Shown here: piece after piece, positions 1 to 64,000 of the stretch
Layout: the number at the start of each line of letters is the position of its first letter
How positions within the stretch are numbered: the first letter of the stretch is position 1
Assembly (NCBI GenBank): GCA_965204205.1
Contig: OZ241976.1
Coordinates: forward strand, 1,738,755-1,802,754
Direction: 5' to 3'
DNA length: 64,000 nucleotides
From: an uncultured Candidatus Binatia bacterium
Lineage (GTDB): Bacteria; Desulfobacterota; Binatia; UBA9968; JAJDTQ01
The notes under the pieces: generated by a model
Told to the model about the DNA's origin: nothing
The model's database searches: none
The model's input: the letters and a program-made list of their open reading frames with translations, nothing else
Made by a program: the position numbers and the translations under genes

Positions 1-732
1 GCTGCTCGAAGCGGGCGATGACGCCGTACTCGATGATCAGCATCAGGATGACGAAGAGCAGGACCCACGCCAGCACCTGCTCCATGTCGAAGCTCTCGAA
101 CCAGAAGAAGAACATGTAGCCGATGCCGAACTTGATGCCGAAGGTCTCGGCCAGGGCGACGATCTTCCAGGTCATGCCGAAGGCGTAGCGGAACGCCGAC
201 ATGAGGTAGGGCATGAGCTGGGGGATGTAGACCTTGCGGAGCATCATCCGCTTGTTGGCCTTGAAGGCCTTGGCCATGTCCATCAGGCTCTTGTCCATGG
301 CCTTGGTGCCCTCGGCCATGTTCACGGTCACGAAAGGCGTCACCACCGCCATCACCGCCACGAGGCTGCCGGTCTCGCTGAACCCGAACCACAGCACCGC
401 GAGGAACACCATCAGGATGGTGGGTATGGTGAGGAACAGCGGGATCAGGCTCATGAGCGAGAACTCCACGGTCCTGCGGAGTCCCATGGCCAACCCGATG
501 CCGATGCCGGCGAGCATGGCGGCCACGAACGCGATCACGATGCGGAACAGGGTGATGCCGATGTGGAAGAACGCCGAGTTCCCCTCGGGACCCAGCTCGG
601 TAAGGATCTTCCCCATGGTCTGAAGGATCCGGTAGGGGCTGGGCAGGACCTCCGGCGGGGTGACCGCCGAGGCCAGCCACCAGACCACCACCAGCGTCAC
701 CATGGACGCCAGACGCATGTAGAGACGGGTCT
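1..732 (-). CDS. ABC transporter permease (NitT/TauT family), partial. The C-terminal end lies beyond the window start
   Basis: Minus-strand frame open from ATG (revcomp of 730-732) to the window edge. The translation is a hydrophobic TM protein with an ABC permease signature, contiguous with the ATPase gene. Absent from the ORF track because no stop lies inside the window. Confidence 0.75.
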
Positions 733-1515
733 TCATTCGCCTTGTGTCTGCTCCAGCACCGAGAAGAACTCTCGCACGAGCTCCTTCTCCATGTCAAAGA
801 GTCTCGGGTCCTCGGGCTGCCTGGGCCGCGGCAGATCGACTTGCACGTGCCGGAAAATCCGCGCCGGCTTGGTGCTCATCATGTAGACGTCGTCGGAAAG
901 GTAGACGGCCTCCCGCAGGTCGTGGGTGACGAACAGGATGGTGGTCTTCGCCCGCTCGAGGATATCCATCAGGTCGATGCGCATCTTGCGCGCGGTGATC
1001 TCGTCCAGGTGGCTGAAGGGCTCGTCCATCAACAGAACATCGGGCTCGATGGCCAGGGCGCGCGCAATCGCCACCCGCTGCTGCATCCCGCCCGACAGGT
1101 TGAGCGGATAGTTGGGCTCCTGCCCCCCCAGGCCGACCATCTCGAGGTACTTGGTGACGCGGTCGCGCCACTGCTCGCGCGGCACGTCCTGGGCCTCCAG
1201 GGCGAAGCGGATGTTGTCCTCCACCGTCAGCCAGTTGAGCAGGCGGGCGCTCTGGAAGACGTAACCCACGTGGATGGCGCCGTCGGCCGACTGGGCCGCG
1301 GGGTGCACCGTGACGCTGCCGCCGTTCTCCACTTCGATCCCCGCGATGACGTTCAGGAGCGTAGACTTCCCGCAGCCGGAGGGACCCACCAGGCTCGCGA
1401 ACTCGCCCTCCTTGACGTCGAGGCTCACAGCATCGAGCACCACGAACTCTTCGCCGCCGCCGGGAGCGGGAAACTTCTTTGTCAGTTTATCAACGTGAAC
1501 GACCGTCGAAGCCAT
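733..1515 (-). CDS. ABC transporter ATP-binding protein (NitT/TauT type)
   Basis: Walker [18 protein letters not shown] signature, Walker B LLMDEP. The start was moved to MASTVVHV (1513-1515) to avoid a 65-nt overlap with the upstream permease. Confidence 0.85.
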
Positions 1516-1579
1516 GAACGACACCTGTATTGGACGATGATATTGGCCGATGAGTTTGAAGGCTGCACTTGAGCCGCCG

Positions 1580-2344
1580 CTATGTGGCCACCTGATGCCG
1601 CCACCGGAAGGCGCGCCGCTCCCAGGACCGGAAGACCAGGACATCCACCAGCACCATGAAGAGCATGAAGCTCACGCCCCACGCGAGCATGAGATCCACT
1701 CGGGTATCTTCGAAGTGAATCATCAGCATCTGGCCGACCCCGCTGCCCACGGCGAAGGCCTCTCCCACCAGCACGATCTTCCAGGACAGCGACAGCGCGA
1801 TCCGGAGGGACGAGAAGATGTAGGGCAGAAGCTGCGGCACGATCACCTTGCGGACGATCAGATGCCGGTTCGCCTTGTACACCTTGGCCATGTCGATGAC
1901 TTCCTTGTCGATGGCCTTGGTGCCTTCCCAGACGTTGAGAGCCACGAACGGGAAAACGATGAGCACCGTGGTGAAAATAGGCCCGACGTCCGAAAGACCG
2001 AACCACAGGACCGCCAGAAAGGCCCAGCACACCGCCGGAAAGGTCAGCGCCACCATGATCCAGCCGTCCAGGAACGCCTCCACGTGCCGGTGCAAACCCA
2101 TGATCAGCCCGAGAACGCCGCCGATGATCATGGAGGCCAGGAGGCCGAGAATGATCCGCCTGAGCGTATCCCAGACCACGACGTAGGCCGCGGCCTCGGA
2201 ATAAACCACCAGCAGCCTCGCCGTCAGCTCCCGCGGTCCTGGCAGGAACGACGGCAGGAAGAGTAGGGAGACCACCTGCCACAACAACACGAAGCCGACT
2301 ATTGTGAGGACCCCGGCGACAAGGCCGGGCCTGCCCTTGATCAT
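1580..2344 (-). CDS. ABC transporter permease (NitT/TauT family)
   Basis: 254-aa multi-TM protein that sits between the SBP and ATPase genes of the same strand. Confidence 0.85.
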   Translation of the reverse strand: MIKGRPGLVAGVLTIVGFVLLWQVVSLLFLPSFLPGPRELTARLLVVYSEAAAYVVVWDTLRRIILGLLASMIIGGVLGLIMGLHRHVEAFLDGWIMVALTFPAVCWAFLAVLWFGLSDVGPIFTTVLIVFPFVALNVWEGTKAIDKEVIDMAKVYKANRHLIVRKVIVPQLLPYIFSSLRIALSLSWKIVLVGEAFAVGSGVGQMLMIHFEDTRVDLMLAWGVSFMLFMVLVDVLVFRSWERRAFRWRHQVAT

Positions 2345-2433
2345 GAGGAGAGCCTGTCAGGGATGGGCGCGAAGGCTCCGGGTCCCCGGGAGCGGCTGAG
2401 GCCGTCCCGAGGACCCGGACGCCGTGACGTCGA

Positions 2434-3426
2434 CTAGTTGAGAATCAGCCCGTGCTTCTTCTTGTCCGGAACGAAGTCCAGGACGCCCCGCCGCTTGGCC
2501 ATCTCGAGGAAGTTCCACTGATGGTCCACGGTTTCCTTGTCCCACTTGGCAATGAAGATCTTCTTCTTCTGCAGCCAGTCCCGGTAGACGCCGGCTTCGG
2601 CCTTGTTCTTGATGCCGGTCACCTTGGCGAACTTGGCCTCGGCCTGGTCGAAGTTCTTGGGGTCCCTGAGCCAGCGCATGGACTCCATGACCGCGGCGGA
2701 GAAGCCGGCCGCGCGTTGCTTGTCCGCGTCCACCCACTCGCGCCAGCAGACCAGCGGCGCCGACCACACGATGGCCTGGCCGGTCTTGCCCTTCCAGTAG
2801 TCGTTGGGCGCGAACACCGACCGGTACTTGTCGGGCTGGGAAGCCGCCCGGACGGTCAGCGAGCTGATGTTGAACATCGAGTCCACGTCGCCCCGGCCCA
2901 GCAGGGCCAGCAGCGCGGGGGCGGCGGCCTGGACCAGGTTCATGTCCTTCTTGTTGAGGACATCCATACCGTGGCCGTCCATGATGACCGCGCGGGTGGC
3001 CTTGAAAGCTCCGGCGCCGGTGGACCAGGTGCCGTACTTCTTGCCCCGGAGGTCGCCGATGGACTTCACCGGGCTGTCCTTCTTGACGAACACCTCCTGC
3101 ATCACGGTCAGGCCGCCTCCGACGATGACGAAGTCGAGCCCCTTGGTGATCCGGGCGATGGCGGCCGTGCCCGCGTAGGACGAGCAGGGCACTTCCTTGG
3201 CGGGCAGCGCGGCCATGTGTCCCTTGAAGGGGCGCACGTCCACGTCCGCGTCGATGCCGTGCTTCTCGAAGATTCCGGCCATCTCCCCAGCCAGGTAGAG
3301 CATGGAGATGATGCTGTTGCGGCCGGCGGTGACCTTGACCTTGTGGAGATCCTTGGCCGCGGCCTCGAAGGCCAGGAAAGCCACCAGCGCAATCGCCAAC
3401 AATACGGTCCATTTGTAGCGTCGCAT
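2434..3426 (-). CDS. NMT1/THI5-like (ThiY/SsuA-type) periplasmic substrate-binding protein
   Basis: 330 aa with an N-terminal signal peptide and an NMT1/THI5-like fold. First gene of the SBP-permease-ATPase-permease operon. RBS AAAGGAGG lies 7 nt upstream. Confidence 0.85.
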   Translation of the reverse strand: MRRYKWTVLLAIALVAFLAFEAAAKDLHKVKVTAGRNSIISMLYLAGEMAGIFEKHGIDADVDVRPFKGHMAALPAKEVPCSSYAGTAAIARITKGLDFVIVGGGLTVMQEVFVKKDSPVKSIGDLRGKKYGTWSTGAGAFKATRAVIMDGHGMDVLNKKDMNLVQAAAPALLALLGRGDVDSMFNISSLTVRAASQPDKYRSVFAPNDYWKGKTGQAIVWSAPLVCWREWVDADKQRAAGFSAAVMESMRWLRDPKNFDQAEAKFAKVTGIKNKAEAGVYRDWLQKKKIFIAKWDKETVDHQWNFLEMAKRRGVLDFVPDKKKHGLILN

Positions 3427-3508
3427 TATCTGCCTCCTTTAACTGTTTGCCGGTCCCCAGTGACCGCAACGAAAGCATTGGTTCTGTGCGAAACGCGAAG
3501 AACGACGA

Positions 3509-3537
3509 ATAGTAGTTCTTGCCCGGTTCTTTGTCAA
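3509..3537 (-). promoter_or_regulatory. sigma70-like promoter for the ThiY-like ABC operon
   Basis: On the minus strand: TTGACA (revcomp of 3532-3537), a 17-nt spacer, then TACTAT (revcomp of 3509-3514). It sits about 75 nt upstream of the ATG at 3426. Confidence 0.4.
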
Positions 3538-3568
3538 TGGCGCATCAGGGTTTCGTTCCGTGTTCCGA

Positions 3569-4954
3569 TCACGGTTTCAGATAGTCCTTCAGGTCCATAT
3601 TCCGCCACAGTTCCGGATCCGGCTCGATCTTCTTCTCGAACTCCTTCTCCACTGGCCGGGTGGCGTCGATCACCAGGTGGGTGGTCATGGGGCCGCGGCC
3701 GGTGCGGGCCTCGTTGTACGACACCGGATCGAGGTGCGCGCCCTTGACCCCGGGCATGATCAGCAGGTCCAGATCGGCGACCATGCGGGTGCTGAAAGCC
3801 CAGGCTACTTCCCGCTCGTTGTAGACGTCGACGTCGTCGTCCACCACCACCACGGTCTTGCCGTAGTTGTCGGTGGACACCGCCACCAGTCCGGCCTGCT
3901 TGCCCTCGCCGGGAACCCGCTGCTGCAACGAGACGTAGGTTCCCAGCCAGCCCATGGTGTTGACCGCCTTGACGGTGGGGAACTGGCTTCGCAACCGGTC
4001 GTACATGCTCATCTCGGCGCTCACGTTGGGGCACAGGTTGTGCTCCACGTGAGCCGAGTCCAGGTGATGATAGATGGCGTCCTTGCGCATGGTGATGGCG
4101 GTCACGTCGATGACGTAGCAAGGCTTGTCGCCGACCCCGTAGTAGCCCAGGTACTCGGCGTAGGGGCCGTCGGTGGACATGGTCGAGGCGTCGATGGTCC
4201 CCTCGATGACGATCTCCGCCTGCGCCGGCACCGGCACGTCCACGGTCTCGCCCTGGACCACCTCGAGGGACTCGCCAAGATAGCCGCCCATGAGGTCGAA
4301 CTCCACCACCGCCTTGCCCTGGGAGGCCTGCAGGATCGCCGAGTGGTGGCCGATGACCAGGGCCACCTCCATGGGGCGCCCCAGCTCGGCGCAGCGGCGG
4401 GCGATGTAGGCGCCGTCGTTGCCGGGATTGATCATGCAGCCGAGCCGGTTCCGGCCCATGACCAGGTGGCGGTAGATGCCGGCGTTGGGAACGCCGGTGT
4501 CCGGCCAGCGGGCGATCATAAAGCCGGCGCCGATGTACTTCCCGGCATCGAGCTTCGAGTTGTGGATGATCGGCAGCACGCTCAGGTCCACCGCGTCGCC
4601 GATGATTTTCTTCTCCTTGACCGGCGCGTCCGCCTCGTCCACCCACACCGGGTCTTCCCGTTGCGCCAGCTTCCTGCGCAGCACGTCGTAGATCTCTACC
4701 CGGCTCATGCTGCGCGGATCGCAGCCCAGCCCCCAGGCCAGCAGCTCGAAGGATCCGAACATGTTGGTGACCAGCGGCAGCGAGCTGCCCTTGATCTCGG
4801 GGCAGTAGATCACCGGGTTGCGCCCCTCGGCCGCGAGCTTGTGCTGAATGATGCCGATCTCCAGATACGGGTCCAGGGGCTTCGTGACCTCGACGTAGTT
4901 GTCGGGTCCGGTCTCCCGGACCGCGCGCAGGAAATCTCGCAAATTAGGGTTCAT
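3569..4954 (-). CDS. UbiD-family (prFMN-dependent) reversible decarboxylase
   Basis: 461 aa with full-length similarity to 3-octaprenyl-4-hydroxybenzoate carboxy-lyase / UbiD family. RBS AGGAGG precedes it. Confidence 0.9.
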   Translation of the reverse strand: MNPNLRDFLRAVRETGPDNYVEVTKPLDPYLEIGIIQHKLAAEGRNPVIYCPEIKGSSLPLVTNMFGSFELLAWGLGCDPRSMSRVEIYDVLRRKLAQREDPVWVDEADAPVKEKKIIGDAVDLSVLPIIHNSKLDAGKYIGAGFMIARWPDTGVPNAGIYRHLVMGRNRLGCMINPGNDGAYIARRCAELGRPMEVALVIGHHSAILQASQGKAVVEFDLMGGYLGESLEVVQGETVDVPVPAQAEIVIEGTIDASTMSTDGPYAEYLGYYGVGDKPCYVIDVTAITMRKDAIYHHLDSAHVEHNLCPNVSAEMSMYDRLRSQFPTVKAVNTMGWLGTYVSLQQRVPGEGKQAGLVAVSTDNYGKTVVVVDDDVDVYNEREVAWAFSTRMVADLDLLIMPGVKGAHLDPVSYNEARTGRGPMTTHLVIDATRPVEKEFEKKIEPDPELWRNMDLKDYLKP

Positions 4955-4973
4955 CTGACAGCCTCCTGATGCA

Positions 4974-4998
4974 GGGGCGGGTTTCTCGAACCCGCCCC
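4974..4998. repeat. family-B palindromic hairpin repeat (GGGGCGGGTTTCTCGAACCCGCCCC + CTACACC)
   Basis: Perfect GC-rich inverted repeat between the LLM stop and the UbiD start. Its CTA (4998-5000) is the LLM TAG stop. Related copies at 47078, 53355 and 55294. Confidence 0.6.
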
Positions 4999-5972
4999 TA
5001 CACCAACGGTAAGACCTCCTCTACGAAACGGCGGATCTGCGCCGGCTGGTCGTGTCCGGTAAAGCGCAGCACCGGTGTGCTGATGCCCATGTCCAGCCAT
5101 TCCCGCACCACTTCCGCGCATGCCTCCGGCGGACCGTGGGCCAGCCAGACCCGGATCACTTCCTCGCTGGGCGGGGCCAGCGGGTAATACGCCTGGAAGT
5201 AGTGCTTCGACTCCTCGTAGGCCGCCTGCCTGTCCTCGTTGATGTTGATCATGCCGTGCAGGCAGGTCTCGAAGCGGCCGAGATCCCGGCCCTGCTTGTC
5301 CGCGGCTTCCTGCATGAAGTCCCAACGGCGGCGAAACTCGTCGGGCGCCACCGCGTCCGTCATGTAGCCGTCGCCCAGCCGGATTACCCGCTCCAGCGCG
5401 CGCTCCACCAGCGGACTTCCGGCGAGGGGCCGGCGCGGGTTCACGGCGATCCAGATGGGGCAGGGGCGCTGCACGGGTTTGGGCAGGATGTCGTAGTCCT
5501 CCAACGTATAGAAGCGTCCGCGGTGGCGCACCTTACCCTCGCTCCACAGCGCGCGCAGCAGGGCTATCCCTTCCTCCAGCCGCGGCGCACGTTCCCTGGA
5601 GGTCTGCCCGAAAGCGCGCAGCTCGGGCTCGTGGCCACCGCCGATGCACGCGCCGAGGACCGTGCGGCCGCCGGAGACGTGGTCGAGGCTCGCCCACTGG
5701 ATCGCCAGCTCCACCGGATGGCGCAGCGGAAAGGTGGCCATGCAAATGGTGCCCAGCCGCACGCCGCGGGTGCGGGCGGCGAGATTGGAAAGCATGACGA
5801 TGGAATCGAGCCGGGGCTTGTGGATGAAGCTGTCGCCCACCCACACGGACTCGAAGGCGCCGGACTCCTCGGCCAGAGCCGCCGACGCGAACAGGTCGTC
5901 CACCGTCGTGAGCCCGAAAAGCACGCCGCGGTTGGGGAGGCTCAGGCCCCACCGTGTGGGCAAATCACGCAT
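4998..5972 (-). CDS. LLM-class (luciferase-like) flavin/F420-dependent oxidoreductase
   Basis: 324 aa with bacterial luciferase-like TIM-barrel family similarity. Confidence 0.85.
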   Translation of the reverse strand: MRDLPTRWGLSLPNRGVLFGLTTVDDLFASAALAEESGAFESVWVGDSFIHKPRLDSIVMLSNLAARTRGVRLGTICMATFPLRHPVELAIQWASLDHVSGGRTVLGACIGGGHEPELRAFGQTSRERAPRLEEGIALLRALWSEGKVRHRGRFYTLEDYDILPKPVQRPCPIWIAVNPRRPLAGSPLVERALERVIRLGDGYMTDAVAPDEFRRRWDFMQEAADKQGRDLGRFETCLHGMININEDRQAAYEESKHYFQAYYPLAPPSEEVIRVWLAHGPPEACAEVVREWLDMGISTPVLRFTGHDQPAQIRRFVEEVLPLV

Positions 5973-6089
5973 TGTCCGTCACCCGTGTCGATCCTCCATG
6001 ACGCGAAACCCGAACCCGTCATCCTCGCCTTCCAGGCCGTGTCGGTTCTCTCCGTCGCTAACGGGACACGGCACTGATATCCGGCATCG

Positions 6090-8360
6090 TCATTCCGTTC
6101 CCTTGAGTTCCCCCAACGCCCGGAGAATCCGCTCCGGCGTCATGGGCAGTGTCCGCACGCGCACCCCCACGGCGTTGTAGATGGCATTGGCGATGGCCGG
6201 GGCGGGCGGTCCGAACGGCAACTCGCCAATGCCCTTGGCGCCGTAGGGGCCTTCGGAGGGGTCGCCCTCCACGAACGCCGCCTCGAGCCCTTTGGGCATC
6301 GTGCCGAAGGTGGGAAGCCGGTAGTCCACGAAATTCGGGTTAAGCACCTGGCCTCCTTCGATGGCAAGGTCCTCGAAGAGCGCGAAGCCCAGCCCCTGGG
6401 TGAGGCCGCCCTCGATCTGCTGTTGGACGCCCAGGGGGTTGATGGCCTTGCCCACGTCGTGCACCGCGAGGTACCGCAACAATTCCACGGCCCCGGTCTC
6501 CGTGTCGACCCGCACCTCGGCGACGTGGCAGCAGGCGGCGATGACCGGGGCCGCCGCCTCGTAGTCGTTGGTGACGAAGCGGGTGGCGGCCTCGTCCACG
6601 AACGCGCCCTTGCCGATGATGAGCAGGCCCTGGCGGTCGTAGGCCTCCCGCACCACCTCGTCAAAGGTCGTTTCGCCGCCGGGCTCCACCGTGGCCGCCA
6701 CACGGTCGCCGGCGAACACGAGGGTCTCGGGAGCGGCGCGCAGCATGCCCGCGGCCACCTCCGCCAGCCGCCGGCGCGCGTCGGCGGCGGCCGCCGCCAC
6801 GGCGTTGCCGCACACGTAGGTGGTGCGGCTGGCCCAGGTCCCCAGATCGAAGGGAATGACGTCGGTGTCGTTGTGGAAGATGCGGATGCGGTCCACCGAC
6901 ACGCCGAGCTGCTCGGCCGCGATCTGTGCCATGACCGTGCGCGTGCCGGTGCCGGTGTCGGCGATGGTGGCGATGATCGCCACGCTGCCGTCGCGGTCCA
7001 CCTTGACGATGGCTTCCGTGGAGTTCTGCCGGTAGTAGCGCAGGCCGGCGCCGGTCTCGGACAAGACCGCCATGCCGATGCCCGTGCGCGTCGTGCCTTC
7101 GGCGGTTCCCTTGCCCGGGCGCAACAGTTCCGTGGCACGTCCCAGGCAGGCGCGCTCGCATGGGCGCCGCAGGTTCTCGGTGCGCATCGCCACCGGGTCC
7201 AGTCCGAGCCGTTCGGCCATGGTTTCCACGATCGACTCGAAGGCGAAGGTCTCCTCGGCGTGCCCGAAGCCGCGGTAGGCGGCCCCCGGGGGCTTGTTGG
7301 TGTACACCAGCCGGGCATCCACCGACGTCGCCGGATGGTGGCGATCGTAGGACGAAAAAAAGGACATGGTGATGAAGTTGATGGTGGAGATGCCCTTGTC
7401 GTTGTAGGCGCCGTTGTCCCCCAGCACTTCCAGGCTCTTGGCGCGGATGACGCCGTCGCTGGTGCAGCCCAGCCTGAGCTTGAAGCGGTAGGCGTAGCGG
7501 GCGCCGGCACAGCGGAACTCCTCGTCCCGGGTGTTGACGATGCGCACCGGTCGGCCCCCGGACCTTCGGGACAGGGTCGCGGCGATGGGTACCATGACGT
7601 TCATCACCAGGCGGGCGCCGAAGCCACCGCCGGTCTCGGGCTGGATCACGCGCACCCGCCGCTGCGGGATGTCCAGGGTGCGGGCGATCTCCGCGCGCAG
7701 GGTGTGCGGCGCCTGGGTCTGGTGCCATACCGTGAGCTGGCCGGTGGCGCCGTACTGGGCGATGCAGCCGCGGGTCTCCATGACCGCGTGGGACTGGCGC
7801 GTGGTTTCGAACTCCTCCATCACTACCAGGTCGCAGCCGGCGAAGGCCGCCTCGACGTCTCCCTCCGTCTTGTGCACCTCGTAGGCCAGGTTGCCGCCGT
7901 CGTGGACCTCGGGAGAATCCGGCGACAGCGCGGCCTCCAGGTCCAGCACCGGCTCCAGAGGCTCGTAGTCCACCTCGATGAGACGCGCCGCTTCCTCCGC
8001 CGTGGCCTCGTCCAGCGCCGCCACCGCGGCCACCTCGTCCCCTGCGTAGCGCACCGTGCGGCCGGGCGCGCACAACGGCACCTTGTCCGCGAACTCCGGC
8101 ACGAAGCTGAACTTGATGTCCGGCATGTCGCTCGCGGTGATGATCGCGGTCACTCCGGGCAGCCGCTCCGCCCGGGAGGTGTCGATGCCGCGGATCCTGG
8201 CGTGGGGCAGGGGACTGCGCAGGACCTTGCCGTACAGCATTCCCGGCGCATGCAGGTCCTCGAGGTAGCGGGCCTCGGCGGTGACCTTGGCGGCACCTTC
8301 GACGGCGGCCGTCGGCCGGCCAATGACGTCGAGCGTGCGGCGTTGGGCGGACGTTGCCAT
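6090..8360 (-). CDS. Xanthine dehydrogenase/aldehyde oxidase family molybdopterin-binding subunit (CoxL-like)
   Basis: About 756 aa with full-length Mo-hydroxylase large-subunit similarity. Start chosen at MATSAQRR (8358-8360). No 2Fe-2S or FAD subunit genes are adjacent. Confidence 0.9.
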   Translation of the reverse strand: MATSAQRRTLDVIGRPTAAVEGAAKVTAEARYLEDLHAPGMLYGKVLRSPLPHARIRGIDTSRAERLPGVTAIITASDMPDIKFSFVPEFADKVPLCAPGRTVRYAGDEVAAVAALDEATAEEAARLIEVDYEPLEPVLDLEAALSPDSPEVHDGGNLAYEVHKTEGDVEAAFAGCDLVVMEEFETTRQSHAVMETRGCIAQYGATGQLTVWHQTQAPHTLRAEIARTLDIPQRRVRVIQPETGGGFGARLVMNVMVPIAATLSRRSGGRPVRIVNTRDEEFRCAGARYAYRFKLRLGCTSDGVIRAKSLEVLGDNGAYNDKGISTINFITMSFFSSYDRHHPATSVDARLVYTNKPPGAAYRGFGHAEETFAFESIVETMAERLGLDPVAMRTENLRRPCERACLGRATELLRPGKGTAEGTTRTGIGMAVLSETGAGLRYYRQNSTEAIVKVDRDGSVAIIATIADTGTGTRTVMAQIAAEQLGVSVDRIRIFHNDTDVIPFDLGTWASRTTYVCGNAVAAAAADARRRLAEVAAGMLRAAPETLVFAGDRVAATVEPGGETTFDEVVREAYDRQGLLIIGKGAFVDEAATRFVTNDYEAAAPVIAACCHVAEVRVDTETGAVELLRYLAVHDVGKAINPLGVQQQIEGGLTQGLGFALFEDLAIEGGQVLNPNFVDYRLPTFGTMPKGLEAAFVEGDPSEGPYGAKGIGELPFGPPAPAIANAIYNAVGVRVRTLPMTPERILRALGELKGTE

Positions 8361-8536
8361 GATCGAAGAATCGCAGAAAACCGGCTTGCATTCCAGACCG
8401 GATGTGGAATAGGCTTTCAACCCTTGGAAAATGAATGGTCTGCCCGGCCGCAAGGGATATCGAGCGATGCCCCTTCCCAACGGAGCCCCACACGCGGCAC
8501 CCCGCCCGGCAGTCGTGTCAAACGGAGGTTACATTC

Positions 8537-10270
8537 ATGAGCGACAAGAAGATTCTGAGCCGGGACAAACGGCGCTACCTGTTGCCGTCGGAGCGCGAGC
8601 TCGGGGCGGAAACCCACAGCTATCTGCCCGAGCTATGCGATCAGCTCCGCACCAAGAAAATCAACCGGCGGGACTTTTTGCGCCAAGCGGCGCTCTTGGG
8701 CATGACCGCGGGCGTAGCCTACGCCACCGCCGACAAGCTCATCGGCGGCGCTTTCGTGCCGTCCGTGCAGGCGGCCACGCCGAAACCCGGCGGGACGCTG
8801 CGGGTCTCCATGCGGATCCAGCAGGTGACCGACCCGGCGAGCTTCGACTGGACCGAGAAGTCCAACGTCGCGCGCTTCCTGGTGGAGCACCTGACCCGCA
8901 CCAAGGCGGACAACGTCACCGTTCCCTATCTCGCCGAGAAGTGGGAGGCCACCGACGACCTCAAGACCTGGGTGTTCCATCTGCGGAAGGACGTAACCTG
9001 GTCCAACGGCGACAAGTTCAACTCCGCCGATGTGGCCCACACGGTCAACCGCTGGCTCGACCCCAAGACCGGTTCCTCGAACCTCGGCCTGTTCAGCGCC
9101 ATGGTGGAGACCGTGAAAGGCCCGGACGGAAAGCCCATGAAGCGCGGCATCGCCAACGCGGTCGAGGTCATCGACGACCACACCATCCAGTTCAACCTCA
9201 AGCAGGCCGCCCTGGCCATGCCGGAGAACTTCTACAACTATCCCGCCGCCATCGTGCACCGGGGCTTCGGCAAGGACTACGCGGCCGACCTCTCCAAGAA
9301 CCCCATCGGCACCGGCCCGATGAAGCTGGAGGCGTTCGCGGTGGGCGAGAGGGCCATCCTCAAGAAGGCGCGGGAATGGTGGGCCGGACCGTTCCACCTG
9401 GACGAGATCCACTATTTTGACCACGGCGAGGACACCAACGCCTGGATCGCGGCGCTGGCGTCACAGCAGGTGGACATGGTCTACCGCCTTCCCAACGACG
9501 CCATCGACACCGTGAAACGGCTGCCCTTCGTGGACCTTCACGAAGCCACCACGGCGCAGACCGCGGTCATGCGCTTCCGCATTACCGAGAAGCCCTTCGA
9601 CAACCTCAAGCTGCGCCAGGCCATCGCCGCCTGCATGGACCACAAGGAGATCCTGGACAAGGCGTTCAAGGGACTCGGCCAGGTTGCCGAGAACCACCAC
9701 GTCTGCCCGATCCATCCGGACTACGCCGCGCTGCCGCCGCTCAAGCGGGACGTGGAAAAGGCCAAGAAGCTGCTGGCGGAGGCGGGCTACAAGGACGGCA
9801 TCACCGTCGAGATCGCCAACGGCGATACCGAAGGTCGGTGGATGACCGATGTGTGCGCGATATACAAGAACCAGCTCGCGCCCGCGGGCATCAACCTGAA
9901 GATCAACAAGATGCCGGCCAACCAGTACTGGGAGGTCTGGGACAAGGCGCCCTGGGGCTACACCGCTTGGACGCACCGTCCTCTCGGCACCATGGTGCTG
10001 GGTCTCGGTTACCGCTCCGGCGTGCCCTGGAACGAGACCGCCTACAACAACCCCAAGTTCGACGCTGCCCTCGACGACGCCGAGGCCACTCTCGACGTCA
10101 ACGAACGCAAGAAGAAGATGGCCGTCTGCGAGAAGATTCTCCAGGACGACGCCATCATCCCGCAGCCCTTCTGGCGGTCGGTCTTCAAGGCGGCGAACAA
10201 GCGGGTCAAGGGCCATCAGACCCATCCGACGCTGTATCATCAGTTCCATAACGTGTGGCTGGAAGGTTAG
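8537..10270 (+). CDS. ABC transporter substrate-binding protein, family 5 (DppA/OppA-like), Tat-secreted
   Basis: Twin-arginine signal RRDFLRQAALLGMTAGVAYA and an SBP_bac_5 fold. RBS GGAGG lies 8 nt upstream of the ATG at 8537. The longer ORF-track start at 8435 was rejected. Confidence 0.9.
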   Translation: MSDKKILSRDKRRYLLPSERELGAETHSYLPELCDQLRTKKINRRDFLRQAALLGMTAGVAYATADKLIGGAFVPSVQAATPKPGGTLRVSMRIQQVTDPASFDWTEKSNVARFLVEHLTRTKADNVTVPYLAEKWEATDDLKTWVFHLRKDVTWSNGDKFNSADVAHTVNRWLDPKTGSSNLGLFSAMVETVKGPDGKPMKRGIANAVEVIDDHTIQFNLKQAALAMPENFYNYPAAIVHRGFGKDYAADLSKNPIGTGPMKLEAFAVGERAILKKAREWWAGPFHLDEIHYFDHGEDTNAWIAALASQQVDMVYRLPNDAIDTVKRLPFVDLHEATTAQTAVMRFRITEKPFDNLKLRQAIAACMDHKEILDKAFKGLGQVAENHHVCPIHPDYAALPPLKRDVEKAKKLLAEAGYKDGITVEIANGDTEGRWMTDVCAIYKNQLAPAGINLKINKMPANQYWEVWDKAPWGYTAWTHRPLGTMVLGLGYRSGVPWNETAYNNPKFDAALDDAEATLDVNERKKKMAVCEKILQDDAIIPQPFWRSVFKAANKRVKGHQTHPTLYHQFHNVWLEG

Positions 10271-10281
10271 GAGCCTACGTT

Positions 10282-10316
10282 GCGGTGAACCCTGTAGGGG
10301 CGACCGGCCGGTGGCC
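10282..10316. repeat. REP-like hairpin between the SBP and permease genes
   Basis: CCTGTAGGGGC-(12 nt)-GCCCCTACAGG, an 11-bp perfect stem. This is the classic intra-operon position for a differential-stability element. Confidence 0.45.
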
Positions 10317-10378
10317 CCTACAGGCACCCTCCGCTTGTCCGGGTGCGCGTCCGCAACCAGGAAGCACGGGAGACTGAC

Positions 10379-11311
10379 ATGCCACAACTGATTCTGCGCC
10401 GCGTCGGCATGATGATCCTCATCATGCTGACGGTGGCGCTGCTTTTATTCCTCATGAACGAGGGCGATCCGCGGCTCATCGCCCGCAGCGTCCTGGGACC
10501 CTATGCCCAGGACCAGCAGCTTGATGCCTGGATCGTCCAGCATGGCTACGACCGCCCGATCCTGGTGCGTTACGTCGAATGGATCGGACGGGTGCTGTCC
10601 GGCGACCTCGGCGATTCCATCATCTACAAGCGCCCGGTCAACGAGATCTTCTGGGACCGCCTCGGCAATACCGGCATCCTCGCCGGCGTCACCTTCGTGG
10701 TCATGGTCGTCGTCGCTCTGACCCTGGGCGTCCTGGCCGGCATGAAGGAGGGCTCCGCCCAGGACCGGGTAATCTCGGTCTTCTCCATCACCACGACCTC
10801 CATACCGGAATATGCCAGCGCGGTGCTGCTGGCCTGGATCTTCGTCTTCGGGCTCGGCTGGCTCCCGGGCACCTCGTCCATGGTGACGGGGTTCAACGTG
10901 GTGGAGCTGATCCTGCCGGTGATGGTGTTGACCCTGTACGGTTTCGGCTACGTGGCGCGGATGACCCGGGCCTCCATGGCGGAAGTGATGACCAACCACT
11001 ACATCCGCACCGCCATGCTCAAGGGGCTGCCGTACCGCCACATCATCATGAAGCACGCGCTCCGCAACGCGCTGATCGCTCCGTTCACGGTCATCATGCT
11101 GCAGATCAACTGGCTCTTGTCCGGGGTGGTGGTGACCGAGTTCGCCTTCGGCTACAAGGGGTTCGGCGCGCTGCTGCTGGAGGCGGCGCTGCGCCGGGAC
11201 ATCTTCGTGATCGAGGCCTGCGGCACGGCGGCGGTGTTCGTGGCAGTCTTCACCCAGACCATCGGCGACGTCGGGTACACCTACCTGAACCCGAGAATCC
11301 GGTTCAAGTGA
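10379..11311 (+). CDS. ABC transporter permease (DppB/OppB-like)
   Basis: Multi-TM protein with a BPD_transp_1 signature. Start moved to MPQLILRR. Confidence 0.85.
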   Translation: MPQLILRRVGMMILIMLTVALLLFLMNEGDPRLIARSVLGPYAQDQQLDAWIVQHGYDRPILVRYVEWIGRVLSGDLGDSIIYKRPVNEIFWDRLGNTGILAGVTFVVMVVVALTLGVLAGMKEGSAQDRVISVFSITTTSIPEYASAVLLAWIFVFGLGWLPGTSSMVTGFNVVELILPVMVLTLYGFGYVARMTRASMAEVMTNHYIRTAMLKGLPYRHIIMKHALRNALIAPFTVIMLQINWLLSGVVVTEFAFGYKGFGALLLEAALRRDIFVIEACGTAAVFVAVFTQTIGDVGYTYLNPRIRFK

Positions 11312-11321
11312 GGAGGCGCAA

Positions 11322-12215
11322 ATGGCTACCGATACTGAAAGCGCACCTCTCGTAAGGCCGGATTCGACCATCGTCAACGCGGTCAAGGCCATGGCCCTCC
11401 TGCGGGAGAGCCCGGTGGGCATGGTGGGCGCGTTGATCGTCGTCTTCTTCGTCCTGTTGGCGATCTTCGCACCCCTGGTGTCGCCCTACGACCCCAACGC
11501 GACGATCCTGCCTTTTGCCTTCCCGGGCACGGCGGCCCCGGACGGCGGACTGTTCCTGTTCGGCACCGACCACCTGGGGCGCGACATCCTTTCGCGCATC
11601 ATCTGGGGCGGTCAACGGGTATTGTTCTACGCCACCCTGGCCACCGTTTCCGCCTATATCGTCGGAATCGTCATGGGTCTGGCGGCCGGCTATTTCCGCG
11701 GCTACCTCGACGAGATCATTTCGTTCTTCGCCAACGTGATTCTCTCCTTTCCGATCATGGTCCTGTACGTGCTGATCATCGCCAAGGTCGGTGCCTCCGG
11801 GCTCAACATCGTCTTCGCGGTCGTGTTCGCGTCCGCACCGGGCATCATGCGCATCGTGCGCGGCGTCACCATGGACATCGCCACCCGGGACTACATCGCC
11901 GCCTCCCAGACCCGCGGCGAGGGTCCCTGGTACATCATGCTGGTGGAGATCCTGCCCAACGCCCGCAGCCCGCTGATCGTCGATTTCTGCCTGCGCATGG
12001 GCTACACGACCATCACCATCGGGGCGCTGGGGTTCCTGGGCCTCGGGCTGCCCCCGCCGGATCCCGACTGGGGCGGCATGATCACCGAGACCCGCGCCTT
12101 CGTGACCGGCGGCTTCCCGCACATGGCGATCCTTCCCGCGTGCGCGGTTTCCTTGTTGGTGCTGGGTTTCAACCTGCTGGCCGACGGGCTGCGGGAAGTG
12201 TCTCTGAAGGACTAG
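11322..12215 (+). CDS. ABC transporter permease (DppC/OppC-like)
   Basis: 297-aa multi-TM permease following DppB-like. Confidence 0.85.
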   Translation: MATDTESAPLVRPDSTIVNAVKAMALLRESPVGMVGALIVVFFVLLAIFAPLVSPYDPNATILPFAFPGTAAPDGGLFLFGTDHLGRDILSRIIWGGQRVLFYATLATVSAYIVGIVMGLAAGYFRGYLDEIISFFANVILSFPIMVLYVLIIAKVGASGLNIVFAVVFASAPGIMRIVRGVTMDIATRDYIAASQTRGEGPWYIMLVEILPNARSPLIVDFCLRMGYTTITIGALGFLGLGLPPPDPDWGGMITETRAFVTGGFPHMAILPACAVSLLVLGFNLLADGLREVSLKD

Positions 12216-12225
12216 GAGAAACGTC

Positions 12226-14349
12226 ATGGCCGAATATAGCGAAGAGGCGCCGGTCCTCGAGATTTCCGGTCTCCGGCTCAGTTACTACACCCGGGCCGGC
12301 GAAATTCCCGCGGTAATGGACTTCGATCTCACCATACGGAAGGGCGAATCCGTCGGTCTGGTGGGCGAGTCCGGGTGCGGCAAATCCACCGTGGCCAACG
12401 GAATCATGCGCTACATGGGCAAGAACGGCGGCATCGTCGGCGGCACCATCAAGTTCAAGGGCCGGGACATGGCGGAGCTGAGCGAGGAGGAGATCCGGCG
12501 GGTCCGCGGCAAGGACATCGCCATGATCTACCAGGAGCCCATGGCCGCGCTCAATCCGAGCCTGACCATCGCCGCGCAGCTCATGGAAGTGCCTATGATC
12601 CACGAGGGGGTGAGTCAGGAAGAAGCCTTCCAGCGCGCCTTCGACATGCTGGCGGCGGTGAACATCCCAGACCCGAAACGCCTCATGGACTCCTACCCGC
12701 ACCAGGTCTCCGGCGGCCAGCAACAGCGCGTGGTGATCGCCATGGCGCTGCTTTCGCGGCCGGCGCTGCTGTTGCTGGACGAGCCCACCACGGCCCTGGA
12801 CGTCACGGTGGAGGCGGGGATCGTGGAGCTGATCGCCGAGTTGAGCAAGGAGTCCGGCGCGTCATTGCTGTACATCTCCCACAACCTCGGCCTGATGCTC
12901 GAAGTCTGTGACCGCATCTGCGTGATGTACTCGGGCGAGGTGGTGGAGGAAGGCCACATCGACTCCATCTTCTCCTGGCCCAAGCACCCCTACACCCACG
13001 GGCTGTTCGGCTGCATCCCGCTGCCCCACGCCGACAAGAATGCTCGCCCGCTCGCGGCCATCAAGGGGCAATTGCCGCTACCGCACCAGCGCCCCAAGGG
13101 TTGCTATTTCGGCCCGCGTTGCGAGTTCTTCGAGCCCGGCCGTTGCGACAACGACCATATTCCGATGGAGGGGGTGCACACCGATGACGATCCCGCGCAC
13201 CGGGTGCGTTGCCTGCGTTGGAACGAGATCGACCACGACGCCGCGGTAAGCAGCGACACCATCCGCGAGCCCATCGAGGTGGGTGATACGGTTCTCGAAG
13301 TCGACAACATGCGCAAGTACTACGACGTCAAGGAGAGCACGCTGGCGGCGCTCATCTCTCAGGAATCGGTGCGCCAGGTCAAGGCCAACGAAAGCATCAG
13401 CTTCGACGCCGGAGAAGGGGAGACCGTGGCCATCGTCGGCGAGTCGGGCTGCGGCAAGTCCACCTTCGCCAAGGTGCTGATGGGCCTGGAAACCGCCACC
13501 GACGGCGAGGTGCGCCTCGACGGCACCGACCTCGGCAGCATCGAGGTCAAGAAGCGCACCCCGGAGCAACTCGCGTCCTTGCAGATGGTGTTCCAGAACC
13601 CCAACGACACCCTCAACCCGTCCCACTCCGTCGGCTACCAGATCGGGCGGGTCATCAAGCGGTTCGGCATCGAGTCCGATCCGGCCAAGATCCAGGACCG
13701 GGTCCACAAGCTGCTGGACACGGTCAAGCTGCCGCGCGCCTTCGCCCACCGCAAGCCGCGCCAGCTCTCGGGCGGACAGAAACAAAGGGTGGGCATCGCC
13801 CGCGCCTTCGCCGGCAACCCCAAGACCGTCATCGCCGACGAACCCATCTCCGCGCTGGACGTGTCGGTGGCGGCGGCGGTGACCGAGCTGCTGATGGACA
13901 TCCAGCGCGAGCACCGCACCACGCTGCTGTTCATCAGCCACGACCTGTCCGCGGTGCGCTACCTCTCCGACCGCGTGGTGGTCATGTACCTCGGACAGAT
14001 CATGGAGCGGGGGACCACCGAGGAAGTATTCGCGCCGCCCTATCATCCCTATACGGAAGCGCTGCTCTCGGCGGTGCCCATCGCCGACCCGGAAGTGGAG
14101 AAACGCCGCATCGTGCTGGAAGGGAACCTGCCGAGCCCGTTGGACCCACCCAAGGGCTGCCCGTTCTCCACCCGCTGCCAGCGAAAGGTCGGCGACATCT
14201 GCGACAACGAGCCGCCCCCGGTACGGCTCGACACCGAGGGGCATTCCATCGCCTGCCACATCCCGCTGGAGGAGCTGCGCGAGGTGGAGCCGGTGATCAC
14301 CATCCCGGACCGGGATCTGGGCGGCGAGGGCAAACCCGCGGTGGTTTGA
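12226..14349 (+). CDS. Fused ABC transporter ATP-binding protein (DppD-DppF-like, two NBDs)
   Basis: Two Walker A motifs (GESGCGKST twice), two LSGGQ(Q/K)QR signatures and C-terminal oligopeptide-ATPase Cys motifs. Confidence 0.9.
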   Translation: MAEYSEEAPVLEISGLRLSYYTRAGEIPAVMDFDLTIRKGESVGLVGESGCGKSTVANGIMRYMGKNGGIVGGTIKFKGRDMAELSEEEIRRVRGKDIAMIYQEPMAALNPSLTIAAQLMEVPMIHEGVSQEEAFQRAFDMLAAVNIPDPKRLMDSYPHQVSGGQQQRVVIAMALLSRPALLLLDEPTTALDVTVEAGIVELIAELSKESGASLLYISHNLGLMLEVCDRICVMYSGEVVEEGHIDSIFSWPKHPYTHGLFGCIPLPHADKNARPLAAIKGQLPLPHQRPKGCYFGPRCEFFEPGRCDNDHIPMEGVHTDDDPAHRVRCLRWNEIDHDAAVSSDTIREPIEVGDTVLEVDNMRKYYDVKESTLAALISQESVRQVKANESISFDAGEGETVAIVGESGCGKSTFAKVLMGLETATDGEVRLDGTDLGSIEVKKRTPEQLASLQMVFQNPNDTLNPSHSVGYQIGRVIKRFGIESDPAKIQDRVHKLLDTVKLPRAFAHRKPRQLSGGQKQRVGIARAFAGNPKTVIADEPISALDVSVAAAVTELLMDIQREHRTTLLFISHDLSAVRYLSDRVVVMYLGQIMERGTTEEVFAPPYHPYTEALLSAVPIADPEVEKRRIVLEGNLPSPLDPPKGCPFSTRCQRKVGDICDNEPPPVRLDTEGHSIACHIPLEELREVEPVITIPDRDLGGEGKPAVV

Positions 14350-14500
14350 AGCACCACGGGCGCCTTGGCGAAGCGGGGCAAGCCGGACGCGCCTCCGGCG
14401 GTTGATCTCCCGGCGGCCGGCAATGTTTTGCATCCGGGAGCGAAGGTGGTAGTTTTGCCGTTGGAACCAGTGCGCCAAAATTCCATCAAGGGAGAAGAAC

Positions 14501-15523
14501 ATGGGGAAGATCGACGCGACCGTTAAGGTAATCGACGCGGACGCCCACGCCCGGGACAACGACGACTTGGTGAAGCCGTTCCTGGGGGAGGCATTCCAGA
14601 ACCGGCGGCCACCGTTCATTCCACGGGAAACCTACGACCGCAACCTCGGCGGAACCCTCGGGCATGCGGGCATCAAGCACGAGGAACGCCTTGCCGCCAT
14701 GGACACGCAGGAAATCCACACCGCGGTCATGTACCCGACCAGCGGTCTGGGCATCGGCCGCATCCGCGAGCCCGGCTACCAGACACAATTGTGCCGCGCT
14801 TACAACGAGTTCATCGCCGACTACTGCAAGGTCTCCCCGCGTCTCAAGGCGGTGGCGAACCTGCCCGTCAATGCTCCGGACACGGCCGCCGAGGAGTTGC
14901 GGTACGCGGTGGCCGAGCTGGGTTTGGTCGGCGGCATGCTGGCGGCCCAGGGCCACGGCAAAAACTTCGGCTCGTCCGAGTACTTCCCGCTCTACGAAGA
15001 GGCGCAGAAGCTCAATACTCCGCTGGCCATCCATGCCTTCGGCGGCGACGAGCCCGGCAGCGAGATCTTCGACCAGTTCATTTCCATCCACACCACCGGA
15101 CACCCGTTCCCGGTGCTCCGGCAGCTCACCGGCATGATCTTCGCCGGCGTCCCCGAGCTGTTCCCCGACCTGAAGCTCGGCTTTCTCGAGATCGGCTGCG
15201 GCTGGATCCCGTACTGGTCGGACCGCATGGACGAAGAGTGGGAGAAGCGCGGCGCGGTGGAGGCCCCGGAGTGCAAGAAGGAGCCCAGCCACTACATCAC
15301 CAGCAAGAACGTGTACTATGGCTGCGAGCCCGACGAGAAGACCATCGGCTACGTGGTGGGGGAAATCGGCTCCGAGACCATCATGTACGCGTCCGACTAC
15401 CCCCATTGGGACATGAGCTGGCCGGAATCCGGTTCGCTCATCTGGGCGCGGGACGACCTCTCGCTGGAAGCCAAGCAGAACATACTGGGGGACAACGCCC
15501 GGCGCTTCTACGGCCTCGACTGA
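14501..15523 (+). CDS. Amidohydrolase-2 family metal-dependent hydrolase/decarboxylase (ACMSD-like)
   Basis: 340 aa with an N-terminal DADAH metal motif and amidohydrolase_2 fold similarity. RBS GGGAGAAG precedes it. Confidence 0.85.
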   Translation: MGKIDATVKVIDADAHARDNDDLVKPFLGEAFQNRRPPFIPRETYDRNLGGTLGHAGIKHEERLAAMDTQEIHTAVMYPTSGLGIGRIREPGYQTQLCRAYNEFIADYCKVSPRLKAVANLPVNAPDTAAEELRYAVAELGLVGGMLAAQGHGKNFGSSEYFPLYEEAQKLNTPLAIHAFGGDEPGSEIFDQFISIHTTGHPFPVLRQLTGMIFAGVPELFPDLKLGFLEIGCGWIPYWSDRMDEEWEKRGAVEAPECKKEPSHYITSKNVYYGCEPDEKTIGYVVGEIGSETIMYASDYPHWDMSWPESGSLIWARDDLSLEAKQNILGDNARRFYGLD

Positions 15524-15665
15524 AAGCAGCCGACCGGTTGCGATCCGTCCGGCTTTCAAGTAACTAACTGACTTCGTTGAAGGAATCCTTCAGTTGCCGA
15601 CGCCACGCGGCGCCGGCAACGGTCGCCTTCGGCGTAAATTCCACGTGATTCAGGGAGCACATTCG

Positions 15666-16415
15666 ATGGCTTTATCCGGTGACGCCTTTGTTCAGGAAAT
15701 CCAGGACGCGGTCCGCTCAAAGCACTCCAAGGACAACCCTATCATCGGGATGATCGAGAGGGGCGAGATCGACCGGGAGGCGCTCAAGGGGTTCGTCGGC
15801 CAGTTCTATCTCTTCTTCCCCAAGCCCTTCCCGAAGCCCATCGCCGCCATGCTCGGACGTTGCCCCGACGACCCGGAGCTGGAAAGGATGTGGATCGAGA
15901 ACGTGGTGGAGGAGGGCACCGGCGAGATCTCCGGCACCGACAGCCACCGGGGCCTCTTCATCCGCTTCGCCATGGCCTGCGGCTTCGAGTCCAAGGCCGA
16001 GCTGGACGCGGTCCAGCCGTTGCCCGAGACGTCCGCGTTCCTCGACTGGAGAGAGCTGCTGATGTATCAGCGTTCATGGCTCGAGCTTTTCGCATGCCAG
16101 GGTTTTTGCCTCGAAGGAACCGCCAGCGAGCGCATGGCCCGCATCGTCACCGGCCTGACCACCCACTACGGCTTTGACCGAGAGAGCGAGGACATCCGCT
16201 ACTGGACCCTGCACATGGGGGTTGACGAGGAGCACATGAAGGTAGGTCCGGAGGCGGTGCGGAAATACGCCGTCACCGAGCAACAACAGGAAACGGTACG
16301 CCAGTCCGTGCACAAGACCCTGGACCAGTTCTGGCTGGCCTTCGACGGCATCAAGCGGGCGTACGTGGACAAGGATCCGATTTACGCCGCCTGGCGCAAC
16401 GGGGCTTCGGCTTGA
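15666..16415 (+). CDS. TenA/PqqC/CADD-family heme-oxygenase-like protein with a putative diiron ligand set
   Basis: Start at MALSGDAF with RBS GGGAG. Candidate ligands are E-x6-H (GEISGTDSH), a Glu in CLEG about 56 aa later, and H-x3-D-x2-H (HMGVDEEH). This matches CADD-like spacing. Confidence 0.7.
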   Translation: MALSGDAFVQEIQDAVRSKHSKDNPIIGMIERGEIDREALKGFVGQFYLFFPKPFPKPIAAMLGRCPDDPELERMWIENVVEEGTGEISGTDSHRGLFIRFAMACGFESKAELDAVQPLPETSAFLDWRELLMYQRSWLELFACQGFCLEGTASERMARIVTGLTTHYGFDRESEDIRYWTLHMGVDEEHMKVGPEAVRKYAVTEQQQETVRQSVHKTLDQFWLAFDGIKRAYVDKDPIYAAWRNGASA

Positions 16416-16442
16416 CGCTCCGGACGCTTTAGGAACACGACC

Positions 16443-17093
16443 ATGGCCATGATCGATCTTTCGCGGATCATCTACGACGGCATGCCCAAGATCCCGGTGC
16501 TCCCGGACGTGCACGTGCAACGGTTCTTCGACCTCGGGAAGGGCCATCCGCTCAACGTCACCGAGATCAACCTGCCGTGCCACGCCGGCACCCACGTGGA
16601 CGCGCCGGTCCACATCGTCCCCGACGGGAAATCCATCGAGGAACTGGACCTCGATGCATTCGTCGGACCGGGTGCGGTCATCTCGGTGGAGAAGGGCGGT
16701 GGAGAGGAAGTCACCGCGGCGGATCTCGAAGGCTCCGGAGTCCCGGTCGACCGGGGCGATATCCTCATGCTGCACACGGGATGGGACGAGAAATTCGAAA
16801 GCGAAGAATACAATCTGCACCCCTATCTCTCCGTCGATGCGGCCGAATGGATGGTCGAGCGCGGGGTGAAGCTGTTCGGCATCGACTGCATCACGGTGGA
16901 CCTGCCGACACCATTGCGACCCAAGGGGTTCGACTTCCCGGTGCACCGGACGCTGCTCGGAAACGACGTCCTGATCGCGGAGAACGTAACCAACCTCGCT
17001 GCCATCGCGGGCCGGAAGAGCCGCATCATGGCGTTGCCCCTCAAGGTGCAGGGCAGTGACGCGGCCCATGCGAGAATCGTCGCGGAGGTCTAG
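16443..17093 (+). CDS. Cyclase-family protein (kynurenine formamidase-like metal hydrolase)
   Basis: 216 aa with putative cyclase / KynB fold similarity and an HxGTHxDxPxH-like motif (CHAGTHVDAPVH). Confidence 0.85.
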   Translation: MAMIDLSRIIYDGMPKIPVLPDVHVQRFFDLGKGHPLNVTEINLPCHAGTHVDAPVHIVPDGKSIEELDLDAFVGPGAVISVEKGGGEEVTAADLEGSGVPVDRGDILMLHTGWDEKFESEEYNLHPYLSVDAAEWMVERGVKLFGIDCITVDLPTPLRPKGFDFPVHRTLLGNDVLIAENVTNLAAIAGRKSRIMALPLKVQGSDAAHARIVAEV

Positions 17094-17169
17094 GCAAAAT
17101 TTGAGACGACTTCTCCCGGAAAGACGGCAACTTCCTGTGATTGTTATCAAATCCGAATCGAGGTGATGG

Positions 17170-18135
17170 ATGCTGGCAAGCCCCATCAGAGGAATCATCG
17201 GAGCCGCGCTGACCCCGTTCACGGACGACGGCAAGGTGGACTACGACGCCCTGGCGCGCGAGATCGAATTTCTCGTAGCGGATTGCGACGCCATCTCCGT
17301 GGTCGCCGTCGAGGCCTCCGAGTACACGGTGCTGTCCCTCCAGGAGCGCAAGGAAGTGATGCGCCACGCCACCGAGATCGTCAACAAGCGCGTGCCGGTC
17401 ATTCTCGGAGCGTCGAGCCATTCCATCGAGACGGTTCTCGACCTGTCGGACCACGCGGCCGCGGTGGGTGGCGACCTGATCCAGGTGCTGATGCCGATCC
17501 GCCCGTGGGGCGGCCAGCCGACCATCGCGGACCTGGTGCAGTTTTTCACCGAAGTGGCCTCGGTCAGCCCGCTGCCCATCGTCGCCTACCACAACCCCGG
17601 TCCGGGCGCCGACCCGCCGCTGGACGCCTTCGTGCGGCTTAGCGAGCTCGAGAAGGTCGACTACTTCAAGGAGAGCTCGCGCGACATCACCAAGATCACG
17701 CGCCTCATCGAGCAGATTCACCTGGCCGGCAAGGCCAACTACTTCACCACCATGCAGCCGCTGCTGACGACCCTCATGATGGGGGGCGCCGGCGCCACCA
17801 TGCCGCCGCCGGGAACGCGCATCGGCGCCAGGGTGGTGCGCGCTTTCCGGGAGGGTGACATCGACAGGGCGCGCTACTGGCAGCGCTGTTTCACGCTGTT
17901 TCCGGGAAAGTGGGGCGCCTACGGCCTGCCGCCGATCATGAAATCCGCCCTCAAGCACTTCGGTGTCGACATCGGCGACCCGGCCCGGCCTTACGCGCCG
18001 GTGAGTCCCCGGGACCATGCCCAGATCGGACAGTTCCTGACCCAGATCGGCATCCTGGGAGACGGCGAGCCGGATGAGGCGGCTTTTGACGAGGCGGCGG
18101 TCCAGCTCGCCCAGGACGACACCTTCCTCCGGTAA
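17170..18135 (+). CDS. Dihydrodipicolinate synthase/N-acetylneuraminate lyase family (class I aldolase)
   Basis: 321 aa with DapA-family similarity. RBS GAGGTGA precedes it. Confidence 0.85.
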   Translation: MLASPIRGIIGAALTPFTDDGKVDYDALAREIEFLVADCDAISVVAVEASEYTVLSLQERKEVMRHATEIVNKRVPVILGASSHSIETVLDLSDHAAAVGGDLIQVLMPIRPWGGQPTIADLVQFFTEVASVSPLPIVAYHNPGPGADPPLDAFVRLSELEKVDYFKESSRDITKITRLIEQIHLAGKANYFTTMQPLLTTLMMGGAGATMPPPGTRIGARVVRAFREGDIDRARYWQRCFTLFPGKWGAYGLPPIMKSALKHFGVDIGDPARPYAPVSPRDHAQIGQFLTQIGILGDGEPDEAAFDEAAVQLAQDDTFLR

Positions 18136-18141
18136 GGAGCC

Positions 18142-18348
18142 ATGTCCGGCGGCCTCTTCACGTGGATCGCGGAGCAGATCAAGGCCTGCTCCGATTTTCT
18201 GGTGCTGCTCCTGATCCGCGGCACCTCGCGGTTCGAATCGGAGCTGACCGACGAAGGACGGCAGGAACAGCGCATGTGGCGGGACCGGCGCATGCGTAGC
18301 CTCAAGGGGCTCGCCCTGCGCGCCAGGCGGCGGCAGAAGGCGTCCTGA
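18142..18348 (+). CDS. Small hypothetical protein (68 aa; hydrophobic N-terminal half, Arg-rich C-terminus)
   Basis: RBS AAGGAG lies 4 nt upstream of the ATG. GC3 bias matches the neighbouring genes, and the ORF is tightly packed between the aldolase and SQR genes. Confidence 0.45.
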   Translation: MSGGLFTWIAEQIKACSDFLVLLLIRGTSRFESELTDEGRQEQRMWRDRRMRSLKGLALRARRRQKAS

Positions 18349-18375
18349 CGACCGCGACCATCGCACGGGAACAGG

Positions 18376-19371
18376 ATGCACTACCACAACGGACGCAAGC
18401 AGATCGTGGTGCTCGGCGGCGGCAGCGGCGGTATCGTCGCCGCCACCAAGCTCGGCCGGACCCTGGGCGCGGACCACGACATCATCCTCATCGACCGGCG
18501 CGCCGACCATGTCTACATGCCGGCTTTCCTGTTCGTGATGGTGGGGCAGAGACGTCCGGAGGACATCACGCGAAGGCTCAAGCGCCTGGAGAAACGCAAC
18601 ATCCGGGTCCTCCAGGCGGAGATCCTGGGGATCGATCCCGGGCGCCAGCAAGTCATCCTGGAAAGCACCGCCATCCCCTACGACTATCTGATCGTGTCCC
18701 TGGGCCTCGAAGTCAGGCCCGACCTGCTTCCGGGTTTCGCCGAAGGGGCGCATCACCCCTGGGAGATGGACGCGGCCCTGCGCCTCAAGACCACCCTGGA
18801 CAACTTCCGGGAGGGGCGCGTGCTGGTGGGTGTGCCGCAAGGCCCTTACCGCTGCCCGCCGGCGCCATACGAAGCCCAATGGATGCTCGACAGCTACTTC
18901 AAGGAACGCAACATCCGTGACCTGGTGGACCTGCAGTACTTCACCCGGGAGCCCGAACCCGCCGGGGAGGAACACATGCCCTCGGTGTGGATGGACGCCC
19001 AGAGCAAGAAGCGCGACGTCACCATCCATTACGACTTCATCGTGCAGTCCATCGATGCCGAGCGTAAGCGCGTCAAGGGCCTCTACGGCTACGAGCTTTC
19101 CTACGACCTGTTGTTCATGGTGCCGCCGCACCGCCCCTCCCGGGTACTTTACGACTGCGGGCTGGCGGAACGGGAGACCGGCATCCAGGTGGACTACGAC
19201 ACTCTGGAAACCAAGTGGGACAACGTCTACGCCATCGGCGACAATGCCGACATGCCGGCCTCTAAGGCCGGCGGCGTGGCACACCAGGAAGCCGACGTGG
19301 TGGCGGACAACCTGGTGGCGGAAATCACCGGGGAAGGGGAGTTGTCCACACTGCACCTCCACACCATATGA
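18376..19371 (+). CDS. Sulfide:quinone oxidoreductase-like FAD-dependent oxidoreductase. The conventional ORF ends at an in-frame TGA (see feature 19369-19533)
   Basis: N-terminal VVLGGGSGG FAD motif, a CPPAPYE motif resembling the SQR Cys160 region, and a YAIGD second FAD motif. The 331-aa conventional product lacks the C-terminal membrane-anchor region. Confidence 0.85.
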   Translation: MHYHNGRKQIVVLGGGSGGIVAATKLGRTLGADHDIILIDRRADHVYMPAFLFVMVGQRRPEDITRRLKRLEKRNIRVLQAEILGIDPGRQQVILESTAIPYDYLIVSLGLEVRPDLLPGFAEGAHHPWEMDAALRLKTTLDNFREGRVLVGVPQGPYRCPPAPYEAQWMLDSYFKERNIRDLVDLQYFTREPEPAGEEHMPSVWMDAQSKKRDVTIHYDFIVQSIDAERKRVKGLYGYELSYDLLFMVPPHRPSRVLYDCGLAERETGIQVDYDTLETKWDNVYAIGDNADMPASKAGGVAHQEADVVADNLVAEITGEGELSTLHLHTI

Positions 19372-19533
19372 CTGCTCTCATGCGGCGCGGGACGCGCCGC
19401 CGCCAACCGCACCACCTACCCTCAGGGATGGCCGCCCTTCGGCGCCACCGACTCACGGTCCTGGGGCCCGTCCCGCATGATCTACTGGAGCAAGGTCCTG
19501 TTCGAGAAATGGTGGCTCTGGCGTTACTTCTGA
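19369..19533 (+). other. Putative UGA-recoded (selenocysteine?) C-terminal extension of the SQR-like gene
   Basis: The same frame as the SQR remains open for 53 codons after TGA 19369-19371. Its translation is LLSCGAGRAAANRTTYPQGWPPFGATDSRSWGPSRMIYWSKVLFEKWWLWRYF, ending at TGA 19531-19533. The W/K/F-rich amphipathic tail is typical of monotopic SQR anchors. Confidence 0.4.
19382..19400 (+). promoter_or_regulatory. SECIS-like GC hairpin downstream of the in-frame UGA
   Basis: GCGGCGCG-GGA-CGCGCCGC, an 8-bp perfect stem that begins 10 nt after the UGA. Its apical loop is about 19-21 nt after the UGA. Confidence 0.3.
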
Positions 19534-19550
19534 CGCCACTTCTGCGACAC

Positions 19551-19632
19551 GGCCTGTCCTGAGCCCTTCGACAGGCCTGTCCTGAGCTTGTCGAAGGGCT
19601 CAGGCCAGGCGTAACGAAGCGAAGACGAAGGA
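19551..19632. repeat. family-A MITE-like palindromic repeat (CCTGTCCTGAGC...GCTCAGG...GAAGCGAAGACGAAGGAC)
   Basis: Tandem/inverted copies of GTCCTGAGCCCTTCGACAGGC lie between the SQR-tail stop and the PDO start. Seven related copies occur elsewhere in the window. Confidence 0.6.
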
Positions 19633-19634
19633 CC

Positions 19635-20672
19635 ATGATCCTCAGAGAGCTCAACGGCGAGAGTTGCAAAACCTATCTGATAGCAGATGAGGGAAGGGGA
19701 TGCGCCGTCCTGGTGGACCCCCTTCACGCCCACGTGGACCGTTATCTCGCGGTGCTGGCCTACCACCGCCTCGAACTGGACCTCGTCATCGACACGCACA
19801 CACACGCCGATCATCTCAGCGGAGGCCCGCAGTTGCGGTTCCTGGTCGGATCGCGGTTCGCCATGCAGAAATGGGCGCCGAGCCCGGCCGTCGACGTCCA
19901 TCTGGAAGAAGGCGAGGAAGTTCCGATCGGTAACTTGGCATTGCGCGTCCTGCACACGCCGGGACATACCCCAGACGGCATGAGTCTCGTGGTGGAAGGC
20001 AACGTGCTCACCGGCGACACCCTGTTCATCGGCGGCTCCGGCCGCACCGACTTCGCCGGCGGCGATGCCGGCGCCCAGTTCGACGCGGTGACCCGGAAGC
20101 TGTTCACGCTGCCGGACGAGACCATCGTACGGCCGGGGCACGACTACCGCGGCAACACCACCTCTACCATCGGCCAGGAAAAGCGCACCAATCCCCGGCT
20201 TGCGAACCGCACCCGCGAGGAATACATCGACCTCATGAACAACCTCGGACTCTCGCCGCCCCAGAACATCCAGGAGGTCCTCCAGCCCAACCAATCCGCC
20301 CTCGGCACCGGGGATATCAGCTTTCCGGACTGGAGCGAGCTCAAGAAGGTCCGGGAAATCGACGTCCAGGGACTCCATCGAATGCTGGCGTCGGATACGC
20401 AACCGCTGCTGGTGGACGTGCGCGAGCCGGGAGAGTACACGGGCGAACTCGGCCACCTGTCCGGCAGCCTGCTCATTCCGCTACGCGAGCTCGTGAACCG
20501 CCTTGACGAGATCGACGAACACAAGGGTGAACCGGTGGTGACCGTCTGCCGCGCCGGCATGCGCAGCGCCACCGCGGCGGCCATTCTCGAGCGATCCGGC
20601 TTCACCGACGTCTCCAACCTTGCCGGCGGCCTGCTGGCGTGGAACGAAGCCGCGCTGCCGGTGGAACGCTAG
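19635..20672 (+). CDS. Persulfide dioxygenase (ETHE1-type MBL fold) fused to a C-terminal rhodanese domain
   Basis: HxHxDH motif DTHTHADH plus a rhodanese active loop CRAGMRS. Confidence 0.85.
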   Translation: MILRELNGESCKTYLIADEGRGCAVLVDPLHAHVDRYLAVLAYHRLELDLVIDTHTHADHLSGGPQLRFLVGSRFAMQKWAPSPAVDVHLEEGEEVPIGNLALRVLHTPGHTPDGMSLVVEGNVLTGDTLFIGGSGRTDFAGGDAGAQFDAVTRKLFTLPDETIVRPGHDYRGNTTSTIGQEKRTNPRLANRTREEYIDLMNNLGLSPPQNIQEVLQPNQSALGTGDISFPDWSELKKVREIDVQGLHRMLASDTQPLLVDVREPGEYTGELGHLSGSLLIPLRELVNRLDEIDEHKGEPVVTVCRAGMRSATAAAILERSGFTDVSNLAGGLLAWNEAALPVER

Positions 20673-20719
20673 GAATCGGAATCGGACTCCGATCAAAGCC
20701 ACTCGAGATCCCTCCGGTC

Positions 20720-21064
20720 ATGGCAACCAAACCGAACCGCCCGCGCCGCTATCCCGACTGGGAGAACACCTGCAACTACTGCCTGTACCTTCAACCCATG
20801 CCGCGCGGCACAGGCTCGGGAAACTGCACCTACCACCGCCAATGGATCCAGCGAGCCGCCTTCAGCACCTGCAGCGACATGAGCGCCCAGCGGTTGGAAG
20901 AGGGCATCTACACCCTCACCACCAGCGCCTACGGCACCTGGACCTACCACCGCCGCCGCGAACCCGCCCGGACACGGCTGTTTCTCGTACCCGCCCGGCC
21001 AGCCGCCGACACCGAGACCCCCAACACGGAAACCCCGCCGCGCACCAAGAAACGAATGACCTGA
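20720..21064 (+). CDS. Hypothetical small Cys-containing protein (CNYC...C...C). The C-terminus is low-complexity
   Basis: About 85% GC3 across the frame. It is co-directional and lies 48 nt after the PDO-rhodanese gene. It has a weak RBS and a P/T/R-rich tail that overlaps a CA-rich tract. Confidence 0.35.
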   Translation: MATKPNRPRRYPDWENTCNYCLYLQPMPRGTGSGNCTYHRQWIQRAAFSTCSDMSAQRLEEGIYTLTTSAYGTWTYHRRREPARTRLFLVPARPAADTETPNTETPPRTKKRMT

Positions 21065-21220
21065 CTGGGGCCTTAACCCGATTGCGGCGCACCTCTGATC
21101 CGACCTGGCCGGCGAGCCGCCACACCCGCACCCCACAAAGTAGTCCGCAAACCGAGCACCCAAGGGGACCCAACTCCCCAAGACCACGGGAGGGGAGACA
21201 ACACTCCCGAAGCTGCACCC

Positions 21221-21279
21221 ATATTATGTCAGCTTACGCATTGGCCTCTGAAGGCCAGTGCATAAGTTGACATAATATA
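21221..21279. repeat. AT-rich long palindrome (26-bp arms, 7-nt loop)
   Basis: ATATTATGTCAGCTTACGCATTGGCC-tctgaag-GGCCAGTGCATAAGTTGACATAATAT, with 3 mismatches in 26. It lies in a 350-bp gene-free gap whose GC is well below the local average. Confidence 0.55.
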
Positions 21280-21413
21280 CCTTATCAGACATTCGGTTGT
21301 CCTTGGGAATCCCTCGCCCGCGCTTCACGCGAAACTCGGGCGATCCAATCTCCCGGCTCTATAACAGTCTATGTGGGGGATCGACGACGACCGCGCCTAT
21401 CAGGTGTGAACGC

Positions 21414-22109
21414 CTACTGCGTGGCCTGTTCCGATGGTTTCCCCGAGGCGGCTTCAAGCCGTTGCACTCGCAACGCGATTTCGACCGTCTCTCCTTCGGG
21501 AAATTCCTTGAGATATGCCTTGTAACCCTCCGCGGCTTCTTGGATCTTGCCGAGCCGGGTGTTGCAGCGTGCCTTGCCCAGCATGGCTTCTTCCCGCATG
21601 GGTCCCGGTTGTTCGAGCGACCGGGTCAGGGTCGCCACGGCCTCTTCGCACGAGCCGTTCATCTCCTGAGCCAGCCCGAGGGTGACTAGTGCCACCTGGC
21701 CCAGGAAGGCATCCTGACTCGCCGAAACATCGCCTCCGAGAGTCTCCACGGCGTTGGCCGGTTGGCCCAGCGCGAGAAAGCTGTTGGCGATGTAGAGGTT
21801 CGCAAGCGCGTCGTATGGCGCCTCGCCACGCGCCTTGAGGCTTCGGAAGGACTCCAGGGCGGCGTCATAACGGCCGTTCCTATATTCCTCGAGTCCCATG
21901 TTGTACTCCTGGAACGCCAGGTCTCTTTGGTAGCCGCGGTAGTACTGCCAGCCCATGACGGTGGCCGCGACCACCACCACCGCCACGCCAAGGCCGATCA
22001 ACTGCGTCCTGTACGCCTTGAGCAGATCGAGCAACTGGCCGGTCAACACCATGAACCGGTCCGGCTGACGGATGTCCTTTCGAAGAATGCGTTTTCTCGG
22101 CGCGGCCAT
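21414..22109 (-). CDS. Membrane-anchored tetratricopeptide-repeat protein (YfgM-like)
   Basis: Start at MAAPRKRIL with RBS AGGAG. It has a single TM segment followed by TPR-like helices. Confidence 0.75.
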   Translation of the reverse strand: MAAPRKRILRKDIRQPDRFMVLTGQLLDLLKAYRTQLIGLGVAVVVVAATVMGWQYYRGYQRDLAFQEYNMGLEEYRNGRYDAALESFRSLKARGEAPYDALANLYIANSFLALGQPANAVETLGGDVSASQDAFLGQVALVTLGLAQEMNGSCEEAVATLTRSLEQPGPMREEAMLGKARCNTRLGKIQEAAEGYKAYLKEFPEGETVEIALRVQRLEAASGKPSEQATQ

Positions 22110-22132
22110 AGGAGCGAAATCTCCTGATACTC

Positions 22133-22648
22133 CTACATCTTGTACTTGAAGTCGTCCGGCGACATCTTGTCCAGGATCTCGCCCCATTTCTCCTTGGAGA
22201 CGTTGGCGAAGTCCGGGTCCTTCCCCTCTTCCGTCTGCTGCAGCACGCTGGACTGCTCCAGCACCTCCTTGGCGACGTAGATGGGGGTCTTGCTGCGCAG
22301 AGCCATGGCGATGGCATCGCTCGGACGCGAATCCATCGCCACCTCGCGGTCGCCCACGGCCAGCGTAATTACCGCGTAGTAGGTGTTTTCCTTGAGCTCG
22401 GTGATGGCGACCCTCTTCACCGTGCCGCCCAGTTCGGAGAGCACATTCTTGAACAAGTCGTGGGTCATCGGGCGGGCCATCTTGATGCCTTCGATCTCCG
22501 TGGCCATGGCCGTGGCCTCGAGCAGCCCGATCCAGATGGGAAGCTGCAGCTTGTTCTCAGAGTCCTTCAACACCACGATGGGTGTCCGCGTCACCTGGTC
22601 GAGGGTCAACCCGGCCACGGTCATTTCAATAGCGTCAGGACCACTCAT
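22133..22648 (-). CDS. Bifunctional nuclease (BFN/DUF151) domain protein
   Basis: 171 aa with DUF151-family similarity. It overlaps miaB by 4 nt (ATGA). Confidence 0.85.
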   Translation of the reverse strand: MSGPDAIEMTVAGLTLDQVTRTPIVVLKDSENKLQLPIWIGLLEATAMATEIEGIKMARPMTHDLFKNVLSELGGTVKRVAITELKENTYYAVITLAVGDREVAMDSRPSDAIAMALRSKTPIYVAKEVLEQSSVLQQTEEGKDPDFANVSKEKWGEILDKMSPDDFKYKM

Positions 22649-23982
22649 TGCATGGCCTCCCTTGCTCCAAGAGCCTCGCCGACCAGTGAATTCGGCGTGG
22701 CGTCCACGACCCGCACTGTTGCCATCTCCGCCGGCGTGGTGGCTTCGTCGGGCTCGAAATTGACGATCCGGTTGGTGCGGGTCCGGCCCATGAGCTGGTT
22801 TCGACCCAACCGGGACGGCCCTTCCACCAGGATTTCCTGCTCCGCGCCGATCAGATTCCGGTTCTTCCGGAGGGAGATCCGTTTCTGCAACTCCTGCAAT
22901 CTCCGGCAGCGCTCACCCTTTACCTCTTCGGGGACGTCGTCTCGGTACACCTTGGCCGCCACCGTGCGGGGCCGCGGCGAGTACGTGAAGGTGAACATGT
23001 CGTCGTACTCGATCTCGCGGACGGCGGACAGTGTCTCCTCGAACTCCGCCTCGGTCTCGCCCGGGAAGCCCACGATCATGTCCGTCGTGACGGCGACCTC
23101 GGGCCGGCGTCGGCGCAGCGAGCGGATGCGCTCCACGTATTCGTCGAGCCGGTAGCCCCGGCGCATGCGCCCCAACACGGCATCGGAGCCGGACTGGAGC
23201 GGCAGGTGGAGGTGCTCGCAGAGGTTCTCGAGGCGGACGAAAGCATCCACCAGCTCCGGCGAAAGGTCCTGGGGATGAGAGGTGGTGAAGCGGATGCGCT
23301 GGATGCCGGGGATGTCGTTGATCCGTTCCAGCAACTCCGGAAACGACATCTCCCCTTCCACCGTTTGGCCGTAGGAATTGACGTTCTGGCCCAGCAGCAT
23401 CACCTCCTTGATGCCGCGCCGGACCAGCGCCTCCACGTCGCGCACGATGTTGTCGCTGGGCCGGCTCACCTCGCGCCCGCGCACCCGGGGCACGATGCAG
23501 AAGCTGCAAACCTTGTTGCACCCCTGCATAATGGTGACGTAGGCCTTGGCGCCATCGGTCTCGGGAAGCCCGGACGGGTCCTCGAGATAGAACGGGTCGC
23601 GGTAGAAGGCGGTTTCCACCGAGCGCCGCGCCGCCTCCCGGGCTTCCTCCACCATCCGCGGCAGCTTGTGCATGTTGTGGGTGCCGAACACCAAGTCCAG
23701 GTGCGGCGCCCGCCGCAGCAGCGTCTCCCCTTCCTGCTGGGCCACGCACCCGCCCACGCCCAGGATGACGCCCTTCTCTTCCTTGAGCCGGCGCCACCTG
23801 CCGAGCGCGCTGTAGACCTTCTGCTCGGCCTTGTCTCGCACGCTGCAGGTATTCAGGATGATCAGGTCGGCGTCGTCCACGCGATCGGTGGGCTCATAGT
23901 CCGCGGACCTCATGAGCTGCACGATCCGGGCGGAGTCGAGCTGATTCATCTGGCAGCCCCAGGTTTGCACGTAGAGTTTCAT
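22645..23982 (-). CDS. miaB: tRNA-2-methylthio-N6-dimethylallyladenosine synthase MiaB (radical SAM methylthiotransferase)
   Basis: N-terminal MTTase Cys triad (CQMN...C...C), radical-SAM CxxxCxxC (CNKVCSFC) and a C-terminal TRAM domain. Start at MKLYVQTWGC. Confidence 0.9.
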   Translation of the reverse strand: MKLYVQTWGCQMNQLDSARIVQLMRSADYEPTDRVDDADLIILNTCSVRDKAEQKVYSALGRWRRLKEEKGVILGVGGCVAQQEGETLLRRAPHLDLVFGTHNMHKLPRMVEEAREAARRSVETAFYRDPFYLEDPSGLPETDGAKAYVTIMQGCNKVCSFCIVPRVRGREVSRPSDNIVRDVEALVRRGIKEVMLLGQNVNSYGQTVEGEMSFPELLERINDIPGIQRIRFTTSHPQDLSPELVDAFVRLENLCEHLHLPLQSGSDAVLGRMRRGYRLDEYVERIRSLRRRRPEVAVTTDMIVGFPGETEAEFEETLSAVREIEYDDMFTFTYSPRPRTVAAKVYRDDVPEEVKGERCRRLQELQKRISLRKNRNLIGAEQEILVEGPSRLGRNQLMGRTRTNRIVNFEPDEATTPAEMATVRVVDATPNSLVGEALGAREAMQ

Positions 23983-24094
23983 GGCTTCTTCGGCTCGGCG
24001 AACCGACGCACCTACCGTCTGTGCCGTCCGTCGCAACGTGGAGAGAGTATTTCACAGTTCGGGGGGTTTCGCCATCACCCGCCCCCGGTGGGAG

Positions 24095-24754
24095 TCAGCG
24101 GCCGGGATATTCCGAGAGCAGACTGTCGCAGGAAGAGAAATCGGTCAGAGTCCGCAAGCAGGCGAAGGTTTGAAAATCCAGGGAGAGGCCCCGGTCGTGC
24201 CAGCCGAGCAGCGTCGGTTCCGGCTCCTGCCACTGGAACCCAGTGAGCCGGACGCGTTCGGGGAGGTGGACGAGAAAAAACCCCGTGACCGTGGCGCGAT
24301 CGGAGTCGAGCCAGTTGGAGAAGAAACGGAGAGCGCCGAGATCGTAACGGAGGTCCCGCCGAACCGCATGGCCCGCGAGAGCCAGCGCGTCGTTCAAGCC
24401 GCGCCGCTCCCGCGCCCGGACAATCCGCCGGACCGGAGCGTGCCCGGCACCCGGCACCGCCGGAAGCACTCCGGTGGAAACGAGCAGGACCCTGATCCCG
24501 GCCGCCCAGAGCCCCAGCGCCCGGGCCGGACTGAGATCGTGCCCCAACCGGTACCGCGCGTCACCGCCCGTGAGTCCGTGGCAGCGCTCCCGCACCACCG
24601 CGGCGCGGTCCTGTCGCTCGACCCGGTCCTCGGGCAACCACACCCCAGCCCTCCTCCCGCCGCCCCGGGAATCGGTTCCCAACAGCACTTGCAGGCCGTA
24701 CCGCCGGCTGTCCCGCACGCACACCAGAGCGACTCGGTCGGCGCCGTCATTCAT
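24095..24754 (-). CDS. Hypothetical protein with a degenerate NUDIX-like box
   Basis: 219-aa C-terminal portion of the 605-aa ORF-track artefact. The Nudix-like box GVWLPEDRVERQDRAAVVRERCHGLTG lacks the catalytic REx2EE residues. Codon usage is good. Confidence 0.4.
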   Translation of the reverse strand: MNDGADRVALVCVRDSRRYGLQVLLGTDSRGGGRRAGVWLPEDRVERQDRAAVVRERCHGLTGGDARYRLGHDLSPARALGLWAAGIRVLLVSTGVLPAVPGAGHAPVRRIVRARERRGLNDALALAGHAVRRDLRYDLGALRFFSNWLDSDRATVTGFFLVHLPERVRLTGFQWQEPEPTLLGWHDRGLSLDFQTFACLRTLTDFSSCDSLLSEYPGR

Positions 24755-24807
24755 CGGCCGGCGTCCGGGGTCCCCACCCCCCTGAAACCCTGGCGGACGC
24801 CCCGTCG

Positions 24808-26184
24808 TCAGGCCCTCCATATCGGCAGCCACAAGGGTTGGGCCAGCATGAACTCCTTTTGCACGATGCGCGTCAAGGCCTCGCGCAACTGGCCCACGCT
24901 GGTCTCCTCCAGAGTGATCACGAACGGGAGCACTTCGTCGGGCGCGCCGCCGCCCTGCCGTGTTCCAACGAGCGATTCCAACTCCTCCGTGGTGTGTTCC
25001 AGTTGCCATATCTCCGAGACGTTGATCTGTTTCTCGCCGAATACCTGGCAGATCTCCCCAACGATGCCGCTCTGGTCCCGCACCACGAAGCGCACGTAGA
25101 AGGAAGCCCTCAGGTCGTCTTCCGGACATACCGAGCTCACGCCGGAGACAATGCTCTCCACCGGCAGGAACGGATCGTGGCCCGAGCGCGCCACCAACTC
25201 GTGGACGTCGCCGAGGACGGCAACGGCGGTGGCGCCGCCACCCGCCCCCGGACCGGCGAACACGTAGTCCCAGTCGCCCGCGTCCGGCGCTCCGCCGTCG
25301 CTCACCTGGCCCTTGAAGAACACCCCGTTGGTGACCCCGTCGATGCCCGCGATGGGATGGCTTTCGGGCACCACCATGGGCGTCACCATGGCCTCCAGCG
25401 CGCCGTCGATGCTGCGCGCAAGGGCCACGGACTTGATGGTGCCACGGCCTTTGCGGGCGGCGTAGAGGAAGTCGATGGCATGGATACGCTCGATGCCCTT
25501 GCGGTGGATGACCCCCGGCTCGAGGCGCGCGCCGAAGGTGATGGAGGACAGCAACAGGAGCTTGGCCTCGGCGTCGCGGCCGCTCACGTCCGCGTCGGGG
25601 TCGGCCTCGGCGTAGCCCAGGGCCTGGGCCGACTTGAGCGCCTCTTCGTAGGATCTGCCCCGTTGGGACATCTCCGTAAGGATGTAGTTGCAGGTTCCGT
25701 TCAGCAGGCCGTAGACGGCCGCGGGGCGTTCGGCGCTGAGGCTCTGGGTGAGGGGTCCGATGATCGGAATGCCGCCCGCGACGCAGGCCTCGAAACGAAC
25801 CGCCCGGCCGCATTCCCGGGCGGCGGTCCAGATCTCGGCGCCGTGGGCCACCAGCAGCGCCTTGTTGGCGGTGGCCACGGACTTGCCGTGACGAAGCGCG
25901 TCCACCACCCACTCCTTCTGGGTGTGCAAGTCTTCAGCGCCGCCGGCCGCCAGCACCTCCACGACGATGTCGACGTCGGGGTGGCGGGTCACCTCGGCGG
26001 CGTCCGTCGTGAACATCTCCGGCGAAGTCCCGTACCGCGGCTTGCCCTGGGGGTTGCGCGTGAATACCTTGACGACCTCGGCATCGACGCCGAAGCGCGC
26101 CAAGTGGCCGTTGGCGACGAGGTCATGGACCGCACCGCCCACGGTGCCGGCCCCGAGAATGCCGATGTGAACCTTGGATGCCAT
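24808..26184 (-). CDS. hom: Homoserine dehydrogenase
   Basis: 458 aa with NAD-binding GILGAGTVGG, a homoserine dehydrogenase catalytic domain and a C-terminal ACT domain. Confidence 0.9.
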   Translation of the reverse strand: MASKVHIGILGAGTVGGAVHDLVANGHLARFGVDAEVVKVFTRNPQGKPRYGTSPEMFTTDAAEVTRHPDVDIVVEVLAAGGAEDLHTQKEWVVDALRHGKSVATANKALLVAHGAEIWTAARECGRAVRFEACVAGGIPIIGPLTQSLSAERPAAVYGLLNGTCNYILTEMSQRGRSYEEALKSAQALGYAEADPDADVSGRDAEAKLLLLSSITFGARLEPGVIHRKGIERIHAIDFLYAARKGRGTIKSVALARSIDGALEAMVTPMVVPESHPIAGIDGVTNGVFFKGQVSDGGAPDAGDWDYVFAGPGAGGGATAVAVLGDVHELVARSGHDPFLPVESIVSGVSSVCPEDDLRASFYVRFVVRDQSGIVGEICQVFGEKQINVSEIWQLEHTTEELESLVGTRQGGGAPDEVLPFVITLEETSVGQLREALTRIVQKEFMLAQPLWLPIWRA

Positions 26185-26190
26185 GACGCG

Positions 26191-27369
26191 CTACTCCGGC
26201 AGCACGCCCATGGCCTTGCGGATGGTCCGCACCGCCTGCCGGGTGCGGTGCTCGTTCTCGATCAGGGCGAAACGCACGTGCTGGTCGCCGTACTGCCCGA
26301 AGCCGATGCCCGGCGACACCGCCACCTTGGCCTCGTTCAGCAGGAACTTGGAGAACTCCACCGACCCCATGGAGCGGTAAGGAGCCGGGATCTCACCCCA
26401 CACGAACATGGTGGCCCTGGGCTTGCGGATCATCCAGTTGACCCGGGCCAGCCCGTCCACCAGCGCGTCCCGGCGGCTCCTGTAGGTCTCGGAGATGTCG
26501 TGCACGTCGTCGTCCCCGCTGTTGAGGGCGTGGATGGCGGCGATCTGGACCGGCTGGAAGATTCCGTAGTCCATGTAGCTCTTGAGCCGCGCCAGGGCAT
26601 GGATCATGGTGGCGTTGCCCACCGCGAACCCCACCCGCCAACCGGGCATGTTGTAGCTCTTGGACATGGTGAAGAACTCCACGCCCACGTCCTTGGCGCC
26701 GGGCGCCTGGAGAAAGCTCGGAGGCTCGTAGCCGTCGAAGGTGAGGTCCGCGTAGGCCAGGTCGTGGATCACCAGGATCTCGTTCTCCTTGGCGAACTTC
26801 ACGATGCGCTCGAAGAACTCGAGTTCCACTACCTCGGTGGTGGGATTGTGGGGGAAGTTCAGAATCAGCAGCTTGGGCCGCGGCCATGTCTGCTTGATGG
26901 CCTCCTCGAGCTGGTCCATGAACCCCTCGCTGGAGACCAACGGAATGCTGCGGAGGTCGCCGCCGGCAATGACCACCGAGTACTGGTGGATCGGATAGGT
27001 GGGGCTCGGGCACAGCACCACGTCCCCCGGGTCGATCATGGCCAGCACCAGGTGCGCCAGCCCTTCCTTGGAGCCGATGGTGACGATGGCCTCGTCGTCC
27101 GCGTCGATGGAGACTCCGTACCGGCGCTGATACCAGTCGCAGATGGCCACCCTGAGCTTGTAGATGCCCCGCGACACCGAGTAGCGATGGTTCTGCGGTT
27201 TCTGGACCGCCTCCACCAGCTTTTCGACGATGGGCGCCGGCGTCGCCATGTCCGGATTGCCCATGCTGAAGTCGACGATGTCCTCTCCCCTCCTCCGAGC
27301 CTCCTGCTTGAGGTCGTTGATGGTGTTGAAGACGTAGGGCGGCAGCCTCTTGATCCGGTTGAACTCCAC
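26191..27369 (-). CDS. PLP-dependent aminotransferase class I/II (alanine/aspartate aminotransferase-like)
   Basis: 392 aa with [10 protein letters not shown] containing the PLP lysine. Typical aminotransferase-hom arrangement. Confidence 0.9.
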
Positions 27370-27437
27370 GATGCAATACCTCTAAGGACCTGTTTTTACG
27401 TCATTGTCATTGTTGGCGCAAATCAGGGGCACCGGGC

Positions 27438-29612
27438 TCAGTCCGCCCAGGCACCCAGTTGCATGGCTTCGCCCCAGCGGTATCGCAGTTCTTCCCGAAC
27501 GCGCCGGGAGGCATCGCCGCGCAGACTCGGATCGTGCGCCAGCCAGTGACGGGCTTCGCTGCGCGCCGCCTGAAGCACCTCGTGATCGTGGACGAGGTGG
27601 GCCACCCGGAATCCCTGGAAGCCGGCCTGACGCGTGCCGAGGATTTCGCCGGCGCCGCGGAAACGCAGGTCGGCCTCGGCAACCTCGAAGCCGTCGGCGG
27701 TCTGCTCCAGGACCTCCAGGCGCCGGCGGGAGCCATCGTCGCGGGAGCCGTAGTGGATCAGGACACAGTGGGATTCTTCCCGACCCCGCCCTACCCGGCC
27801 CCGGAGTTGATGCAACTGGGCGAGTCCGAACCGCTCGGCGTGCTCCACCACCATGAGGGTGGCGCCGGGGACGTCGATCCCCACCTCGATGACGGTGGTT
27901 GCCACCAGGACCTGTATCTCCCCCTGCCGGAAGCGCCGCATCATCTGGTCTCGTTCGGCCGGGGGCATCTGGCCGTGGACCAGGCCGATGCGAAGCCCCT
28001 TCATGACGTTCCGGGACAGCTCCCGCGCCATGCTCTCGGCCGCCGCCATCGGCATCTTCCCGGATTCCTCCACCAACGGGTAGACCAGATACGCCTGGCG
28101 TCCGCCGGCCACCGCCGCCTGGACCCGCTCGTAGACCCTTTGCCGCTGTCCTTCCTGTACCACCACCGTGCGCACCGGCGTCCTGCCCGGCGGCGCCTCG
28201 TCCAGAAGCGACACCTCCAGATCACCGGAGAGGACCATGGCGAGGCTGCGCGGAATGGGCGTGGCGCTCATCAGCAGCAGGTCGGGCTCGCCCGCGGCGC
28301 TACCGGCCGCCGCATCCCGCAGCGACAGTCTCGCGAAGGCGCCGCGCTGGCTCACTCCGAAACGGTGCTGCTCATCGACGATGCCCAACCCCATGCGCGG
28401 CGCCGACACGCCTTCCTGGATGAGCGCGTGGGTGCCGACGACGAAATCCACTTCGCCGCGGGCGATACGGTCGATTGCCTCTCTTCTCGCCGTCGCCGAA
28501 AGCGACCCCGACAACAGCACGGCGCGGATGCGCAACCTCTCGGCGTAGGGGCGGAGCCTTTCGTAGTGCTGCTCGGCAAGAAGCTCGGTGGGGGCCAGAA
28601 GCAGCGCCTGCCGGCCGTTCTCCATGGCCCGCAGCGCCCCGAGCCACGCGATGACGGTCTTTCCCGAACCCACGTCGCCTTGCAGCAGGCGGCGCATGGG
28701 GCTTGGCGACTCCATGTCCCGGTAGATCTCCCGCAGCACGCGCTCCTGCCCGCCGGTGAGCCGGTAAGGGAGCAGCTCCCGCATCCGGCTCGTCAACGAC
28801 CCGGGGCGCGCCCGCGAGGCAAAACCGGGGGTGTCCTGACGCTGCCGCTGGCGCAAGGCCAAGGCCAGTTGAAAGTAGAAGAACTCATCGAACGCCAGCG
28901 ACCGGCGCGCCGTGGCCTGCGCTTCCTCGAGGGCGTTGGGGTCCATCGCGCTGTCCGGCCGGTGGATCACTCCCATGGCCCGGTTCAGGTCCATGAGGCC
29001 TTGTCGTTCGATCACCTCCGAAGGCAGGAAGCTGGGCAGGAATCCGCCGAACCGATCCAGGGCCTGAGCCGCCCAGCCGCGCAGGCTGGTTTGCGAGATG
29101 TCACCGGGTTTTTCGTATACGGGCCGCACCTCGGGCTGCCGCTCCGAGTCCTCGTCGAGAATCTCGAACTCCGGGTGGGGCACGCTGAGCCGGGCGCCGC
29201 GTCCGGGGGCCGCTCGCCCGTGGATGGAAAGACGCTGACCCGCCCGCAGGGCGTCCGCGACATAGCGGACGGGATTGAACCAGACCAGCTCCAGGCTGCC
29301 GGTGTCATCCGTCAGCGTGGCGGTGAGAATGCGGCGGCGTCCGTGAATGCGGCCGGTCCTGAGGCTCGTCAGGCGGCCGGTGAAACTGGCGCTTGCGCCG
29401 GCCTCCGCTTGAGAAATGGCGGAGACGTCCCGCCGGTCCTCGTAGCGGAACGGCAGGTGGTAGAGCAGGTCCTCGACGGTGGCGAGCCCGCGGCCGGCTA
29501 ACTGTGTGGCACGTACCGGGCCGATTCCCTTCAGAACGTCCAGTCGAAGCTGGAGAGCTTCATGGCAATCGGCGGGTTCAATGAGCGTCGCGTGATAGGT
29601 CTGAGGCGCCAT
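27438..29612 (-). CDS. recG: ATP-dependent DNA helicase RecG
   Basis: Wedge plus DEAD/H helicase motifs (GDVGSGKT, DEQHRFG). True start at MAPQTYHATL (29610-29612). The ORF-track start at 29819 reads through a repeat element. Confidence 0.9.
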   Translation of the reverse strand: MAPQTYHATLIEPADCHEALQLRLDVLKGIGPVRATQLAGRGLATVEDLLYHLPFRYEDRRDVSAISQAEAGASASFTGRLTSLRTGRIHGRRRILTATLTDDTGSLELVWFNPVRYVADALRAGQRLSIHGRAAPGRGARLSVPHPEFEILDEDSERQPEVRPVYEKPGDISQTSLRGWAAQALDRFGGFLPSFLPSEVIERQGLMDLNRAMGVIHRPDSAMDPNALEEAQATARRSLAFDEFFYFQLALALRQRQRQDTPGFASRARPGSLTSRMRELLPYRLTGGQERVLREIYRDMESPSPMRRLLQGDVGSGKTVIAWLGALRAMENGRQALLLAPTELLAEQHYERLRPYAERLRIRAVLLSGSLSATARREAIDRIARGEVDFVVGTHALIQEGVSAPRMGLGIVDEQHRFGVSQRGAFARLSLRDAAAGSAAGEPDLLLMSATPIPRSLAMVLSGDLEVSLLDEAPPGRTPVRTVVVQEGQRQRVYERVQAAVAGGRQAYLVYPLVEESGKMPMAAAESMARELSRNVMKGLRIGLVHGQMPPAERDQMMRRFRQGEIQVLVATTVIEVGIDVPGATLMVVEHAERFGLAQLHQLRGRVGRGREESHCVLIHYGSRDDGSRRRLEVLEQTADGFEVAEADLRFRGAGEILGTRQAGFQGFRVAHLVHDHEVLQAARSEARHWLAHDPSLRGDASRRVREELRYRWGEAMQLGAWAD

Positions 29613-29775
29613 GGCGTCCTTCGACTTCGCTCGGCCGGGCCTCGCTACGCCTGTCCTGAGCCTTGTCGAAGGGCTCAGGACGAAAGGGTTTTCATCGAAA
29701 TTCTTAAAGTGAATCGTTCGCCCTGAGCCCTTCGACAAGCTCAGGACAGGCTTTGCGAAGCGAAGTCGAAGGGCG
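29613..29775. repeat. family-A MITE-like nested palindromic element (about 160 bp; TIR CGTCCTTCGACTTCGC / GCGAAGTCGAAGGGCG)
   Basis: Outer TIRs, inner arms CCTGTCCTGAGCCTTGTCGAAGGGCTCAGGAC and an AT-rich centre. It lies between the recG start and the carB stop. Confidence 0.65.
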
Positions 29776-29840
29776 CCGGCCGGCGTCAGACGGAGTAATT
29801 CAACGGCCTGCCATGCCAAGAGCTGCCCACGGGTTCGAGT

Positions 29841-33074
<3,234 letters not shown>

Positions 33075-33075
33075 C

Positions 33076-34194
33076 TCAACCTTCAGCCTCGGCCATCAAG
33101 TCGCGGAAGCGGGCGAAGAGGTACGACGCGTCGTGCGGACCCGGCGATGCCTCGGGATGGTACTGGACCGAGAAGATGGGCTCCTCGCGGTGCCGGAGCC
33201 CCTCCACGGTGCGGTCGTTGAGGTTCACGTGGGTCACCTCCACCGCGCCCTCGAGGGAGTCCGCGTCCACCGCGAAGCCGTGGTTCTGGGTGGTGATCTC
33301 CACCTTTTCGGTGGTGAGATCCATGACCGGCTGGTTGCCGCCGTGATGGCCGAACTTGAGCTTGAAGGTGCGCCCGCCCATGGCGAGCCCCAGGATCTGG
33401 TGTCCCAGGCAGATGCCGAAGATGGGCCGCCGCCCGATGAGCCGCCTCACGATGTCGGCGGCGTAAGGGACGGCGGCGGGGTCTCCCGGGCCGTTGGACA
33501 GGAAGATGCCGGCCGGCTCGAGCGCGAGGGCATCGGCGGCCGGCGTCCATGCCGGTACCACGGTTACGCGGCAGCCGGCCTCCACCAGACCTCGCAGGAT
33601 GTTGAATTTTATGCCGTAGTCGTATGCCACCACGTGAAAATCCGGCTCCCCGCCCGGGGCGAAGCCACTTCCCATGTGCCAGACTCCCTGGTCCCAGCGG
33701 TAGGGCTCGCGGCAGGTCACGTTCTTGACGAGGTCTCTGCCTTCAAGCCCCCCCAACGCCTGCGCTTTTTTAGCCAGCTCCGCCCCACCCCCGCCCGCCG
33801 TGGAGATGATGCCGCCCTGGGCGCCGCGTTCCCGTATGTGGGTAACCAGGGAGCGCGTGTCCAGGCCCTCGATGCCCACGATCCCGTGCTCGCGCATGTA
33901 GTCGTGCAGCGGCCGGGTGGCGCGCCAATTGCTCGGCACCGGGCAGTACTCCTTCACGATGAAACCCCTGACGAACGGCCGCAACGACTCGTCGTCCTCC
34001 GGATTGACGCCGACGTTGCCGATCTCCGGATAGGTCATGGTGACGAGCTGGCCCTCGTAGGATGGATCGGTGAGGATCTCCTGGTATCCCGTCATGCTGG
34101 TATTGAAGACTACCTCCCCCGCCGCCTCCCCTTCGCTGCCGAAGGAGCGGCCGGCAAACGAGGTCCCGTCCGCCAATGTGAGAATGGCTTTCAT
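33076..34194 (-). CDS. carA: Carbamoyl-phosphate synthase small subunit (glutamine amidotransferase)
   Basis: 372 aa with a GATase class I Cys-His-Glu triad (GICLGHQ). Lies immediately upstream of carB. Confidence 0.95.
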
Positions 34195-34218
34195 GAGATG
34201 AACCGCCCGCCCGTCTGT

Positions 34219-34881
34219 TCAATAGATGAGGCCGCCGATGCGCCACCAGCGGGGCCAACTCTTTTCCGAGTCCCACGACCAGTACTTGACGAAGGCCCGG
34301 CCGCGGATGTCCTGGATAGGGACGAACCCCCAGAAGCGGCTGTCGAAGCTGCGGTCCCGGTTGTCGCCCATGACGAACACGTGCCCCTCCGGGACCTTCA
34401 CCGGGCCGAGATTGTCGCGGACGTGGTCGACGCCCAGGGTAATTTTTCGCTCTTCGAAATGAGCGTGGGCGTCGTCGACGGCCTCTCCGTTTATGTAGAG
34501 CTTCTTGTCGCGGATCAGCACGTCGTCCCCCGGCACCGCCACCACCCGCTTGATGAAATCCTTGCAGCGGTCCCTGGGATAGACGAACACGATCACGTCG
34601 CCGCGCTCGGGCATGTCCCACTCCATCACGTGGGAACCGCGCGCCAGGTCGACGCAGCCGGCGAAGGGCACCCAGTTGACGTCCGGAAGCCGCACACCGT
34701 AGGAAAGCTTGTTCACCAGGATGTGGTCGCCGATAGCCAGGGTGGGGATCATGGACCCCGACGGGATCTTGAAAGCCTGCACGACGAAGGCGCGCAGGAA
34801 CAACGCGGCCACGAGCGCGATGAGGATGGCTTCCGTGTACTCCCGGAAGACGCTTTTTCTGGACTTGCCGAATCTGGCCAC
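34219..34881 (-). CDS. lepB: Signal peptidase I
   Basis: 220 aa with an N-terminal TM segment and S26 catalytic motifs (SGSMIPTL, VKRV). Downstream of lepA, as in the conserved lepA-lepB operon. Confidence 0.9.
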   Translation of the reverse strand: MARFGKSRKSVFREYTEAILIALVAALFLRAFVVQAFKIPSGSMIPTLAIGDHILVNKLSYGVRLPDVNWVPFAGCVDLARGSHVMEWDMPERGDVIVFVYPRDRCKDFIKRVVAVPGDDVLIRDKKLYINGEAVDDAHAHFEERKITLGVDHVRDNLGPVKVPEGHVFVMGDNRDRSFDSRFWGFVPIQDIRGRAFVKYWSWDSEKSWPRWWRIGGLIY

Positions 34882-34970
34882 TTACGGAGATTCCCTGGTG
34901 TTCTTCGCTTGCGCGGGCGGGCTTGCGGCCCGTCCCTACACATTTAACACCTCAACCGGCAACTTTGAAA

Positions 34971-36764
34971 TCAGACCTTCAGGGCCGCCAGGAACGCCTC
35001 CTGGGGTATCTCCACCCGGCCCACCGACTTCATGCGCTTCTTGCCCTCCTTCTGCCGTTCCAGGAGCTTGCGCTTGCGTGTGATGTCGCCGCCGTAGCAC
35101 TTGGCGGTGACGTTCTTGCGCAGCGCCTTGACCGATTCCCTGGAGATGATGCGGCTGCCGATGGCCGCCTGGATCACCACCTCGAAGAGCTGGCGCGGGA
35201 TCAGCTCGCGCATGCGCTGCACCATGTCCCGGCCGCGCACGTAGGCCTTGTCGCGGTGCACGATCAGCGACATGGCGTCCACCAGGTCGCCGTTGATGCG
35301 GATGTCCAGCTTGGCGAGCTTCGACGGGCGCATCCCCGCCATCTCGTAGTCCATGGAAGCGTAGCCCCGGCTGATGGACTTGAGGCGGTCGTAGAAGTCG
35401 TAGACGATCTCGTTGAGGGGCAGCTCGTAGGTGACCATGGCCCGGTTGAGGCCGGCGTAGCGCAGTTCCCGCTGGACCCCGCGCTTCTCCTCGCACAGCT
35501 TGAGGACGCCGCCGAGATAGTCCTGGGGAAGGTGGATGGTGGCCAGGATGAAGGGCTCCTCGATGGTCTCGATGTCGGCCTCGTTGGGGAAGGCCACCGG
35601 GTTGTCGATGGCCAACACCTCCCCGGAGCGGGTGGTCACCTGGTACACCACGGTGGGAGCCGTGGTGATGAGGGCGAGGTCGAACTCCCGCTCGAGCCGT
35701 TCGTGCACGATGTCCAGGTGGAGCAGGCCCAGGAACCCGCAGCGGAAGCCGAACCCCAGGGCCTGGGAAGTCTCCGCCTCGAAGGTGAAGGAGGAGTCGT
35801 TCAGGCTGAGCTTCTCCAACGCCGTTCTCAACGCCTGGTACTGGCCGGAGTCCGCCGGGTAAAGGCCGCTGAACACCATCGGCTTCAACGGCCGGAATCC
35901 CGACAAGGGCTCTCGAGCCGGGCGCTTGTGAATCGTCACCGTGTCGCCGATGCGGGCCTCCGCGATGTTCTTGATGGAGGCCATGAGGAAGCCCACCTCC
36001 CCCGGTCCCAGGCTCCCGACCTCCACCGCGCCCGGCGCGAAGATTCCCAGCCGGCTGACGTCGAAGACCCCGCCCGTGGACATGAGCCGGATGGAGTCGC
36101 CGGTGCTGACGCGTCCTTCGAAGACGCGCAGCAGGATCACCGCGCCGTGATACGGGTCGAACCAACTGTCGAAGACAAGGCCGCGCAGCGGCGCCCGCTC
36201 CTCGCCCCGGGGCGGCGGGAAGTGGGCGACGATGCCCTCGAGCACCTCCTCGGTGCCGACGCCGTTCTTGGCGCTGGCGAGGATCGCGTGGCCGCTGTCG
36301 AGGCCGATGACGTCCTCGATCTCCTCCTTGACGCGGTCCGGGTCCGCGCTCGGCAGGTCGATCTTGTTGATGACCGGGAGGACCTGGAGGTCGTGGTCCA
36401 GCGCCAGGTAGACGTTGGCCACGGTCTGCGCCTCCACCCCCTGGGCGGCGTCCACCACCAGGATCGCTCCCTCGCACGCCGCCAGGCTCCGGGAGACCTC
36501 GTAGGAGAAATCCACGTGCCCCGGCGTGTCGATGAGGTTCAGGACGTAGTCCTCGCCGCTCCTGGAGCGGTACTCGAGCCGCACCGGACTGGCCTTGATG
36601 GTGATGCCGCGCTCGCGCTCCAGCTCCATCTTGTCCAGGAACTGGTCGGTCTTCTCGCGCTCGCTGAGCGCGCCGGTGTGCTCCAGCAATCGATCCGCCA
36701 GCGTGGACTTGCCGTGGTCGATATGGGCGATGATGCAGAAATTCCGTATGCGGCTGCTATCCAC
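34971..36764 (-). CDS. lepA: Elongation factor 4 (LepA)
   Basis: 597 aa with a GTPase G-domain (AHIDHGKST) and a LepA C-terminal domain. It starts with GTG (36762-36764), which overlaps the ugd stop. Confidence 0.95.
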
Positions 36765-38061
36765 GGCCCCGTCCTATGGAGTGGTAGATGAAACCTTGCC
36801 GTTGCATCGCCGCCGGATCGTAGAGGTTGCGGCCGTCGAACAGCACCGGCCGGCGCAGCAACTCCTTGAGGCGCGCGAAGTCGGGGCTGCGGAACTCGTT
36901 CCATTCCGTCAGGATCAGCACCGCGTCGGCGTCCTCGGCGACCTCGTAGTTGTTGGAGCCGTATTCGATGCGGTTTCCATAACGCTTCCGCGCTTCGTCC
37001 ATGGCCTCGGGATCGAAGGCGCGCACGCGCGCGCCGGCCTCCAGCAGCCCGTCGACGATCCGAAGGGCCGGAGCCTCGCGCATGTCGTCGGTGCGGGCCT
37101 TGAAGGCAAGCCCCCAAACCGCCAGCGTACACGCCGCCAACTCTTCGCCGAAATACCGCCCGACCTTGTCCAGCAGGAGTTCCTTCTGCGTCTCGTTGAC
37201 CCGGTCCACGGCCCGAAGCAACGGCATTTCCAGCTCGGTGCCGCCCATGGCGATCATCGCACGGATGTCCTTGGGCAGGCAGGAGCCGCCGAACCCGATG
37301 CCGGGATAGATGAAGTGAGGGCCGATGCGGTGGTCCAGTCCCATGACGCGCCGGACCTGCTCGACGTCGGCCCCCTCCTTCTCGCACAGCCGCGCGGTCT
37401 CGTTGATGAAGGAGATCTTCGTCGCCAGCATGGCGTTGGCGGCGTACTTGCTCATCTCCGCGCTCCGGGAGTCCGTGAGGATGATCGGATTTCCCCTGCG
37501 CACGAAAGGCTCGTAAAGACTCTTGAGGCGTTCCAGCGCGCCGGCATCCTCACCCCCCAGGACCACCCGGTCCGGCTTCATGAAGTCCTCTACCGCCGTC
37601 CCCTCTTTCAGGAACTCCGGGTTCGAGACCACCGCCACCGGATGTTCGGTGCCGGCTTCGATAATCTCCCGGACCCGCGCCGCCGTGCCCACCGGCACCG
37701 TGCTCTTGGTCACGACGATCTTGCCACCGTTCATGGCCCGGGCGATGTCTTCCGCCACCACGAACACCTGGCTCAGGTCGGCGCCGCCCTCCGAGACCTG
37801 GGGCGTTCCCACCGCGATGAAGACGGCCTCCGCGCGCTTGACGGCCTCGGCCAGATCGGTGGAAAAGGCAAGCCTCCCCTCGCGGGTGTTGCGTTCGACC
37901 AGTTCCTCGAGCCCCAGCTCGTAGAGTGGAACCGTGCCGCTCCGAAGCTGCCCGATCTTCGCCTCGTCGATGTCGACACAGACCACGTCGTTGCCGGTCT
38001 CGGCGAAGCAGCTCCCCGTAACCAGCCCCACGTAGCCCGTACCGATCATTGCGATGTTCAT
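36757..38061 (-). CDS. ugd: UDP-glucose 6-dehydrogenase (UDP-glucose/GDP-mannose dehydrogenase family)
   Basis: 434 aa with an N-terminal Rossmann motif GTGYVGL and catalytic [10 protein letters not shown]. Confidence 0.9.
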
Positions 38062-38104
38062 GCGCTCGACCTGCGTCGCATCCTTTCCGAGAAGTGAGCT
38101 GCCC

Positions 38105-38155
38105 TCCGACTCCGCTTCGCTACGCCTGTCCTGAGCTGGACGAAGGACTCAGGGA
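38105..38155. repeat. family-A repeat fragment (TCGCTACGCCTGTCCTGAGC...GAAGGACTCAGG)
   Basis: Shares the core of the family-A elements. Lies between the ugd start and the pfkB-kinase stop. Confidence 0.5.
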
Positions 38156-38173
38156 GAACGGTCAAGTTTCACA

Positions 38174-39079
38174 CTAGTCGTGGAAGCGGGTGAGCTCCAC
38201 GAAGCGCCGGTAACGCTCGTCGATCTCCGCCCTTTCCAGCGCCATCAGCCGCCTGGGCCCGAAGTCCTCCACCGTGAAGGAGGCGGTGACGTTGCCGTAC
38301 ACGATGGCGCGACGGAGCGCGTCCCCGCCCGTGCTTGCACCGGAGGCCAGGTATCCCATGAACGCTCCGCCGAAGGAGTCGCCCGCGCCCGTCGGATCCA
38401 GGACCTCTTCCAGGGGATAGGCCGGGACCACGAAGGTCGCGTCGTCGGAGAACTGGAACACGCCGTACTCGCCGCGCTTGATGAGCACCACCCGGGGCCC
38501 CATCTTGAGAATAGAGCGGGCCGCCCGGACGATGTTGTGGTCTCCGCTCAGCATGCGTGCTTCCGAGTCGTTGATGACCACGGTCTCGACCCGCTCCAGG
38601 ACCTTCCGCAATTCCCCGGGATTCTCCCGGATCCAGTGGTCCATGGTATCGCAGGCCACCAGCCGCGGCTGCTTCAGGCGCGACATCACGTCCAACTGCG
38701 CGTCCGGATGCATGTTGCCGAGAAAGGCATACTCCGTGTCCTCGTAGCCCGCGGGCATAAGGGGAACGAAGTCCCCCAACACGTTGAGCTGAACCTCCAG
38801 CGTATCGCGGACGTTCAGGTCCTCGTGGTACCGGCCGTGCCAGAAGAACGTCTTGCCCTCGGCGCGCTGCAACCCTTCCAGGTCCACGCCGCTGCGCGAC
38901 AGCGCGGTCAGGTGTTCCGCGGGAAAGTCCTGACCCACCACGCCGACGATCCGGACCGGCGCGAAGAACGCGGCGGCCAGTGCGAAGTACGCCGCCGACC
39001 CCCCGAGGACCCGATCGGCACGGCCGTGCGGCGTCTCGATGGAATCGAACGCCATCGATCCCACCACCAGTACACTCAT
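38174..39079 (-). CDS. PfkB-family carbohydrate/nucleoside kinase (ribokinase-like)
   Basis: 301 aa with a C-terminal DPTGAGDSFGGAF motif (the PfkB anion-hole signature). Confidence 0.85.
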   Translation of the reverse strand: MSVLVVGSMAFDSIETPHGRADRVLGGSAAYFALAAAFFAPVRIVGVVGQDFPAEHLTALSRSGVDLEGLQRAEGKTFFWHGRYHEDLNVRDTLEVQLNVLGDFVPLMPAGYEDTEYAFLGNMHPDAQLDVMSRLKQPRLVACDTMDHWIRENPGELRKVLERVETVVINDSEARMLSGDHNIVRAARSILKMGPRVVLIKRGEYGVFQFSDDATFVVPAYPLEEVLDPTGAGDSFGGAFMGYLASGASTGGDALRRAIVYGNVTASFTVEDFGPRRLMALERAEIDERYRRFVELTRFHD

Positions 39080-39112
39080 GTCACAAACCTCCCAAGTCCC
39101 GTAACCGTTCGT

Positions 39113-39150
39113 CCTGACCGTAGCGGAGCGAAGTCGAAGGACATCCTTTC
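39113..39150. repeat. family-A repeat fragment (CCGTTCGTCCTGACCGTAGCGGAGCGAAGTCGAAGGAC)
   Basis: Contains inner-arm and outer-TIR motifs of family A. Lies between the kinase start and the mtnP stop. Confidence 0.5.
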
Positions 39151-39178
39151 ACGCGTCATCCCGAACCGTCTCGGAGTT

Positions 39179-40042
39179 TCACAGGTACTTGTCCACCAGC
39201 GGTCCGAGCTTCTTGCGCGTTGCCGCCGGTATCACGGAGCGGTCCGTCACGATGGCCATGGCCAGCGCCGTGGCGCACGGGCAGGCGCGCTCCGGCGACA
39301 GGCGCTCGGCGGTGCCGCGGACGATGCGCTTGGCCACGTCCGCGTTCCGCTGCAACACCGCAATGATCTCCTCGATGTCGACGTCGCCGGCGGCTTCGTT
39401 CCAGCAGTCGTAGTCCGTGGCCATGGCCATGGTGGCGAAGCAGATCTCGGCTTCCCGCGCCAGCTTGGCTTCCTGCAGGTTGGTCATGCCGATGACGTCC
39501 GCGCCCCAGCTCCGGTGAAGCGCCGACTCCGCCCGGGTGGAGAACTGCGGCCCCTCCATGCACACGTAGGTGCCGCGGCCGTGCACCCGGATGTCCTCGT
39601 TTGCGGCCGCGTCGGCCACCACCGCCCGCAGGCGGTCGCAGAACGGATCCGCGAACTGCACGTGGGCCACCACGCCGTCGCCGAAGAACGTCGGCGAACG
39701 CCGGTAGGTGCGGTCGATGAACTGGTCCGGAAGCACCATGTGCCCGGGCTCGATCTCCTGCTTGAGGCTGCCCACCGCGCTTACCGACAGGATCCGTCCG
39801 ACCCCCAGCTTCTTCATGCCGAAGATGTTGGCGCGGTTGTTGACCTCGGTGGGCAGCAGCCGGTGCCCCTTGCCGTGGCGCGGCAGGAACACCATCTCGA
39901 CCCCGCCCAGGGACCCGGTCACGAACGCGCCCGAGGGTTCGCCGAACGGCGTGTCCACCTCGACCTCGCGAACCTCACTCAGCCCCTCCATCTCGTAGAG
40001 GCCGGTGCCGCCGATGACACCCAGGATCGTTTTCTGTTCCAT
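39179..40042 (-). CDS. mtnP: S-methyl-5'-thioadenosine phosphorylase
   Basis: 287 aa in the PNP/MTAP family (GVIGGTGLY). Confidence 0.9.
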   Translation of the reverse strand: MEQKTILGVIGGTGLYEMEGLSEVREVEVDTPFGEPSGAFVTGSLGGVEMVFLPRHGKGHRLLPTEVNNRANIFGMKKLGVGRILSVSAVGSLKQEIEPGHMVLPDQFIDRTYRRSPTFFGDGVVAHVQFADPFCDRLRAVVADAAANEDIRVHGRGTYVCMEGPQFSTRAESALHRSWGADVIGMTNLQEAKLAREAEICFATMAMATDYDCWNEAAGDVDIEEIIAVLQRNADVAKRIVRGTAERLSPERACPCATALAMAIVTDRSVIPAATRKKLGPLVDKYL

Positions 40043-40094
40043 CTTGTTCCGTCCTGTATCCCGACAAGGTCTTCCGAGACCGCCCGCCGTCCGG

Positions 40095-41195
40095 CTATGC
40101 GGTATTCACCGCAACGACGTCCAGCCCGCCGTGGGGACCCGGCGCTGCCGAGGCGTGATACAACTGCCCGCAGGCGGCCTGTATGTCGTCGCCCCGTGCC
40201 CGGCGCACGTGCGCCTGGACGCCGCGCGCGCGCAAGGTCTCTCCGAACGTCTCGATGGCATGCTCCGAGGACCGGCGGTAACCGCTCCCCTCGTGGGGGT
40301 TGAACGGTATCAGGTTCACCTTGCAGCGAATGCCCCGAAGCCTTGCCGCCAGTTCCGCTGCATCCCCGGCGCCGTCATTCAGGCCGTCGATCAGCAGGTA
40401 TTCGAAGGTGATGCGCTTGCGCCGCGGCACCGGCAGGGAACGGCAGCACTCCAGCAACTGCGCGACGGAGTATTTCCGGTTGACCGGCATGAGATCCGAA
40501 CGCACCTCGTCCCGCACCGAATGGAGCGAGATGGCCAGGTTGACGCGGGTTTCCTCCATGAGCCTGCGCATCTGCGGCAGCAGGCCCACGGTGGAAACCG
40601 TGATCTTGCGGGGCGAGATGCCCATGCCGCTGCGGGCGTCGGTGATGACCTCCAGCGCCCCGCGGGTCGCCTCGTAATTGGCCAGCGGCTCGCCCATGCC
40701 CATGAAGACCAGGTTCGAGATTCGCGTGTCCTCCGGGCAGCGGCGCTGCACTTCCAGCACCTGATCCACGATCTCCGCCTGGCTGAGATTGCGCCTCAGT
40801 CCCATTCGCGCGGTGGCACAGAAGTCGCAGCCCAGCCCACAGCCCACCTGTGTCGATACGCAAAGCGTGACCCGGTCCGTTTCCGGTATGTAGACAGTCT
40901 CGACGACGGCGCCGTCGCGCAGACGCAGCAGGTACTTGACGGTACCGTCCCTGGAACGGTGTTGCTGCCGCACCGCCAGGCTTCCGATGTCGAACTCCCG
41001 CGCCAGCGCTCGCCGCAGCTCCCGCGGAACGTCGGTCATGTCCTCGAACGCGGTCGCGTGCTTCTGGAACAGCCACCGCCGTATCTGATCGGCTCGATAC
41101 GCGGGAAGACCGCGGGCGTCGAGCCATGCGCTCAACTCGGCATGGCCCAGGTCAGCGAGCGGGCGTCGGATATCGCTGGAGCGGACGTGTTCCAT
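40095..41195 (-). CDS. rlmN: 23S rRNA (adenine2503-C2)/tRNA methyltransferase RlmN (radical SAM)
   Basis: CxxxCxxC (CGLGCDFC) and an RlmN/Cfr C-terminus. True start at MEHVRSSD (41193-41195). The ORF-track start reads through a repeat (SKGSGRTG). Confidence 0.9.
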   Translation of the reverse strand: MEHVRSSDIRRPLADLGHAELSAWLDARGLPAYRADQIRRWLFQKHATAFEDMTDVPRELRRALAREFDIGSLAVRQQHRSRDGTVKYLLRLRDGAVVETVYIPETDRVTLCVSTQVGCGLGCDFCATARMGLRRNLSQAEIVDQVLEVQRRCPEDTRISNLVFMGMGEPLANYEATRGALEVITDARSGMGISPRKITVSTVGLLPQMRRLMEETRVNLAISLHSVRDEVRSDLMPVNRKYSVAQLLECCRSLPVPRRKRITFEYLLIDGLNDGAGDAAELAARLRGIRCKVNLIPFNPHEGSGYRRSSEHAIETFGETLRARGVQAHVRRARGDDIQAACGQLYHASAAPGPHGGLDVVAVNTA

Positions 41196-41208
41196 TGTCC
41201 AAATATGG

Positions 41209-41345
41209 CGTCCTTCGACTTCGCTCCGCTCAGGACGAACGGCTGCAAGGACGATGATTCCCGTTCGTCCTGAGCCCTTCGACAAGCTCGGGACAGGCTT
41301 GTCGAAGGGCCCAGGACAAGGCTTCGCGGAGCGAAGACGAAGGAG
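41209..41345. repeat. family-A MITE-like nested palindromic element
   Basis: TIRs CGTCCTTCGACTTCGC / GCGAAGACGAAGGAGG enclose inner GTCCTGAGCCCTTCGACAAGCTCGGGACAGGC palindromes. Confidence 0.65.
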
Positions 41346-41366
41346 GCCATACCGGGCGGCGGTTCG

Positions 41367-41792
41367 CTACGACCCGGACGACTGGATCTCGTCGGCGTTG
41401 AAGAAGAACGCGATCTCCGCCGCGGCGGTTTCGGGGGCATCGGAACCGTGCACCGCGTTGGCCTCCACGTCGGTGCCCCAGTCCTTGCGGATAGTCCCCG
41501 AATCGGCCTTGGCCGGATCCGTCGCGCCCATGATTTCACGGTTCCGGGCGATGGCTCCATCCCCCTCCAGCACCGACACGAAAATAGCGCCCCTGGACAT
41601 GTAGTCGGTGAGGCTGTTGAAGAACGGACGCTCCCGGTGCACTTCGTAGAAGGCCTCGGCCCGCTTCTTGTCCAGGCGGGTCAGCCTTGCCGCCACCACC
41701 TTGAGTCCCGCGTGCTCGAAGCGGCTCAGGATATCGCCAATCAACCCCTTGGCCACGGCCTCCGGCTTGATGATCGACAGTGTTCTCTCCAT
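41367..41792 (-). CDS. ndk: Nucleoside diphosphate kinase
   Basis: 141 aa with the NDK signature (NAVHGSD). Start [11 protein letters not shown] is internal to the 300-aa ORF-track artefact. The upper coordinate is accurate to 1 nt. Confidence 0.9.
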
Positions 41793-41794
41793 GA

Positions 41795-42660
41795 CTATCC
41801 CAACGTCTCCTTCATGGTCCGGCCGATGTCCGCGGGAGACGGTGCCATCCGTACTCCTGCAACCCGCAGCGCCTCGACCTTTTCCGCCGCGGTCCCCTTG
41901 CCCCCGGAGATGATGGCGCCGGCATGGCCCATGCGTTTCCCGGCCGGCGCGGTCTGCCCCACGATGAAGCCCACCACCGGCTTCTTCATGTGCGCGCGGA
42001 TCCAGTCCGCGGCGTCCTGCTCGGCGCTGCCCCCGATCTCGCCGATGAGCACCACCGCCTCGGTCTCGTGGTCCTCGTTGAACCGCTGGAGCACGTCGAT
42101 GAAGTTGAGGCCGCGGATGGGGTCGCCGCCGATGCCGACGCAGGTGGACTGTCCCAGGCCCAGGCGCGTGAGCTGGTCCACCGCCTCGTAGGTCAGCGTG
42201 CCGCTGCGGGAGATGACGCCGATGCTGCCGCGCTGGTGGATGTGGCCGGGCATGATGCCGATCTTGCACTCCCCGGGGGTGATCACGCCCGGACAGTTGG
42301 GCCCCACCAGCACCGTGCCGCGATCGTCCAGGTAGCGCTTCACCCGCATCATGTCCTGGACCGGCACGCCCTCGGTGATGCAGATCACCAGCGGCACGCC
42401 CGCGTCCGAAGATTCCATGATCGCATCGGCGGCAAAGGGCGGCGGCACGTAGATGACGCTGGCGTTGGCGCCGGTCTCTTGCACCGCCTCCTCCACGCTG
42501 TCGAACACCGGGATGTCCTCGAAGGAAGTGCCGCCTCTTCCGGGAGTGACGCCGGCCACCATCCGGGTGCCGTATTCCTTGCAGGTGCGGGTGTGGAACT
42601 GGCCGGTGGCGCCGGTGATCCCCTGGGTCAGCACCCGGGTCTCGGAATTCACCAGGATGC

Positions 42661-42664
<4 letters not shown>
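41795..42664 (-). CDS. sucD: Succinyl-CoA ligase (ADP-forming) subunit alpha
   Basis: 289 aa with a CoA-binding domain and the phospho-His loop GHAGA. It overlaps sucC by 4 nt. Confidence 0.95.
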
Positions 42665-43836
<1,172 letters not shown>

Positions 43837-43887
43837 GATGCGGGAATGTCCAACCCAAAGGACGCTGTTCGTTTTCGCGCAGTCTCC

Positions 43888-44844
<957 letters not shown>

Positions 44845-46107
44845 CTACATGTTCGACACGATGGCGTCGCCGAACTCCGAGCACTTCAGCAGCTTGGCGC
44901 CGGTCATGAGCCGCTCGAAATCGTAGGTGACGGTCTTCTGCGCGATGGTCTCCTCGAGGCCCTGGATCACCAGGTCCGCGGCCTCGTCCCAGCCCAGGTG
45001 CCGCAGCATCATCTCGCCGGAAAGAATGACCGATCCGGGATTGACCTTGTCCTGGCCGGCGTACTTGGGGGCGGTCCCGTGGGTGGCCTCGAACAGGGCG
45101 TGGCCGCTGTCGTAGTTGATGTTGCCGCCCGGCGCGATACCGATGCCGCCCACCTGGGCCGCCAGCGCGTCGGAGATAAGGTCGCCGGTGAGGTTCATGG
45201 TGGGGATGACGTCGAACTCGTCGGGGCGCGTGAGGATCTGCTGCAGAAACGCGTCGGTGATGGCGTCCTTGATGAGAATCTGGCCCTCCTCCGGCCTGCC
45301 GCCACAGTCCTCCCAAGAGATCACCTTGTCGCCGAACTCGCGCTTGGCAAGGGCGTAGCCCCAGCGCATGAAGGCGCCTTCGGTGTACTTCTGAATGTTG
45401 CCCTTGTGCACCAGCGTGACGTTGCGCCGGTTGTGGTCCACGGCGTAGCGGATGGCCGCGCGGATGAGCCGCTCGGAGCCCTCGATGGAGATGGGCTTGA
45501 TGCCGATGCTGGCGGTGTCGGGGAAGCGGATGCTCTTGACCCCCATCTCCTCGCGCAGGAACTTGACCACCTTCTCGGCCTCGGGGGTGCCGGTCTCCCA
45601 CTCGATGCCGGCGTAGATGTCCTCGGTGTTCTCGCGGAAGATCACCATGTCCACCAGGTGCGGCCGCACCACCGGGGACGGCACGCCCTTGAAGTAGCGC
45701 ACGGGCCGGAGGCAGACGTAGAGGTCCAGCACCTGGCGCAGGGTCACGTTGAGGCTGCGGAAGCCCTCGCCCACCGGGGTGGTCAGCGGCCCCTTGATGG
45801 CCACCAGGTACTCGCGGATGACGTCCACGGTCTCCTGCGGCAGCAGGCTGGGCGGACAGTCGTCGCCGTAGACGGCCTCGGCCTTCTCGCCCGCGTACAC
45901 TTCCATCCAGGAGATCTGCTTCTTGCCGCCATAGGCCTTCTGGACGGCGCCGTCCAGCACCCGCACCGCGGCCGCCCAGATGTCGACGCCGATGCCGTCG
46001 CCTTCGATGAACGGAATGATGGGATTGTCCGGAACCTGCAGCTTGCCGTCGGAAAGGGAAACCTTCTCGCCCTCGGACGGAACATTGACGTGTAGATAGC
46101 TTGCCAT
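44845..46107 (-). CDS. icd: Isocitrate dehydrogenase (NADP-dependent, homodimeric type)
   Basis: 420 aa with an isocitrate/isopropylmalate dehydrogenase signature ([19 protein letters not shown]). Confidence 0.95.
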
Positions 46108-46378
46108 GATTCTCCTCTTGTCTCTCCTCTGATCTTTGAGATGTCCCGGGGACCGATCCGGTCCCGGAGGTCCTGAAGCCGGGCACGGGCTGGTCGAGCC
46201 CGCCGATCCGGTCCAGGCTATGAGTGCGGTTTGACAAGGTAGTGCTTAACGAATCTCCGATGGCGAGTCAAGGGAGCGTCCCGGCGCGCCCTCGATGCCG
46301 GACGCGCATGCCATTTTTTGGCGATACCCGCTATATTGGCGGACCTGAAAACCACGGAGATGTGGTCGGAGCATCGTC

Positions 46379-47089
46379 TTGAGCGTGCGCATGGACAACG
46401 TGTCGAAGGTGTACGGGCTTTTGTGGGCCCTGCGGGAGGTGCGCCTGGAGGTCGCCGCCGGGGAATGGGTGGCGCTCCTGGGGCCCAACGGCGCCGGCAA
46501 GACCACCCTGCTGAGACTGCTGGCGGCACTGGCCTACCCTACCGGCGGCGCCATCGAGCTGTTCGGCCAAGAGCTCTCCTACGGCAACTCCCCGCTGCGC
46601 GGCAGGATCGGGTTCCTGGCCTCGGGCGCCCATCTCTACGACAACCTCACGGTCGCCGAAAACCTCCGGTTCTTCGTCTCCCTCTATCGCGGGGAGACCG
46701 CCGCGGAAGAGCGGGCCGAGGCCCTGAACGACGTCGGCCTGCACGAGAAGGCCGGCGAGTACGTCTCGGCGCTGTCCCTGGGCATGCGCTGCCGGCTGGC
46801 CATCGCCAAGTGGCGGCTGGTGAACCCCGGGCTGCTGCTGGTGGACGAGCCCTACGGCGCGCTGGACTCATCCGGCGTGGACATGCTGAACCGGTTTCTG
46901 GAATCGCTGTGCGCCGCCGGCGGTATCGTGGTGCTGGCCACCCACGACATCCCGCGCGTCCTCGAGCGCTGCTCCCGGGCCGTTATCCTGAACCGGGGCC
47001 GGATCGTCTTCGACGAACCCAGGCGGGACCCCTGGAAAAGCTTCCATGATGCGTTCGACGCCCTCGACCCACCCGACGGGCGGGTTTGA
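46379..47089 (+). CDS. ccmA: Cytochrome c biogenesis (heme exporter) ATP-binding protein CcmA
   Basis: Walker A GPNGAGKTT. First gene of a ccm cluster. Its stop codon lies inside a family-B hairpin repeat. Confidence 0.85.
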   Translation: MSVRMDNVSKVYGLLWALREVRLEVAAGEWVALLGPNGAGKTTLLRLLAALAYPTGGAIELFGQELSYGNSPLRGRIGFLASGAHLYDNLTVAENLRFFVSLYRGETAAEERAEALNDVGLHEKAGEYVSALSLGMRCRLAIAKWRLVNPGLLLVDEPYGALDSSGVDMLNRFLESLCAAGGIVVLATHDIPRVLERCSRAVILNRGRIVFDEPRRDPWKSFHDAFDALDPPDGRV

Positions 47090-47097
47090 AACCCGCC
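47078..47097. repeat. family-B hairpin GGGCGGGTTTGAAACCCGCC (+CTACACCTGCAC flank)
   Basis: Perfect palindrome. Its TGA (47087-47089) is the ccmA stop. Confidence 0.6.
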
Positions 47098-47183
47098 GCT
47101 ACACCTGCACGGATGGCACACAAGTTCTACCGCCAGGGCACCACGAAGCAGGCCCGCCCCTACGCCCGCATGGACGGCACACT

Positions 47184-47861
47184 TTGAACGTCCTGAGACA
47201 GGTCTACTGGCTTCTGTGGAAGGACCTCCTGCTGGAGGCGCGCCGCCGCGACAACCTGTTGTCGATGTTCTTCTTCGGCCTTTCGCTGCTCTTCCTCTTC
47301 TCGTTCGCCTTCGAGATCTCCGCAGACAACGTCTCGCGCATGGCGCCGGGGCTCCTGTGGCTGGCCTTCATGTTCAGCGGCACCCTGGCCCTCGGGCAAC
47401 TGTTCCAGGGAGACCGCGAGAACGACTGCCTCGACGCGCTGCTGCTGGCCCCCCTGGACCGGGGCGCGTACTACCTCGCCAAGGTGCTGTTCAACTTCTC
47501 GCTCATGATGTTGCTGGAAGTCTTCATCCTGCCGCTTTTCGGCGTCCTTTTCCGCCTGGACTTCTGGCACCTGTTGCCCGAGGTGCTGCTGTACACCCTG
47601 CTCGGGACCCTGGGCTTCTGCGTCGTCGGCGTCCTGTTCGCGGCGGTGACGCTGCGCGCGCGGGCGCGCGCCCTGCTGCTTCCGGTGCTGATCTTCCCGC
47701 TGATGATCCCGGTGATCCTGGGGACCGTCCGCACCCTGGAGATCATCCTGGGGGCGGGCACGCCGCAGGACCTCGTCCCCTGGTTCCGCCTGCTGGTGGG
47801 GTTCGACCTGATATTCGTCACCGCCGGGTTCCTGTTGCTGGAGTGGGTACTCGACGGTTGA
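47184..47861 (+). CDS. ccmB: Heme exporter permease CcmB
   Basis: Six-TM protein alignable to CcmB. Start tentatively TTG 47184. The ORF-track N-terminus (47046) translates the family-B repeat. Confidence 0.7.
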   Translation: MNVLRQVYWLLWKDLLLEARRRDNLLSMFFFGLSLLFLFSFAFEISADNVSRMAPGLLWLAFMFSGTLALGQLFQGDRENDCLDALLLAPLDRGAYYLAKVLFNFSLMMLLEVFILPLFGVLFRLDFWHLLPEVLLYTLLGTLGFCVVGVLFAAVTLRARARALLLPVLIFPLMIPVILGTVRTLEIILGAGTPQDLVPWFRLLVGFDLIFVTAGFLLLEWVLDG

Positions 47862-47945
47862 AGACGATTGGGAAGTGACACCCGCGGGTGCTATCATGAT
47901 GCGAAGACCGTTCGGCCTCCGTCGTTTCCACTTTTGTATCAATCC

Positions 47946-48626
47946 ATGGCTCGACGAATTCTCGGCACGCTGGCCCTCATCCTCATCCTTACGGGGCTCT
48001 ATTGGGGCCTCGTGGAGGCGCCGCCGGACGCCCGGCAGGGGGAGACCCAGCGGATCATGTACCTCCACATCCCCAGCATCCTGGTGGCCTACCTGTCATT
48101 CTTCATCGTGTTCGTGGCGAGTTGCCTCTACCTGTGGAAGGGCGAGCGCCGGGACGACATCCTCGCCCACTCGGCGGCGGAGATCGGCGTGCTCTTCACG
48201 GCCCTGACCATCATCGAGGGCTCGATCTGGGGCAAGCCCACCTGGGGGGTGTGGTGGACCTGGGACGCCCGACTCACCCTCACCGCCATCCTGCTGCTGA
48301 TCTTCTCCGGCTACCTGCTGCTTCGCTCCCTCATCGAGGACCAGCGGCGCGCGGCCGTGTCCGGGGCGATCCTCGGCATCATCGGTTTCCTGGACATCCC
48401 GCTGATCCACATGTCGGTGTACTGGTGGCGCACCCTGCACCAGCCTCCGTCCATCCTGCGGCCGGACAAGGCGCCGTGGGACAACATCGATCCGGCCATG
48501 CTGTGGCCGTTGGGCGTCAATTTTCTTGCGTTCGTGCTGTTGTTCTTCTACCTGCTGTCGTTGCGCTTCCACTTGGGAGAGGTAGAGGACCAAGCGCGCA
48601 GGGACCGGCTCTACGCCACGCCATGA
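47946..48626 (+). CDS. ccmC: Heme exporter protein CcmC
   Basis: Multi-TM protein with the WGxxWxWD tryptophan-rich motif (WGVWWTWDARL). Start at MARRILGTL. Confidence 0.9.
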   Translation: MARRILGTLALILILTGLYWGLVEAPPDARQGETQRIMYLHIPSILVAYLSFFIVFVASCLYLWKGERRDDILAHSAAEIGVLFTALTIIEGSIWGKPTWGVWWTWDARLTLTAILLLIFSGYLLLRSLIEDQRRAAVSGAILGIIGFLDIPLIHMSVYWWRTLHQPPSILRPDKAPWDNIDPAMLWPLGVNFLAFVLLFFYLLSLRFHLGEVEDQARRDRLYATP

Positions 48627-48653
48627 CCGGCGGTCATCGGGGAGCATGAATCC

Positions 48654-48809
48654 ATGGGACACTGGGGTTTCGTCTTTCTGGCCTACGGCATCGTCTGGTG
48701 CAGCATCCTCGTCTACACCGTGCTCCTGAAGCGGCGCATTCAAAGGGTGGCGGGGGCCCGGCAGAAGGCTCTCCAGGCCCGCAACGAGGCGGACGGCCAT
48801 GAAGCGTAG
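48654..48809 (+). CDS. ccmD: Heme exporter protein CcmD (51 aa)
   Basis: Absent from the ORF track because it is under 60 aa. It has a single TM segment (GFVFLAYGIVWCSILVYTVLL) followed by basic residues. Sits between ccmC and ccmE and overlaps the ccmE start by 11 nt. Confidence 0.6.
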   Translation: MGHWGFVFLAYGIVWCSILVYTVLLKRRIQRVAGARQKALQARNEADGHEA

Positions 48810-49223
48810 GTATCTCATCGGCGGCCTGATCATCGTCGGCGGCCTGGCCTACCTCATCTACGGCGCCATGCAGGAGGCCGTGGTCTACTTCGTCACGCCC
48901 ACCGAGCTCCGCGCCGAGACCCCGCCGCCGGACCGGTTCCTGCGCGTGGGCGGCATGGTGCTGCCCGGCTCGCTGGAGAAGGACCTCGGCCGGCGCACCT
49001 TCCGGTTCAGCATCACCGACGGCCAGCAGTCCATCGCGGTGTACTACAAGGGCGTGCCGCCCGACCTCTTCTCCGAGGGCAAGGGCGCCGTGGTGGAGGG
49101 GCGCCTCGGCGCGGACGGCGTCTTCCAGGCGTCCACGGTCATGGCCAAGCACGCCGAGGAATACAGCCCGCACCGGGAAGGCGAAGACCCCTCCAAGGTG
49201 CGCAGCTTCGTGCCCGCGCAACC

Positions 49224-49227
<4 letters not shown>
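48799..49227 (+). CDS. ccmE: Cytochrome c-type biogenesis heme chaperone CcmE
   Basis: 142 aa with an N-terminal TM segment and an OB-fold. Confidence 0.9.
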
Positions 49228-51184
<1,957 letters not shown>

Positions 51185-51188
<4 letters not shown>

Positions 51189-51754
51189 GCGCGCCAGCGC
51201 GACGAGTCATGTTGACCCTCATCGGGGTCGGCGCGCTGGTGATCCTGTTGGGCTACGGGTTCTACCAGGACCCCCGCTACATTCCCTCGCCCCTGGTGGG
51301 CGGCGCCGCCCCCGACTTCTCCCTGGAGCTGTTCGACGGCAAGACCGTGCACCTGTCGGACCTGCGCGGCAAGACCGTCATGCTGGACTTCTGGGCCTCG
51401 TGGTGCCTGCCCTGCCGGGCGGAAGCACGGGACCTGGAGGCGGCCTGGAAGCGGCAGGGAAACGACGTGGTGTTCCTGGGCATCAACATCCAGGACAAGA
51501 AGGCGGACGCCCTCGAGTTCATCGACGAGTTCGGCATCACCTTCGCCAACGGCCGGGACGCCGACGGGACGGTGTCGGTGGACTACGGAGTGTGGGGCAT
51601 TCCCGAGGCCTTCTTCATCAGCCCGTCCGGACGGATCACCTACAAGCACATCGGCGCGATTCCGCCCGCCGTGCTCGAAGCCAAGCTACAGGAGGCCCGG
51701 CGCGACCTCGTCAGCGCCGGCAGTGGCCGCGGAGAGCACCAGGCGATACGATGA
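51185..51754 (+). CDS. ccmG: Thiol:disulfide interchange protein DsbE/CcmG (TlpA-like thioredoxin)
   Basis: 189 aa with a TM anchor and the WCxxC active site (WCLPC). Confidence 0.9.
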
Positions 51755-53325
51755 GAGTACTCGCGATTACAGTCAGTTGGGCTCTCATCCTCGCGTTGAG
51801 CTTGAATGTTTATGCGGACCAGGCGCTGGAGGATCAGGTACGCGCCATCGCCTCGGAGCTCCGTTGCGTGGTGTGCCAGAACCTATCGGTCGCCGACTCC
51901 CCCGCCGAGATGGCGGTGCAGATGCGCGGAATCGTGCGGGAGCAGCTCGAAGCCGGCAAGACGCCGGACGAGATCCGGAGCTACTTCGTCTCCAAGTACG
52001 GTGAATGGGTGCTGCTGGCGCCGCCGGCCCACGGCTTCAATCTCACCGTATGGATACTGCCCTTCGCGGTCCTGCTCGGCGGCCTCGGTTTCGCGGCGTG
52101 GTATCTTCGGCGATGGAGCGGACGCCGAAAGGACGATCCGGACGAGCCCGTGGATCCGGAGCTGCTGGAGCGGGTCCGTGCCGAGGCCGCCGAGGCCCTG
52201 CCGGAGTCCGGGCGATCACCGCCGGACGAGGAACAGCTCCGCCTGTACCAGGACCTCCGGGAGCTTGACTTCGACCGTGAGGCCGGCAAGCTGTCGGAAC
52301 CCGACTACCAGGCTCTCAGGCAACGCTACGAACGTCAGGCCGCACGCCGGCTCGCGGAGATCCGAGAAAGCGTGGCGCCGGTCCCGGAGCCCGCGATGAC
52401 GCAAACCACCGACTCCAGGGGACGTAGACGAGGCTGGTCGCTGGCCGCCTGGGCGGCGGTGCTGATCGCGGGCGGTGTCACCCTCGGCGTGCTGCTGGGC
52501 CAGTCCCTGCGTCCACGCACCTCCACCGATGACAGCATCACCGGCGACTTCATGACCGGGACGGGCCCAGGCGGCATCAGCCGTCCGGGCGCTTCGGAAA
52601 CCCCCGCGGCGGCCCTGCGCCGGGGACAGGAAGCCTTCCAGCGGAAGGACTTCAAGGTCGCCATCGAGGCCTTCCGTGCGGTCCTGAGCCAGGACCCCGG
52701 CCATCCAATGGCCAACGCGTACATGGGGATGGTGCTGGCCCAGGCCGGTCACACCGAAGCGGCCCTCGCCGCCCTGGACCGGGCCTTGTCCCGGACCCCC
52801 AACCTGCCCTTGGCCTTGTGGGCCAAGGGCATGATCCTCTACCAGGAAGGAAGCGACCTGGCCGGCGCCCGCGAACACCTGGAGCGGCTGGAGCGGTTGC
52901 TCCCGGCGGGCGAGCAGCGGGATTCCGTCCGCGAGATCATCGCCCAGATCGGCCAAGCGCCGGCGAAACCGCCCAAGGCGTCCGCGGGACCGACCATCGA
53001 GGGCACCGTCGAGCTGTCCCCGGGGCACGCGGCGGAGGCCGGCGGTCGCGCCACCCTTTACATCGTGGCGCGGGTGGCCGGGGCCGCGGGCGGCCCTCCG
53101 CTGGCGGTCAAGCGGATCGCCGCGCCGGCCTTCCCGGTCTCCTTTTCGCTGGGTCCCGGCGATGTCATGATGCGCGGATCGGCCTTCGAAGGCGAGCTGG
53201 ACCTCAGCGCCCGGCTGGACCGCGACGGAGACCCCTTGACCCGCGAACCCGGAGAGCCGGCGGGGGTCTATGACGGGAATCCGGTCAAGCCCGGTGCGCG
53301 AAACCTCACCATCGAACTGAAGTGA
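51751..53325 (+). CDS. ccmH: CcmH-CcmI fusion (cytochrome c heme lyase subunit with C-terminal TPR domain)
   Basis: Start at MRVLAITV overlaps the ccmG stop (ATGA). N-terminal LRCVVCQ CcmH motif, two TM segments and C-terminal TPR-like repeats. Confidence 0.85.
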   Translation: MRVLAITVSWALILALSLNVYADQALEDQVRAIASELRCVVCQNLSVADSPAEMAVQMRGIVREQLEAGKTPDEIRSYFVSKYGEWVLLAPPAHGFNLTVWILPFAVLLGGLGFAAWYLRRWSGRRKDDPDEPVDPELLERVRAEAAEALPESGRSPPDEEQLRLYQDLRELDFDREAGKLSEPDYQALRQRYERQAARRLAEIRESVAPVPEPAMTQTTDSRGRRRGWSLAAWAAVLIAGGVTLGVLLGQSLRPRTSTDDSITGDFMTGTGPGGISRPGASETPAAALRRGQEAFQRKDFKVAIEAFRAVLSQDPGHPMANAYMGMVLAQAGHTEAALAALDRALSRTPNLPLALWAKGMILYQEGSDLAGAREHLERLERLLPAGEQRDSVREIIAQIGQAPAKPPKASAGPTIEGTVELSPGHAAEAGGRATLYIVARVAGAAGGPPLAVKRIAAPAFPVSFSLGPGDVMMRGSAFEGELDLSARLDRDGDPLTREPGEPAGVYDGNPVKPGARNLTIELK

Positions 53326-53348
53326 TACACGAACGGGAGAGGCGTCCG

Positions 53349-53388
53349 GTGTAGGGGGCGGTTTCAAACCCGCCCGTACCTGCACACC
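53349..53388. repeat. family-B hairpin (reverse orientation: GGTGTAG-GGGGCGGTTTCAAACCCGCCC-GTACCTGCACACC)
   Basis: Lies between convergent ccmH/I and the flavin reductase. Likely also serves as a bidirectional terminator. Confidence 0.6.
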
Positions 53389-53403
53389 CTCGCCCCGGAT
53401 CGA

Positions 53404-53901
53404 TCAACCCGCTTCGGGTAGCCGCTGATACTTGCCCTTGAAGAACAGCAGCGGGCGGTCGCCCGCCGCCTGCGCGTGGAGTACCTCGCCGAGGTAGATG
53501 GTGTGGTCGCCGCCGTCGTACCCCTGGGTGACCGTGCACTCGATGTGACCGATGGTCTCGTCCAGCACGGGAATGCCGTGGTCGCTCATGTGCCAGGCGG
53601 CGTCCTGGAACTTCTCGATGCCCTTGGTGGCGAAGCGGTTGGCCAAGTGCTCCTGGTGCTCGCCCAGCAGGTTGACGGCAAACACCCGGGACTCCTCGAA
53701 ACAATCGTAGCAGTTGGCCTTCTTGTCGATGCACACCAGCACCAGCGGCGGATTCAGGGAAAGGGAAGAGAAAGCGTTGGCGGTGATGCCGGTGGGGATT
53801 CCGGCCTTGTCCTTGGTGGTAACGATGGTCACTCCGGTGGCGAAGTGTCCCATCACGTGCCGGATCTCGCGTGCGTCCATGGGGCACCGGGTAACAGACA
53901 A
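53404..53901 (-). CDS. Flavin reductase family protein (NAD(P)H:FMN oxidoreductase, RutF/HpaC-like)
   Basis: 165 aa in the flavin_reduct family. Confidence 0.85.
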   Translation of the reverse strand: MSVTRCPMDAREIRHVMGHFATGVTIVTTKDKAGIPTGITANAFSSLSLNPPLVLVCIDKKANCYDCFEESRVFAVNLLGEHQEHLANRFATKGIEKFQDAAWHMSDHGIPVLDETIGHIECTVTQGYDGGDHTIYLGEVLHAQAAGDRPLLFFKGKYQRLPEAG

Positions 53902-53972
53902 GCCGGAGCGTTGTCAATCACCGCGGCCGGCTCCATGGAAAGGATTATGAAGTGGACGAACGCTGCCCGGCC

Positions 53973-54410
53973 TCAGCTATCGAGCTCCGGCTTGGGCAGC
54001 ATCATGTAGGGGATTTGGTCGTCGTCGAGGGATTCCCGCTCCTCCGGGGTGGCGGTGCCGTGGATGGGTCGTTCGTCGGTGTCGCCATCGTGGATGCGGC
54101 GAGCCTCCTCGGCGAAACGCGGGCCCACGTCCTCGTAATTTTTCTGGATGTAGTGGTGGACGCGGACCAGCGCTTCCCTGAACTGCTCGGGCGTGGGCGT
54201 GGCAGCCGCGGGACGCCGCGCGGGCGGCGTCGGGGGCTCCTCGTGCTTCGTGTGCACGGCGCAGGCATGGGGGAGCTTGGTGACGGTAGTGGAGTTGCAT
54301 ACCGGGCAGGCTATCAGGTCCCCGGAGAGTTGCTCCTCGTAGTTCTCCGGTCCCGAAAACCACCCTTCGAAACTGTGGCCATTGTCACATTTGAGATCGT
54401 AAATGACCAT
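53973..54410 (-). CDS. DUF1178-family zinc-ribbon protein
   Basis: Start at MVIYDLKCDNGHSFEGWF. Two CxxC-like pairs (C..GH, CPVC). Confidence 0.7.
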   Translation of the reverse strand: MVIYDLKCDNGHSFEGWFSGPENYEEQLSGDLIACPVCNSTTVTKLPHACAVHTKHEEPPTPPARRPAAATPTPEQFREALVRVHHYIQKNYEDVGPRFAEEARRIHDGDTDERPIHGTATPEERESLDDDQIPYMMLPKPELDS

Positions 54411-54451
54411 GCAACCACCTGTTTCGAAGGTAATCCCGCCTCCTCCGCATG

Positions 54452-55276
54452 TCAAGATCGCAGAAAATCCGTCACCACCCGGACGAACGTGTCCCGTTCC
54501 TCGATCTGCGGCTCATGGGCGGAATCCCGGAAGCGGTACACGCTGGAGCCGGGCACGATGGCCTGCAGCCGCTCGTCCCAGTCGGACTGGTTCAGGGGGT
54601 CGTGATCGCAGGAGATGATGAGCAACGGCACATCCACGCCGGACAGCTGCTTCTTGAACGCCTCCACGGTGGAGCCCCGCTCGAGCCCCGGTCGTTTCAG
54701 GCGCGCCGCGGACAGCGCTTCCCAGGCGCCGGGCTGGATCGAGTCGTTGTAACGCGCCTCCACGCATTCCGGCGTGAGCCACTTCTCGTCGTGGAACAGA
54801 AGCTTCAGGAGCTTGCGCATGTTCTCCAGGCTCGGGGTGTAGTCCTCGATGTCGGCCTGGGAGTCGCTCTTGAAGACCCCGGCGTTGCCGCAGATGGTCA
54901 CCATCTTCTTCATCTTGAGCGGCGACGGGCTGCGCACCGCGCTCCGGAGCAGCGTGCCGCCTCCCGCCGAGTTGCCCACGTAGAAAGCCTCGCCCACGCC
55001 GACAACGTCCATGAGTTGCGCCAGGTGTGTCATCCGGAATCCCGAGGGATCGGAGAAGCTGTAGATCTTGGCCGTGCGTCCGTAGCCCAGCATGTCCGGC
55101 GCAATGATGTGAAAGGTCTCCGCCAGCTTGCCGATGGCCGCGCTCCAGGTGGCCTCGGCAGAGGCGCCGTACTCGCCCCCATGGAGCAGCACCAGGTCCG
55201 GCCCCTCCCCCGCCTCCAGGTAGTGGGTCTCGATGCCGCCGACCCGAAGCGTGCGATGCAGATAGTCCGTGCTCAT
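54452..55276 (-). CDS. Alpha/beta-fold hydrolase
   Basis: 274 aa with nucleophile elbow GNSAGG and an HGG oxyanion motif (LLHGGEYG). It is only the C-terminal part of the 708-aa ORF-track artefact. Confidence 0.85.
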   Translation of the reverse strand: MSTDYLHRTLRVGGIETHYLEAGEGPDLVLLHGGEYGASAEATWSAAIGKLAETFHIIAPDMLGYGRTAKIYSFSDPSGFRMTHLAQLMDVVGVGEAFYVGNSAGGGTLLRSAVRSPSPLKMKKMVTICGNAGVFKSDSQADIEDYTPSLENMRKLLKLLFHDEKWLTPECVEARYNDSIQPGAWEALSAARLKRPGLERGSTVEAFKKQLSGVDVPLLIISCDHDPLNQSDWDERLQAIVPGSSVYRFRDSAHEPQIEERDTFVRVVTDFLRS

Positions 55277-55293
55277 GTTCCTTCCTCCATGCC

Positions 55294-55314
55294 GGGCGGG
55301 TTTGAAACCCGCCC
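55294..55314. repeat. family-B hairpin GGGCGGGTTTGAAACCCGCCC
   Basis: Perfect palindrome between the ggt stop and the hydrolase start. Confidence 0.6.
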
Positions 55315-55335
55315 CGCCCCCTCGCCGCGGCTCGC

Positions 55336-56952
55336 CTACCAGCCCAGCGCGTAGCCGTCCCGGCGTGGATCGGCAGCGGCCATGAGCGTACCGTTCCGCG
55401 GGTCCCTGGCGATGAGCGCGGCTCCGCCGAAGGACCAGGGCTCCACCACGGTCACCGGATGGCCCCTGGCCGCCAGCCCCTCCACCACCTCGTCCGGGAA
55501 TCCCTCCTCCAGCCGCAACATCTGCGGATAGCCGACATTGGGCGGCGTGCCGGGCACGTGACTCCACCGGGGAGCCTCCAGCGCGCACTGGGGGTCCATC
55601 TTCAGGTCCAGCAGGTTGTGCAGGACCTGTACGTTGGTCTGGGGCTGGTCGTCCGCCCCCGGCGTGCCCCCCACCGCCAGGAACTCTCCGTTGTGGAACA
55701 CCATGTAGGAGTTGAGAGTGTGGGCGGGCCGCTTGCCGGGCTGGAGCGCGTTGGCGCTTGCCGGGTCGAGCCTGGCGCTGCACAGGCGGTTGTTCATGAC
55801 GAGGCCGGTATCCCCGGCCACCACCCTGGACCCGAAGACGGAAAAGACGCTCTCGATGAGCGAGATGGCGTTGCCGTCCCCGTCCGCCGCACAGAGGTAG
55901 GTGGTGTCGGCGCCGGCGGCGGCGTAGGACGAGGTCACCGGCCCGGCAGCATCGGCGATTTCCGCGCGGCGCGCGTCCGCGTACTCCCGACTGATAAGGC
56001 GCTGGATTTCCGAATTGCCGAAGCGGGGGTCGCCCAGGTGGCGGATGCGGTCCTCGAAGGCGATTTTCTTGGCCTCCACCATCACGTGGGCCAGCTCGGT
56101 CCGGCTGAGCGCCTTGCAGTCGTAGCCCGCCAGCAGGTTCATCATGGTGAGGACGATGAATCCCTGGGTGACCGGTGGCTGCTCCAGGATCTGGTAACCC
56201 CGGTAATCCGTGCTCAGGGGCTCCATCCACTCGGCGAAGGTTCCCTCCAGGTCCCGTTCCTCGAACAACCCTCCCTGGGCGCGGATGCCGGCGCACATGC
56301 GCGCCGCCACCTCGCCGCCGTAGAAGCCGTCGCGCCCGTCGCGGACGATGGCTTCCAGCACTCCCGCCAACTCCGGCTGCCGCAGCACCCGTCCCGGCGT
56401 GAGATCCTCCAGCGGTTCGCGGAAGTATCGGTGGATGCCGGGCGACGAGGGCGCCCACTCCTGGATGGAGTGGGCCAGAGACAGGTAGAGGGGAAAACCG
56501 TCCCGGGCCAGGGTGATGGCGTCGGCGCAGAGCTCGGCCAAATCGACGGTCCCGTATTGCCGGTGAAGCTCCAGCCATCCTTCCACCGCTCCGGGAATCG
56601 AGATGCTCAACGGCCCTGACGTCGGCACGGCATCCAGGCCGCGGCTCTTGAAGGCCTCGATGGTGGCGTTGCCGGGGGCCGGCCCGCTGGCGTTGAGGGC
56701 CCTCACCCTGCCCTCGTCCTTCATGTAGACCAGCGAGAACATGTCGCCGCCGAGCCCGCAGGCCTCGTGCTTGACCACGGCCAGGACGAAACCGGCGGCC
56801 ACCGCCGCGTCCACGGCATTGCCGCCCCGCTGCATGATCCTGAGGCCGGCCAGGGACGCCAGCGGATGGCCGGCGGCAATGACTCCCTTGGTGCCCATCA
56901 CGAGCGTGCGAGCTGCCCTACCGTGGCGAATCTCATGTAGAGGTTGAGCCAT
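55336..56952 (-). CDS. ggt: Gamma-glutamyltransferase
   Basis: 538 aa in the GGT family, with the autoprocessing Thr in TTYLCAADGDGN. Confidence 0.9.
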   Translation of the reverse strand: MAQPLHEIRHGRAARTLVMGTKGVIAAGHPLASLAGLRIMQRGGNAVDAAVAAGFVLAVVKHEACGLGGDMFSLVYMKDEGRVRALNASGPAPGNATIEAFKSRGLDAVPTSGPLSISIPGAVEGWLELHRQYGTVDLAELCADAITLARDGFPLYLSLAHSIQEWAPSSPGIHRYFREPLEDLTPGRVLRQPELAGVLEAIVRDGRDGFYGGEVAARMCAGIRAQGGLFEERDLEGTFAEWMEPLSTDYRGYQILEQPPVTQGFIVLTMMNLLAGYDCKALSRTELAHVMVEAKKIAFEDRIRHLGDPRFGNSEIQRLISREYADARRAEIADAAGPVTSSYAAAGADTTYLCAADGDGNAISLIESVFSVFGSRVVAGDTGLVMNNRLCSARLDPASANALQPGKRPAHTLNSYMVFHNGEFLAVGGTPGADDQPQTNVQVLHNLLDLKMDPQCALEAPRWSHVPGTPPNVGYPQMLRLEEGFPDEVVEGLAARGHPVTVVEPWSFGGAALIARDPRNGTLMAAADPRRDGYALGW

Positions 56953-56980
56953 GATCGCTGTTCTCCCGGGGTGTTGAATG

Positions 56981-57024
56981 GCGTCCTGAGCGTAGCGAGG
57001 CGTAGCCGAGCGAAGTCGAAGGAC
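56981..57024. repeat. family-A repeat (CGTCCTGAGCGTAGCGAGGCGTAGCCGAGCGAAGTCGAAGGACG)
   Basis: Palindromic. Lies between the ggt start and the amidohydrolase stop. Confidence 0.6.
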
Positions 57025-57054
57025 GCCCCTTATTCCATTCTCGATCTGCCACCG

Positions 57055-58086
57055 CTACGAGCCGCGTTCCTCGATGTGCAGGATGCGGGCGGCGTTGCCG
57101 CCCAGTATCCGTTCCTTCGCCTCCGGCTCCAGTCCCAAGTCGTCGAGGGCCTTGAGGCTGTTCCGTATGAAGCCGCAGCCGTCTTCCGGCCCGTAGGGGT
57201 AGTTGGTCCCGAACACCAACTGCTCCGGTCCGAAGAAGTCCATCACGCACTTGAGCGTGTTGGCGCGATGGTCCGCGGTGTCCACGAAGAACTTGCGAAA
57301 CGAGTCCAGCGGGTTCTCCTGGAGACCATAGCGCTCGCGCATCTCGTCGGTCCGGCCCGTGTAAATGTTGATGGCTCGCTGCCCGAAGAAGGCCAGCACG
57401 CCGCCCACGTCGGCCACCACGAAGGGCAGGGTCGGGAAGCGCTCGATCACCCGCCCGTACACCAGCCGGGTCATGGCGACGGTGCTGTCGAAGGCCCAGC
57501 CGTAGATCAGGATCGGCATGATGTCGAGGCCTACCGCCTCGGTGGCGAGCGGTGCGGTGGGATGAAGGTACACGGGAAGGTCGTACTCCGCCAGCTTCTC
57601 GTAGATGGGGAAGAAAGCCTCGTCGTCCAGCGGCCGGCCGTTGAGATTGGTGAAACAGCCGAACCCGCGGAGGCCCAGTTCCTGGACCGCCCGGTCGAGC
57701 TCCTCCAGCGACGCCCCGATGGAGGCCGTGGGCAGGGTCGCCAGCCCGACGAAGCGGTCCGAATGCCGGCGGCACATCTCGGCCACCTCGTCGTTGGCCA
57801 CCCGGGCCATGGCCACGGCGTCATCGGGCTCGTAGCGGTCCGCGCCCGGCGCCGGAATGCTCACCACCTGCACGTCCACTCCCTCGCGGTCCATGTGCTC
57901 AAGCCGCTGCTCGACGTTCCGGCCCTTGAAGATCGCCGTGTTGATGCGGCACCCCAGGGTCTTGTCGTAGAGGTAAGCCATGCCGCTGTAGGGATCCGGC
58001 TCCTCCAGGATCACGGCGCCGTCCCGCTCGTGCATGGTCTGCATGTAATGCTCGGGGAAGATATGGCTTTGGAAGTCTATGATCAT
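57055..58086 (-). CDS. Amidohydrolase-2 family protein (ACMSD-like metal-dependent hydrolase/decarboxylase)
   Basis: 343 aa in the amidohydrolase_2 fold. A second member of this family in the window. Confidence 0.85.
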   Translation of the reverse strand: MIIDFQSHIFPEHYMQTMHERDGAVILEEPDPYSGMAYLYDKTLGCRINTAIFKGRNVEQRLEHMDREGVDVQVVSIPAPGADRYEPDDAVAMARVANDEVAEMCRRHSDRFVGLATLPTASIGASLEELDRAVQELGLRGFGCFTNLNGRPLDDEAFFPIYEKLAEYDLPVYLHPTAPLATEAVGLDIMPILIYGWAFDSTVAMTRLVYGRVIERFPTLPFVVADVGGVLAFFGQRAINIYTGRTDEMRERYGLQENPLDSFRKFFVDTADHRANTLKCVMDFFGPEQLVFGTNYPYGPEDGCGFIRNSLKALDDLGLEPEAKERILGGNAARILHIEERGS

Positions 58087-58119
58087 GGCTTCTTTTCCGG
58101 AAGGTCGAGCCCGTGGACC

Positions 58120-58335
58120 TCAGAGCCCGCGCACGACACGCGGAAACCCTTGTGGCGACTCCGGTTCCGACTTGACGGTGCGGGAGCCCACCGAACTGCC
58201 GCAACGCTGGCAACTGTAGTCGTAGAGGTCGCCGTCGGGAAGGACCACCAGCAGCCGTTCGCGGACCGGCATCGCCTGCCCGCACTTGTTGCAGTAGAGC
58301 AACGACGCCGACAGCTGTTCGAAGCTCTTCTCCAT
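58120..58335 (-). CDS. Small zinc-ribbon hypothetical protein (CNKC...CQRC)
   Basis: 71 aa with good GC3 bias and two CxxC pairs. Ends 33 nt before the amidohydrolase start. Confidence 0.5.
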   Translation of the reverse strand: MEKSFEQLSASLLYCNKCGQAMPVRERLLVVLPDGDLYDYSCQRCGSSVGSRTVKSEPESPQGFPRVVRGL

Positions 58336-58360
58336 CGCAGGCCTCAGGCCGGACGCGGCG

Positions 58361-60442
58361 CTAGTCTCCCGCGGCCTCGGCCTTGGCTTCGGCCTGCACC
58401 TTCTCCATCAGGTGCGGCGGCAACTCCTCGTAGTGGGAGAACTCGGACTGGAACTCTCCCCTGCCGCTGGTCATGGAGCGGAGATCCGAGGCATAGCGGA
58501 GCACCTCCGCCATGGGAACCTGGGCCTTGATGATCTGGCTGTGGCCCTTGGCGTCCACGCCCAGGACCTTGCCGCGGCGGCTGTTCAGGTCGCCGATGAC
58601 GTCCCCCATGCACTCGTCGGGCACCGACACCTCCATGGACATCACCGGTTCCAGGATCACCGGCTTGGCGGCTTCCATGGCGTTCTTGAAGCCCATGGAG
58701 GCGGCGATCTTGAACGCCATGTCCGAGGAGTCCACCGAGTGGAACGAGCCGTCGTAGAGGGTCGCGCGCACGTCCATGATGGGATAGCCGGCCAGATAGC
58801 CGCCCGACATGGTCTCGACGATGCCCTTCTCCACCGCGGGGATGTAGTTGCGCGGGATGGCGCCGCCGACGATCTTGTCGACGAACTCGAACCCCTTGCC
58901 CCGCGCCATGGGCTCGATCTTGAGCCAGGTGTCGCCGTATTGGCCGCGCCCGCCGGACTGCTTCTTGTATTTTCCCTGGGCGCTGGCGGATGCCCGGATG
59001 GTTTCGCGGTAGGGAACCTTGGGCGCCTTGAGCTCCACCTCCGCGCCGTACTTGCGCTTGAGCTTGTCCACCACCACCTCGATGTGGAGCTGGCCGGTGC
59101 CCGAGAGGATGAACTCGCGGGTCTGGTCGTCGCGGTGCATGCGGATGGACGGGTCCTCCTCCATCAACCGCTGGAGCCCCTGCGGGACCTTGTCCTCGTC
59201 CGCCCGGGTCTTGGGGGAGAGCGCGAAGGAAATGGACGGGCTGAACTCCACCGGCCTGGGGTACTCGATGGGGGCCGACTCCTCGCACAGCGTGTCGCCG
59301 GAAGCCACGTCCTTGAGCTTGGCGGCGGCCACGATCTCGCCGACGCCCGCCGCGGAAACCTCTTCCTGCTTGGCCCCCTCCGGCCGGAACAGGTGGGTGA
59401 TCCTCTCCTTGGCGTCCTTGCGCGGGTTGTACACCGTGCTGTCGGCGCGCACCGTGCCCGACAAGACCCTCATGATGGACAGGCGGCCGGCGAACGGATC
59501 GACGATGGTCTTGAACACGAACGCGGAAAGCGGAGCGTCCGCGGCCTTGGCGCGGGACTCGTCCTCTCCCGATACCGGGTTCTTGCCATCGGCCGCCGGC
59601 TCGTCGAGCGGCGAAGGCAGCCATTCCACCACCGCGTCGAGCAGCGCCGCGACGCCCGCCCCGCGGCCCGCCGAGCCGTAGAGGACCGGGAACAGCGTTC
59701 CGGCCCGGACCCCCTCGCGGAGTCCGTCCGACATCTCCTCGGCGGTGAGCTCCTGGCCCTCGAGGTACTTCTCGAGCAGGGCGTCCTGGGTTTCGGCCAC
59801 GTTTTCCATGAGAGTGATTCTCATTTCCTCGGCCCGTTCCTGGAACTCCGCGGGGACGTCCTCCTCGCTCTCCTTGCCGTTGCCGTCCACTGACACCGCC
59901 TTCATGCGGATCAGGTCGACAACCCCGCGAAAGCTCTCGCCGTGGCCCATGGGAAGCTGCACGTGGATGCCCTTGACGCCCAGCGCCTCGGCGATGGCGT
60001 CCACCGCCGCCACCGGATCGGCTTCCTCCCGGTCCATGCGGTTGACGAAGAAAATGCGCGGCAGGTCGCGCTCCGCGGCATAGCCCCAGAGCCGCTCCGT
60101 CTCCACGCGCAGGCCGGCGCCGGCGTGAAGCACGAAGACCGCCCCGCCGAAACCCGCCAGGGAATGAACCGTCTCCGGCAGGAAGGTGGCGAAACCAGGG
60201 GTGTCCACCACGACGCAGGTGTTCTTATTCCATTCGAGAGAGTGGAATCCCGTGGAGATGGAAACCTGCCGGTTGATCTCCTCGGGCTCGTGGTCGAACG
60301 CCGAGGTCCCGTCTTCGACCCGGCCCAGCCGGTTCGTACGGCCTGCCGCGAACAACATCGCCTCGCCGAGCGAGGTTTTTCCCGCCCCCCGATGCCCCAG
60401 CAATCCTACGTTCCGCAACTGGGCAGCCTCAATCGCAGCCAT
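58361..60442 (-). CDS. Elongation factor G paralog (EF-G2-like translational GTPase)
   Basis: G-domain motifs GHRGAGKTS and DTPG, with full EF-G domain set. True start at MAAIEAAQL (60440-60442). It is not located in a str operon. Confidence 0.9.
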   Translation of the reverse strand: MAAIEAAQLRNVGLLGHRGAGKTSLGEAMLFAAGRTNRLGRVEDGTSAFDHEPEEINRQVSISTGFHSLEWNKNTCVVVDTPGFATFLPETVHSLAGFGGAVFVLHAGAGLRVETERLWGYAAERDLPRIFFVNRMDREEADPVAAVDAIAEALGVKGIHVQLPMGHGESFRGVVDLIRMKAVSVDGNGKESEEDVPAEFQERAEEMRITLMENVAETQDALLEKYLEGQELTAEEMSDGLREGVRAGTLFPVLYGSAGRGAGVAALLDAVVEWLPSPLDEPAADGKNPVSGEDESRAKAADAPLSAFVFKTIVDPFAGRLSIMRVLSGTVRADSTVYNPRKDAKERITHLFRPEGAKQEEVSAAGVGEIVAAAKLKDVASGDTLCEESAPIEYPRPVEFSPSISFALSPKTRADEDKVPQGLQRLMEEDPSIRMHRDDQTREFILSGTGQLHIEVVVDKLKRKYGAEVELKAPKVPYRETIRASASAQGKYKKQSGGRGQYGDTWLKIEPMARGKGFEFVDKIVGGAIPRNYIPAVEKGIVETMSGGYLAGYPIMDVRATLYDGSFHSVDSSDMAFKIAASMGFKNAMEAAKPVILEPVMSMEVSVPDECMGDVIGDLNSRRGKVLGVDAKGHSQIIKAQVPMAEVLRYASDLRSMTSGRGEFQSEFSHYEELPPHLMEKVQAEAKAEAAGD

Positions 60443-60472
60443 GTGTCGACCTCCCCTTGAACTGACTTCCTC

Positions 60473-60585
60473 GTCCTTCGACTTCGCGACGCTGCGCGTC
60501 GCTACGCTCGGGACGAACGGAGGGCGCCTTTGCAACCGTTCGTCCCGAGCGTAGCGGGGCGTCAGCCGAGCGAAGTCGAAGGACG
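60473..60585. repeat. family-A MITE-like nested palindromic element (about 113 bp)
   Basis: Outer TIRs CGTCCTTCGACTTCGC / GCGAAGTCGAAGGACG. Inner arms CGCTACGCTCGGGACGAACGG / CCGTTCGTCCCGAGCGTAGCG. Confidence 0.65.
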
Positions 60586-60611
60586 CGATTCCATTGGACT
60601 CGGACGGGCTC

Positions 60612-61403
60612 CTACGACCTCCGCTTGCGCGCCGAGGGAGCCGCGTTCTTCTCGTAAATAAGCCGTAACCCTTCCAACGTCAAGAATTCGTCCACGTCCT
60701 CGATGACCGTGGATTCGTGGGCAATGAGCGACGCCACGCCGCCGGTCGCCACCACCTTTGCCTTGATCCGGTTCTCTCTCTCGATGCGATGCACGATGCC
60801 GTCCACCAGGCCCACGTAGCCGTAGTAGATGCCCGACTGGATGGAGTGGACGGTGGATTTGCCGATGACGCTCGAAGGACACACGACCTCCACCCGCGGA
60901 AGCTTCGAGGCGCGCTGAAACAGCGCTTCGACGGCGATCATCAGGCCGGGGGCGATCAGACCCCCCAAGTACTCCCCCTTGTCGGACACGCAGTCGAAGG
61001 TCGTGGCGGTGCCGAAGTCGATGACCACGCAGGCGGCGCCGAAGCGGTCATAGGCGGCGACCCCGTTGGCGATCCGGTCCGCGCCGACGTCCTGGGGACT
61101 GTCGTAGAGGATCGGCATTCCGGTCCTGAGCCCCGGGCCCACCAGCAACGGCTTGACGCCGAAGAACTTCCGCCCCAACTCATCGATCATCCCCACCATG
61201 GGGGGAACGACGCAGGAAACGATGATGGCGTCGATGGCGTCGCTGCCAATGTCCTGGGCGGCGGCCAGATGACCGATGAGCGCACCGTATTCGTCCACCG
61301 TGCGTTCAGGCTGGGTCACCAGGCGCCAGTGCGTCACCAGCTCCCGGCCCCGGTAGACACCCAGCACCATGTTGCTGTTTCCGATGTCGATGGCCAGCAG
61401 CAT
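60612..61403 (-). CDS. coaX: Type III pantothenate kinase
   Basis: 263 aa with N-terminal LAIDIGNS and an ASKHA fold. Confidence 0.9.
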   Translation of the reverse strand: MLLAIDIGNSNMVLGVYRGRELVTHWRLVTQPERTVDEYGALIGHLAAAQDIGSDAIDAIIVSCVVPPMVGMIDELGRKFFGVKPLLVGPGLRTGMPILYDSPQDVGADRIANGVAAYDRFGAACVVIDFGTATTFDCVSDKGEYLGGLIAPGLMIAVEALFQRASKLPRVEVVCPSSVIGKSTVHSIQSGIYYGYVGLVDGIVHRIERENRIKAKVVATGGVASLIAHESTVIEDVDEFLTLEGLRLIYEKNAAPSARKRRS

Positions 61404-62249
61404 CTAGTGTCCTTCCTCCGACACCTGTTTTCCTTCCATCAGGAAGACATCCCCGCTCACCACCCGCTCGGTACGGCCGTCGCGGCACTCCAGCACCAGG
61501 AACCCGTTGTCGTCCAGCTCCCGCACCCGCCCCACCAGCTCCTCGTCCGGCATGCGCGCGCGCACCCACTGCCCATCCATGCGCGCGTACTGGTTCCATC
61601 GCTCCGCGATGGGCGCGAACCCGCGCTCCTCGAGCTCGATATAGCGGTTCTCCAGGTGGCGCACCAGAGACTGCGTGAACCGCACCCGGTCGACAGCGTT
61701 TCCGCGCTCTTCCATCACCGAGGTGGCGAGGTCGCGGATATCCGGAGACATGAGCGCCCGCGGAAAGTTCAGGTTGACGCCGATGCCGACGATGACGAAC
61801 AGGGTGCGGCCGGGTTCACAGGCCAGCTCGCTCAGGATACCCGCCACCTTCCTGTCGCGAAGCAACACGTCGTTGGGCCACTTGATCCGGGGTGCGCACG
61901 GCACCTGCTCCTCCACGGTCTCCGCCACCGCCACGGCGGCCAGCAGCGTGGTCTTCGCCGACTCCGCCGGGTCCAGCCTGGGGCGCAGGATGAAGGAAAC
62001 GTAAAGGTTGAGATGCGGGGGGGACACCCAGTGCCGTCCCAGCCTGCCCTGTCCCCGGGTCTGAGCCTCGGCGATGACGACGGCCCCTTCCGGCTCGCCC
62101 GCTTCCGCCAGCGCGTGGGCCGTCCGGTTGGTGGATTCCAACTCCGGATACACGTCGATGCGGCCGCCCAACCGGCGGGTTCCCAAGCCCTGACGTAGCC
62201 GGGCGGCACTCAGCGCGTCGCCGCCGGGGTGCTGCTGTGCGGAAGACAT
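61404..62249 (-). CDS. birA: Biotin-[acetyl-CoA-carboxylase] ligase
   Basis: BirA catalytic GRGRxGRxW motif (GQGRLGRHW) and KWPND. Start at MSSAQQ. The stop abuts the coaX start. Confidence 0.85.
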   Translation of the reverse strand: MSSAQQHPGGDALSAARLRQGLGTRRLGGRIDVYPELESTNRTAHALAEAGEPEGAVVIAEAQTRGQGRLGRHWVSPPHLNLYVSFILRPRLDPAESAKTTLLAAVAVAETVEEQVPCAPRIKWPNDVLLRDRKVAGILSELACEPGRTLFVIVGIGVNLNFPRALMSPDIRDLATSVMEERGNAVDRVRFTQSLVRHLENRYIELEERGFAPIAERWNQYARMDGQWVRARMPDEELVGRVRELDDNGFLVLECRDGRTERVVSGDVFLMEGKQVSEEGH

Positions 62250-62295
62250 GATACGGAGACCGGCGCGGGGGCTTGCCCGGGCGAGCGCGCCACGG

Positions 62296-64000
<1,705 letters not shown>

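Follow-up and report, generated by a model that had tools for sequence, protein, structure and literature searches.

A plus-strand gene array in an uncultured Candidatus Binatia bacterium appears to be a composite of three layers set on one strand by genome rearrangement, a reading that we hold at roughly even confidence and in which the encoded enzymes may form an O2-dependent oxidative route. The window analyzed is a 64,000-nt stretch of contig OZ241976.1 (assembly GCA_965204205.1). The first layer would be a core operon present throughout the sampled Binatia, comprising an HDO, a cyclase-family hydrolase, a DHDPS-like protein, a 68-aa protein and a Sec-containing type III sulfide:quinone reductase (SQR)-like protein; the second, a dinuclear (Fe/Mn) amidohydrolase-related oxygenase (ARO) directly upstream of the core in some lineages and in the HDO position in three loci; and the third, a Dpp/Opp-type importer with a Tat-exported family-5 binding protein (SBP5), inserted upstream of ARO in the close clade only. 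Within positions 8537–18135, eight ORFs, all on the + strand, encode in order the Tat-signal SBP5, two permeases, a fused double ATPase, an Amidohydro_2 protein, a CADD-like HDO, the cyclase and the DHDPS-family protein, separated by gaps of 72–108, 10, 10, 151, 142, 27 and 76 nt. ORFs and Pfam assignments agree with the gene content, order and + strand packing given in a preliminary description of this region, and its spacing of 27–142 nt holds for the enzyme genes with the HDO start at 15666. That description ended the array at the DHDPS gene; the conserved unit instead continues after 6 nt into the 68-aa gene and after a further 27 nt into the Sec-containing SQR-like gene. None of the four enzymes (ARO, HDO, cyclase and DHDPS-like) reached an NCBIfam equivalog cut-off, and neither a characterized ortholog nor a paper on the cluster emerged from the searches, in agreement with the earlier claim that the cluster matches no canonical pathway. 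We also found no plasmid homolog of the cluster.

Collinearity across genomes establishes that the gene arrangement is not chance. HDO, cyclase and DHDPS genes are collinear in ~70 loci, and in 69 together with the 68-aa and Sec-SQR genes; the HDO–cyclase–DHDPS–SQR order is kept in nearly all of ~80 species-level loci, with median gaps of 14 nt between HDO and cyclase and 15 nt between cyclase and DHDPS. Eighteen species-level genomes keep the importer–Amidohydro_2–HDO segment collinear, and in 16 the cyclase is part of it. The genomic context of HDO and cyclase orthologs, which the preliminary description had proposed to examine, upholds linkage of the three core enzymes but places the importer in the close clade only and ARO in some lineages. 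Part of the linkage outlasts relocation, as HDO–DHDPS–2-Hacid_dh without cyclase or SQR (L001–L003) and as cyclase divergent from HDO (L086, and L005 with the small ORF and SQR nearby). Cyclase is further absent in L008 and L012, and HDO in L090, L091 and L094; these losses of cyclase or HDO indicate that no enzyme is strictly obligatory at the locus. The upstream flank of HDO is evolutionarily labile: flavin reductase, DUF1178 and EF-G genes occupy it in L004 and L079 and lie inverted 37 kb away in the window, which points to an inversion that broke at the HDO start. MiaB, BFN-domain and TPR genes likewise remain syntenic with the locus, and wider-clade identity is 78–84% for HDO and 76–84% for cyclase versus 62–69% for MiaB. 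No ARO, transporter or regulator adjoins the core in most Binatia loci, so that the core looks more like housekeeping than inducible catabolism.

The CADD-like HDO (15666–16415, + strand; PF14518 Haem_oxygenas_2, 5.4e-22; longer ORF start 15594) begins at an ATG that has GGAG 8 nt upstream and is common to 80+ orthologs. Residues E83, H94, E150, H183, D187 and H190 align with CADD E81, H88, E142, H174, D178 and H181, all six dimetal ligands are invariant, and an AF2 model (pLDDT 89) with top Foldseek matches to CADD, PqqC, BesC and UndA confirms the predicted fold. CADD and NePabS, self-sacrificing p-aminobenzoate synthases, share with HDO the heme-oxygenase-like seven-helix fold and identical 3His/3carboxylate ligands, and CADD is its best sequence and structure match and closest characterized homolog at ~22% identity. 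However, the CADD sacrificial Tyr27 and amine-donor Lys152 both align to Ile in the HDO family, and HDO, unlike CADD, shares its operon with small-molecule enzymes; it scored 69 bits on TIGR04305 against a 200-bit cut-off, and membership tests placed it outside both CADD and PqqC. The cyclase-family protein (16443–17093, + strand; PF04199, 4.9e-35) is a predicted KynB/isatin-hydrolase-like metal-dependent amide hydrolase of similar size to those enzymes (~210 aa), with the HxGTHxDxPxH metal motif (CHAGTHVDAPVH) and the downstream His and Glu conserved; its closest solved relative is an uncharacterized metal-dependent hydrolase (8hmo). A TIGR03035 (KynB) score of 99 bits, far under the 223-bit cut-off, leaves it outside KynB membership, and in contrast to the KynB pathway the neighbors examined included neither a tryptophan dioxygenase nor a kynureninase gene. 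The last enzyme, a divergent DHDPS/NAL-family Schiff-base protein (17170–18135, + strand; PF00701, 6.5e-33), shares with the DHDPS/N-acetylneuraminate-lyase class I aldolases (DapA, YagE, HOGA1 and KdgD) the PF00701 TIM barrel, the Schiff-base Lys (FKESS) and the YxxPG Tyr (AYHNPG), and is about equidistant from all characterized subfamilies (E ~1e-25 to 1e-29). Unlike them, it carries an invariant VEA[S/A]E in place of the universal G-[ST]-[ST]-G-E carboxylate-binding motif (GTTGE), and its chemistry may therefore not be that of an aldolase. Thr44/Thr45, Tyr107 and Arg138 are also absent, and with a dapA score of 92 against a 206-bit cut-off the protein falls outside DapA membership. The KynB score, the missing DHDPS residues and the substituted CADD residues together leave the kynurenine-like logic of the preliminary description unsupported.

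The HDO/cyclase/DHDPS-like core could instead serve Binatia housekeeping biosynthesis or repair unrelated to the importer, with ARO, importer and SQR as mere neighbors and, by analogy with the CADD p-aminobenzoate synthase, an aromatic amine or a quinone or cofactor precursor as product. This reading draws on the conservation of HDO and cyclase above MiaB in the wider clade, on the placement of the block among housekeeping genes, in most loci without regulator or transporter, and on CADD as the closest characterized homolog of HDO. Removal of the formyl group from aryl-formamides, a known activity of cyclase-family enzymes such as KynB, would free an arylamine. We nevertheless consider a housekeeping role unlikely, given the Ile substitutions and low TIGR04305 score of HDO, the loss of cyclase or HDO in some genomes, and the catabolic-looking contexts of close HDO relatives (56–75% identity), which lie with IclR, an ABC transporter and LLM in L087, with M24/creatinase-like and cupin genes in L005, L086 and L175, and with an AMP-ligase in L088.

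The second layer is the Amidohydro_2 protein (14501–15523, + strand; PF04909, 5e-31), which is most likely an oxygenase as judged by both motifs and best solved relatives. Its N-terminal D14-A-H16 and C-terminal D299-Y-P-H-W-D304, invariant in 12 relatives, correspond to the D-x-H and D-x-P-H-x-D motifs that define amidohydrolase-related dinuclear oxygenases (PMC13154177). The six best PDB matches are PtmU3 (2e-27), AibH2 (1e-23), SfbO (8sm6), 8sm7, 8sm8 and 8sm9, with ACMSD following after these (3e-17). We take the unnamed amidohydrolases 8sm7, 8sm8 and 8sm9 to be AROs from the same deposition series. Pfam agrees with the earlier family assignments, but the "ACMSD-like amidohydrolase" among them is most probably an ARO by motifs and PDB matches; zero NCBIfam models matched the protein, and the presence of ARO motifs and lack of decarboxylase motifs argue against an ACMSD-type decarboxylase/hydrolase. 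The window ARO shares the PF04909 TIM-barrel fold and both motifs with known AROs (AibH1H2, SfbO, PtmU3, DitZ and BarH-like) but has ≤27% identity to any characterized member in PDB-search alignments. Unlike AibH1H2, it lacks an AibH1-like second subunit within the window, whereas ARO orthologs elsewhere adjoin a 388-aa Amidohydro_2 partner; neither a Rieske ferredoxin nor any other reductase adjoins ARO in the window. ARO adjoins HDO in 23/23 close-clade loci, with gaps of just 13–18 nt in L007 and L014. In the three loci without HDO (L090, L091 and L094), cyclase directly follows ARO; DHDPS, the small ORF and SQR then continue in L090 and L091, and the L094 contig stops within cyclase. Orthologs elsewhere belong to a widespread cluster whose CADD-like HDO is a different one (~22 metagenome loci). 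The ARO–HDO spacer contains a conserved stem-loop (15575–15634, + strand; MFE and centroid structures, z = -1.7) in which an outer stem, CGUUGAAGG/CCUUCRRCG, encloses a variable GC-rich hairpin; across 19 genomes 85% of cells keep this stem paired versus ≤46% for slid controls, with weak covariation.

Downstream of the core enzymes, the conserved 68-aa protein (18142–18348, + strand), which has no Pfam or NCBIfam match, lies between DHDPS and SQR in 69/69 loci and upstream of SQR in L005. The type III SQR-like flavoprotein (18376–19533, + strand) has NF049943 as its best NCBIfam match (260 bits versus a cut-off of 525), covering model positions 1–381 with the in-frame UGA (Sec; 19369–19371) read through. 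This TGA is kept in 68/68 loci with a conserved peptide downstream, and a SECIS-like hairpin (19382–19400, + strand) has GGCGC/GCGCC invariant at synonymous sites. An HxxU motif is listed for the type III SQR family (PMC13188914), and H-T-I-U here puts Sec at the C-terminal redox cysteine position; unlike in that family, the gene is always preceded by the 68-aa protein gene. Just after the SQR stop lies a long perfect palindrome (19552–19610; fold z-score -6.8, 0/200 shuffles as stable) from a family of three inverted pairs in the window (19558–19604, 29661–29740 and 41269–41315; 0.05 matches expected), a REP-like repeated element that may mark the transcript end. It is followed by a fusion of an MBL-fold (persulfide-dioxygenase/glyoxalase II-like) domain with rhodanese (19635–20672, + strand; Lactamase_B and Rhodanese), whose gene reads on the + strand in close-clade genomes and on the − strand in L004, L079 and L090.

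These neighbors raise the alternative that a sulfur-containing amino-acid derivative or sulfonate is degraded, with sulfide freed by the DHDPS-like or another step and oxidized by Sec-SQR and MBL-rhodanese. The constant placement of SQR and its small partner after DHDPS, their proximity to HDO and cyclase even in the rearranged L005, and the adjacency of MBL-rhodanese in the window clade, L004, L079 and L090 are all consistent with it. ARO orthologs, too, habitually lie beside SsuA/NMT1-type (aliphatic sulfonate-type) rather than family-5 binding proteins, and one such transporter is in the window (733–3426). Aminoethylsulfonates are substrates of one characterized ARO, SfbO, and thiazoline/thiazolidine-carboxylate decarboxylases also count among the characterized members (PMC10811679, PMC13154177). 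However, adjacency may reflect plain conserved synteny, HDO–DHDPS occurs without SQR in L001–L003, no desulfurizing enzyme family was identified, sulfonate cleavage yields sulfite rather than sulfide, and SsuA-family proteins bind many non-sulfur ligands; we regard an organosulfur route as quite unlikely.

The importer forms the third layer. SBP5 (8537–10270, + strand; Pfam SBP_bac_5, 1.9e-77; twin-arginine motif RRDFLRQ) keeps its start at 8537 (MSDKK...), the motif RRDFLRQAALLG and the hydrophobic stretch that follows it in the 20 orthologs with the N-terminus inside the fetched DNA, which fits a Tat signal, with the caveat that ~45 conserved residues precede the motif. The protein falls far under the NCBIfam equivalog cut-offs for Opp4A, NikA, DppA, OppA and GsiB; its best PDB matches are the uncharacterized 5u4o and 8upi, then AgaA, OppA and DppA. 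The DppB/OppB-type permease (10343–11311, + strand; BPD_transp_1, 3.6e-28; BPD_transp_1_N from residue 13) probably starts at ATG 10379 and is followed by a DppC/OppC-type permease (11322–12215, + strand; BPD_transp_1, 9.6e-24; OppC_N) and a fused DppD–DppF-type double ATPase (12226–14349, + strand; two ABC_tran and two oligo_HPY), both halves of which match NCBIfam dipeptide/oligopeptide ATPase models. Family-5 binding protein, two permeases with OppC_N and oligo_HPY ATPase C-terminal regions are shared with Dpp/Opp/Nik-type importers, including the opine-binding AgaA; in contrast to these, both ATPases are fused in one 707-aa protein and the Tat-type signal of SBP5 includes a long conserved N-region. 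The importer is found solely in the close clade of the window, is missing there in L013, L019 and L025 and in all wider-clade loci with the enzymes, and in L007 is parted from ARO by McrBC and a transposase on the opposite strand, together 4.6 kb. This distribution argues against the single importer plus four-enzyme module of the preliminary description and bears on its own proviso about separate transcription units.

A single co-transcribed catabolic operon, in which Dpp-type import of a heterocycle or amino-acid derivative (kynurenine-, picolinate-, nicotinate-like or dipeptide) precedes four-enzyme degradation by deformylation, ring decarboxylation or hydrolysis, and aldol cleavage, is likewise improbable: eight same-strand genes with gaps ≤151 nt, collinearity in 18 species-level genomes, the lack of any sigma-70-like promoter or terminator-like site within 8.5–18.1 kb (weak evidence for this phylum) and a neighboring minus-strand Mo-hydroxylase, LLM and UbiD cluster that suggests (hetero)aromatic acid metabolism speak for it, but against it stand the absence or interruption of the importer where the enzymes persist, the ARO rather than decarboxylase motifs, the rejected KynB, DapA, CADD and PqqC memberships, and the pairing of ARO orthologs elsewhere with binding proteins of another type.

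The three-layer composite is our preferred explanation, although genes within one bacterial class may stay syntenic without being functionally coupled, and sulfide would be handled by SQR yet no sulfide-releasing step was identified. Gene architecture, active-site residues and the conservation pattern are what the sequence data show, and the chemical steps, the substrate and a supply of this route by the importer are inferred. In the composite route, ARO would hydroxylate a C–H bond, HDO would carry out a second oxidation (C–C scission, desaturation or N-oxygenation), the cyclase-family enzyme would hydrolyze the formamide, lactam or amide so formed, the DHDPS-like protein would perform a lysine-Schiff-base cleavage or elimination on a carbonyl product, and Sec-SQR would pass electrons from sulfide to quinone. 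Our best guess for the substrate, which the importer may supply in the close clade, is a small organic acid that contains nitrogen and possibly sulfur and that these Binatia would degrade by O2-dependent oxidation.

ORF coordinates and Pfam matches confirmed the eight plus-strand genes of the preliminary description, an importer of four genes followed by four enzyme genes, and partly supported its interpretation. Homologs place the source organism in uncultured Candidatus Binatia. The array is best filed as an oxygenase-based small-molecule operon in which every protein falls in a known superfamily and none in a characterized orthogroup. The statement that it matches no canonical pathway held, as none of the four enzymes reached an equivalog cut-off and no characterized ortholog was found; a literature search on the enzyme combination, PF14518, Binatia or Sec-SQR likewise returned no characterized ortholog, and neither a paper nor an annotated record of this set of genes came to light. 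The array is unusual in placing two unrelated dimetal oxygenase scaffolds in tandem, in including a DHDPS-like enzyme without the carboxylate-binding motif of its family, and in the fixed link of the operon to a small protein and a Sec-SQR. The reported spacing of 27–142 nt holds between the enzyme genes (142, 27 and 76 nt with the second gene starting at 15666), and the gap from the ATPase gene to the first enzyme gene is 151 nt. A scan for sigma-70 promoters and terminators was uninformative on co-transcription, giving one terminator-like site, within the 68-aa ORF described below, compared with 8.6 such sites predicted by chance. No Rfam family reached its gathering threshold in the window, and there is therefore no known riboswitch pointing to a ligand.

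The first enzyme of the array, the Amidohydro_2 protein encoded at 14501–15523 (+) and here called ARO, should be read from its motifs as a putative Fe/Mn oxygenase rather than an ACMSD-like decarboxylase or hydrolase. ARO has the PF04909 (Amidohydro_2) fold (Pfam 5e-31, 109 bits), with an N-terminal D-x-H motif on the first β strand (VIDAD14-A-H16ARD) and a C-terminal D-x-P-H-x-D/E motif (D299-Y-P-H-W-D304) preceded by at least ~200 residues. Residues D12, D14 and H16 are invariant in an alignment of 12 relatives with identity down to 64%, as is the C-terminal motif. Liu et al. 2026 define AROs in PF04909 by an N-terminal D-x-H and a C-terminal D-x-P-H-x-D/E after ~200 residues and state that no characterized hydrolase or decarboxylase of this fold carries these motifs, which is the reason for reading the protein as a putative oxygenase (PMC13154177). 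The six best solved relatives of ARO include PtmU3 (2e-27), AibH2 (1e-23) and SfbO (8sm6). The remaining three (8sm7, 8sm8 and 8sm9) are deposited as amidohydrolases only and are presumably AROs of the same series. ACMSD, whose N-terminal metal motif is H-x-H, follows these six at 3e-17. An ACMSD-type decarboxylase or hydrolase requires a metal motif other than D-x-H and the absence of D-x-P-H-x-D/E; both ARO motifs are present here, and the ACMSD-like assignment of the preliminary description falls.

ARO lies directly upstream of the gene for the CADD-like Haem_oxygenas_2 protein (HDO) in 23 of 23 loci of the close clade, the near relatives of the window, usually with a spacer of ~160 nt and with 13–18 nt in loci L007 and L014. 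Outside the close clade no ARO adjoins HDO in most loci, and the region upstream of HDO varies. In three loci (L090, L091 and L094) an ARO with 75–76% identity is followed directly by the cyclase gene with no HDO; DHDPS, small ORF and SQR genes come after the cyclase in L090 and L091, and in L094, where Mo-hydroxylase, LLM and UbiD genes precede ARO on the same strand, the contig ends within the cyclase gene. Further ARO orthologs (66–77% identity to that of the window) occur in ~22 metagenome loci and the MAG locus L093 within a different conserved cluster, ordered as SsuA-family binding protein(s), a 388-aa Amidohydro_2 protein that is possibly an AibH1-like partner, ARO itself, a thiamine-diphosphate enzyme and a CADD-like HDO of a second type, 25% identical to the HDO of the window. 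The ARO identity matrix contained no separate "cyclase-linked" subfamily. There is moderate evidence that ARO and an HDO-type enzyme act on related chemistry, and the two may be able to replace each other at the core locus. The cluster with the thiamine-diphosphate enzyme, which is PRK08327-like, is widespread and uncharacterized (L092, L093 and L097–L147); L092 also encodes split subunits resembling sulfopyruvate decarboxylase that score below cut-off.

Alignment of >80 orthologous starts places the start of HDO (plus strand, Haem_oxygenas_2 5.4e-22 by Pfam) at ATG 15666 (MALSG; GGAG 8 nt upstream) rather than TTG 15594. A confident AF2 model (pLDDT 89.4) predicts the seven-helix heme-oxygenase-like fold, with Foldseek TM scores of 0.78–0.90 against CADD and further matches to PqqC, BesC and UndA. 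A 3-His/3-carboxylate set on core helices 1–3 (E83, H94, E150, H183, D187 and H190) aligns with the CADD ligands, and all six residues are invariant in 16 sequences. The protein is a member of the HDO superfamily; of the "CADD/PqqC-like diiron protein" the fold and six ligands were upheld and identity with CADD or PqqC was not. A CADD-type self-sacrificing pABA synthase was rejected because the positions of the sacrificial Tyr27 and the amine-donor Lys152 both align to Ile (HMMER), in columns not kept as Tyr or Lys in the family, and because TIGR04305 scores 69.3 against a cut-off of 200 bits; for PqqC, TIGR02111 scores 49.1 against 240 bits, and no pqq genes turned up in the neighborhood.

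An exhaustive search among 1.84 billion representatives recovered 19 at E<1e-30, showing the HDO family to be small, and a tblastn search of HDO against 72,556 plasmids gave no match. Homolog searches with HDO and the DHDPS-like protein returned almost only Binatia orthologs, none informatively named. The two nearest HDO outgroups looked up lie, respectively, on a contig of uninformatively short length and in a neighborhood again rich in amide hydrolases. Related HDOs lie among amide and amidine hydrolases (M24, Amidohydro_1/2 and amidase), cupins, an IclR regulator and ABC transporters, a setting that favors catabolism of a nitrogen-rich small molecule as the role of the pathway.

The third enzyme (16443–17093, +; Cyclase, Pfam 4.9e-35) carries the binuclear-metal motif HxGTHxDxPxH as CHAGTHVDAPVH, kept in 76 orthologs, which assigns it to the cyclase superfamily and not to the KynB orthogroup. 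The earlier likeness to kynurenine formamidase extends to this motif and stops short of KynB itself, for which TIGR03035 scores 99.2 against a cut-off of 223 bits. The cyclase gene is missing between HDO and DHDPS in L008 and L012 of the close clade and in the Binataceae-type loci L001–L003, so the hydrolase step is either dispensable or supplied elsewhere.

The DHDPS-like protein (17170–18135, +; Pfam 6.5e-33) belongs to the PF00701 family, as had been proposed, and retains the counterparts of the DapA Schiff-base Lys161 and of Tyr133 in the invariant motifs FK167ESS and AY140HNPG. It lacks Thr44/Thr45 (GTTGE), Tyr107 and Arg138, positions in E. coli DapA numbering; an invariant VEA[S/A]E stands in for GTTGE and PWGG for PYYN, and no Arg follows YHNPG. 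DapA was rejected at 91.8 against a cut-off of 206 bits (TIGR00674), and the change in the carboxylate-binding motif speaks against a standard pyruvate aldolase. Divergent from the array, 733–8363 (−) encodes a Mo large subunit, an F420-type LLM oxidoreductase, a UbiD-family decarboxylase and an NMT1/SsuA-type ABC transporter; the Mo subunit resembles those of xanthine dehydrogenase and 4-hydroxybenzoyl-CoA reductase, with no small or medium subunit nearby. A reverse DHDPS reaction on reduced dipicolinate, prompted by the nearby Mo-hydroxylase, LLM and UbiD genes, was dropped because the protein has neither the Arg138 that binds aspartate semialdehyde nor the Thr44/Tyr107 triad.

We retrieved 80 species-level genome loci with genes for HDO relatives and tallied their neighbors by tblastn. 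HDO, cyclase and DHDPS genes followed by an SQR-like gene run collinearly on a single strand in nearly all loci of sufficient length to show the arrangement, with median gaps in the wider clade of 14 nt (HDO–cyclase) and 15 nt (cyclase–DHDPS). Identity to the window in the wider clade is 78–84% for HDO and 76–84% for the cyclase, compared with 62–69% for MiaB, and such housekeeping-like conservation of the core would favor a constitutive role over catabolism, so that either role may apply. Between DHDPS and SQR, an unannotated 68-aa ORF that the preliminary description had overlooked (18142–18348, +; MSGGLFTWIAEQIK...LRARRRQKAS) has a homolog in 69 of 69 loci and precedes SQR also in the rearranged locus L005. 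It shows the conserved motif LSD..L..LR.TS.FG.ELT.EGR.EQ..WREQRLRNLKGL, has no Pfam or NCBIfam match, and is flanked in the window by gaps of 6 and 27 nt.

The SQR-like gene (18376–19533, +) is a predicted selenoprotein gene. Its ORF reaches a stop TGA at 19369–19371 and continues in frame to 19533, and the in-frame TGA, with a conserved 53-codon continuation, recurs in 68 of 68 loci. Located 13 nt past the TGA, a GGCGC/GCGCC hairpin (19382–19400) with a SECIS-like look is invariant even at synonymous positions. The motif H-T-I-U agrees with HxxU as given for type III SQRs of the selenoprotein subtype, which combines an in-frame UGA in HxxU with a conserved downstream ORF and hairpin, all found here; the NF049943 score is 259.7 against a cut-off of 525 bits. 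A long, perfect palindrome past the SQR stop (fold z = −6.8) may mark the end of the unit. It is one of three copies of a REP-like element; the element, CCTGAGCCCTTCGACAGGC, and its reverse complement form three inverted pairs at 19558–19604, 29661–29740 and 41269–41315, with 0.05 expected by chance. Farther on, downstream of an MBL-rhodanese gene, 20639–21064 (+) is conserved at the protein level (40–83% identity in 32 related loci), has a Cys-rich stretch (YPDWENTCNYCLY...NCTYH) and lies directly after SQR in the wider clade; it had no family match and poor coding statistics.

Upstream of the enzymes lies a Dpp/Opp-type ABC importer composed of a family 5 substrate-binding protein (SBP) starting at 8537 (+; SBP_bac_5, 1.9e-77), two BPD_transp_1 permeases (10343–11311 and 11322–12215, +), one with OppC_N, and a fused 707-aa ATPase (12226–14349, +) with two ABC_tran and two oligo_HPY stretches (Pfam). 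The start at 8537 and the twin-arginine motif RRDFLRQAALLG are kept in the 20 orthologs whose N-terminus lies inside the fetched DNA. An unusually long conserved N-region of ~45 aa (MSDKKILSRDKRRYLLPSERELGAETHSYLPELCDQLRT; 8537–8680, +), with a second RR pair inside, comes before this motif. Transporters of known ligand (DppA, OppA, NikA, GsiB and CntA) were rejected, the best score being 153 against a cut-off of 650 bits (Opp4A), and the best solved relatives of the SBP are uncharacterized proteins, then AgaA, OppA and DppA. The importer genes occur in the close clade only and are absent from all wider-clade loci. Even within the close clade they are missing from L013, where a gene for a 1997-aa fn3/Calx-beta protein lies upstream of ARO, and from L019 and L025, where a divergent Mo-hydroxylase–LLM–UbiD cluster abuts ARO; in L007, 4.6 kb separate the ATPase gene from ARO and contain McrBC restriction genes and, on the opposite strand, a YhgA-like transposase (4516–8690). 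This clade restriction, together with the losses and the interruption, makes the importer a recent, dispensable neighbor, and a single operon of importer and enzymes does not hold across relatives. In this genome the importer may still feed the pathway. Mo-hydroxylase, LLM and UbiD genes adjoin ARO both divergently (L019 and L025) and co-directionally (L094).

The neighborhood upstream of HDO has itself been rearranged. Loci L004 and L079 carry, directly upstream of HDO and on the same strand, genes for a flavin reductase, DUF1178, a small Cys-rich ORF and an EF-G-like protein, with ValRS further upstream in L004. The same set, including ValRS, lies inverted ~37 kb downstream in the window (53404–64000, −; flavin reductase 53404–53901, DUF1178 53973–54455), a pattern that indicates a large inversion of the chromosome, one of its breakpoints lying at the HDO start or just upstream of it. 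Elsewhere, L001–L003 have an HDO–DHDPS–2-hydroxyacid dehydrogenase arrangement in an unrelated neighborhood, and in L005 and L086 the cyclase gene lies with an M24 creatinase-like gene, and in L005 also a cupin gene, divergent from HDO, with the small ORF and SQR of L005 3 kb away. Beyond the close clade, the 200 nt preceding HDO show no conservation. Within the ARO–HDO spacer, 15575–15634 (+) contains a conserved block, GGTTGCGATCCGTCCGGCTTTCAAGTAACTAA, then a stem, CGUUGAAGG/CCUUCRRCG, around a variable GC-rich hairpin. Manual pair counting gave this stem modest support, with 85% of cells paired over 19 genomes, compared with ≤46% in slid controls, and little covariation; RNAalifold on the spacer did not recover the hairpin. 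The spacer could combine a promoter or operator with a leader structure, or act as a terminator that lacks a U-tract. The region 55336–58086 (−) also encodes a gamma-glutamyltransferase scoring 357.5 bits, just below the TIGR00066 cut-off of 357.85, and a second Amidohydro_2 protein that starts IDFQSH and is therefore without the ARO D-x-H motif.

Gene architecture, active-site residues and conservation are direct observations, and the reaction steps proposed here draw on established knowledge of the superfamilies. AibH1H2 and SfbO hydroxylate aliphatic C–H bonds of small polar substrates (PMC10811679), and ARO would by analogy hydroxylate an aliphatic C–H bond of such a substrate. HDO would perform a further O2-dependent step, known HDO reactions being C–C scission, desaturation, N-oxygenation and rearrangements of amino or fatty acids (PMC13108848). 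The cyclase-family enzyme could then hydrolyze a formamide, lactam or amide, and the DHDPS-like enzyme could form a Lys167 Schiff base with a carbonyl product, followed by cleavage or group elimination. Sec-SQR would oxidize sulfide, which may or may not come from this pathway, to quinone-linked sulfane sulfur. A bolder reading, speculative and unlikely to be right, is that ARO and HDO, in tandem or as interchangeable metal-dependent alternatives, head a Binatia-wide pathway, the last genes of which encode the 68-aa protein as a partner and Sec-SQR, for O2-dependent degradation of an amino-acid-derived, possibly organosulfur compound with delivery of the sulfide set free to the quinone pool. 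If true, this route would be previously undescribed and would give an HDO a catabolic or primary-metabolic role for the first time.

Binatia are an uncultured class abundant in soils and sediments. Throughout this class, a tightly conserved HDO family, less divergent than MiaB, shares one fixed operon with genes for a hydrolase, a DHDPS-like enzyme of atypical sequence and a Sec-SQR, in recurrent association with an ARO. Reactions are known for only some dozen HDOs and a few AROs, nearly all in natural-product biosynthesis (PMC13108848, PMC13154177). For annotation, "amidohydrolase 2" genes with D-x-H and D-x-P-H-x-D should not be assigned hydrolase or decarboxylase roles in pathway reconstruction. 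With the substrate identified, both of these emerging oxygenase superfamilies would gain a function in primary metabolism or catabolism, and Binatia would gain an assigned trait.

Follow-up and report, generated by a model that had tools for sequence, protein, structure and literature searches.

A gene for an SQR-like flavoprotein in the DNA of an uncultured Candidatus Binatia bacterium is, judging from its sequence, a selenoprotein gene, in which an in-frame UGA would be read as selenocysteine (Sec). This is the main feature of the window, i.e. the whole stretch of 64,000 nucleotides that was analysed, and it was overlooked in the preliminary description of this DNA. Together with the small protein orf68 and an optional second small protein, orf114, the flavoprotein probably constitutes a selenium-dependent sulfide-oxidising unit. 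Table 1 summarizes the features involved.

Table 1. Position and strand of the features discussed, counted from the first letter of the window
Feature	Position	Strand	Remark
Peptide/opine-type ABC transporter	8435-14349	+	lineage-specific
Amidohydro_2 enzyme	14501-15523	+	Pfam; lineage-specific
Heme-oxygenase-like iron enzyme (HDO; CADD/TenA/PqqC-like)	15594 or 15660 to 16415	+	Pfam, NCBIfam
Cyclase/arylformamidase-like hydrolase	16443-17093	+	Pfam, NCBIfam
DHDPS-family enzyme	17170-18135	+	Pfam, NCBIfam
orf68	18142-18348	+	68 aa, small conserved partner of the Sec-SQR
Sec-SQR-like flavoprotein	18376-19533	+	385 residues, related to type III SQR
In-frame UGA, putatively selenocysteine (codon 332)	19369-19371	+	
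Putative bacterial SECIS hairpin	19382-19400	+	
REP-like palindromic repeat in the SQR-PDO spacer	19552-19610	. (unassigned)	
Persulfide dioxygenase-rhodanese fusion (PRF)	19635-20672	+	
orf114, small 4-Cys protein	20720-21064	+	114 aa

As listed, the SQR-like ORF comprises 331 aa and ends at the TGA of codon 332. Past this codon the frame remains open for 53 more codons, up to the TGA at 19531-19533. The first TGA is kept in 39/39 related loci that share at least 50% identity and span the column, and the same column is occupied by Cys (TGC/TGT) in 36 of the 38 distant homolog loci; Cys is likewise found at this position in P0006, and the Cys ortholog L083 has a TGC codon. Each of the 39 sequences has a tail of 53 codons behind the UGA, and in 21 columns of this tail a single amino acid is written with at least two codons. 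Such identical length and amino-acid invariance across differing codons indicate that the tail is under selection at the protein level. It bears the motif GKVLFEKWWLW, which is common to the Cys-type homologs. TGA serves as an ordinary stop codon for other genes in the window. Gene callers also stop at codon 332 in over 100 database homologs, which end at 329-331 aa, and selA, selB, selD and tRNA-Sec were found neither in the 64-kb window nor in the 48 related loci scanned, both in line with a true stop at 19369, a 331-residue product and a decaying remnant downstream; however, this is extremely improbable in view of a tail that stays open at constant length under purifying selection and bears the C-terminal motif that is conserved across the wider family, the loss of the second catalytic residue from a 331-residue product, the Cys in distant homologs and the conserved SECIS-compliant hairpin.

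This hairpin, with its stem 11 nt 3' of the UGA, would direct the insertion of Sec. The window form combines a stem of 8 bp with a GGA loop; across the family, the core of the hairpin is a 6-bp stem (19383-19388/19394-19399) closed by a 5-nt NGGNC loop, which lies 17-18 nt from the UGA. Four rules for bacterial SECIS elements (bSECIS) are quoted in PMC13188914, and the window hairpin conforms to all of them (stem 6-8 bp, loop (N)GG(NC), spacing 17-18 nt). All 39 of the 39 sequences show the hairpin at an identical register, its minimum free energy (MFE) being -9.8 to -16.1 kcal/mol as against a mean of -7.5 kcal/mol in Cys forms, and the stem is paired in 96.7% of the alignment cells. Synonymous sites are frozen within the stem and variable in the loop. 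L035 and L036 keep the hairpin with a different, re-registered 3' arm, and it is absent from the Cys ortholog L083. Since the stem is almost invariant, with G-U wobble changes only and no pair changed on both sides, covariation speaks neither for nor against it. The selenoprotein reading thus draws on the conserved TGA/Cys pairing, a hairpin that follows the SECIS rules and a tail under selection. It would correct more than a thousand public entries for this flavoprotein, annotated at 329-331 residues, from which the second catalytic residue and the tail for membrane binding are missing, and it would mean that selenocysteine is used in Binatia as well as in those gene-bearing MAGs with an Acidobacteriota or Chloroflexota label.

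The flavoprotein consists of Pfam domains Pyr_redox_2 and FCSD_central. Conserved residues include G14-G19 of the FAD-binding GGGxGG fold, C160 and position 332. In the alignment with human SQOR (6OI5; E 2.7e-29), C160 and position 332 fall on the two active-site Cys, known in the human enzyme as Cys201 and Cys379, so that the predicted redox pair of the enzyme is Cys160/Sec332. With the solved sulfide:quinone oxidoreductases (SQRs) of human (6OI5) and Acidianus ambivalens (3H8I) and with flavocytochrome c sulfide dehydrogenase (FCSD; 1FCD), the protein shares the FAD fold, the aligned redox pair and an amphipathic C-terminal region. It differs from them in that the second Cys would be Sec, in that similarity reaches E 1e-19 to 1e-30 only, and in the additional dedicated small subunits; it also has no cytochrome subunit, unlike FCSD. 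A cytochrome c gene lies downstream of the Cys ortholog L083.

To our knowledge, type III is the least studied class of SQR. Among NCBIfam models the best match is NF049943 (E 4e-77, nearly full length), the one model known for selenoprotein SQRs. This model, SQR_III_seleno, describes selenoprotein type III SQRs with an HxxU motif (PMC13188914). The window reads L-H-T-I-U and shares with it the SQR-like NAD(P)/FAD oxidoreductase type, a single Sec and the HxxU pattern, the latter by comparison of motifs. Nevertheless, with 259.7 bits the window SQR misses the model cutoff of 525 bits. Other members of the Sec clade score 245-272 bits, and Cys homologs, with 242-364 bits, score as high or higher. 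For these reasons the clade of the window, which comprises Binatia, Acidobacteriota and Chloroflexota, is by its sequences a Sec lineage separate from NF049943, for which orf68, orf114 and a link to HDO, cyclase and DHDPS genes are not described. It would represent a second, phylogenetically separate selenoprotein lineage among type III-like SQRs.

The preliminary description had placed four co-directional ORFs directly 3' of amidohydrolase, CADD-like, cyclase and aldolase genes. The ORF listing, with all four on the + strand and the small ORFs and the PDO-rhodanese gene at the coordinates given there, and the Pfam assignments, with a DHDPS-like enzyme as the last upstream gene, agree with this arrangement. 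The spacers of 6-50 nt given there hold for three intervals, of 6 nt (18135 to 18142), 27 nt (18348 to 18376) and 47 nt (20672 to 20720), but not for the one between SQR and PDO, which measures 101 nt from the stop at 19533 and 263 nt from the first TGA. The REP-like repeat in this spacer has arms of 25 nt that are 92% complementary, and its core is present in 4 copies in the window versus 0 expected by chance. Rfam returned spurious miRNA-hairpin matches only. No conserved terminator or promoter was found between SQR and the upstream genes: the + strand has no promoter-like site separating them, and the sole terminator-like hairpin there lies inside orf68 and is not conserved. Together with the spacers of 6 and 27 nt, this suggests that SQR and the upstream genes belong to the same operon.

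Comparison with relatives revealed that the HDO, cyclase and DHDPS genes accompany Sec-SQR in about 35 loci, as a five-gene unit with orf68 whose members share 60-98% identity. Across about 40 genomes, it is HDO-cyclase-DHDPS-orf68-SecSQR(-orf114) that is conserved, and the genes that vary around it are those for PDO, amidohydrolase and ABC transporter. The ABC transporter and amidohydrolase stand 5' of the trio only in L001-L006; in other relatives this place is taken by unrelated genes or tRNA-Arg. The link between DHDPS and SQR is also found in MAGs labelled Acidobacteriota and Chloroflexota, and the most divergent Sec members (L035 and L036) have no trio. Neither orf68 nor orf114 nor the trio is present in any of the 38 Cys-type homolog loci. 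Because the unit is conserved and PDO occurs only in some lineages, the earlier view of a sulfide module simply appended to a catabolic operon is not supported. In relatives without PDO, it is the SQR gene by itself, and no SQR and PDO module, that the two small ORFs flank. The closest solved structures of trio members are CT610/CADD and DHDPS, and no recognised sulfur chemistry was found in the trio by Pfam, NCBIfam or these structures. The tight link marks a pathway that may produce sulfide; the earlier statement that the substrate of the upstream pathway releases it is an inference.

Conserved synteny with SQR was observed for both small ORFs, in agreement with their proposed role as accessory proteins. 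For instance, orf68 stands at a corresponding place before SQR in almost every Sec-SQR locus (34-96% amino-acid identity), has 15 invariant columns and 995 database relatives, and is preceded by the Shine-Dalgarno sequence AAGGAG 3 nt before its ATG. Three Acidobacteriota loci (L029, L031 and L039) have it as an in-frame fusion with the N-terminus of SQR. It matched nothing in Pfam or NCBIfam and nothing significant in PDB, and a Foldseek search found nothing. Its AF2 model (pLDDT 80) has helices at 3-28 and 37-67. The label 'hydrophobic' given to it earlier does not suit the window protein, a predicted two-helix hairpin without a membrane-spanning segment, and suits most homologs, which add an N-terminal hydrophobic helix.

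The four Cys of orf114 (C18, C21, C36 and C51) are invariant among its relatives, of which databases hold 167. The protein is confined to part of the Sec-SQR lineage; in many genomes its gene comes directly after SQR, and in loci without PDO only about 1-12 nt separate its start from the SQR stop. No match was obtained in NCBIfam, no significant one in Pfam or PDB, and no remote relative when 1.84 billion representatives were searched with a HMMER profile; AF2 gave a model of poor quality (pLDDT 57). Pfam matches to BssB_TutG, HIPIP and BssC_TutF (E 0.035-0.11) stay below significance, as does the PDB match to BssB (E about 1), in which all four Cys are aligned. A sub-threshold hhalign probability of 74.7% against a BssB fragment again aligns the four Cys. 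With BssB/TutG, the beta subunit of benzylsuccinate synthase (4PKF chain B), the Cys and their flanks C-x2-C, G-x-C-T, W and TTCS can be aligned, and orf114 is probably a BssB/HiPIP-like Fe-S protein. All its matches to BssB/TutG and HiPIP-type [4Fe-4S] proteins remain below significance, and a glycyl-radical enzyme context is missing.

Could one or both small ORFs be functionless chance frames in GC-rich DNA? The blank Pfam, NCBIfam and PDB results for both, the empty Foldseek search for orf68, and for orf114 an atypical codon-position GC profile and its absence from the close relatives L001 and L004 would fit such a reading, but it has very little probability, as both ORFs are conserved in amino-acid sequence and in place across loci where flanking genes are only 60-80% identical, keep invariant residues and have the database relatives counted above, and orf68 is naturally fused to SQR. 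Two unannotated small-protein families can thus be defined as SQR partners, one of them backed by natural fusion, which leads to testable hypotheses on the anchoring of the enzyme and the destination of its electrons.

The PDO-rhodanese fusion combines the Pfam domains Lactamase_B and Rhodanese. It matches BpPRF of Burkholderia phytofirmans (5VE3) over its full length (residues 9-339; E 4e-66) and ETHE1 (E 2.7e-39), with the metal motif H55xH57xD59H60 and the rhodanese loop C305-RAGMRS. NF040641 (Blh) was rejected as an equivalog, since the fusion reaches 94 bits and the cutoff is 625. Like BpPRF, it is a fusion adjoining SQR and has a loop of the CRAGxRS type. Most Sec-SQR loci have no PDO. 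L001-L006 carry it, and L081/L082 have it on the other strand, so that PDO-Rhd adjoins Sec-SQR in two lineages. In L035, a Chloroflexia relative, Sec-SQR stands in a cluster with PDO-Rhd-Rhd, Rhd, TauE and DUF302, in which the PDO-Rhd-Rhd gene is more distant from Sec-SQR. The cst operon of Staphylococcus aureus reportedly also accomplishes sulfide oxidation with SQR, a PDO-rhodanese fusion and TauE, the last of which the L035 cluster has as well. Unlike in the BpPRF and cst operons of heterotrophs, PDO is variable here, the SQR is a putative selenoprotein and the unit is embedded with HDO-like, cyclase-type and DHDPS-type genes. The earlier assignment of the SQR and PDO-rhodanese pair to sulfide/persulfide oxidation gains from the BpPRF match, the SQOR active-site alignment and the L035 cluster; by gene context, the identity of the PRF and the C-terminal motif, a sulfide-oxidation role of the predicted enzyme is supported.

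In the mechanism that we consider the most probable, sulfide would attack the Cys160-Sec332 redox centre, and two electrons would pass to FAD and on to the presumed acceptor, a membrane quinone, via the amphipathic C-terminal tail behind the UGA or possibly to orf114. The sulfane sulfur would be released as persulfide, which in this lineage the PDO-rhodanese fusion may oxidise to sulfite and thiosulfate. As a dedicated partner, orf68 would bind the flavoprotein, with a predicted membrane helix in many relatives, and in Acidobacteriota it forms the enzyme's N-terminal domain. The optional 4-Cys orf114, translated right after SQR, would carry a putative Fe-S centre. The terminal place of the unit in the conserved operon suggests that it disposes of sulfide presumably made by the upstream pathway.

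A different possibility, to which we give limited credence, is an undescribed multi-subunit selenoenzyme in which the SQR/FCSD-like Sec flavoprotein, an obligate orf68 and an optional HiPIP/BssB-like [4Fe-4S] orf114 would be dedicated to an HDO-cyclase-DHDPS pathway whose substrate would be an organosulfur or organoselenium compound, rather than to generic sulfide detoxification. Slightly less likely still is the related proposal that flavoprotein, orf68 and orf114 are the dedicated redox component of this pathway and no general sulfide detoxifier. Their task might be to oxidise a thiol, persulfide or selenide specific to the pathway, or to carry electrons towards or away from the di-iron enzyme via the Fe-S subunit, with PDO as a later opportunistic neighbour. 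This proposal would account for a five-gene unit kept in about 35 loci, for the persistence of the DHDPS-SQR link in Acidobacteriota- and Chloroflexota-labelled MAGs, for the absence of orf68, orf114 and the trio from 38/38 Cys-type loci and for the lack of PDO in most loci; in addition, the enzyme falls below the cutoff of the sole curated SQR model matching it, and the cytochrome c gene 3' of the Cys ortholog hints at a protein electron acceptor. Nevertheless, the most divergent Sec members dispense with the trio, and L035 lies in a classical sulfide-oxidation cluster, to which its more distant PDO-Rhd-Rhd gene belongs. Furthermore, the enzyme retains the two catalytic positions of SQR as well as the C-terminal membrane motif found throughout the family, and PDO-Rhd stands directly beside Sec-SQR in two separate lineages.

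The reading frame of the SQR-like flavoprotein gene meets a TGA at 19369-19371, and reading through it adds 53 codons, ending ...FEKWWLWRYF. Nearly all of the best 120 database homologs are 329-331 aa long and end at the same place as this TGA, two being full-length; the public records name the 331-aa form 'NAD(P)/FAD-dependent oxidoreductase' or 'sulfide:quinone oxidoreductase', and TGA is an ordinary stop of many other genes in the window. The homolog P0006 carries Cys exactly at the TGA column. Scanning of related loci with one genome per species gave 80 loci, and TGA was present at the column in 39/39 loci with at least 50% identity spanning it (37 loci, leaving out the frameshifted L034, plus L081 and L082). 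Among distant homologs (31-39% identity), 36 of 38 have TGC or TGT and two, both archaeal, have Phe. All 39 sequences compared (the same 37 loci, L034 and the window) have a tail of exactly 53 codons, and 21 of its columns keep one amino acid despite at least two codons in use, indicating that it is translated. Its C-terminal motif GKVLFEKWWLW is common to the Cys-type homologs. The closest solved structure is human SQOR (E 7.5e-30 for 8DHK and 2.7e-29 for 6OI5), onto whose two active-site cysteines, Cys201 and Cys379 in the literature numbering, C160 and position 332 align. From these comparisons the gene, hereafter Sec-SQR, is a selenoprotein gene with a predicted selenocysteine (Sec) at the UGA, and the reading of UGA as a stop is effectively excluded. 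The single-base frameshift in Sec-SQR of L034 (6963-6977) is most likely a MAG assembly error. Neither Sec machinery nor tRNA-Sec was found within the 64-kb window or the related loci scanned, and a literature search on selenocysteine or selenoproteins in Binatota or Binatia returned nothing useful.

A hairpin begins 11 nt 3' of the UGA; in the window (19382-19400) an 8-bp stem carries a GGA loop, and in the family core a 6-bp stem CGGCGC/GCGCCG closes a 5-nt loop NGGNC. In 39/39 Sec sequences, the same set as compared for the tail, it takes one register and its MFE lies between -9.8 and -16.1 kcal/mol; the corresponding stretch of Cys-type genes has a mean MFE of -7.5 and no shared structure. 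Synonymous sites in the stem (GGC, CGC, GCC) are frozen and those in the loop vary freely. L035 and L036, the two most divergent Sec genes, keep a hairpin whose 3' arm differs and whose loop is GGUCA. Two-sided covariation is absent from the stem because it is nearly invariant. The hairpin fits the published model of bacterial SECIS elements in all four of its constraints, namely stem length, loop length, loop-initial G, and spacing with MFE, the last being defined as 16-37 nt with an MFE of -7.5 or lower.

A neighbour-joining tree groups the Sec genes in a single clade that is separate from every Cys-type locus. Nested within this clade are P0006, with Cys, and P0011, with Asn at the Sec position, which indicates that Sec was lost secondarily in both. 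At the locus of P0006 (L083, gene at 438-1595) the Sec column reads TGC, the hairpin is missing, EPGKAAA stands in place of GAGRAAA, and neither the 68-aa ORF (orf68) nor the DHDPS gene is a neighbour; 300 nt downstream there is a cytochrome c gene (1895-2326). The NCBIfam model NF049943, which covers a subtype of type III SQR that is a selenoprotein, was derived from Desulfosediminicola genes found by deep-Sep (PMC12013277) and has been listed with the motif HxxU in a 2026 review (PMC13188914). The window protein has H-T-I-U. It scores only 259.7 bits against a cutoff of 525 bits. Since other Sec-clade members (245-272 bits) overlap with Cys-type distant homologs (242-364 bits), the window clade lies no nearer to NF049943 than the ordinary Cys forms do.

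The window has a G+C of ~65%, and ORF calling with Pfam and NCBIfam placed a co-directional run of genes on the + strand at 8435-21064, in which the ORFs of the preliminary description are all present. The spacers of 6-50 nt that it reported hold except at the SQR-PDO junction, which measures 263 nt from the TGA and 101 nt from the final stop (19531-19533). SQR is not parted from the upstream genes by any conserved promoter or terminator: a promoter/terminator scan found no + strand promoter, and the sole terminator-like hairpin, with a T-rich tail, lies at 18170-18193 within the orf68 coding sequence. This hairpin was rejected as a real terminator and is probably due to chance, since it is not kept in the close relatives L003, L004 and L006. 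A 773-aa antisense ORF (17041-19362) lacks the codon-position GC pattern of real genes and was discarded as a high-GC artefact. Two long ORFs at 41274-43087 (+) and 52219-53403 (-) lack a Pfam match, have an atypical GC profile by codon position and probably do not represent genes; the product of the real gene, at 51145-53322, is a CcmH/CycH-type protein.

Coordinates of the + strand gene run, the palindromic repeat and the fused genes
Feature	Position	Strand
Peptide/opine-type ABC transporter	8435-14349	+
Amidohydro_2 enzyme	14501-15523	+
Heme-oxygenase-like iron enzyme (HDO), related to CADD, TenA, PqqC	ends 16415	+
Cyclase/arylformamidase-type hydrolase	16443-17093	+
DHDPS-family enzyme	17170-18135	+
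68-aa ORF (orf68)	18142-18348	+
SQR-like flavoprotein (Sec-SQR)	starts 18376	+
Lactamase_B + Rhodanese fusion (PDO-Rhd)	19635-20672	+
114-aa ORF with four Cys (orf114)	20720-21064	+
REP-like palindrome, SQR-PDO spacer	19552-19610	
REP-like palindrome	29722-29744	-
REP-like palindrome	38131-38153	+
REP-like palindrome	41269-41291	-
orf68-Sec-SQR fusion, no stop between the two, L029	3958-5427	
orf68-Sec-SQR fusion, no stop between the two, L031	~1940-3270	
orf68-Sec-SQR fusion, no stop between the two, L039	~5760-6699	

The two small ORFs, initially described as matching no family, prove to be conserved with SQR in relatives, orf114 following it in many loci and an orf68 homolog (34-96% identity) lying between the DHDPS gene and Sec-SQR in almost every one; their dismissal as noise is effectively excluded. 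The orf68 family counts 995 database members with 15 invariant residues and no Pfam domain, and it is absent from all Cys-type loci. Its predicted fold is a two-helix hairpin (AF2, pLDDT 80), for which Foldseek found no match in the PDB; profile searches of the orf68 and orf114 families against PDB sequences also gave nothing significant. Most members bear an extra N-terminal hydrophobic helix that is missing from the window's version. In three Acidobacteriota MAG contigs a homolog that carries the transmembrane helix forms an in-frame fusion with the N-terminus of Sec-SQR, and the small protein is there the N-terminal domain of the enzyme. A single-base frameshift in orf68 of L013 (5896-5901) is most likely a MAG assembly error.

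The orf114 family has 167 database members, with C18, C21, C36 and C51 invariant and no Pfam domain. In 11 loci that lack PDO the ORF starts ~1-12 nt past the SQR stop; it is missing from many others, including the close relatives L001 and L004. It matched BssB/TutG in the PDB weakly, with all four Cys aligned (hhalign probability 74.7%), and HIPIP, BssB_TutG and BssC_TutF in Pfam below threshold; these sole outside similarities are weak and all point one way. Its HMMER profile retrieved 27 clusters from 1.84 billion representatives, all inside the family, with no remote relatives, and its AF2 model (pLDDT 57) was too poor for a fold search.

PDO-Rhd, the persulfide dioxygenase-rhodanese fusion, aligns along its whole length with the solved fusion BpPRF (E 4e-66), matches ETHE1 too, and shows both the metal motif and the rhodanese loop C305RAGMRS. 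In the six closest relatives its place is between SQR and orf114, and it is absent from the remaining loci apart from L081/82. Given that the slot is filled there, on the opposite strand, by a PDO-Rhd of 59% identity, the idea of PDO solely as a recent insertion was softened. A REP-like palindrome with the core CTGAGCTTGTCGAAGGGCTCAGG occurs in four copies in the window versus 0 expected by chance; an Rfam scan of 17000-22000 gave only sub-threshold, spurious miRNA hairpin models, located on it.

The ABC transporter and amidohydrolase genes stand upstream only in the closest clade. In other genomes HDO, cyclase, DHDPS, orf68 and Sec-SQR make up a compact operon, which orf114 may or may not join and which is preceded by variable genes, often tRNA-Arg(CCT). 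The module is not just appended to a catabolic operon, as the earlier view had it. The DHDPS-SQR linkage extends to MAGs labelled Acidobacteriota and Chloroflexota. In our best reading the Sec-SQR unit is built into the operon, not bolted on, and consists of a selenium-dependent sulfide:quinone-type oxidoreductase and two partners, one helical and dedicated, the other Fe-S-like and optional; the product of the enzyme would be processed by PDO-Rhd in the window lineage. In L035 (Chloroflexia) the trio of HDO, cyclase and DHDPS is lacking, and PDO-Rhd-Rhd, Rhd, TauE and DUF302, which make up a classical sulfide-oxidation cluster, precede the small ORF and Sec-SQR. The main rival takes the flavoprotein for a pathway-specific redox enzyme, not a sulfide detoxifier. 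That the trio enzymes may release sulfide is plausible; their closest solved relatives (CADD/pABA synthase, PqqC, DHDPS) offer no sulfur clue, and a literature search on the HDO-cyclase-DHDPS gene cluster yielded nothing useful.

In L015, L022, L023, L024, L028, L085 and others the operon is directly preceded by the tRNA-Arg(CCT) gene, and in L086 the upstream genes resemble a mobile element (primase/DUF3987, HTH_17). Flavin reductase was rejected as a unit member, as it adjoins only in L081/82 and is 32 kb away in the window. At 53407-54512 and 58364-63999 (both -) in the window, Flavin_Reduct and DUF1178 genes share 66% and 54% identity with those directly before HDO in L081/82; they lie inverted at that distance, together with a valS-birA-coaX-EF-G block. 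This distance and inversion indicate a large rearrangement between lineages. The divergent cluster at 2-8528 (-) encodes a NitT/TauT-type ABC transporter with an NMT1/THI5-like binding protein, a UbiD-family decarboxylase, a luciferase-like monooxygenase and a molybdenum-cofactor large subunit of the xanthine dehydrogenase or aldehyde oxidase family. At 55339-58119 (-), a second Amidohydro_2 gene adjoins a gamma-glutamyltranspeptidase gene.

Follow-up and report, generated by a model that had tools for sequence, protein, structure and literature searches.

A candidate selenocysteine-containing enzyme of the sulfide:quinone oxidoreductase family, encoded through a conserved in-frame UGA

The gene at 18376–19533 of the 64-kb window (the whole stretch of DNA analyzed) very probably codes for a membrane-associated flavoprotein of 385 residues that belongs to the sulfide:quinone oxidoreductase (SQR) family and carries selenocysteine (Sec) in place of the C-terminal active-site cysteine. 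Comparative sequence analysis strongly supports the in-frame TGA at 19369–19371 as a Sec codon in place of the catalytic Cys: the UGA is conserved, the reading frame behind it appears to be translated, a downstream hairpin appears constrained at the RNA level, a homolog carries Cys at the same column, and this column aligns with the catalytic cysteine of SQRs. The proposal of a Sec-for-Cys SQR, first made from the sequence alone, is thus upheld. The identity of the inserted residue as Sec, the sulfide substrate, the quinone acceptor and the roles of the neighboring genes are inferred.

Gene architecture and the in-frame UGA

The SQR-family coding sequence lies on the plus strand, as do its parts and the small ORF, the DHDPS-family gene, and the dioxygenase-rhodanese gene described below; read through the UGA, it comprises 385 residues, including U332, followed by a TGA stop at 19531–19533. 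Translation yields a 331-codon ORF from the ATG at 18376 to the TGA at 19369–19371, beyond which the frame runs on through 53 more codons before the TGA at 19531–19533 and ends in ...SRMIYWSKVLFEKWWLWRYF, exactly the layout described in the sequence-only reading. The N-terminal GxGxxG motif, VLGGGSGG (residues 12–19), contains the dinucleotide-binding motif of the FAD domain, GGGSGG (residues 14–19; 18415–18432), which was read from the sequence and whose G14, G15, G16, G18, and G19 are invariant in alignment A1. Also invariant in A1 is the first redox cysteine, Cys160 (PYRCPPAP; TGC codon at 18853–18855), presumed to be the partner of Sec332. The UGA, within the motif H-T-I-U, lies 43 residues beyond the YAIGD motif (residues 285–289), close to the earlier estimate of about 42.

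TGA is also the ordinary stop codon for many genes of the window, and the G+C content of 66% makes stop-free stretches common. The open tail and the hairpin of this one sequence are within chance expectation; their significance comes from comparison alone, as each of the 74 homologous loci covering the column also has the TGA, the 53-codon tail, and the hairpin core.

Conservation of the UGA and the C-terminal tail

The 74 loci, from other assemblies, belong to metagenome-assembled genomes (MAGs) labeled Binatia, Deltaproteobacteria/Thermodesulfobacteriota, and Acidobacteriota, and span 65–98% protein identity. The closest chromosome-scale records are OZ220712.1 (98%), CBDBFB010000001.1 (97%), and OY729432.1 (95%). 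Together with the window, 75 of 75 sequences carry TGA at the UGA column and a tail of exactly 53 codons behind it, whereas the terminal stop varies (TAG 31, TGA 25, TAA 18). Homologs that end at the UGA without a tail would have spoken against readthrough; instead, the tail is conserved behind the TGA in 74/74 loci. The tail (19372–19530) has a dN/dS of 0.09 overall and 0.06 over its codons 11–53, next to 0.13 for the 28 codons 5′ of the UGA, and stops are present in both of its other frames. These values indicate that the tail is translated and under purifying selection at the protein level. No conserved in-frame start codon occurs in the tail among the loci; its only Met, within SRMIYW, varies to T, A, L, W, and F.

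An ortholog with a cysteine codon at this position, proposed as a check, was found in the 385-residue protein P0006 (67% identity), which shares the tail and has Cys where the window has the UGA; its DNA locus, L080, carries TGC. A more distant homolog, P0011, has Asn at this column. Downstream of L080 lies a c-type cytochrome gene. Gene callers give 329–331-residue products for more than 100 homologs, and a tail-only search against 1.8 billion representatives returned only 43–53-residue fragments, since it is the truncated forms that represent the clusters. An exact look-up of the window protein gave no record.

A conserved hairpin downstream of the UGA

The sequence at 19382–19400, GCGGCGCG-GGA-CGCGCCGC, forms a perfect 8-bp hairpin that starts at the 11th nucleotide past the UGA, as first read, and its core recurs in 74/74 loci. 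The consensus hairpin from RNAalifold, 11 nt past the UGA, consists of a 6-bp GC stem and an NGGNC loop, extending to 8 bp in the window. This conserved core (19383–19399; stem 19383–19388/19394–19399, loop 19389–19393) encodes G-A-G-R-A-A. With a UGA-to-loop spacing of 17 nt and a centroid energy of −16.1 kcal/mol, the hairpin falls within all four published bSECIS constraints (PMC13188914). The bSECISearch consensus of Zhang and Gladyshev comprises a loop of 3–9 nt, G at the first two loop positions, and an energy below −7.5 kcal/mol (PMC13188914). The window hairpin shares with bacterial SECIS elements a loop of 3–5 nt with the N1-G-G-N-N2 pattern and an upper stem of 6–8 bp; unlike them, it is a candidate known from sequence alone and lacks covariation support because the stem is invariant, with no compensatory double changes in the stem among the loci.

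Support for the RNA structure consists of frozen synonymous sites and wobble-only changes. Paired bases occupy 443 of 444 stem cells, and every substitution is C-to-U opposite G, which keeps the pairing as G-U. Four-fold-degenerate sites show an entropy of 0.16 bits in the stem versus 1.54 at 17 other tail sites, and synonymous divergence is 0.30 in the hairpin codons versus 0.70 over the remaining tail. These patterns point to constraint on the hairpin at the RNA level. In the window sequence by itself, the 65-nt region is no more stable than its shuffles (z = −0.24), 71 of 200 of which fold at least equally well. The Cys homolog locus L080 lacks the hairpin and encodes EPGKAA where the window hairpin encodes GAGRAA.

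Family assignment and the catalytic columns

The protein contains the Pfam domains Pyr_redox_2 (E = 1.7e-20) and FCSD_central, and its best sequence matches among solved structures are human SQOR, flavocytochrome c sulfide dehydrogenase (FCSD), and Acidianus ambivalens SQR. U332 aligns to Cys379 of human SQOR and Cys350 of A. ambivalens SQR, which bears out the earlier placement of the UGA at the C-terminal redox cysteine, while Cys160 aligns to the Cys of VKCAGAP in human SQOR (chain residue 161 = Cys201). The SQR redox pair (human Cys201/Cys379; A. ambivalens Cys178/Cys350) is thus retained, with Sec predicted instead of Cys as one partner. Identity to any characterized or named SQR is only 20–30%. 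The best NCBIfam match is SQR_III_seleno (NF049943), scoring 259.7 bits (E = 4.2e-77; residues 8–377 versus model positions 1–381 of 406) and missing the curated cutoff of 525; the protein is therefore closest to the type III group rather than to the type I SQRs of the sequence-only reading.

In a Foldseek search with a model of the Cys homolog, SQRs from four organisms rank on top with TM-scores of about 0.70–0.73. The AlphaFold2 prediction of this homolog has a confident core and a helix at residues 368–381; pLDDT in the tail is below 50 because only 2 full-length alignment rows cover it. The window protein carries a putative W/K/F-rich amphipathic helix at approximately residues 368–385 (19477–19530), presumed to be a membrane anchor. 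The tail aligns to the C-terminal helix region of the A. ambivalens structure 3H8I, with E = 0.03 for the fragment alone, in agreement with the earlier description of the tail as SQR-type.

Neighboring genes

Directly upstream of the SQR gene is a small conserved ORF of 68 residues (18142–18348; GC3 0.89), with tblastn matches in 71 loci and no family match in Pfam or NCBIfam. It is a separate gene in the Binatia-type loci, where its stop codon and frame vary, whereas in the Acidobacteriota-labeled loci and in L050 an in-frame fusion joins it to the N-terminus of the SQR; its product is likely a partner of the enzyme. The possibility that the small ORF is joined to the SQR through its own TGA was rejected, as loci differ both in the stop type and in the frame that the ORF has relative to the SQR. 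The small ORF is itself directly preceded by a gene of the DHDPS/NAL family (class I aldolase-like; 17170–18135; Pfam DHDPS), which falls below every NCBIfam equivalog cutoff. This gene occupies the same offset in 70 of 74 Sec-UGA loci, those labeled Acidobacteriota included; the other four contigs end first.

Downstream, 101 nt past the real SQR stop, lies a gene for a fusion of a metallo-beta-lactamase-fold, persulfide dioxygenase-like domain with a rhodanese (19635–20672; Pfam Lactamase_B and Rhodanese), which partially matches the NCBIfam family "bifunctional sulfur transferase/dioxygenase Blh" below its cutoff. Of the 23 close loci (SQR identity at least 90%), 22 have this gene directly behind the SQR gene, at a distance of up to about 350 nt; in L059, the remaining one, the distance is about 1.4 kb. 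In the 70%-identity clades, it is absent from the downstream position. The suggestion that the SQR gene heads a sulfide-oxidation module therefore stands for the close clade and fails for the 70%-identity clades. The more deeply conserved neighbors are DHDPS-family, cyclase-family, and CADD/PqqC-like proteins, none of which is obviously connected with sulfide oxidation. Synteny likewise extends to unrelated downstream genes (TPR, bifunctional nuclease, MiaB); the relatedness of the loci, rather than function, may therefore account for much of the conserved gene order.

Selenocysteine machinery and alternative readings

The search for Sec machinery covered the 64-kb window and about 1.4 Mb of flanking sequence (10-kb flanks of 79 related loci). 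ARAGORN found no tRNA-Sec in the window and 60 loci, Rfam gave no match at the gathering threshold in the window, and Pfam identified no SelA, SelB, or SelD among the 45 called window genes. In tblastn searches of the window and all loci with E. coli SelA, SelB, and SelD as queries, only the LepA GTPase was matched. Drawn from a window and flanks, this result is not negative evidence on Sec decoding.

It would also fit a UGA read through with a standard amino acid (e.g., Trp, Cys, or Arg, by near-cognate suppression) and a hairpin acting only as a generic readthrough stimulator, and any readthrough mechanism would explain a translated tail. We consider this very unlikely: the column never carries TAG or TAA, although the terminal stop uses all three codons; it corresponds to an essential redox Cys in relatives and to Cys in a close homolog; the hairpin has the spacing and G-G loop of a bacterial SECIS; a homologous enzyme family is already recognized as a selenoprotein at the same column; and TGA serves as an ordinary stop in many window genes. 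Less credible still is that the TGA is a real stop, yielding a 331-residue protein (functional or pseudogenized) and perhaps a separate 53-residue peptide, or that it arose from faulty assembly or sequencing. Neither a nonsense mutation nor such a fault can turn up at one and the same column of 74 independent assemblies, and the truncated protein would be deprived of one of its two catalytic residues and of the presumed membrane helix. The 329–331-residue annotations of more than 100 homologs and the few databases that hold the tail as 43–53-residue ORFs agree with a real stop, which TGA conservation and the tail dN/dS, with no conserved in-frame start codon in the tail, effectively refute; the pseudogene and sequencing-error alternatives raised at the outset fall with it.

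A different question is whether the enzyme, with UGA as Sec, is a canonical SQR. An SQR-fold selenoenzyme complexed with the small upstream protein might catalyze another reaction: it could act on persulfides or polysulfides, take part in selenide chemistry, or carry out a redox step associated with the aldolase-like, cyclase-like, and diiron-oxidase-like genes conserved upstream. The presence of the small ORF and the DHDPS-family gene 5′ of the SQR gene in nearly all loci, with the small ORF fused in the Acidobacteriota-labeled ones, fits such a role, as do the restriction of the dioxygenase-rhodanese gene to the close clade, the 20–30% identity to characterized or named SQRs, and the missed NF049943 cutoff. 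We regard it as rather unlikely, given that both SQR/FCSD catalytic positions are retained, sulfide dehydrogenases account for all of the top matches in sequence and in structure, and the persulfide dioxygenase-rhodanese fusion is directly downstream in the window; the weight of the upstream linkage is further reduced by the synteny of the unrelated TPR, bifunctional nuclease, and MiaB genes.

Proposed mechanism

For the preferred reading, a Sec-containing SQR, the GC-rich hairpin 11 nt past the UGA would act as a bacterial SECIS and recruit SelB with Sec-tRNA(Sec); position 332 would thereby receive Sec, and translation would continue for 53 codons to the real stop. The redox pair next to FAD would consist of Sec332 and Cys160, joined as a selenenylsulfide or through a bridging S/Se species; there, sulfide may be oxidized to enzyme-bound sulfane sulfur, with electrons passing from FAD to the membrane quinone. 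The W/K/F-rich C-terminal helix would keep the enzyme on the membrane, possibly helped by the small upstream protein, and in the lineage of the window further processing of the sulfane sulfur would fall to the downstream dioxygenase-rhodanese fusion.

Comparison with known systems

A Sec-SQR is not a first, the idea having been published in 2025, when type III SQRs were predicted to include a selenoprotein subtype (NCBIfam NF049943, HxxU motif); this subtype is listed in a 2026 review (PMC13188914). The Sec-SQRs in the literature are computational predictions. The window protein resembles the NF049943 group in being an SQR-fold flavoprotein with one putative Sec in H-x-x-U at the C-terminal redox-cysteine column, and Cys-containing homologs exist on both sides. 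By BLASTP, its U aligns with that of the Desulfosediminicola ganghwensis Sec-SQR (H-T-I-U here, H-A-V-U there). Unlike the published Sec-SQR, to which it is only 30% identical, it is shorter with a different C-terminus (…FEKWWLWRYF), has a small partner ORF and a DHDPS-family gene linked with it, and occurs in the MAGs labeled Binatia, Deltaproteobacteria/Thermodesulfobacteriota, and Acidobacteriota rather than in Desulfobulbales isolates. The 30% identity and the score of 259.7 against 525 bits place it in a separate, unannotated clade beside NF049943. A broader reading is possible, although we hold it only tentatively: a distinct, widespread clade of SQR-fold selenoenzymes that gained or kept Sec independently of NF049943 and may act as a two-component system with the previously undescribed ~65-residue partner, tied to the always-adjacent DHDPS-family enzyme and with a role beyond sulfide detoxification.

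The two-Rossmann-domain FAD fold and the redox-pair columns are shared with A. ambivalens SQR (3H8I/3H8L) and human SQOR (6OI5 and others), and the C-terminal amphipathic helix region aligns with that of the former. Both of these enzymes use Cys where Sec is predicted here, and identity to them is 20–26%. A bridging trisulfide is reported in the structures of both, and in A. ambivalens SQR the FAD is linked covalently through a cysteine. FCSD is soluble and paired with a cytochrome c subunit gene. Its flavoprotein subunit, FccB (PDB 1FCD, 3VRD, 5N1T), shares the FCSD_central domain and the redox-pair columns, aligning over residues 6–332 or 6–340; unlike in FCSD, the putative C-terminal helix of the window protein is hydrophobic and aromatic, as is typical of SQRs that reduce quinone. 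No c-type cytochrome gene, as expected for FccAB, is adjacent, the neighbors being the small ORF, the DHDPS-family gene, and the dioxygenase-rhodanese fusion.

Implications for annotation and selenium biochemistry

The 329–331-residue calls strip a catalytic residue and the presumed membrane anchor from more than 100 database homologs, and this branch, widespread in soil and groundwater, is annotated everywhere as a truncated protein. With truncated calls and an NF049943 model that does not capture these proteins, Binatia and Acidobacteriota MAGs from these environments are systematically mis-scored for selenium dependence and for the capacity to oxidize sulfide. An SQR with selenium as the FAD-proximal nucleophile would offer a natural system for testing why Cys gives way to Sec in persulfide- and trisulfide-forming sites, for which the close Cys homolog P0006 and the more distant Asn homolog P0011 are ready-made comparisons. 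The small protein, fused or adjacent, suggests that these enzymes have an accessory component not yet described.

Other features of the window

Among the other in-frame TGA candidates of the window, the coding-like ones are three pairs of ORFs, 15594–16415 with 16443–17093, 33076–34194 with 34219–34881, and 47046–47861 with 47868–48626; they were rejected as selenoproteins, each pair being two adjacent genes that share a frame by coincidence and have their own starts and Pfam domains. The ccm genes at 46–51 kb, not adjacent to the SQR gene, serve cytochrome c biogenesis. Between the SQR stop and the next gene, a 25-nt inverted repeat (19552–19610, no strand assigned; 92% complementary) is REP-like or terminator-like, and a related copy is located at 41286–41312.

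Conserved in-frame UGA and C-terminal tail

The sulfide:quinone oxidoreductase (SQR)-like gene (18376–19533, forward strand) opens with a 331-codon open reading frame (ORF) that starts at ATG 18376 and ends at TGA 19369–19371, beyond which 53 in-frame codons, LLSCGAGRAAANRTTYPQGWPPFGATDSRSWGPSRMIYWSKVLFEKWWLWRYF, extend to TGA 19531–19533. The in-frame UGA, the 53-codon continuation and the 8-bp GC hairpin claimed in a sequence-only reading are borne out by the window sequence; the hairpin (19382–19400) is perfectly paired and closes on a GGA loop. Open stretches are common because the window is 66% G+C, and in the single window sequence the hairpin region is no more stably folded than its dinucleotide shuffles (z = -0.24). 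Viewed in isolation, the ORF, tail and hairpin of the window do not rise above chance; the case is the comparison across genomes.

A protein search revealed >100 homologs with 67–94% identity, almost all called at 329–331 residues and thus cut at the UGA column; the full-length homologs are P0006 (385 aa), with Cys at the UGA column and a nearly identical tail, and P0011 (383 aa). Scanning one genome per species yielded 79 loci, 74 of which cover the UGA column. TGA occupies the column in all 74 and in the window, and TGC in the DNA of the Cys homolog. Exactly 53 codons follow the TGA in every one of these loci and in the window, ending at a real stop that varies (TAG 31, TGA 25, TAA 18). At the protein level the tail is conserved (…LLAFGAGRAAANRTxYPxGWPPFG…WGPSRxIYWAKxGFEKWWLWRYF), with Nei-Gojobori dN/dS values of 0.09 for the whole tail, 0.06 for tail codons 11–53 and 0.13 for the 28 codons before the UGA. 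This pattern of TGA and tail conservation, together with the dN/dS values, rules out both a nonsense mutation and a sequencing error as the origin of the UGA. Both other frames of the tail contain stops, and a separate downstream gene encoding the tail is ruled out by the conservation pattern and by the tail's sole Met, which is unconserved.

P0011 (64% identity) carries Asn in place of Sec/Cys at the catalytic column (…LHDLNFISTGPGH…) and retains a …KKWWLWRYF tail. This variant may lack redox activity or work by a different mechanism. Local SQR-gene defects occur in several relatives, including an internal duplication in L069 (…TRWGNVY…TRWGNVY…, about 10800–11000), frameshifts in L061 (about 10900) and P0005, a defect at about 10900 in L067, and a run of N in L073. 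These relatives still have an intact TGA and tail, and misassembly of long-read or short-read MAGs most likely explains the defects.

A constrained hairpin downstream of the UGA

RNAalifold analysis of 73 distinct sequences revealed a 6-bp consensus stem (19383–19388/19394–19399, window coordinates) enclosing a 5-nt N-G-G-N-C loop, positioned 11 nt (stem) and 17 nt (loop) from the UGA. The stem's three four-fold-degenerate sites (C72/U2, C74 and C70/U4) are nearly invariant, with a mean entropy of 0.16 bits, compared with 1.54 bits (minimum 0.76) at 17 other four-fold tail sites; the loop's two four-fold sites vary freely. The only substitutions seen in the stem are C-to-U opposite G, which leaves 443 of 444 cells paired. 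Synonymous divergence is 0.30 across the six hairpin codons versus 0.70 in the remaining tail. The stem alignment contains no compensatory double substitutions, and support for the hairpin is therefore conservation, not covariation.

In the Cys homolog (P0006, locus L080), TGC is followed by CTC CTT GCA TTC GAA CCT GGC AAG GCG, which lacks the hairpin and encodes EPGKAA where Sec forms encode GAGRAA; the invariance of GAGRAA thus reflects an RNA constraint tied to the UGA. The hairpin satisfies all four constraints of the published bacterial SECIS model, which cover loop and stem length, G at loop positions one and two (N1-G-G-N-N2 pattern), 16–37 nt spacing and folding energy (PMC13188914). 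As a SECIS element, the 19383–19399 hairpin would serve UGA 19369–19371.

Protein family and catalytic column

Pfam assigns Pyr_redox_2 and the FCSD central domain to the 331-residue part and has no match for the tail alone. Searched against solved structures with U written as C, the readthrough product hits human SQOR (E about 1e-29) and flavocytochrome c sulfide dehydrogenases, along with A. ambivalens SQR over full length (readthrough residues 9–382). Cys160 (PYRCPPAP) aligns with human SQOR Cys201, and residue 332 shares its column with human Cys379 ('YTSCPLVTG', chain offset counted). The C-terminal fragment alignment positions A. ambivalens residue 350 at this column and its C-terminal helix along the tail, in agreement with the proposed redox Cys position and SQR-type tail. 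When the Cys homolog was modelled with AlphaFold2 and searched with Foldseek, the top hits were human, Aquifex, Acidithiobacillus and Acidianus SQRs, with NDH-2 enzymes next; tail confidence in the model is low because only two full-length sequences were supplied.

We predict with high confidence that UGA 19369–19371, which marks the C-terminal redox position in this SQR-family flavoprotein, is a selenocysteine codon. The original Sec-for-Cys proposal is upheld by the UGA and tail conserved in all 74 loci and the window, the Cys homolog and the hairpin constraint. The enzyme most likely couples sulfide oxidation to quinone reduction via a Cys160–Sec332 redox pair; we infer both its substrate and what the conserved neighbour genes do.

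The published Sec-SQR of Desulfosediminicola ganghwensis (…SDGHAVUFIESGFGKAY…) shares 30% identity with the window protein across 390 aligned columns, and the two U residues coincide. NF049943, the model for the selenoprotein subtype of type III SQR, is the best NCBIfam match, scoring 259.7 bits versus a curated cutoff of 525. This kind of Sec-SQR was already described in 2025, only computationally; the window gene represents a separate clade missed by the current model and current annotations, and our literature search found no paper tying Binatia to selenocysteine. Its practical value lies in a widespread truncated annotation to be corrected and in natural Sec, Cys and Asn homologs available for enzymology.

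Sec machinery

ARAGORN detects no tRNA-Sec in the window, Rfam no RNA family at gathering score, and Pfam no SelA, SelB or SelD among the 45 called window genes. Flanks of related loci likewise contain none of this machinery (ARAGORN; tblastn with E. coli SelA, SelB and SelD queries). The conserved recoding signature suggests that the organism can decode Sec.

Gene neighbourhood

The SQR lies in a co-directional run (14501–20672) composed of an amidohydrolase_2 gene, a CADD/PqqC-like iron enzyme, a cyclase/arylformamidase-family gene, a DHDPS-family gene, a 68-residue ORF, the SQR and a metallo-beta-lactamase (persulfide dioxygenase-like)-rhodanese fusion. In 22 of 23 close loci (SQR identity ≥90%) this fusion follows the SQR directly, at a distance of no more than about 350 nt; in the remaining one, L059, it is about 1.4 kb downstream. 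It is missing at that position in 70%-identity clades, where the SQR adjoins TPR/nuclease/MiaB genes. The suggested sulfide-oxidation module therefore holds in the window but is lineage-specific.

Upstream, the DHDPS-family gene occupies the same offset in 70 of 74 Sec-bearing loci, Acidobacteriota-labelled ones included, and contigs of the other four end short of its position. Binatia-type clades additionally carry the cyclase-family and CADD/PqqC-like genes; none of these three genes, which in the window fall within the upstream stretch 14501–18135, reaches an NCBIfam equivalog cutoff. The Cys homolog resembles the flavocytochrome c arrangement, with a c-type cytochrome gene downstream of it (Pfam Cytochrome_CBB3; L080 1895–2326), whereas Sec forms have no adjoining c-type cytochrome gene.

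The small ORF (18142–18348), flanked by the DHDPS-family gene and the SQR, has counterparts in 71 loci by tblastn, encoding ~65 residues with a conserved …TSRFESELTxEGRxEQRxWRDRRMRxLKGL… and no family match. Variation in its stop codon and in its frame relative to the SQR marks it as an independent gene in most loci. In Acidobacteriota-labelled L049, L055, L056, L058, L069 and L076, and also in L050, it forms an in-frame N-terminal fusion with the SQR, in some cases preceded by a hydrophobic helix; such a fusion is an argument for joint action of the small protein and the enzyme.

Other features of the window

A mechanical readthrough scan flagged three pairs of adjacent genes whose frame is shared across a TGA: 15594–17093 (CADD-like/cyclase), 33076–34881 (signal peptidase/CarA) and 47046–48626 (CcmB/CcmC). 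All three were rejected as ordinary neighbours because the genes have their own start codons and Pfam domains. An 85-nt ARAGORN tRNA-Gly(UCC) call (40526–40610) falls within a 396-residue radical-SAM ORF (RlmN-like, CGLGCDFC motif; minus strand, 40095–41285) and is probably a false positive, since Rfam gives no match at a threshold as loose as E = 1. A 25-nt inverted repeat (19552–19610, 92% complementary) separates the SQR stop from the next gene. A related copy at 41286–41312 differs at 3 of 27 nt, where chance would give 0 copies; the repeat resembles a terminator or a dispersed palindromic element of the REP-like kind.

Follow-up and report, generated by a model that had tools for sequence, protein, structure and literature searches.

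Family A repeats in the 64-kb window

The window, by which we mean the whole 64-kb stretch of DNA analysed here, comes from an uncultured Binatia (Binatota) bacterium, has a GC content of 66% and contains many imperfect repeats. Seven of its intergenic spacers carry copies of a short palindromic repeat, family A, and the significant nhmmer profile matches are confined to these seven sites. Every copy occupies a permissive spacer within an operon, 12-65 nt past a stop codon and between co-directional genes; three copies end 0-11 nt from the next start codon, and all of the flanking genes are housekeeping genes whose names in the initial annotation agree with Pfam. That annotation had placed the copies between neighbouring minus-strand genes, which is correct as to their intergenic position and the shared direction of their neighbours, except that the copy at 19.55 kb is flanked by plus-strand genes and the stop upstream of it is at 19533 rather than at 19371. 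It had also counted eight sites, seven of which are recovered by the profile; the eighth, a fragment near 58090, has no significant match in its vicinity (best E = 0.27 at 58335-58355). The seven sites are as follows.

Site 1, 19551-19634, no strand assigned: composite of two C-type hairpin modules (CCTGTCCTGAGC / CTTGTCGAAGG / GCTCAGG) and one outer unit end, GCGAAGACGAAGGACC; starts 17 nt past the stop at 19533 and adjoins the ATG at 19635 of an MBL-rhodanese gene; flanking genes on the plus strand
Site 2, 29613-29776, no strand assigned: full composite REPIN-like copy between the carB stop (29841) and the recG ATG (29612), adjoining the ATG
Site 3, 38103-38161, minus strand: degenerate copy in the pfkB/ugd spacer (pfkB stop at 38174, ugd start at 38061); its outer end, CCCTCCGACTCCGC, is decayed and is accompanied by CGCTACG and a single C-type module
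Site 4, 39105-39144, plus strand: single unit CCGTTCGTCCTGACCGTAGCGGAGCGAAGTCGAAGGACA in the mtnP/pfkB spacer (mtnP stop at 39179, pfkB start at 39079), corresponding to a REPIN's right half
Site 5, 41207-41346, no strand assigned: composite copy in the ndk/rlmN spacer (ndk stop at 41367, rlmN start at 41195)
Site 6, 56982-57027, plus strand: single long-loop unit CGTCCT-GAGCGTAGCGAGGCGTAGCCGAGCGAAGTCGA-AGGACG in the amidohydrolase/ggt spacer (amidohydrolase stop at 57055, ggt start at 56952)
Site 7, 60472-60586, no strand assigned: clean REPIN-like copy in the coaX/EF-G spacer (coaX stop at 60612, EF-G start at 60442)

Family A is a genuine repeat family at these seven intergenic sites. In a GC-rich window full of imperfect repeats, chance similarity, low-complexity sequence or conserved coding sequence might be suspected of producing such a pattern, but shuffle controls on the window reject chance: CGTCCTTCGACTTCGC has 9 matches at no more than 2 mismatches where 0.08 are expected, CGCTACGCTCGGGACGAACGG occurs 4 times against 0 expected, and CCTGTCCTGAGC 8 times against 0.6. 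All copies also lie outside Pfam-supported genes, and the motifs recur in related genomes, where orthologous spacers between conserved flanking genes may lack a copy altogether. The idea that there is no feature here at all can hardly be credited. An ARAGORN call of tRNA-Gly in the window is judged a false positive because of its position inside rlmN.

Unit anatomy and predicted folding

All three motifs listed separately in the initial annotation are parts of one unit. The unit has a 6-bp stem, CGTCCT/AGGACG, around a loop that runs from GAGCG through either (NAGCG)n or an inner hairpin to AAGTCGA. The conserved parts of the loop are a left strand, GAGCG-NAG, and a right strand, (C)GAAGTCGA; they are separated either by 0-2 additional CGNAG pentamers or by a GC-rich inner hairpin with a GNA triloop at its tip and G(T/N)AG before it. 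The C motif (CCTGAGC-CTT-GTCGAAGG-GCTCAGG) is built on the same frame, as a variant. Unit lengths span 27-61 nt. Among 120 units extracted by regular expression, lengths differ in steps of 5 nt (27 against 32 nt), and the inner hairpins show compensatory changes and have GCA, GAA, GGA or GTA as their triloops. In some units GTAG (or GNAG) stands directly before the inner hairpin, as in GTAG-CGACGC-GCA-GCGTCG at 60.5 kb and in others from L201, L066 and L114. The main stem has no unpaired GT[AG]G foot; GTAG is internal and absent from many units, and the commonest unit, of 32 nt, has no real inner hairpin.

A full element consists of two inverted units around a spacer of 15-27 nt. Site 7 is a clean example of this layout, with an inverted left unit at 60472-60520, a 15-nt spacer at 60521-60535, a right unit at 60536-60586, and an inner GTAG-footed hairpin or loop in each unit. 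Site 2 has an outer unit end at either extremity and, inside these, two C-type modules, the second inverted, separated by an AT-rich spacer of 27 nt; site 5 consists in turn of a unit, an 18-nt spacer, an inverted inner arm, C-type modules and a diverged outer end (GCGAAGACGAAGGAGG). The nested inverted repeats described initially are present in four copies (19.55, 29.6, 41.2 and 60.5 kb); the other three (38.1, 39.1 and 57.0 kb) consist of single, half or degenerate units and fold weakly. The single unit at site 4 still matches the profile at E = 1.7e-13, that at site 6 has outer flanks on either side (GAATGG ... CC), and the degenerate copy at site 3 gives E = 5.6e-8 and 5.4e-4 with no stable fold (z about 0).

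Conservation lies in the loop strands and the stem covaries. At the stem pair adjoining CCT/AGG there are 129 T-A, 20 C-G and 23 T.G combinations against 5 C.A, and Watson-Crick pairs number 155 against 114 +/- 4.6 after shuffling; a formal count of stem covariation gives UA 59, CG 40 and GC 7, a covariation score that 0 of 500 shuffles attain. Wobble-pair asymmetry points to opposite strands at two adjacent stem positions, so that either strand may be the one that folds. For the three full copies (29.6, 41.2 and 60.5 kb) the predicted RNA folds range from about -92 to -120 kcal/mol, comprising -118 to -120 kcal/mol at site 2 (z -13 to -15), -97 to -99 at site 5 (z about -11) and -92 to -97 at site 7 (z about -10); the long hairpins have z values of about -10 to -15 whether folded as RNA or as DNA, and site 7 reaches -58 to -62 as DNA (z about -10). 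The fold at site 1 has a predicted dG of about -51 kcal/mol, and single units fold weakly as RNA or DNA.

The stability of the predicted RNA duplexes, together with the position of 7 of 7 copies shortly downstream of a stop codon between co-directional genes and the close approach of three copies to the next start codon, raises the question of whether family A is a cis-acting RNA element for the control of operon mRNA, acting as a barrier to 3′ exonucleases, an RNase III site or a means of translational uncoupling, rather than a selfish repeat. Several observations speak against this. Orthologous junctions in close relatives are empty or hold unrelated repeats, single units occur in either orientation relative to transcription, a start codon follows just 7 of 106 outer ends, and the GNA triloops and CGNAG pentamers are a stability signature of DNA rather than of RNA (PMC13037366). 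There is no U-tract, and Rfam 15 gives no gathering-score match in the window or in 18 core-bearing loci from other phyla; at E <= 10 the interval 60.4-60.65 kb yields only sub-threshold look-alikes of miRNA hairpins. We consider a dedicated RNA element unlikely. The suggestion of an intercistronic terminator finds no support, as no T-run follows any copy and none is called by a terminator scan; the terminator-like sites found in 28-42.5 kb and 53-62 kb include no family A copy. Two further candidates were set aside: a role as donor of a Shine-Dalgarno sequence or start codon, for which long ORFs lie within 15 nt of 7 of 106 outer ends, not above control, and hammerhead or other ribozyme cores and K-turn-like motifs, whose required conserved bases are, as judged by eye, absent.

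Turnover among relatives and proposed mode of spread

Syntenic relatives that are 84-90% identical at the nucleotide level differ at the same gene junctions, which may be empty, hold family A in another size, or hold unrelated REP families. The spacer orthologous to site 1 is empty (21 nt) in L209 and contains a variant copy with an identical right junction in L207. The site 2 junction is empty in L205 and L209 and carries other repeat families in L201, L203 and L207; the site 4 junction has a full two-unit copy in L201 and is empty in L205; and L121 shows an empty site 7 junction (TAG-C-AGGGGAGG...ATG), at which L122 carries 50 nt of unrelated sequence. The ggt/amidohydrolase junction of site 6 has 44 nt in the window, a 215-nt multi-unit composite in L121 and none in L122, and the composite in L121 sits at exactly the insertion point of site 6, with the shared flanks GGGG on the left and CCATTYCAAC on the right. 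L205 has nothing at five junctions that in L201 and L203 are occupied by family A or by four other REP-like families. Gain, loss, resizing and replacement by other REP families have all taken place within about 5-15% nucleotide divergence, and these differences in presence and size at orthologous junctions, as read from the compared sequences, indicate mobility and rapid turnover. Since the junctions of relatives can be empty or filled with unrelated repeats, no gene pair depends on family A. Beyond the syntenic loci, an exact 16-mer has multiple and paired plus/minus matches in the Binatia-type MAG chromosomes OZ241979.1, OZ251459.1, OZ253480.1, OZ244869.1, OZ220712.1 and others, and paired plus/minus matches 60-180 nt apart are found in L030, L033, L044, L066, L070, L074, L075, L079, L095, L106 and L113.

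Polymorphic insertion, full copies of 114-163 nt and their 16-nt inverted termini would also be expected of a classical MITE, that is, a deletion derivative of a DDE-transposase insertion sequence, which would move by means of its terminal inverted repeats and would have target-site duplications on either side; the initial annotation had called family A MITE-like. The apparent terminal inverted repeats arise because the full element is two units in inverted orientation: each "TIR" is the outer half of a unit, and this internally repeated unit can also stand by itself, as at 39.1 and 57.0 kb, or form tandem or nested arrays. No target-site duplication is present at the three full copies or at the filled/empty pair at 19.55 kb (window against L209); the flanks extend the palindrome instead of forming a direct repeat, with GAATGG on one side and CCATTC on the other; most insertion boundaries cannot be read to the base because the intergenic flanks are too diverged. 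A longer element or insertion sequence sharing the termini was not seen either, blastn within the OZ241979.1 loci giving only repeats of about 108 nt. A MITE origin is accordingly very unlikely.

The reading that we favour, to which we assign a probability of roughly three in four, is that family A is a lineage-enriched set of non-autonomous palindromic repeats of the REP/REPIN type, a mosaic in the manner of BIMEs, spread through single-stranded DNA hairpins. The REP/BIME-like character was already suggested by the initial annotation and is borne out by repeats that are non-coding, multi-copy and recurrent in related genomes and whose presence and size vary at orthologous junctions in close relatives. 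The window also contains canonical GTAG-footed REPs from other families, which imply that REP-type dynamics are at work in this genome. We lean towards single-stranded DNA because the pentamers of the loop, like the triloops, have the d(C-GNA-G) form, whose DNA mini-hairpins are exceptionally stable. Melting temperatures of 70-76 C are given for d(GCGNAGC) mini-hairpins (PMC13037366), the stability of which depends on a closing pair of C and G (PMC3201870). Both loop pentamers, (G)CGTAG(C) and (G)CGAAG(C), match the form of these very stable, nuclease-resistant hairpins (PMC13037366, PMC3201870), and the inner caps C-GCA-G, C-GAA-G, C-GGA-G and C-GTA-G match the d(GNA) triloop form; the published work differs in being biophysics on oligonucleotides and a few replication origins, whereas in family A the structures are predicted from sequence.

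In the mechanism we propose, the repeats would spread in trans as single-stranded DNA hairpins, probably through the action of an HUH/Y1 (RAYT-like) nuclease or of another enzyme that reads the conserved loop, and deletion between the repeated stems would leave single units. Once inserted, copies would be co-transcribed with their neighbours, and the full ones may form RNA duplexes of about 50 bp that could change the processing or decay of operon mRNA, presumably as a side effect rather than as the reason for their existence. There is no transposase in the 64-kb window. The cognate Y1/RAYT transposase that the initial annotation suggested looking for is absent, in linkage to family A, from the 1.78 Mb of loci searched by tblastn with E. 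coli RayT and with a two-sequence RAYT profile, a sample of loci rather than whole genomes that is too small to exclude a RAYT. The sole RAYT found (L035, Methylococcaceae) belongs to an unrelated locus and is flanked by its own GTAG REP.

A core module beyond Binatia and comparison with known repeats

The 18-base core CCTGAGCG...AGTCGAAGG occurs in at least 7 bacterial phyla and in 101 viral contigs whose GC content runs from 24 to 74%. In this wider form the module has a covarying stem of 4-6 bp, a CCT/AGG closure and the loop GAG-(CGNAG)n-TCGA. No gene recurs as its neighbour around the viral and genome loci, where the clusters only mirror related prophage/GTA-like contigs. Conservation of the loop across phyla and viral contigs would imply recognition by one conserved enzyme or host factor, and it is conceivable, if decidedly tentative, that the Binatia repeats are less a lineage-specific set of REPs than a local expansion of a widespread and apparently undescribed hairpin module serving as a general mobile or replication-linked signal, its loop recognised as a single-stranded DNA mini-hairpin. 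Candidate recognisers of such a module would be an HUH nuclease without a GTAG requirement, or a primase or ssDNA-binding function.

A rival reading would make the repeats a replication-linked signal on single-stranded DNA, an ssi-like primase/primosome site or a site for a host ssDNA-binding factor, retained in chromosomes and phages alike. C-GNA-G mini-hairpins are found at the phage G4 origin and at RSF1010 ssiA (CCGAAGG) (PMC13037366), the minimal 18-mer is in 101 viral contigs of very different GC content, and a conserved loop on a covarying stem fits recognition by a protein. The presence of a copy is not conserved at any single locus, though, no rule of orientation relative to position on closed chromosomes is evident from the few loci examined, and many of the viral matches come from one group of related prophage/GTA-like contigs. 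These points make a replication signal highly improbable.

At the level of the window, the REP-type repeats are ordinary genome furniture that accounts for nearly every enlarged intergenic gap in its operon-dense part. They explain some annotation trouble, with the starts at 19635 and 29612 adjoining a repeat and one gene call in a relative, P0121, overrunning 6 codons into a repeat, and they offer a fast-evolving marker for strain typing of uncultured Binatia. Short hairpin repeats that vary between close relatives are common in bacteria; what is unusual is an 18-base core in many phyla and viral contigs. Wider interest attaches to this core: a conserved 18-base hairpin made of DNA mini-hairpin pentamers, for which no enzyme is known, is found in distant phyla and viral contigs and possibly also in plant mitochondria. 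Should that connection prove true, the question of what mobilises "orphan" REP families, for example those of the CGTC type, could be put to a direct test in closed Binatia genomes with many copies.

One close parallel is with the REPs and REPINs (hairpin-forming REP doublets) of Pseudomonas and Enterobacteria, which RAYT/TnpA_REP mobilises (PMC3116915, PMC3337134, PMC6006769) and which are likewise short, multi-copy, extragenic imperfect palindromes. As in family A, the mobile-looking unit is an inverted pair around a short spacer that forms one long hairpin, singletons result from decay or central deletion, target-site duplications are absent, several families share a genome, and copies lie between co-directional genes downstream of stops. 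Family A differs in that its main stem has no unpaired 5′ GT[AG]G foot, the GTAG being internal and placed before an optional inner hairpin; in that conservation is in the loop strands rather than the stem, with the loop growing by CGNAG pentamers; and in having no linked RAYT in the loci examined. It resembles the BIMEs of E. coli as a mosaic of a few motifs (outer end, inner arm and C-type module) whose number and order vary by site in the intergenic gaps within operons, although the sequences are unrelated. The BIME grammar of Y, Z1 and Z2 REPs with L, S, r, l and other motifs, and the binding of IHF and gyrase, are specific to enterobacteria. Whereas REPIN-RAYT systems are reported to be mostly inherited vertically (RAREFAN preprint, 10.1101/2022.05.22.493013), the family A core spans many phyla and viral contigs.

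A second parallel is the CGTC-tagged REP superfamily, which is spread over several phyla with Alphaproteobacteria prominent, forms mostly head-to-head dimers and has no known dedicated transposase (PMC3733652). Family A units begin with CGTC in Binatia and with TGTC-AT or CCTC-AT in other phyla, and these latter starts make a distant relationship possible on sequence grounds. The published CGTC families have an unpaired tag, an 8-9 bp stem starting with AT, a 4-5 nt loop and a CCA tail (Di Nocera et al. 2013, PMC3733652), whereas family A has a paired CGTC, a stem of 4-6 bp and a loop of 12-40 nt; the core strings are not in the text or supplements of that paper. Our search of the literature for the core strings found no bacterial description, and the sole meaningful match was to the consensus of Bpu, AAGGTTATCCCTTTCCTGAGCGTAGCGAAGGGAAGG, from the mitochondria of Cycas and Ginkgo, as given in PMC8297867, which cites Chaw et al. 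2008. By the published consensus alone, Bpu has 17 consecutive bases (TCCTGAGCGTAGCGAAG) in common with the commonest Binatia unit, along with a CCT/AGG-closed stem, a GAG-(CGTAG)(CGAAG) loop, an internal CCTGAGC (Bpu10I) site and dispersed copies that number in the hundreds; the variant from Ginkgo, CCCGAGCGTAGCGGAG, has its match in variants at 60.5 kb and in relatives. Bpu differs in residing in a seed-plant organelle, in its 36-nt length with AAGG terminal direct repeats, which the bacterial units do not have, and in lacking the TCGAAG pentamer. The resemblance, as far as the two sequences go, possibly reflects descent, transfer or convergence.

Family-A sites and the anatomy of the unit

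The motifs on which the initial annotation had based a repeat family are strongly over-represented in the window (GC 65.8%): CGTCCTTCGACTTCGC has nine matches against 0.08 expected (at most two mismatches), CGCTACGCTCGGGACGAACGG four against 0, and CCTGTCCTGAGC eight against 0.6. Repeat detection connects the listed sites to one another, and the family is real. Two nhmmer profiles, representing 24 distinct 32-nt units from relatives and four C-type modules (variants of the unit frame), gave significant matches confined to seven places in the window. Because nothing significant lies near 58090, where an additional fragment had been reported (best E = 0.27, at 58335-58355), we count seven sites rather than eight. 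Pfam domains confirm the gene names assigned to recG/carB, ugd/pfkB, pfkB/mtnP-like phosphorylase, rlmN/ndk, ggt/amidohydrolase and EF-G/coaX. Every copy is intergenic between co-directional genes, as proposed; their placement between minus-strand genes does not hold at 19.55 kb.

Family-A copies in the window, with two distances read along transcription: upstream stop to element, and element to next start
19.55 kb: between an SQR/FCSD-like flavoprotein gene (stop really at 19533) and an MBL-rhodanese gene, plus strand; 17 and 0 nt
29.6 kb: 64 and 0 nt
38.1 kb: decayed copy; 12 and 41 nt
39.1 kb: right half; 34 and 25 nt
41.2 kb: 20 and 11 nt
57.0 kb: single unit with both outer flanks; 27 and 29 nt
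60.5 kb: 25 and 29 nt

Among 120 units extracted from the window and the comparison loci, the three motifs are pieces of one unit. Its stem, CGTCCT/AGGACG, encloses strands that are conserved on the left (GAGCG-NAG) and on the right ((C)GAAGTCGA), separated by a variable middle of 1, 6 or 11 nt that yields a loop GAG-(CGNAG)n-TCGA (n = 1-3) or, alternatively, by an inner GC-rich hairpin. About 15 distinct inner hairpins beat shuffles, with stems wholly different among copies and taxa: CGACGC/GCGTCG in the 60.5 kb copy, CCCGGC/GCCGGG in the syntenic relative L201, CGCCGC/GCGGCG in locus L066, CACCC/GGGTG in an Anaerolineales MAG and CATCGAAC/GTTCGATG in an Eremiobacterota MAG. Their caps, closed by C-G, are almost always GCA, GAA, GGA or GTA. 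The C motif keeps the unit frame with another middle (CCTGAGC-CTT-GTCGAAGG), and its first half then recurs in inverted orientation. The outer stem covaries; the pair adjoining CCT/AGG is T-A in 129 cases, C-G in 20, T.G in 23 and C.A in 5, with 155 Watson-Crick pairs there against 114 +/- 4.6 in shuffles.

A full element consists of two inverted units flanking a 15-27 nt spacer and folds as a single long hairpin, for example ATGG-CGTCCT-loop'-AGGACG-AACGG-spacer-CCGTT-CGTCCT-loop-AGGACG-CCAT. Predicted folds reach -92 to -120 kcal/mol for full elements as RNA (z -10 to -15) and -58 to -62 kcal/mol for the 60.5 kb copy as DNA (z about -10); the 57.0, 39.1 and 38.1 kb copies fold weakly under nearest-neighbour parameters. 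A single unit with both outer flanks would be the expected remnant if a dimer lost the stretch between its repeated CGTCCT stems, a route described for 'double-foot' REPs by Quentin et al. (PMC6006769).

Two genes beside these junctions have features of their own. Gene callers end the flavoprotein ORF at an in-frame TGA (19369-19371; ..HLHTI*LLSCGAGR..), beyond which 54 in-frame codons run to RYF* at 19531-19533. Both the TGA and the reading frame beyond it persist, with mostly synonymous changes, in the relatives L207 (about 9731-9900) and L209 (about 9815-9980), and a GC hairpin resembling a bacterial SECIS (GCGGCGCG-GGA-CGCGCCGC) begins about 14 nt past it; the TGA is a candidate selenocysteine codon. 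An 85-nt tRNA-Gly(tcc) called by ARAGORN at 40526-40610 (plus strand) is probably a false positive, lying within the minus-strand rlmN coding region with no Rfam tRNA match.

Gain, loss and replacement at orthologous junctions

Junctions were compared one by one with syntenic loci at 84-90% nucleotide identity.

Junction contents in the window and in syntenic relatives
coaX>EF-G: window, 114-nt element plus about 37 nt; L121, empty (TAG-C-AGGGGAGG...ATG); L122, unrelated 50 nt
amidohydrolase>ggt: window, one 44-nt unit; L121, 215-nt multi-unit composite with the same flanks; L122, none
ndk>rlmN, mtnP>pfkB, pfkB>ugd, carB>recG: window, family A; L205/L209, empty, 2-42 nt spacers
rlmN>mtnP: L205/L209, also empty (included in the 2-42 nt range)
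mtnP>pfkB: window, single unit; L201, full family-A dimer
remaining junctions: window, family A; L201, L203, L207, other repeat families

The cleanest filled/empty pair is at 19.55 kb, where L209 is empty (TGA-TGCCCTTTCGACCCGGTCTCC-ATG) and the window retains CGCCACTTCTGCGACACGG, followed by an 82-nt element and then ATG; the L207 copy is rearranged, its right junction being identical (GAAGGACC/ATGATCC). No target-site duplication was seen at this pair or at the three full copies, whose flanks prolong the palindrome instead of duplicating the target. With no such duplication and an element made of two inverted units, the initial reading as a MITE with terminal inverted repeats is not borne out; its mention of a REP/BIME-like mobile repeat was right in kind. 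An intrinsic-terminator role also falls away, as no T-run follows any copy and the terminator scan calls none. Since relatives are empty, resized or filled with other families, several REP-like families have repeatedly and independently moved into these gaps, with copies resized in place.

The junctions of L201, L203 and L207 contain an CCCTCTCCCTCTGGGAGAGGGTAGGGGTGAGGG-type family, the GTAG-footed GTAGGGGCGACC...GGTCGCCCC, ACGGGCGGGTTCAGACCCGCCCGT, GTCATTCCCGC...GCGGGAATGAC and the classical CGTC REP GTCATCCCGGACTTGATCCGGGATCCA (palindromic examples at L201 7442-7790, 8743-8909 and 19349-19462, and L207 20629-20716); at least five or six REP-like families are present in the genomes of these close relatives. 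Further families occur in the window.

Other REP families in the window
47076-47106, 53348-53377, 34914-34943, 55293-55322: canonical GTAG-footed REP unrelated to family A, GTGTAGCGGCGGGTTTCAAACCCGCCCGT and variants; also in L121 and L203
10293-10320: third, 'double-foot' family, GTAGGGGCGACCGGCCGGTGGCCCCTAC, intergenic between two genes on the plus strand; also L121 about 12960-12990 and L201 about 10910-11020

The canonical GTAG-footed REPs indicate that REP dynamics operate in this genome. At 47.1 kb the repeat runs over the end of the ccmA ORF, with the ccmA stop codon inside the repeat loop, and the double-foot family also occupies pfkB>ugd in L201.

At the empty site of L209 (10001-10018), the MBL-rhodanese gene begins ATG ATC CTG AGC GAA; ATCCTGAGCGAA, found within these codons, matches the unit's conserved left strand exactly, and it is immediately before this ATG that the window and L207 have the repeat. 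The match could be a coincidence or a target mimic. The deposited call for this protein in L207, the closest relative (P0121, 10001-11056), is six codons longer than its homologues because the called start falls inside the repeat, a REP-induced misannotation. Copies abut start codons at 19635 and 29612; a general role as ribosome-binding-site donor was rejected, a long ORF following only 7 of the 106 outer ends from Binatia-type loci. Also rejected were a curated RNA family (no match) and an autonomous element, all genes of the syntenic blocks having housekeeping Pfam domains.

Distribution of the unit and of its core

An exact search for GCGAAGTCGAAGGACG, one genome per species, returned at least 120 loci. 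Among the matches listed, multi-hit loci, and plus/minus pairs with a spacing of 60-180 nt, cluster in Candidatus Binatia MAG chromosomes and in MAGs labelled Thermodesulfobacteriota, Deltaproteobacteria (from sponges) or Syntrophobacterales, which have in common the unit CCGTTCGTCCTGAGCGTAGCGAAGCGAAGTCGAAGGACG(CCAT). By protein comparison the window belongs beside these unit-carrying genomes: its PfkB is 93% identical to a protein of a related genome, and its MBL-rhodanese protein shares 95% identity with one from a 645-kb metagenome scaffold. The DNA comes from an uncultured Binatia bacterium (phylum Binatota). Family A is essentially absent from the coaX neighbourhood of more distant relatives (at most 72% amino-acid identity, GC 0.46-0.73). 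On the Binatia chromosome OZ241979.1 (L015, L017, L046, L060, L099, L115, L120) the unit is embedded in a repeat of ~108 nt, ...GGAAACTCTGAACAATTGCCCC-unit-GCGCTTTCCCATAGGGAGAGGCGCCTCAAGCCGGAAT..., a different composite subfamily.

The core reaches further, often in several copies per 8-kb locus, into taxa that include Alphaproteobacteria (Henriciella, Hyphomonas, Sphingomonadaceae), Gammaproteobacteria (Lysobacter, Thermomonas, Methylococcaceae), Bacteroidota, Chloroflexota, Acidobacteriota, Eremiobacterota and Myxococcota. The invariance of its 18 bases is built into the search; the evidence for this wider core is its abundance, the co-occurrence of its two halves and a covarying stem. The right-hand 16-mer occurs 140 times in the genomic loci, and in 99 of these cases CCTGAGCG lies no more than 70 nt upstream (4-7 in control windows). 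Across 121 distinct 32-mers the pair outside CCT/AGG is UA in 59, CG in 40, GC in 7, UG in 8 and other in 6, and the next pair out is GC in 33, AU in 18 and GU in 12, with further positions unpaired; the covariation score was reached in 0 of 500 shuffles. The minimal 18-mer CCTGAGCGAAGTCGAAGG is found on 101 IMG/VR viral contigs (GC 0.24-0.74), many forming one group of related high-GC prophage/GTA-like contigs; the Binatia-specific 28-mer is on none.

A literature string search for the core found no bacterial description. The published consensus of the Bpu repeat of Cycas mitochondria (AAGGTTATCCCTTTCCTGAGCGTAGCGAAGGGAAGG; given in PMC8297867, on the Cycas debaoensis mitogenome) agrees with the Binatia unit over 17 successive bases (TCCTGAGCGTAGCGAAG) and in its stem/loop design, and the Ginkgo Bpu variant matches CCCGAG...GCGGAG unit variants. 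No paper that connects Bpu with bacterial repeats was found, and we regard this sequence resemblance as a lead, not a demonstrated relationship.

Mode of movement and relation to known systems

A modular palindromic unit, its dimers, insertion polymorphism without duplication, a limited set of permissive sites and stem covariation are established. The simple RAYT model is disfavoured: unlike a canonical REP, the main hairpin has no GT[AG]G foot; the loci searched yielded no enzyme; and wobble asymmetry at two adjacent stem positions indicates opposite strands. The RAYT profile search that looked for a cognate Y1 transposase matched nothing in the window or collected loci except a Methylococcaceae RAYT with its own GTAG REP. 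That gene (4127-4675, minus strand, in the stretch L035 3990-5480) lies amid a cluster of GTAG REPs (GTAGCCCGGATGGAGCGAAGCGTAATCCGGG, with GAGCGAAGCG also in their loop), and a 116-nt repeat with the CCTGAGCGAAGTCGAAGG hairpin adjoins the cluster.

The lack of target-site duplications, which is typical of HUH/Y1-type REP systems (PMC6006769), the mini-hairpin-type sequences and the GTAG REPs of other families in the window make it likely that the family-A unit is read and moved as single-stranded DNA. Full copies inside operons plausibly have putative RNA-level by-products, such as an exonuclease barrier, RNase III cleavage or masking of the region around the recG and MBL starts. Because elements are freely gained and lost at orthologous junctions, such effects would not be the reason that they exist.

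Family A is a new repeat family of REP/BIME-like type in a poorly studied phylum, ordinary on its own; the broad distribution of its mini-hairpin core deserves follow-up. Its CGNAG pentamers and C-GNA-G caps are the same sequences that form very stable DNA mini-hairpins, of which d(GCGNAGC) melts at 70-76 C (PMC13037366), with a stability that depends on the C-G closing pair (PMC3201870).
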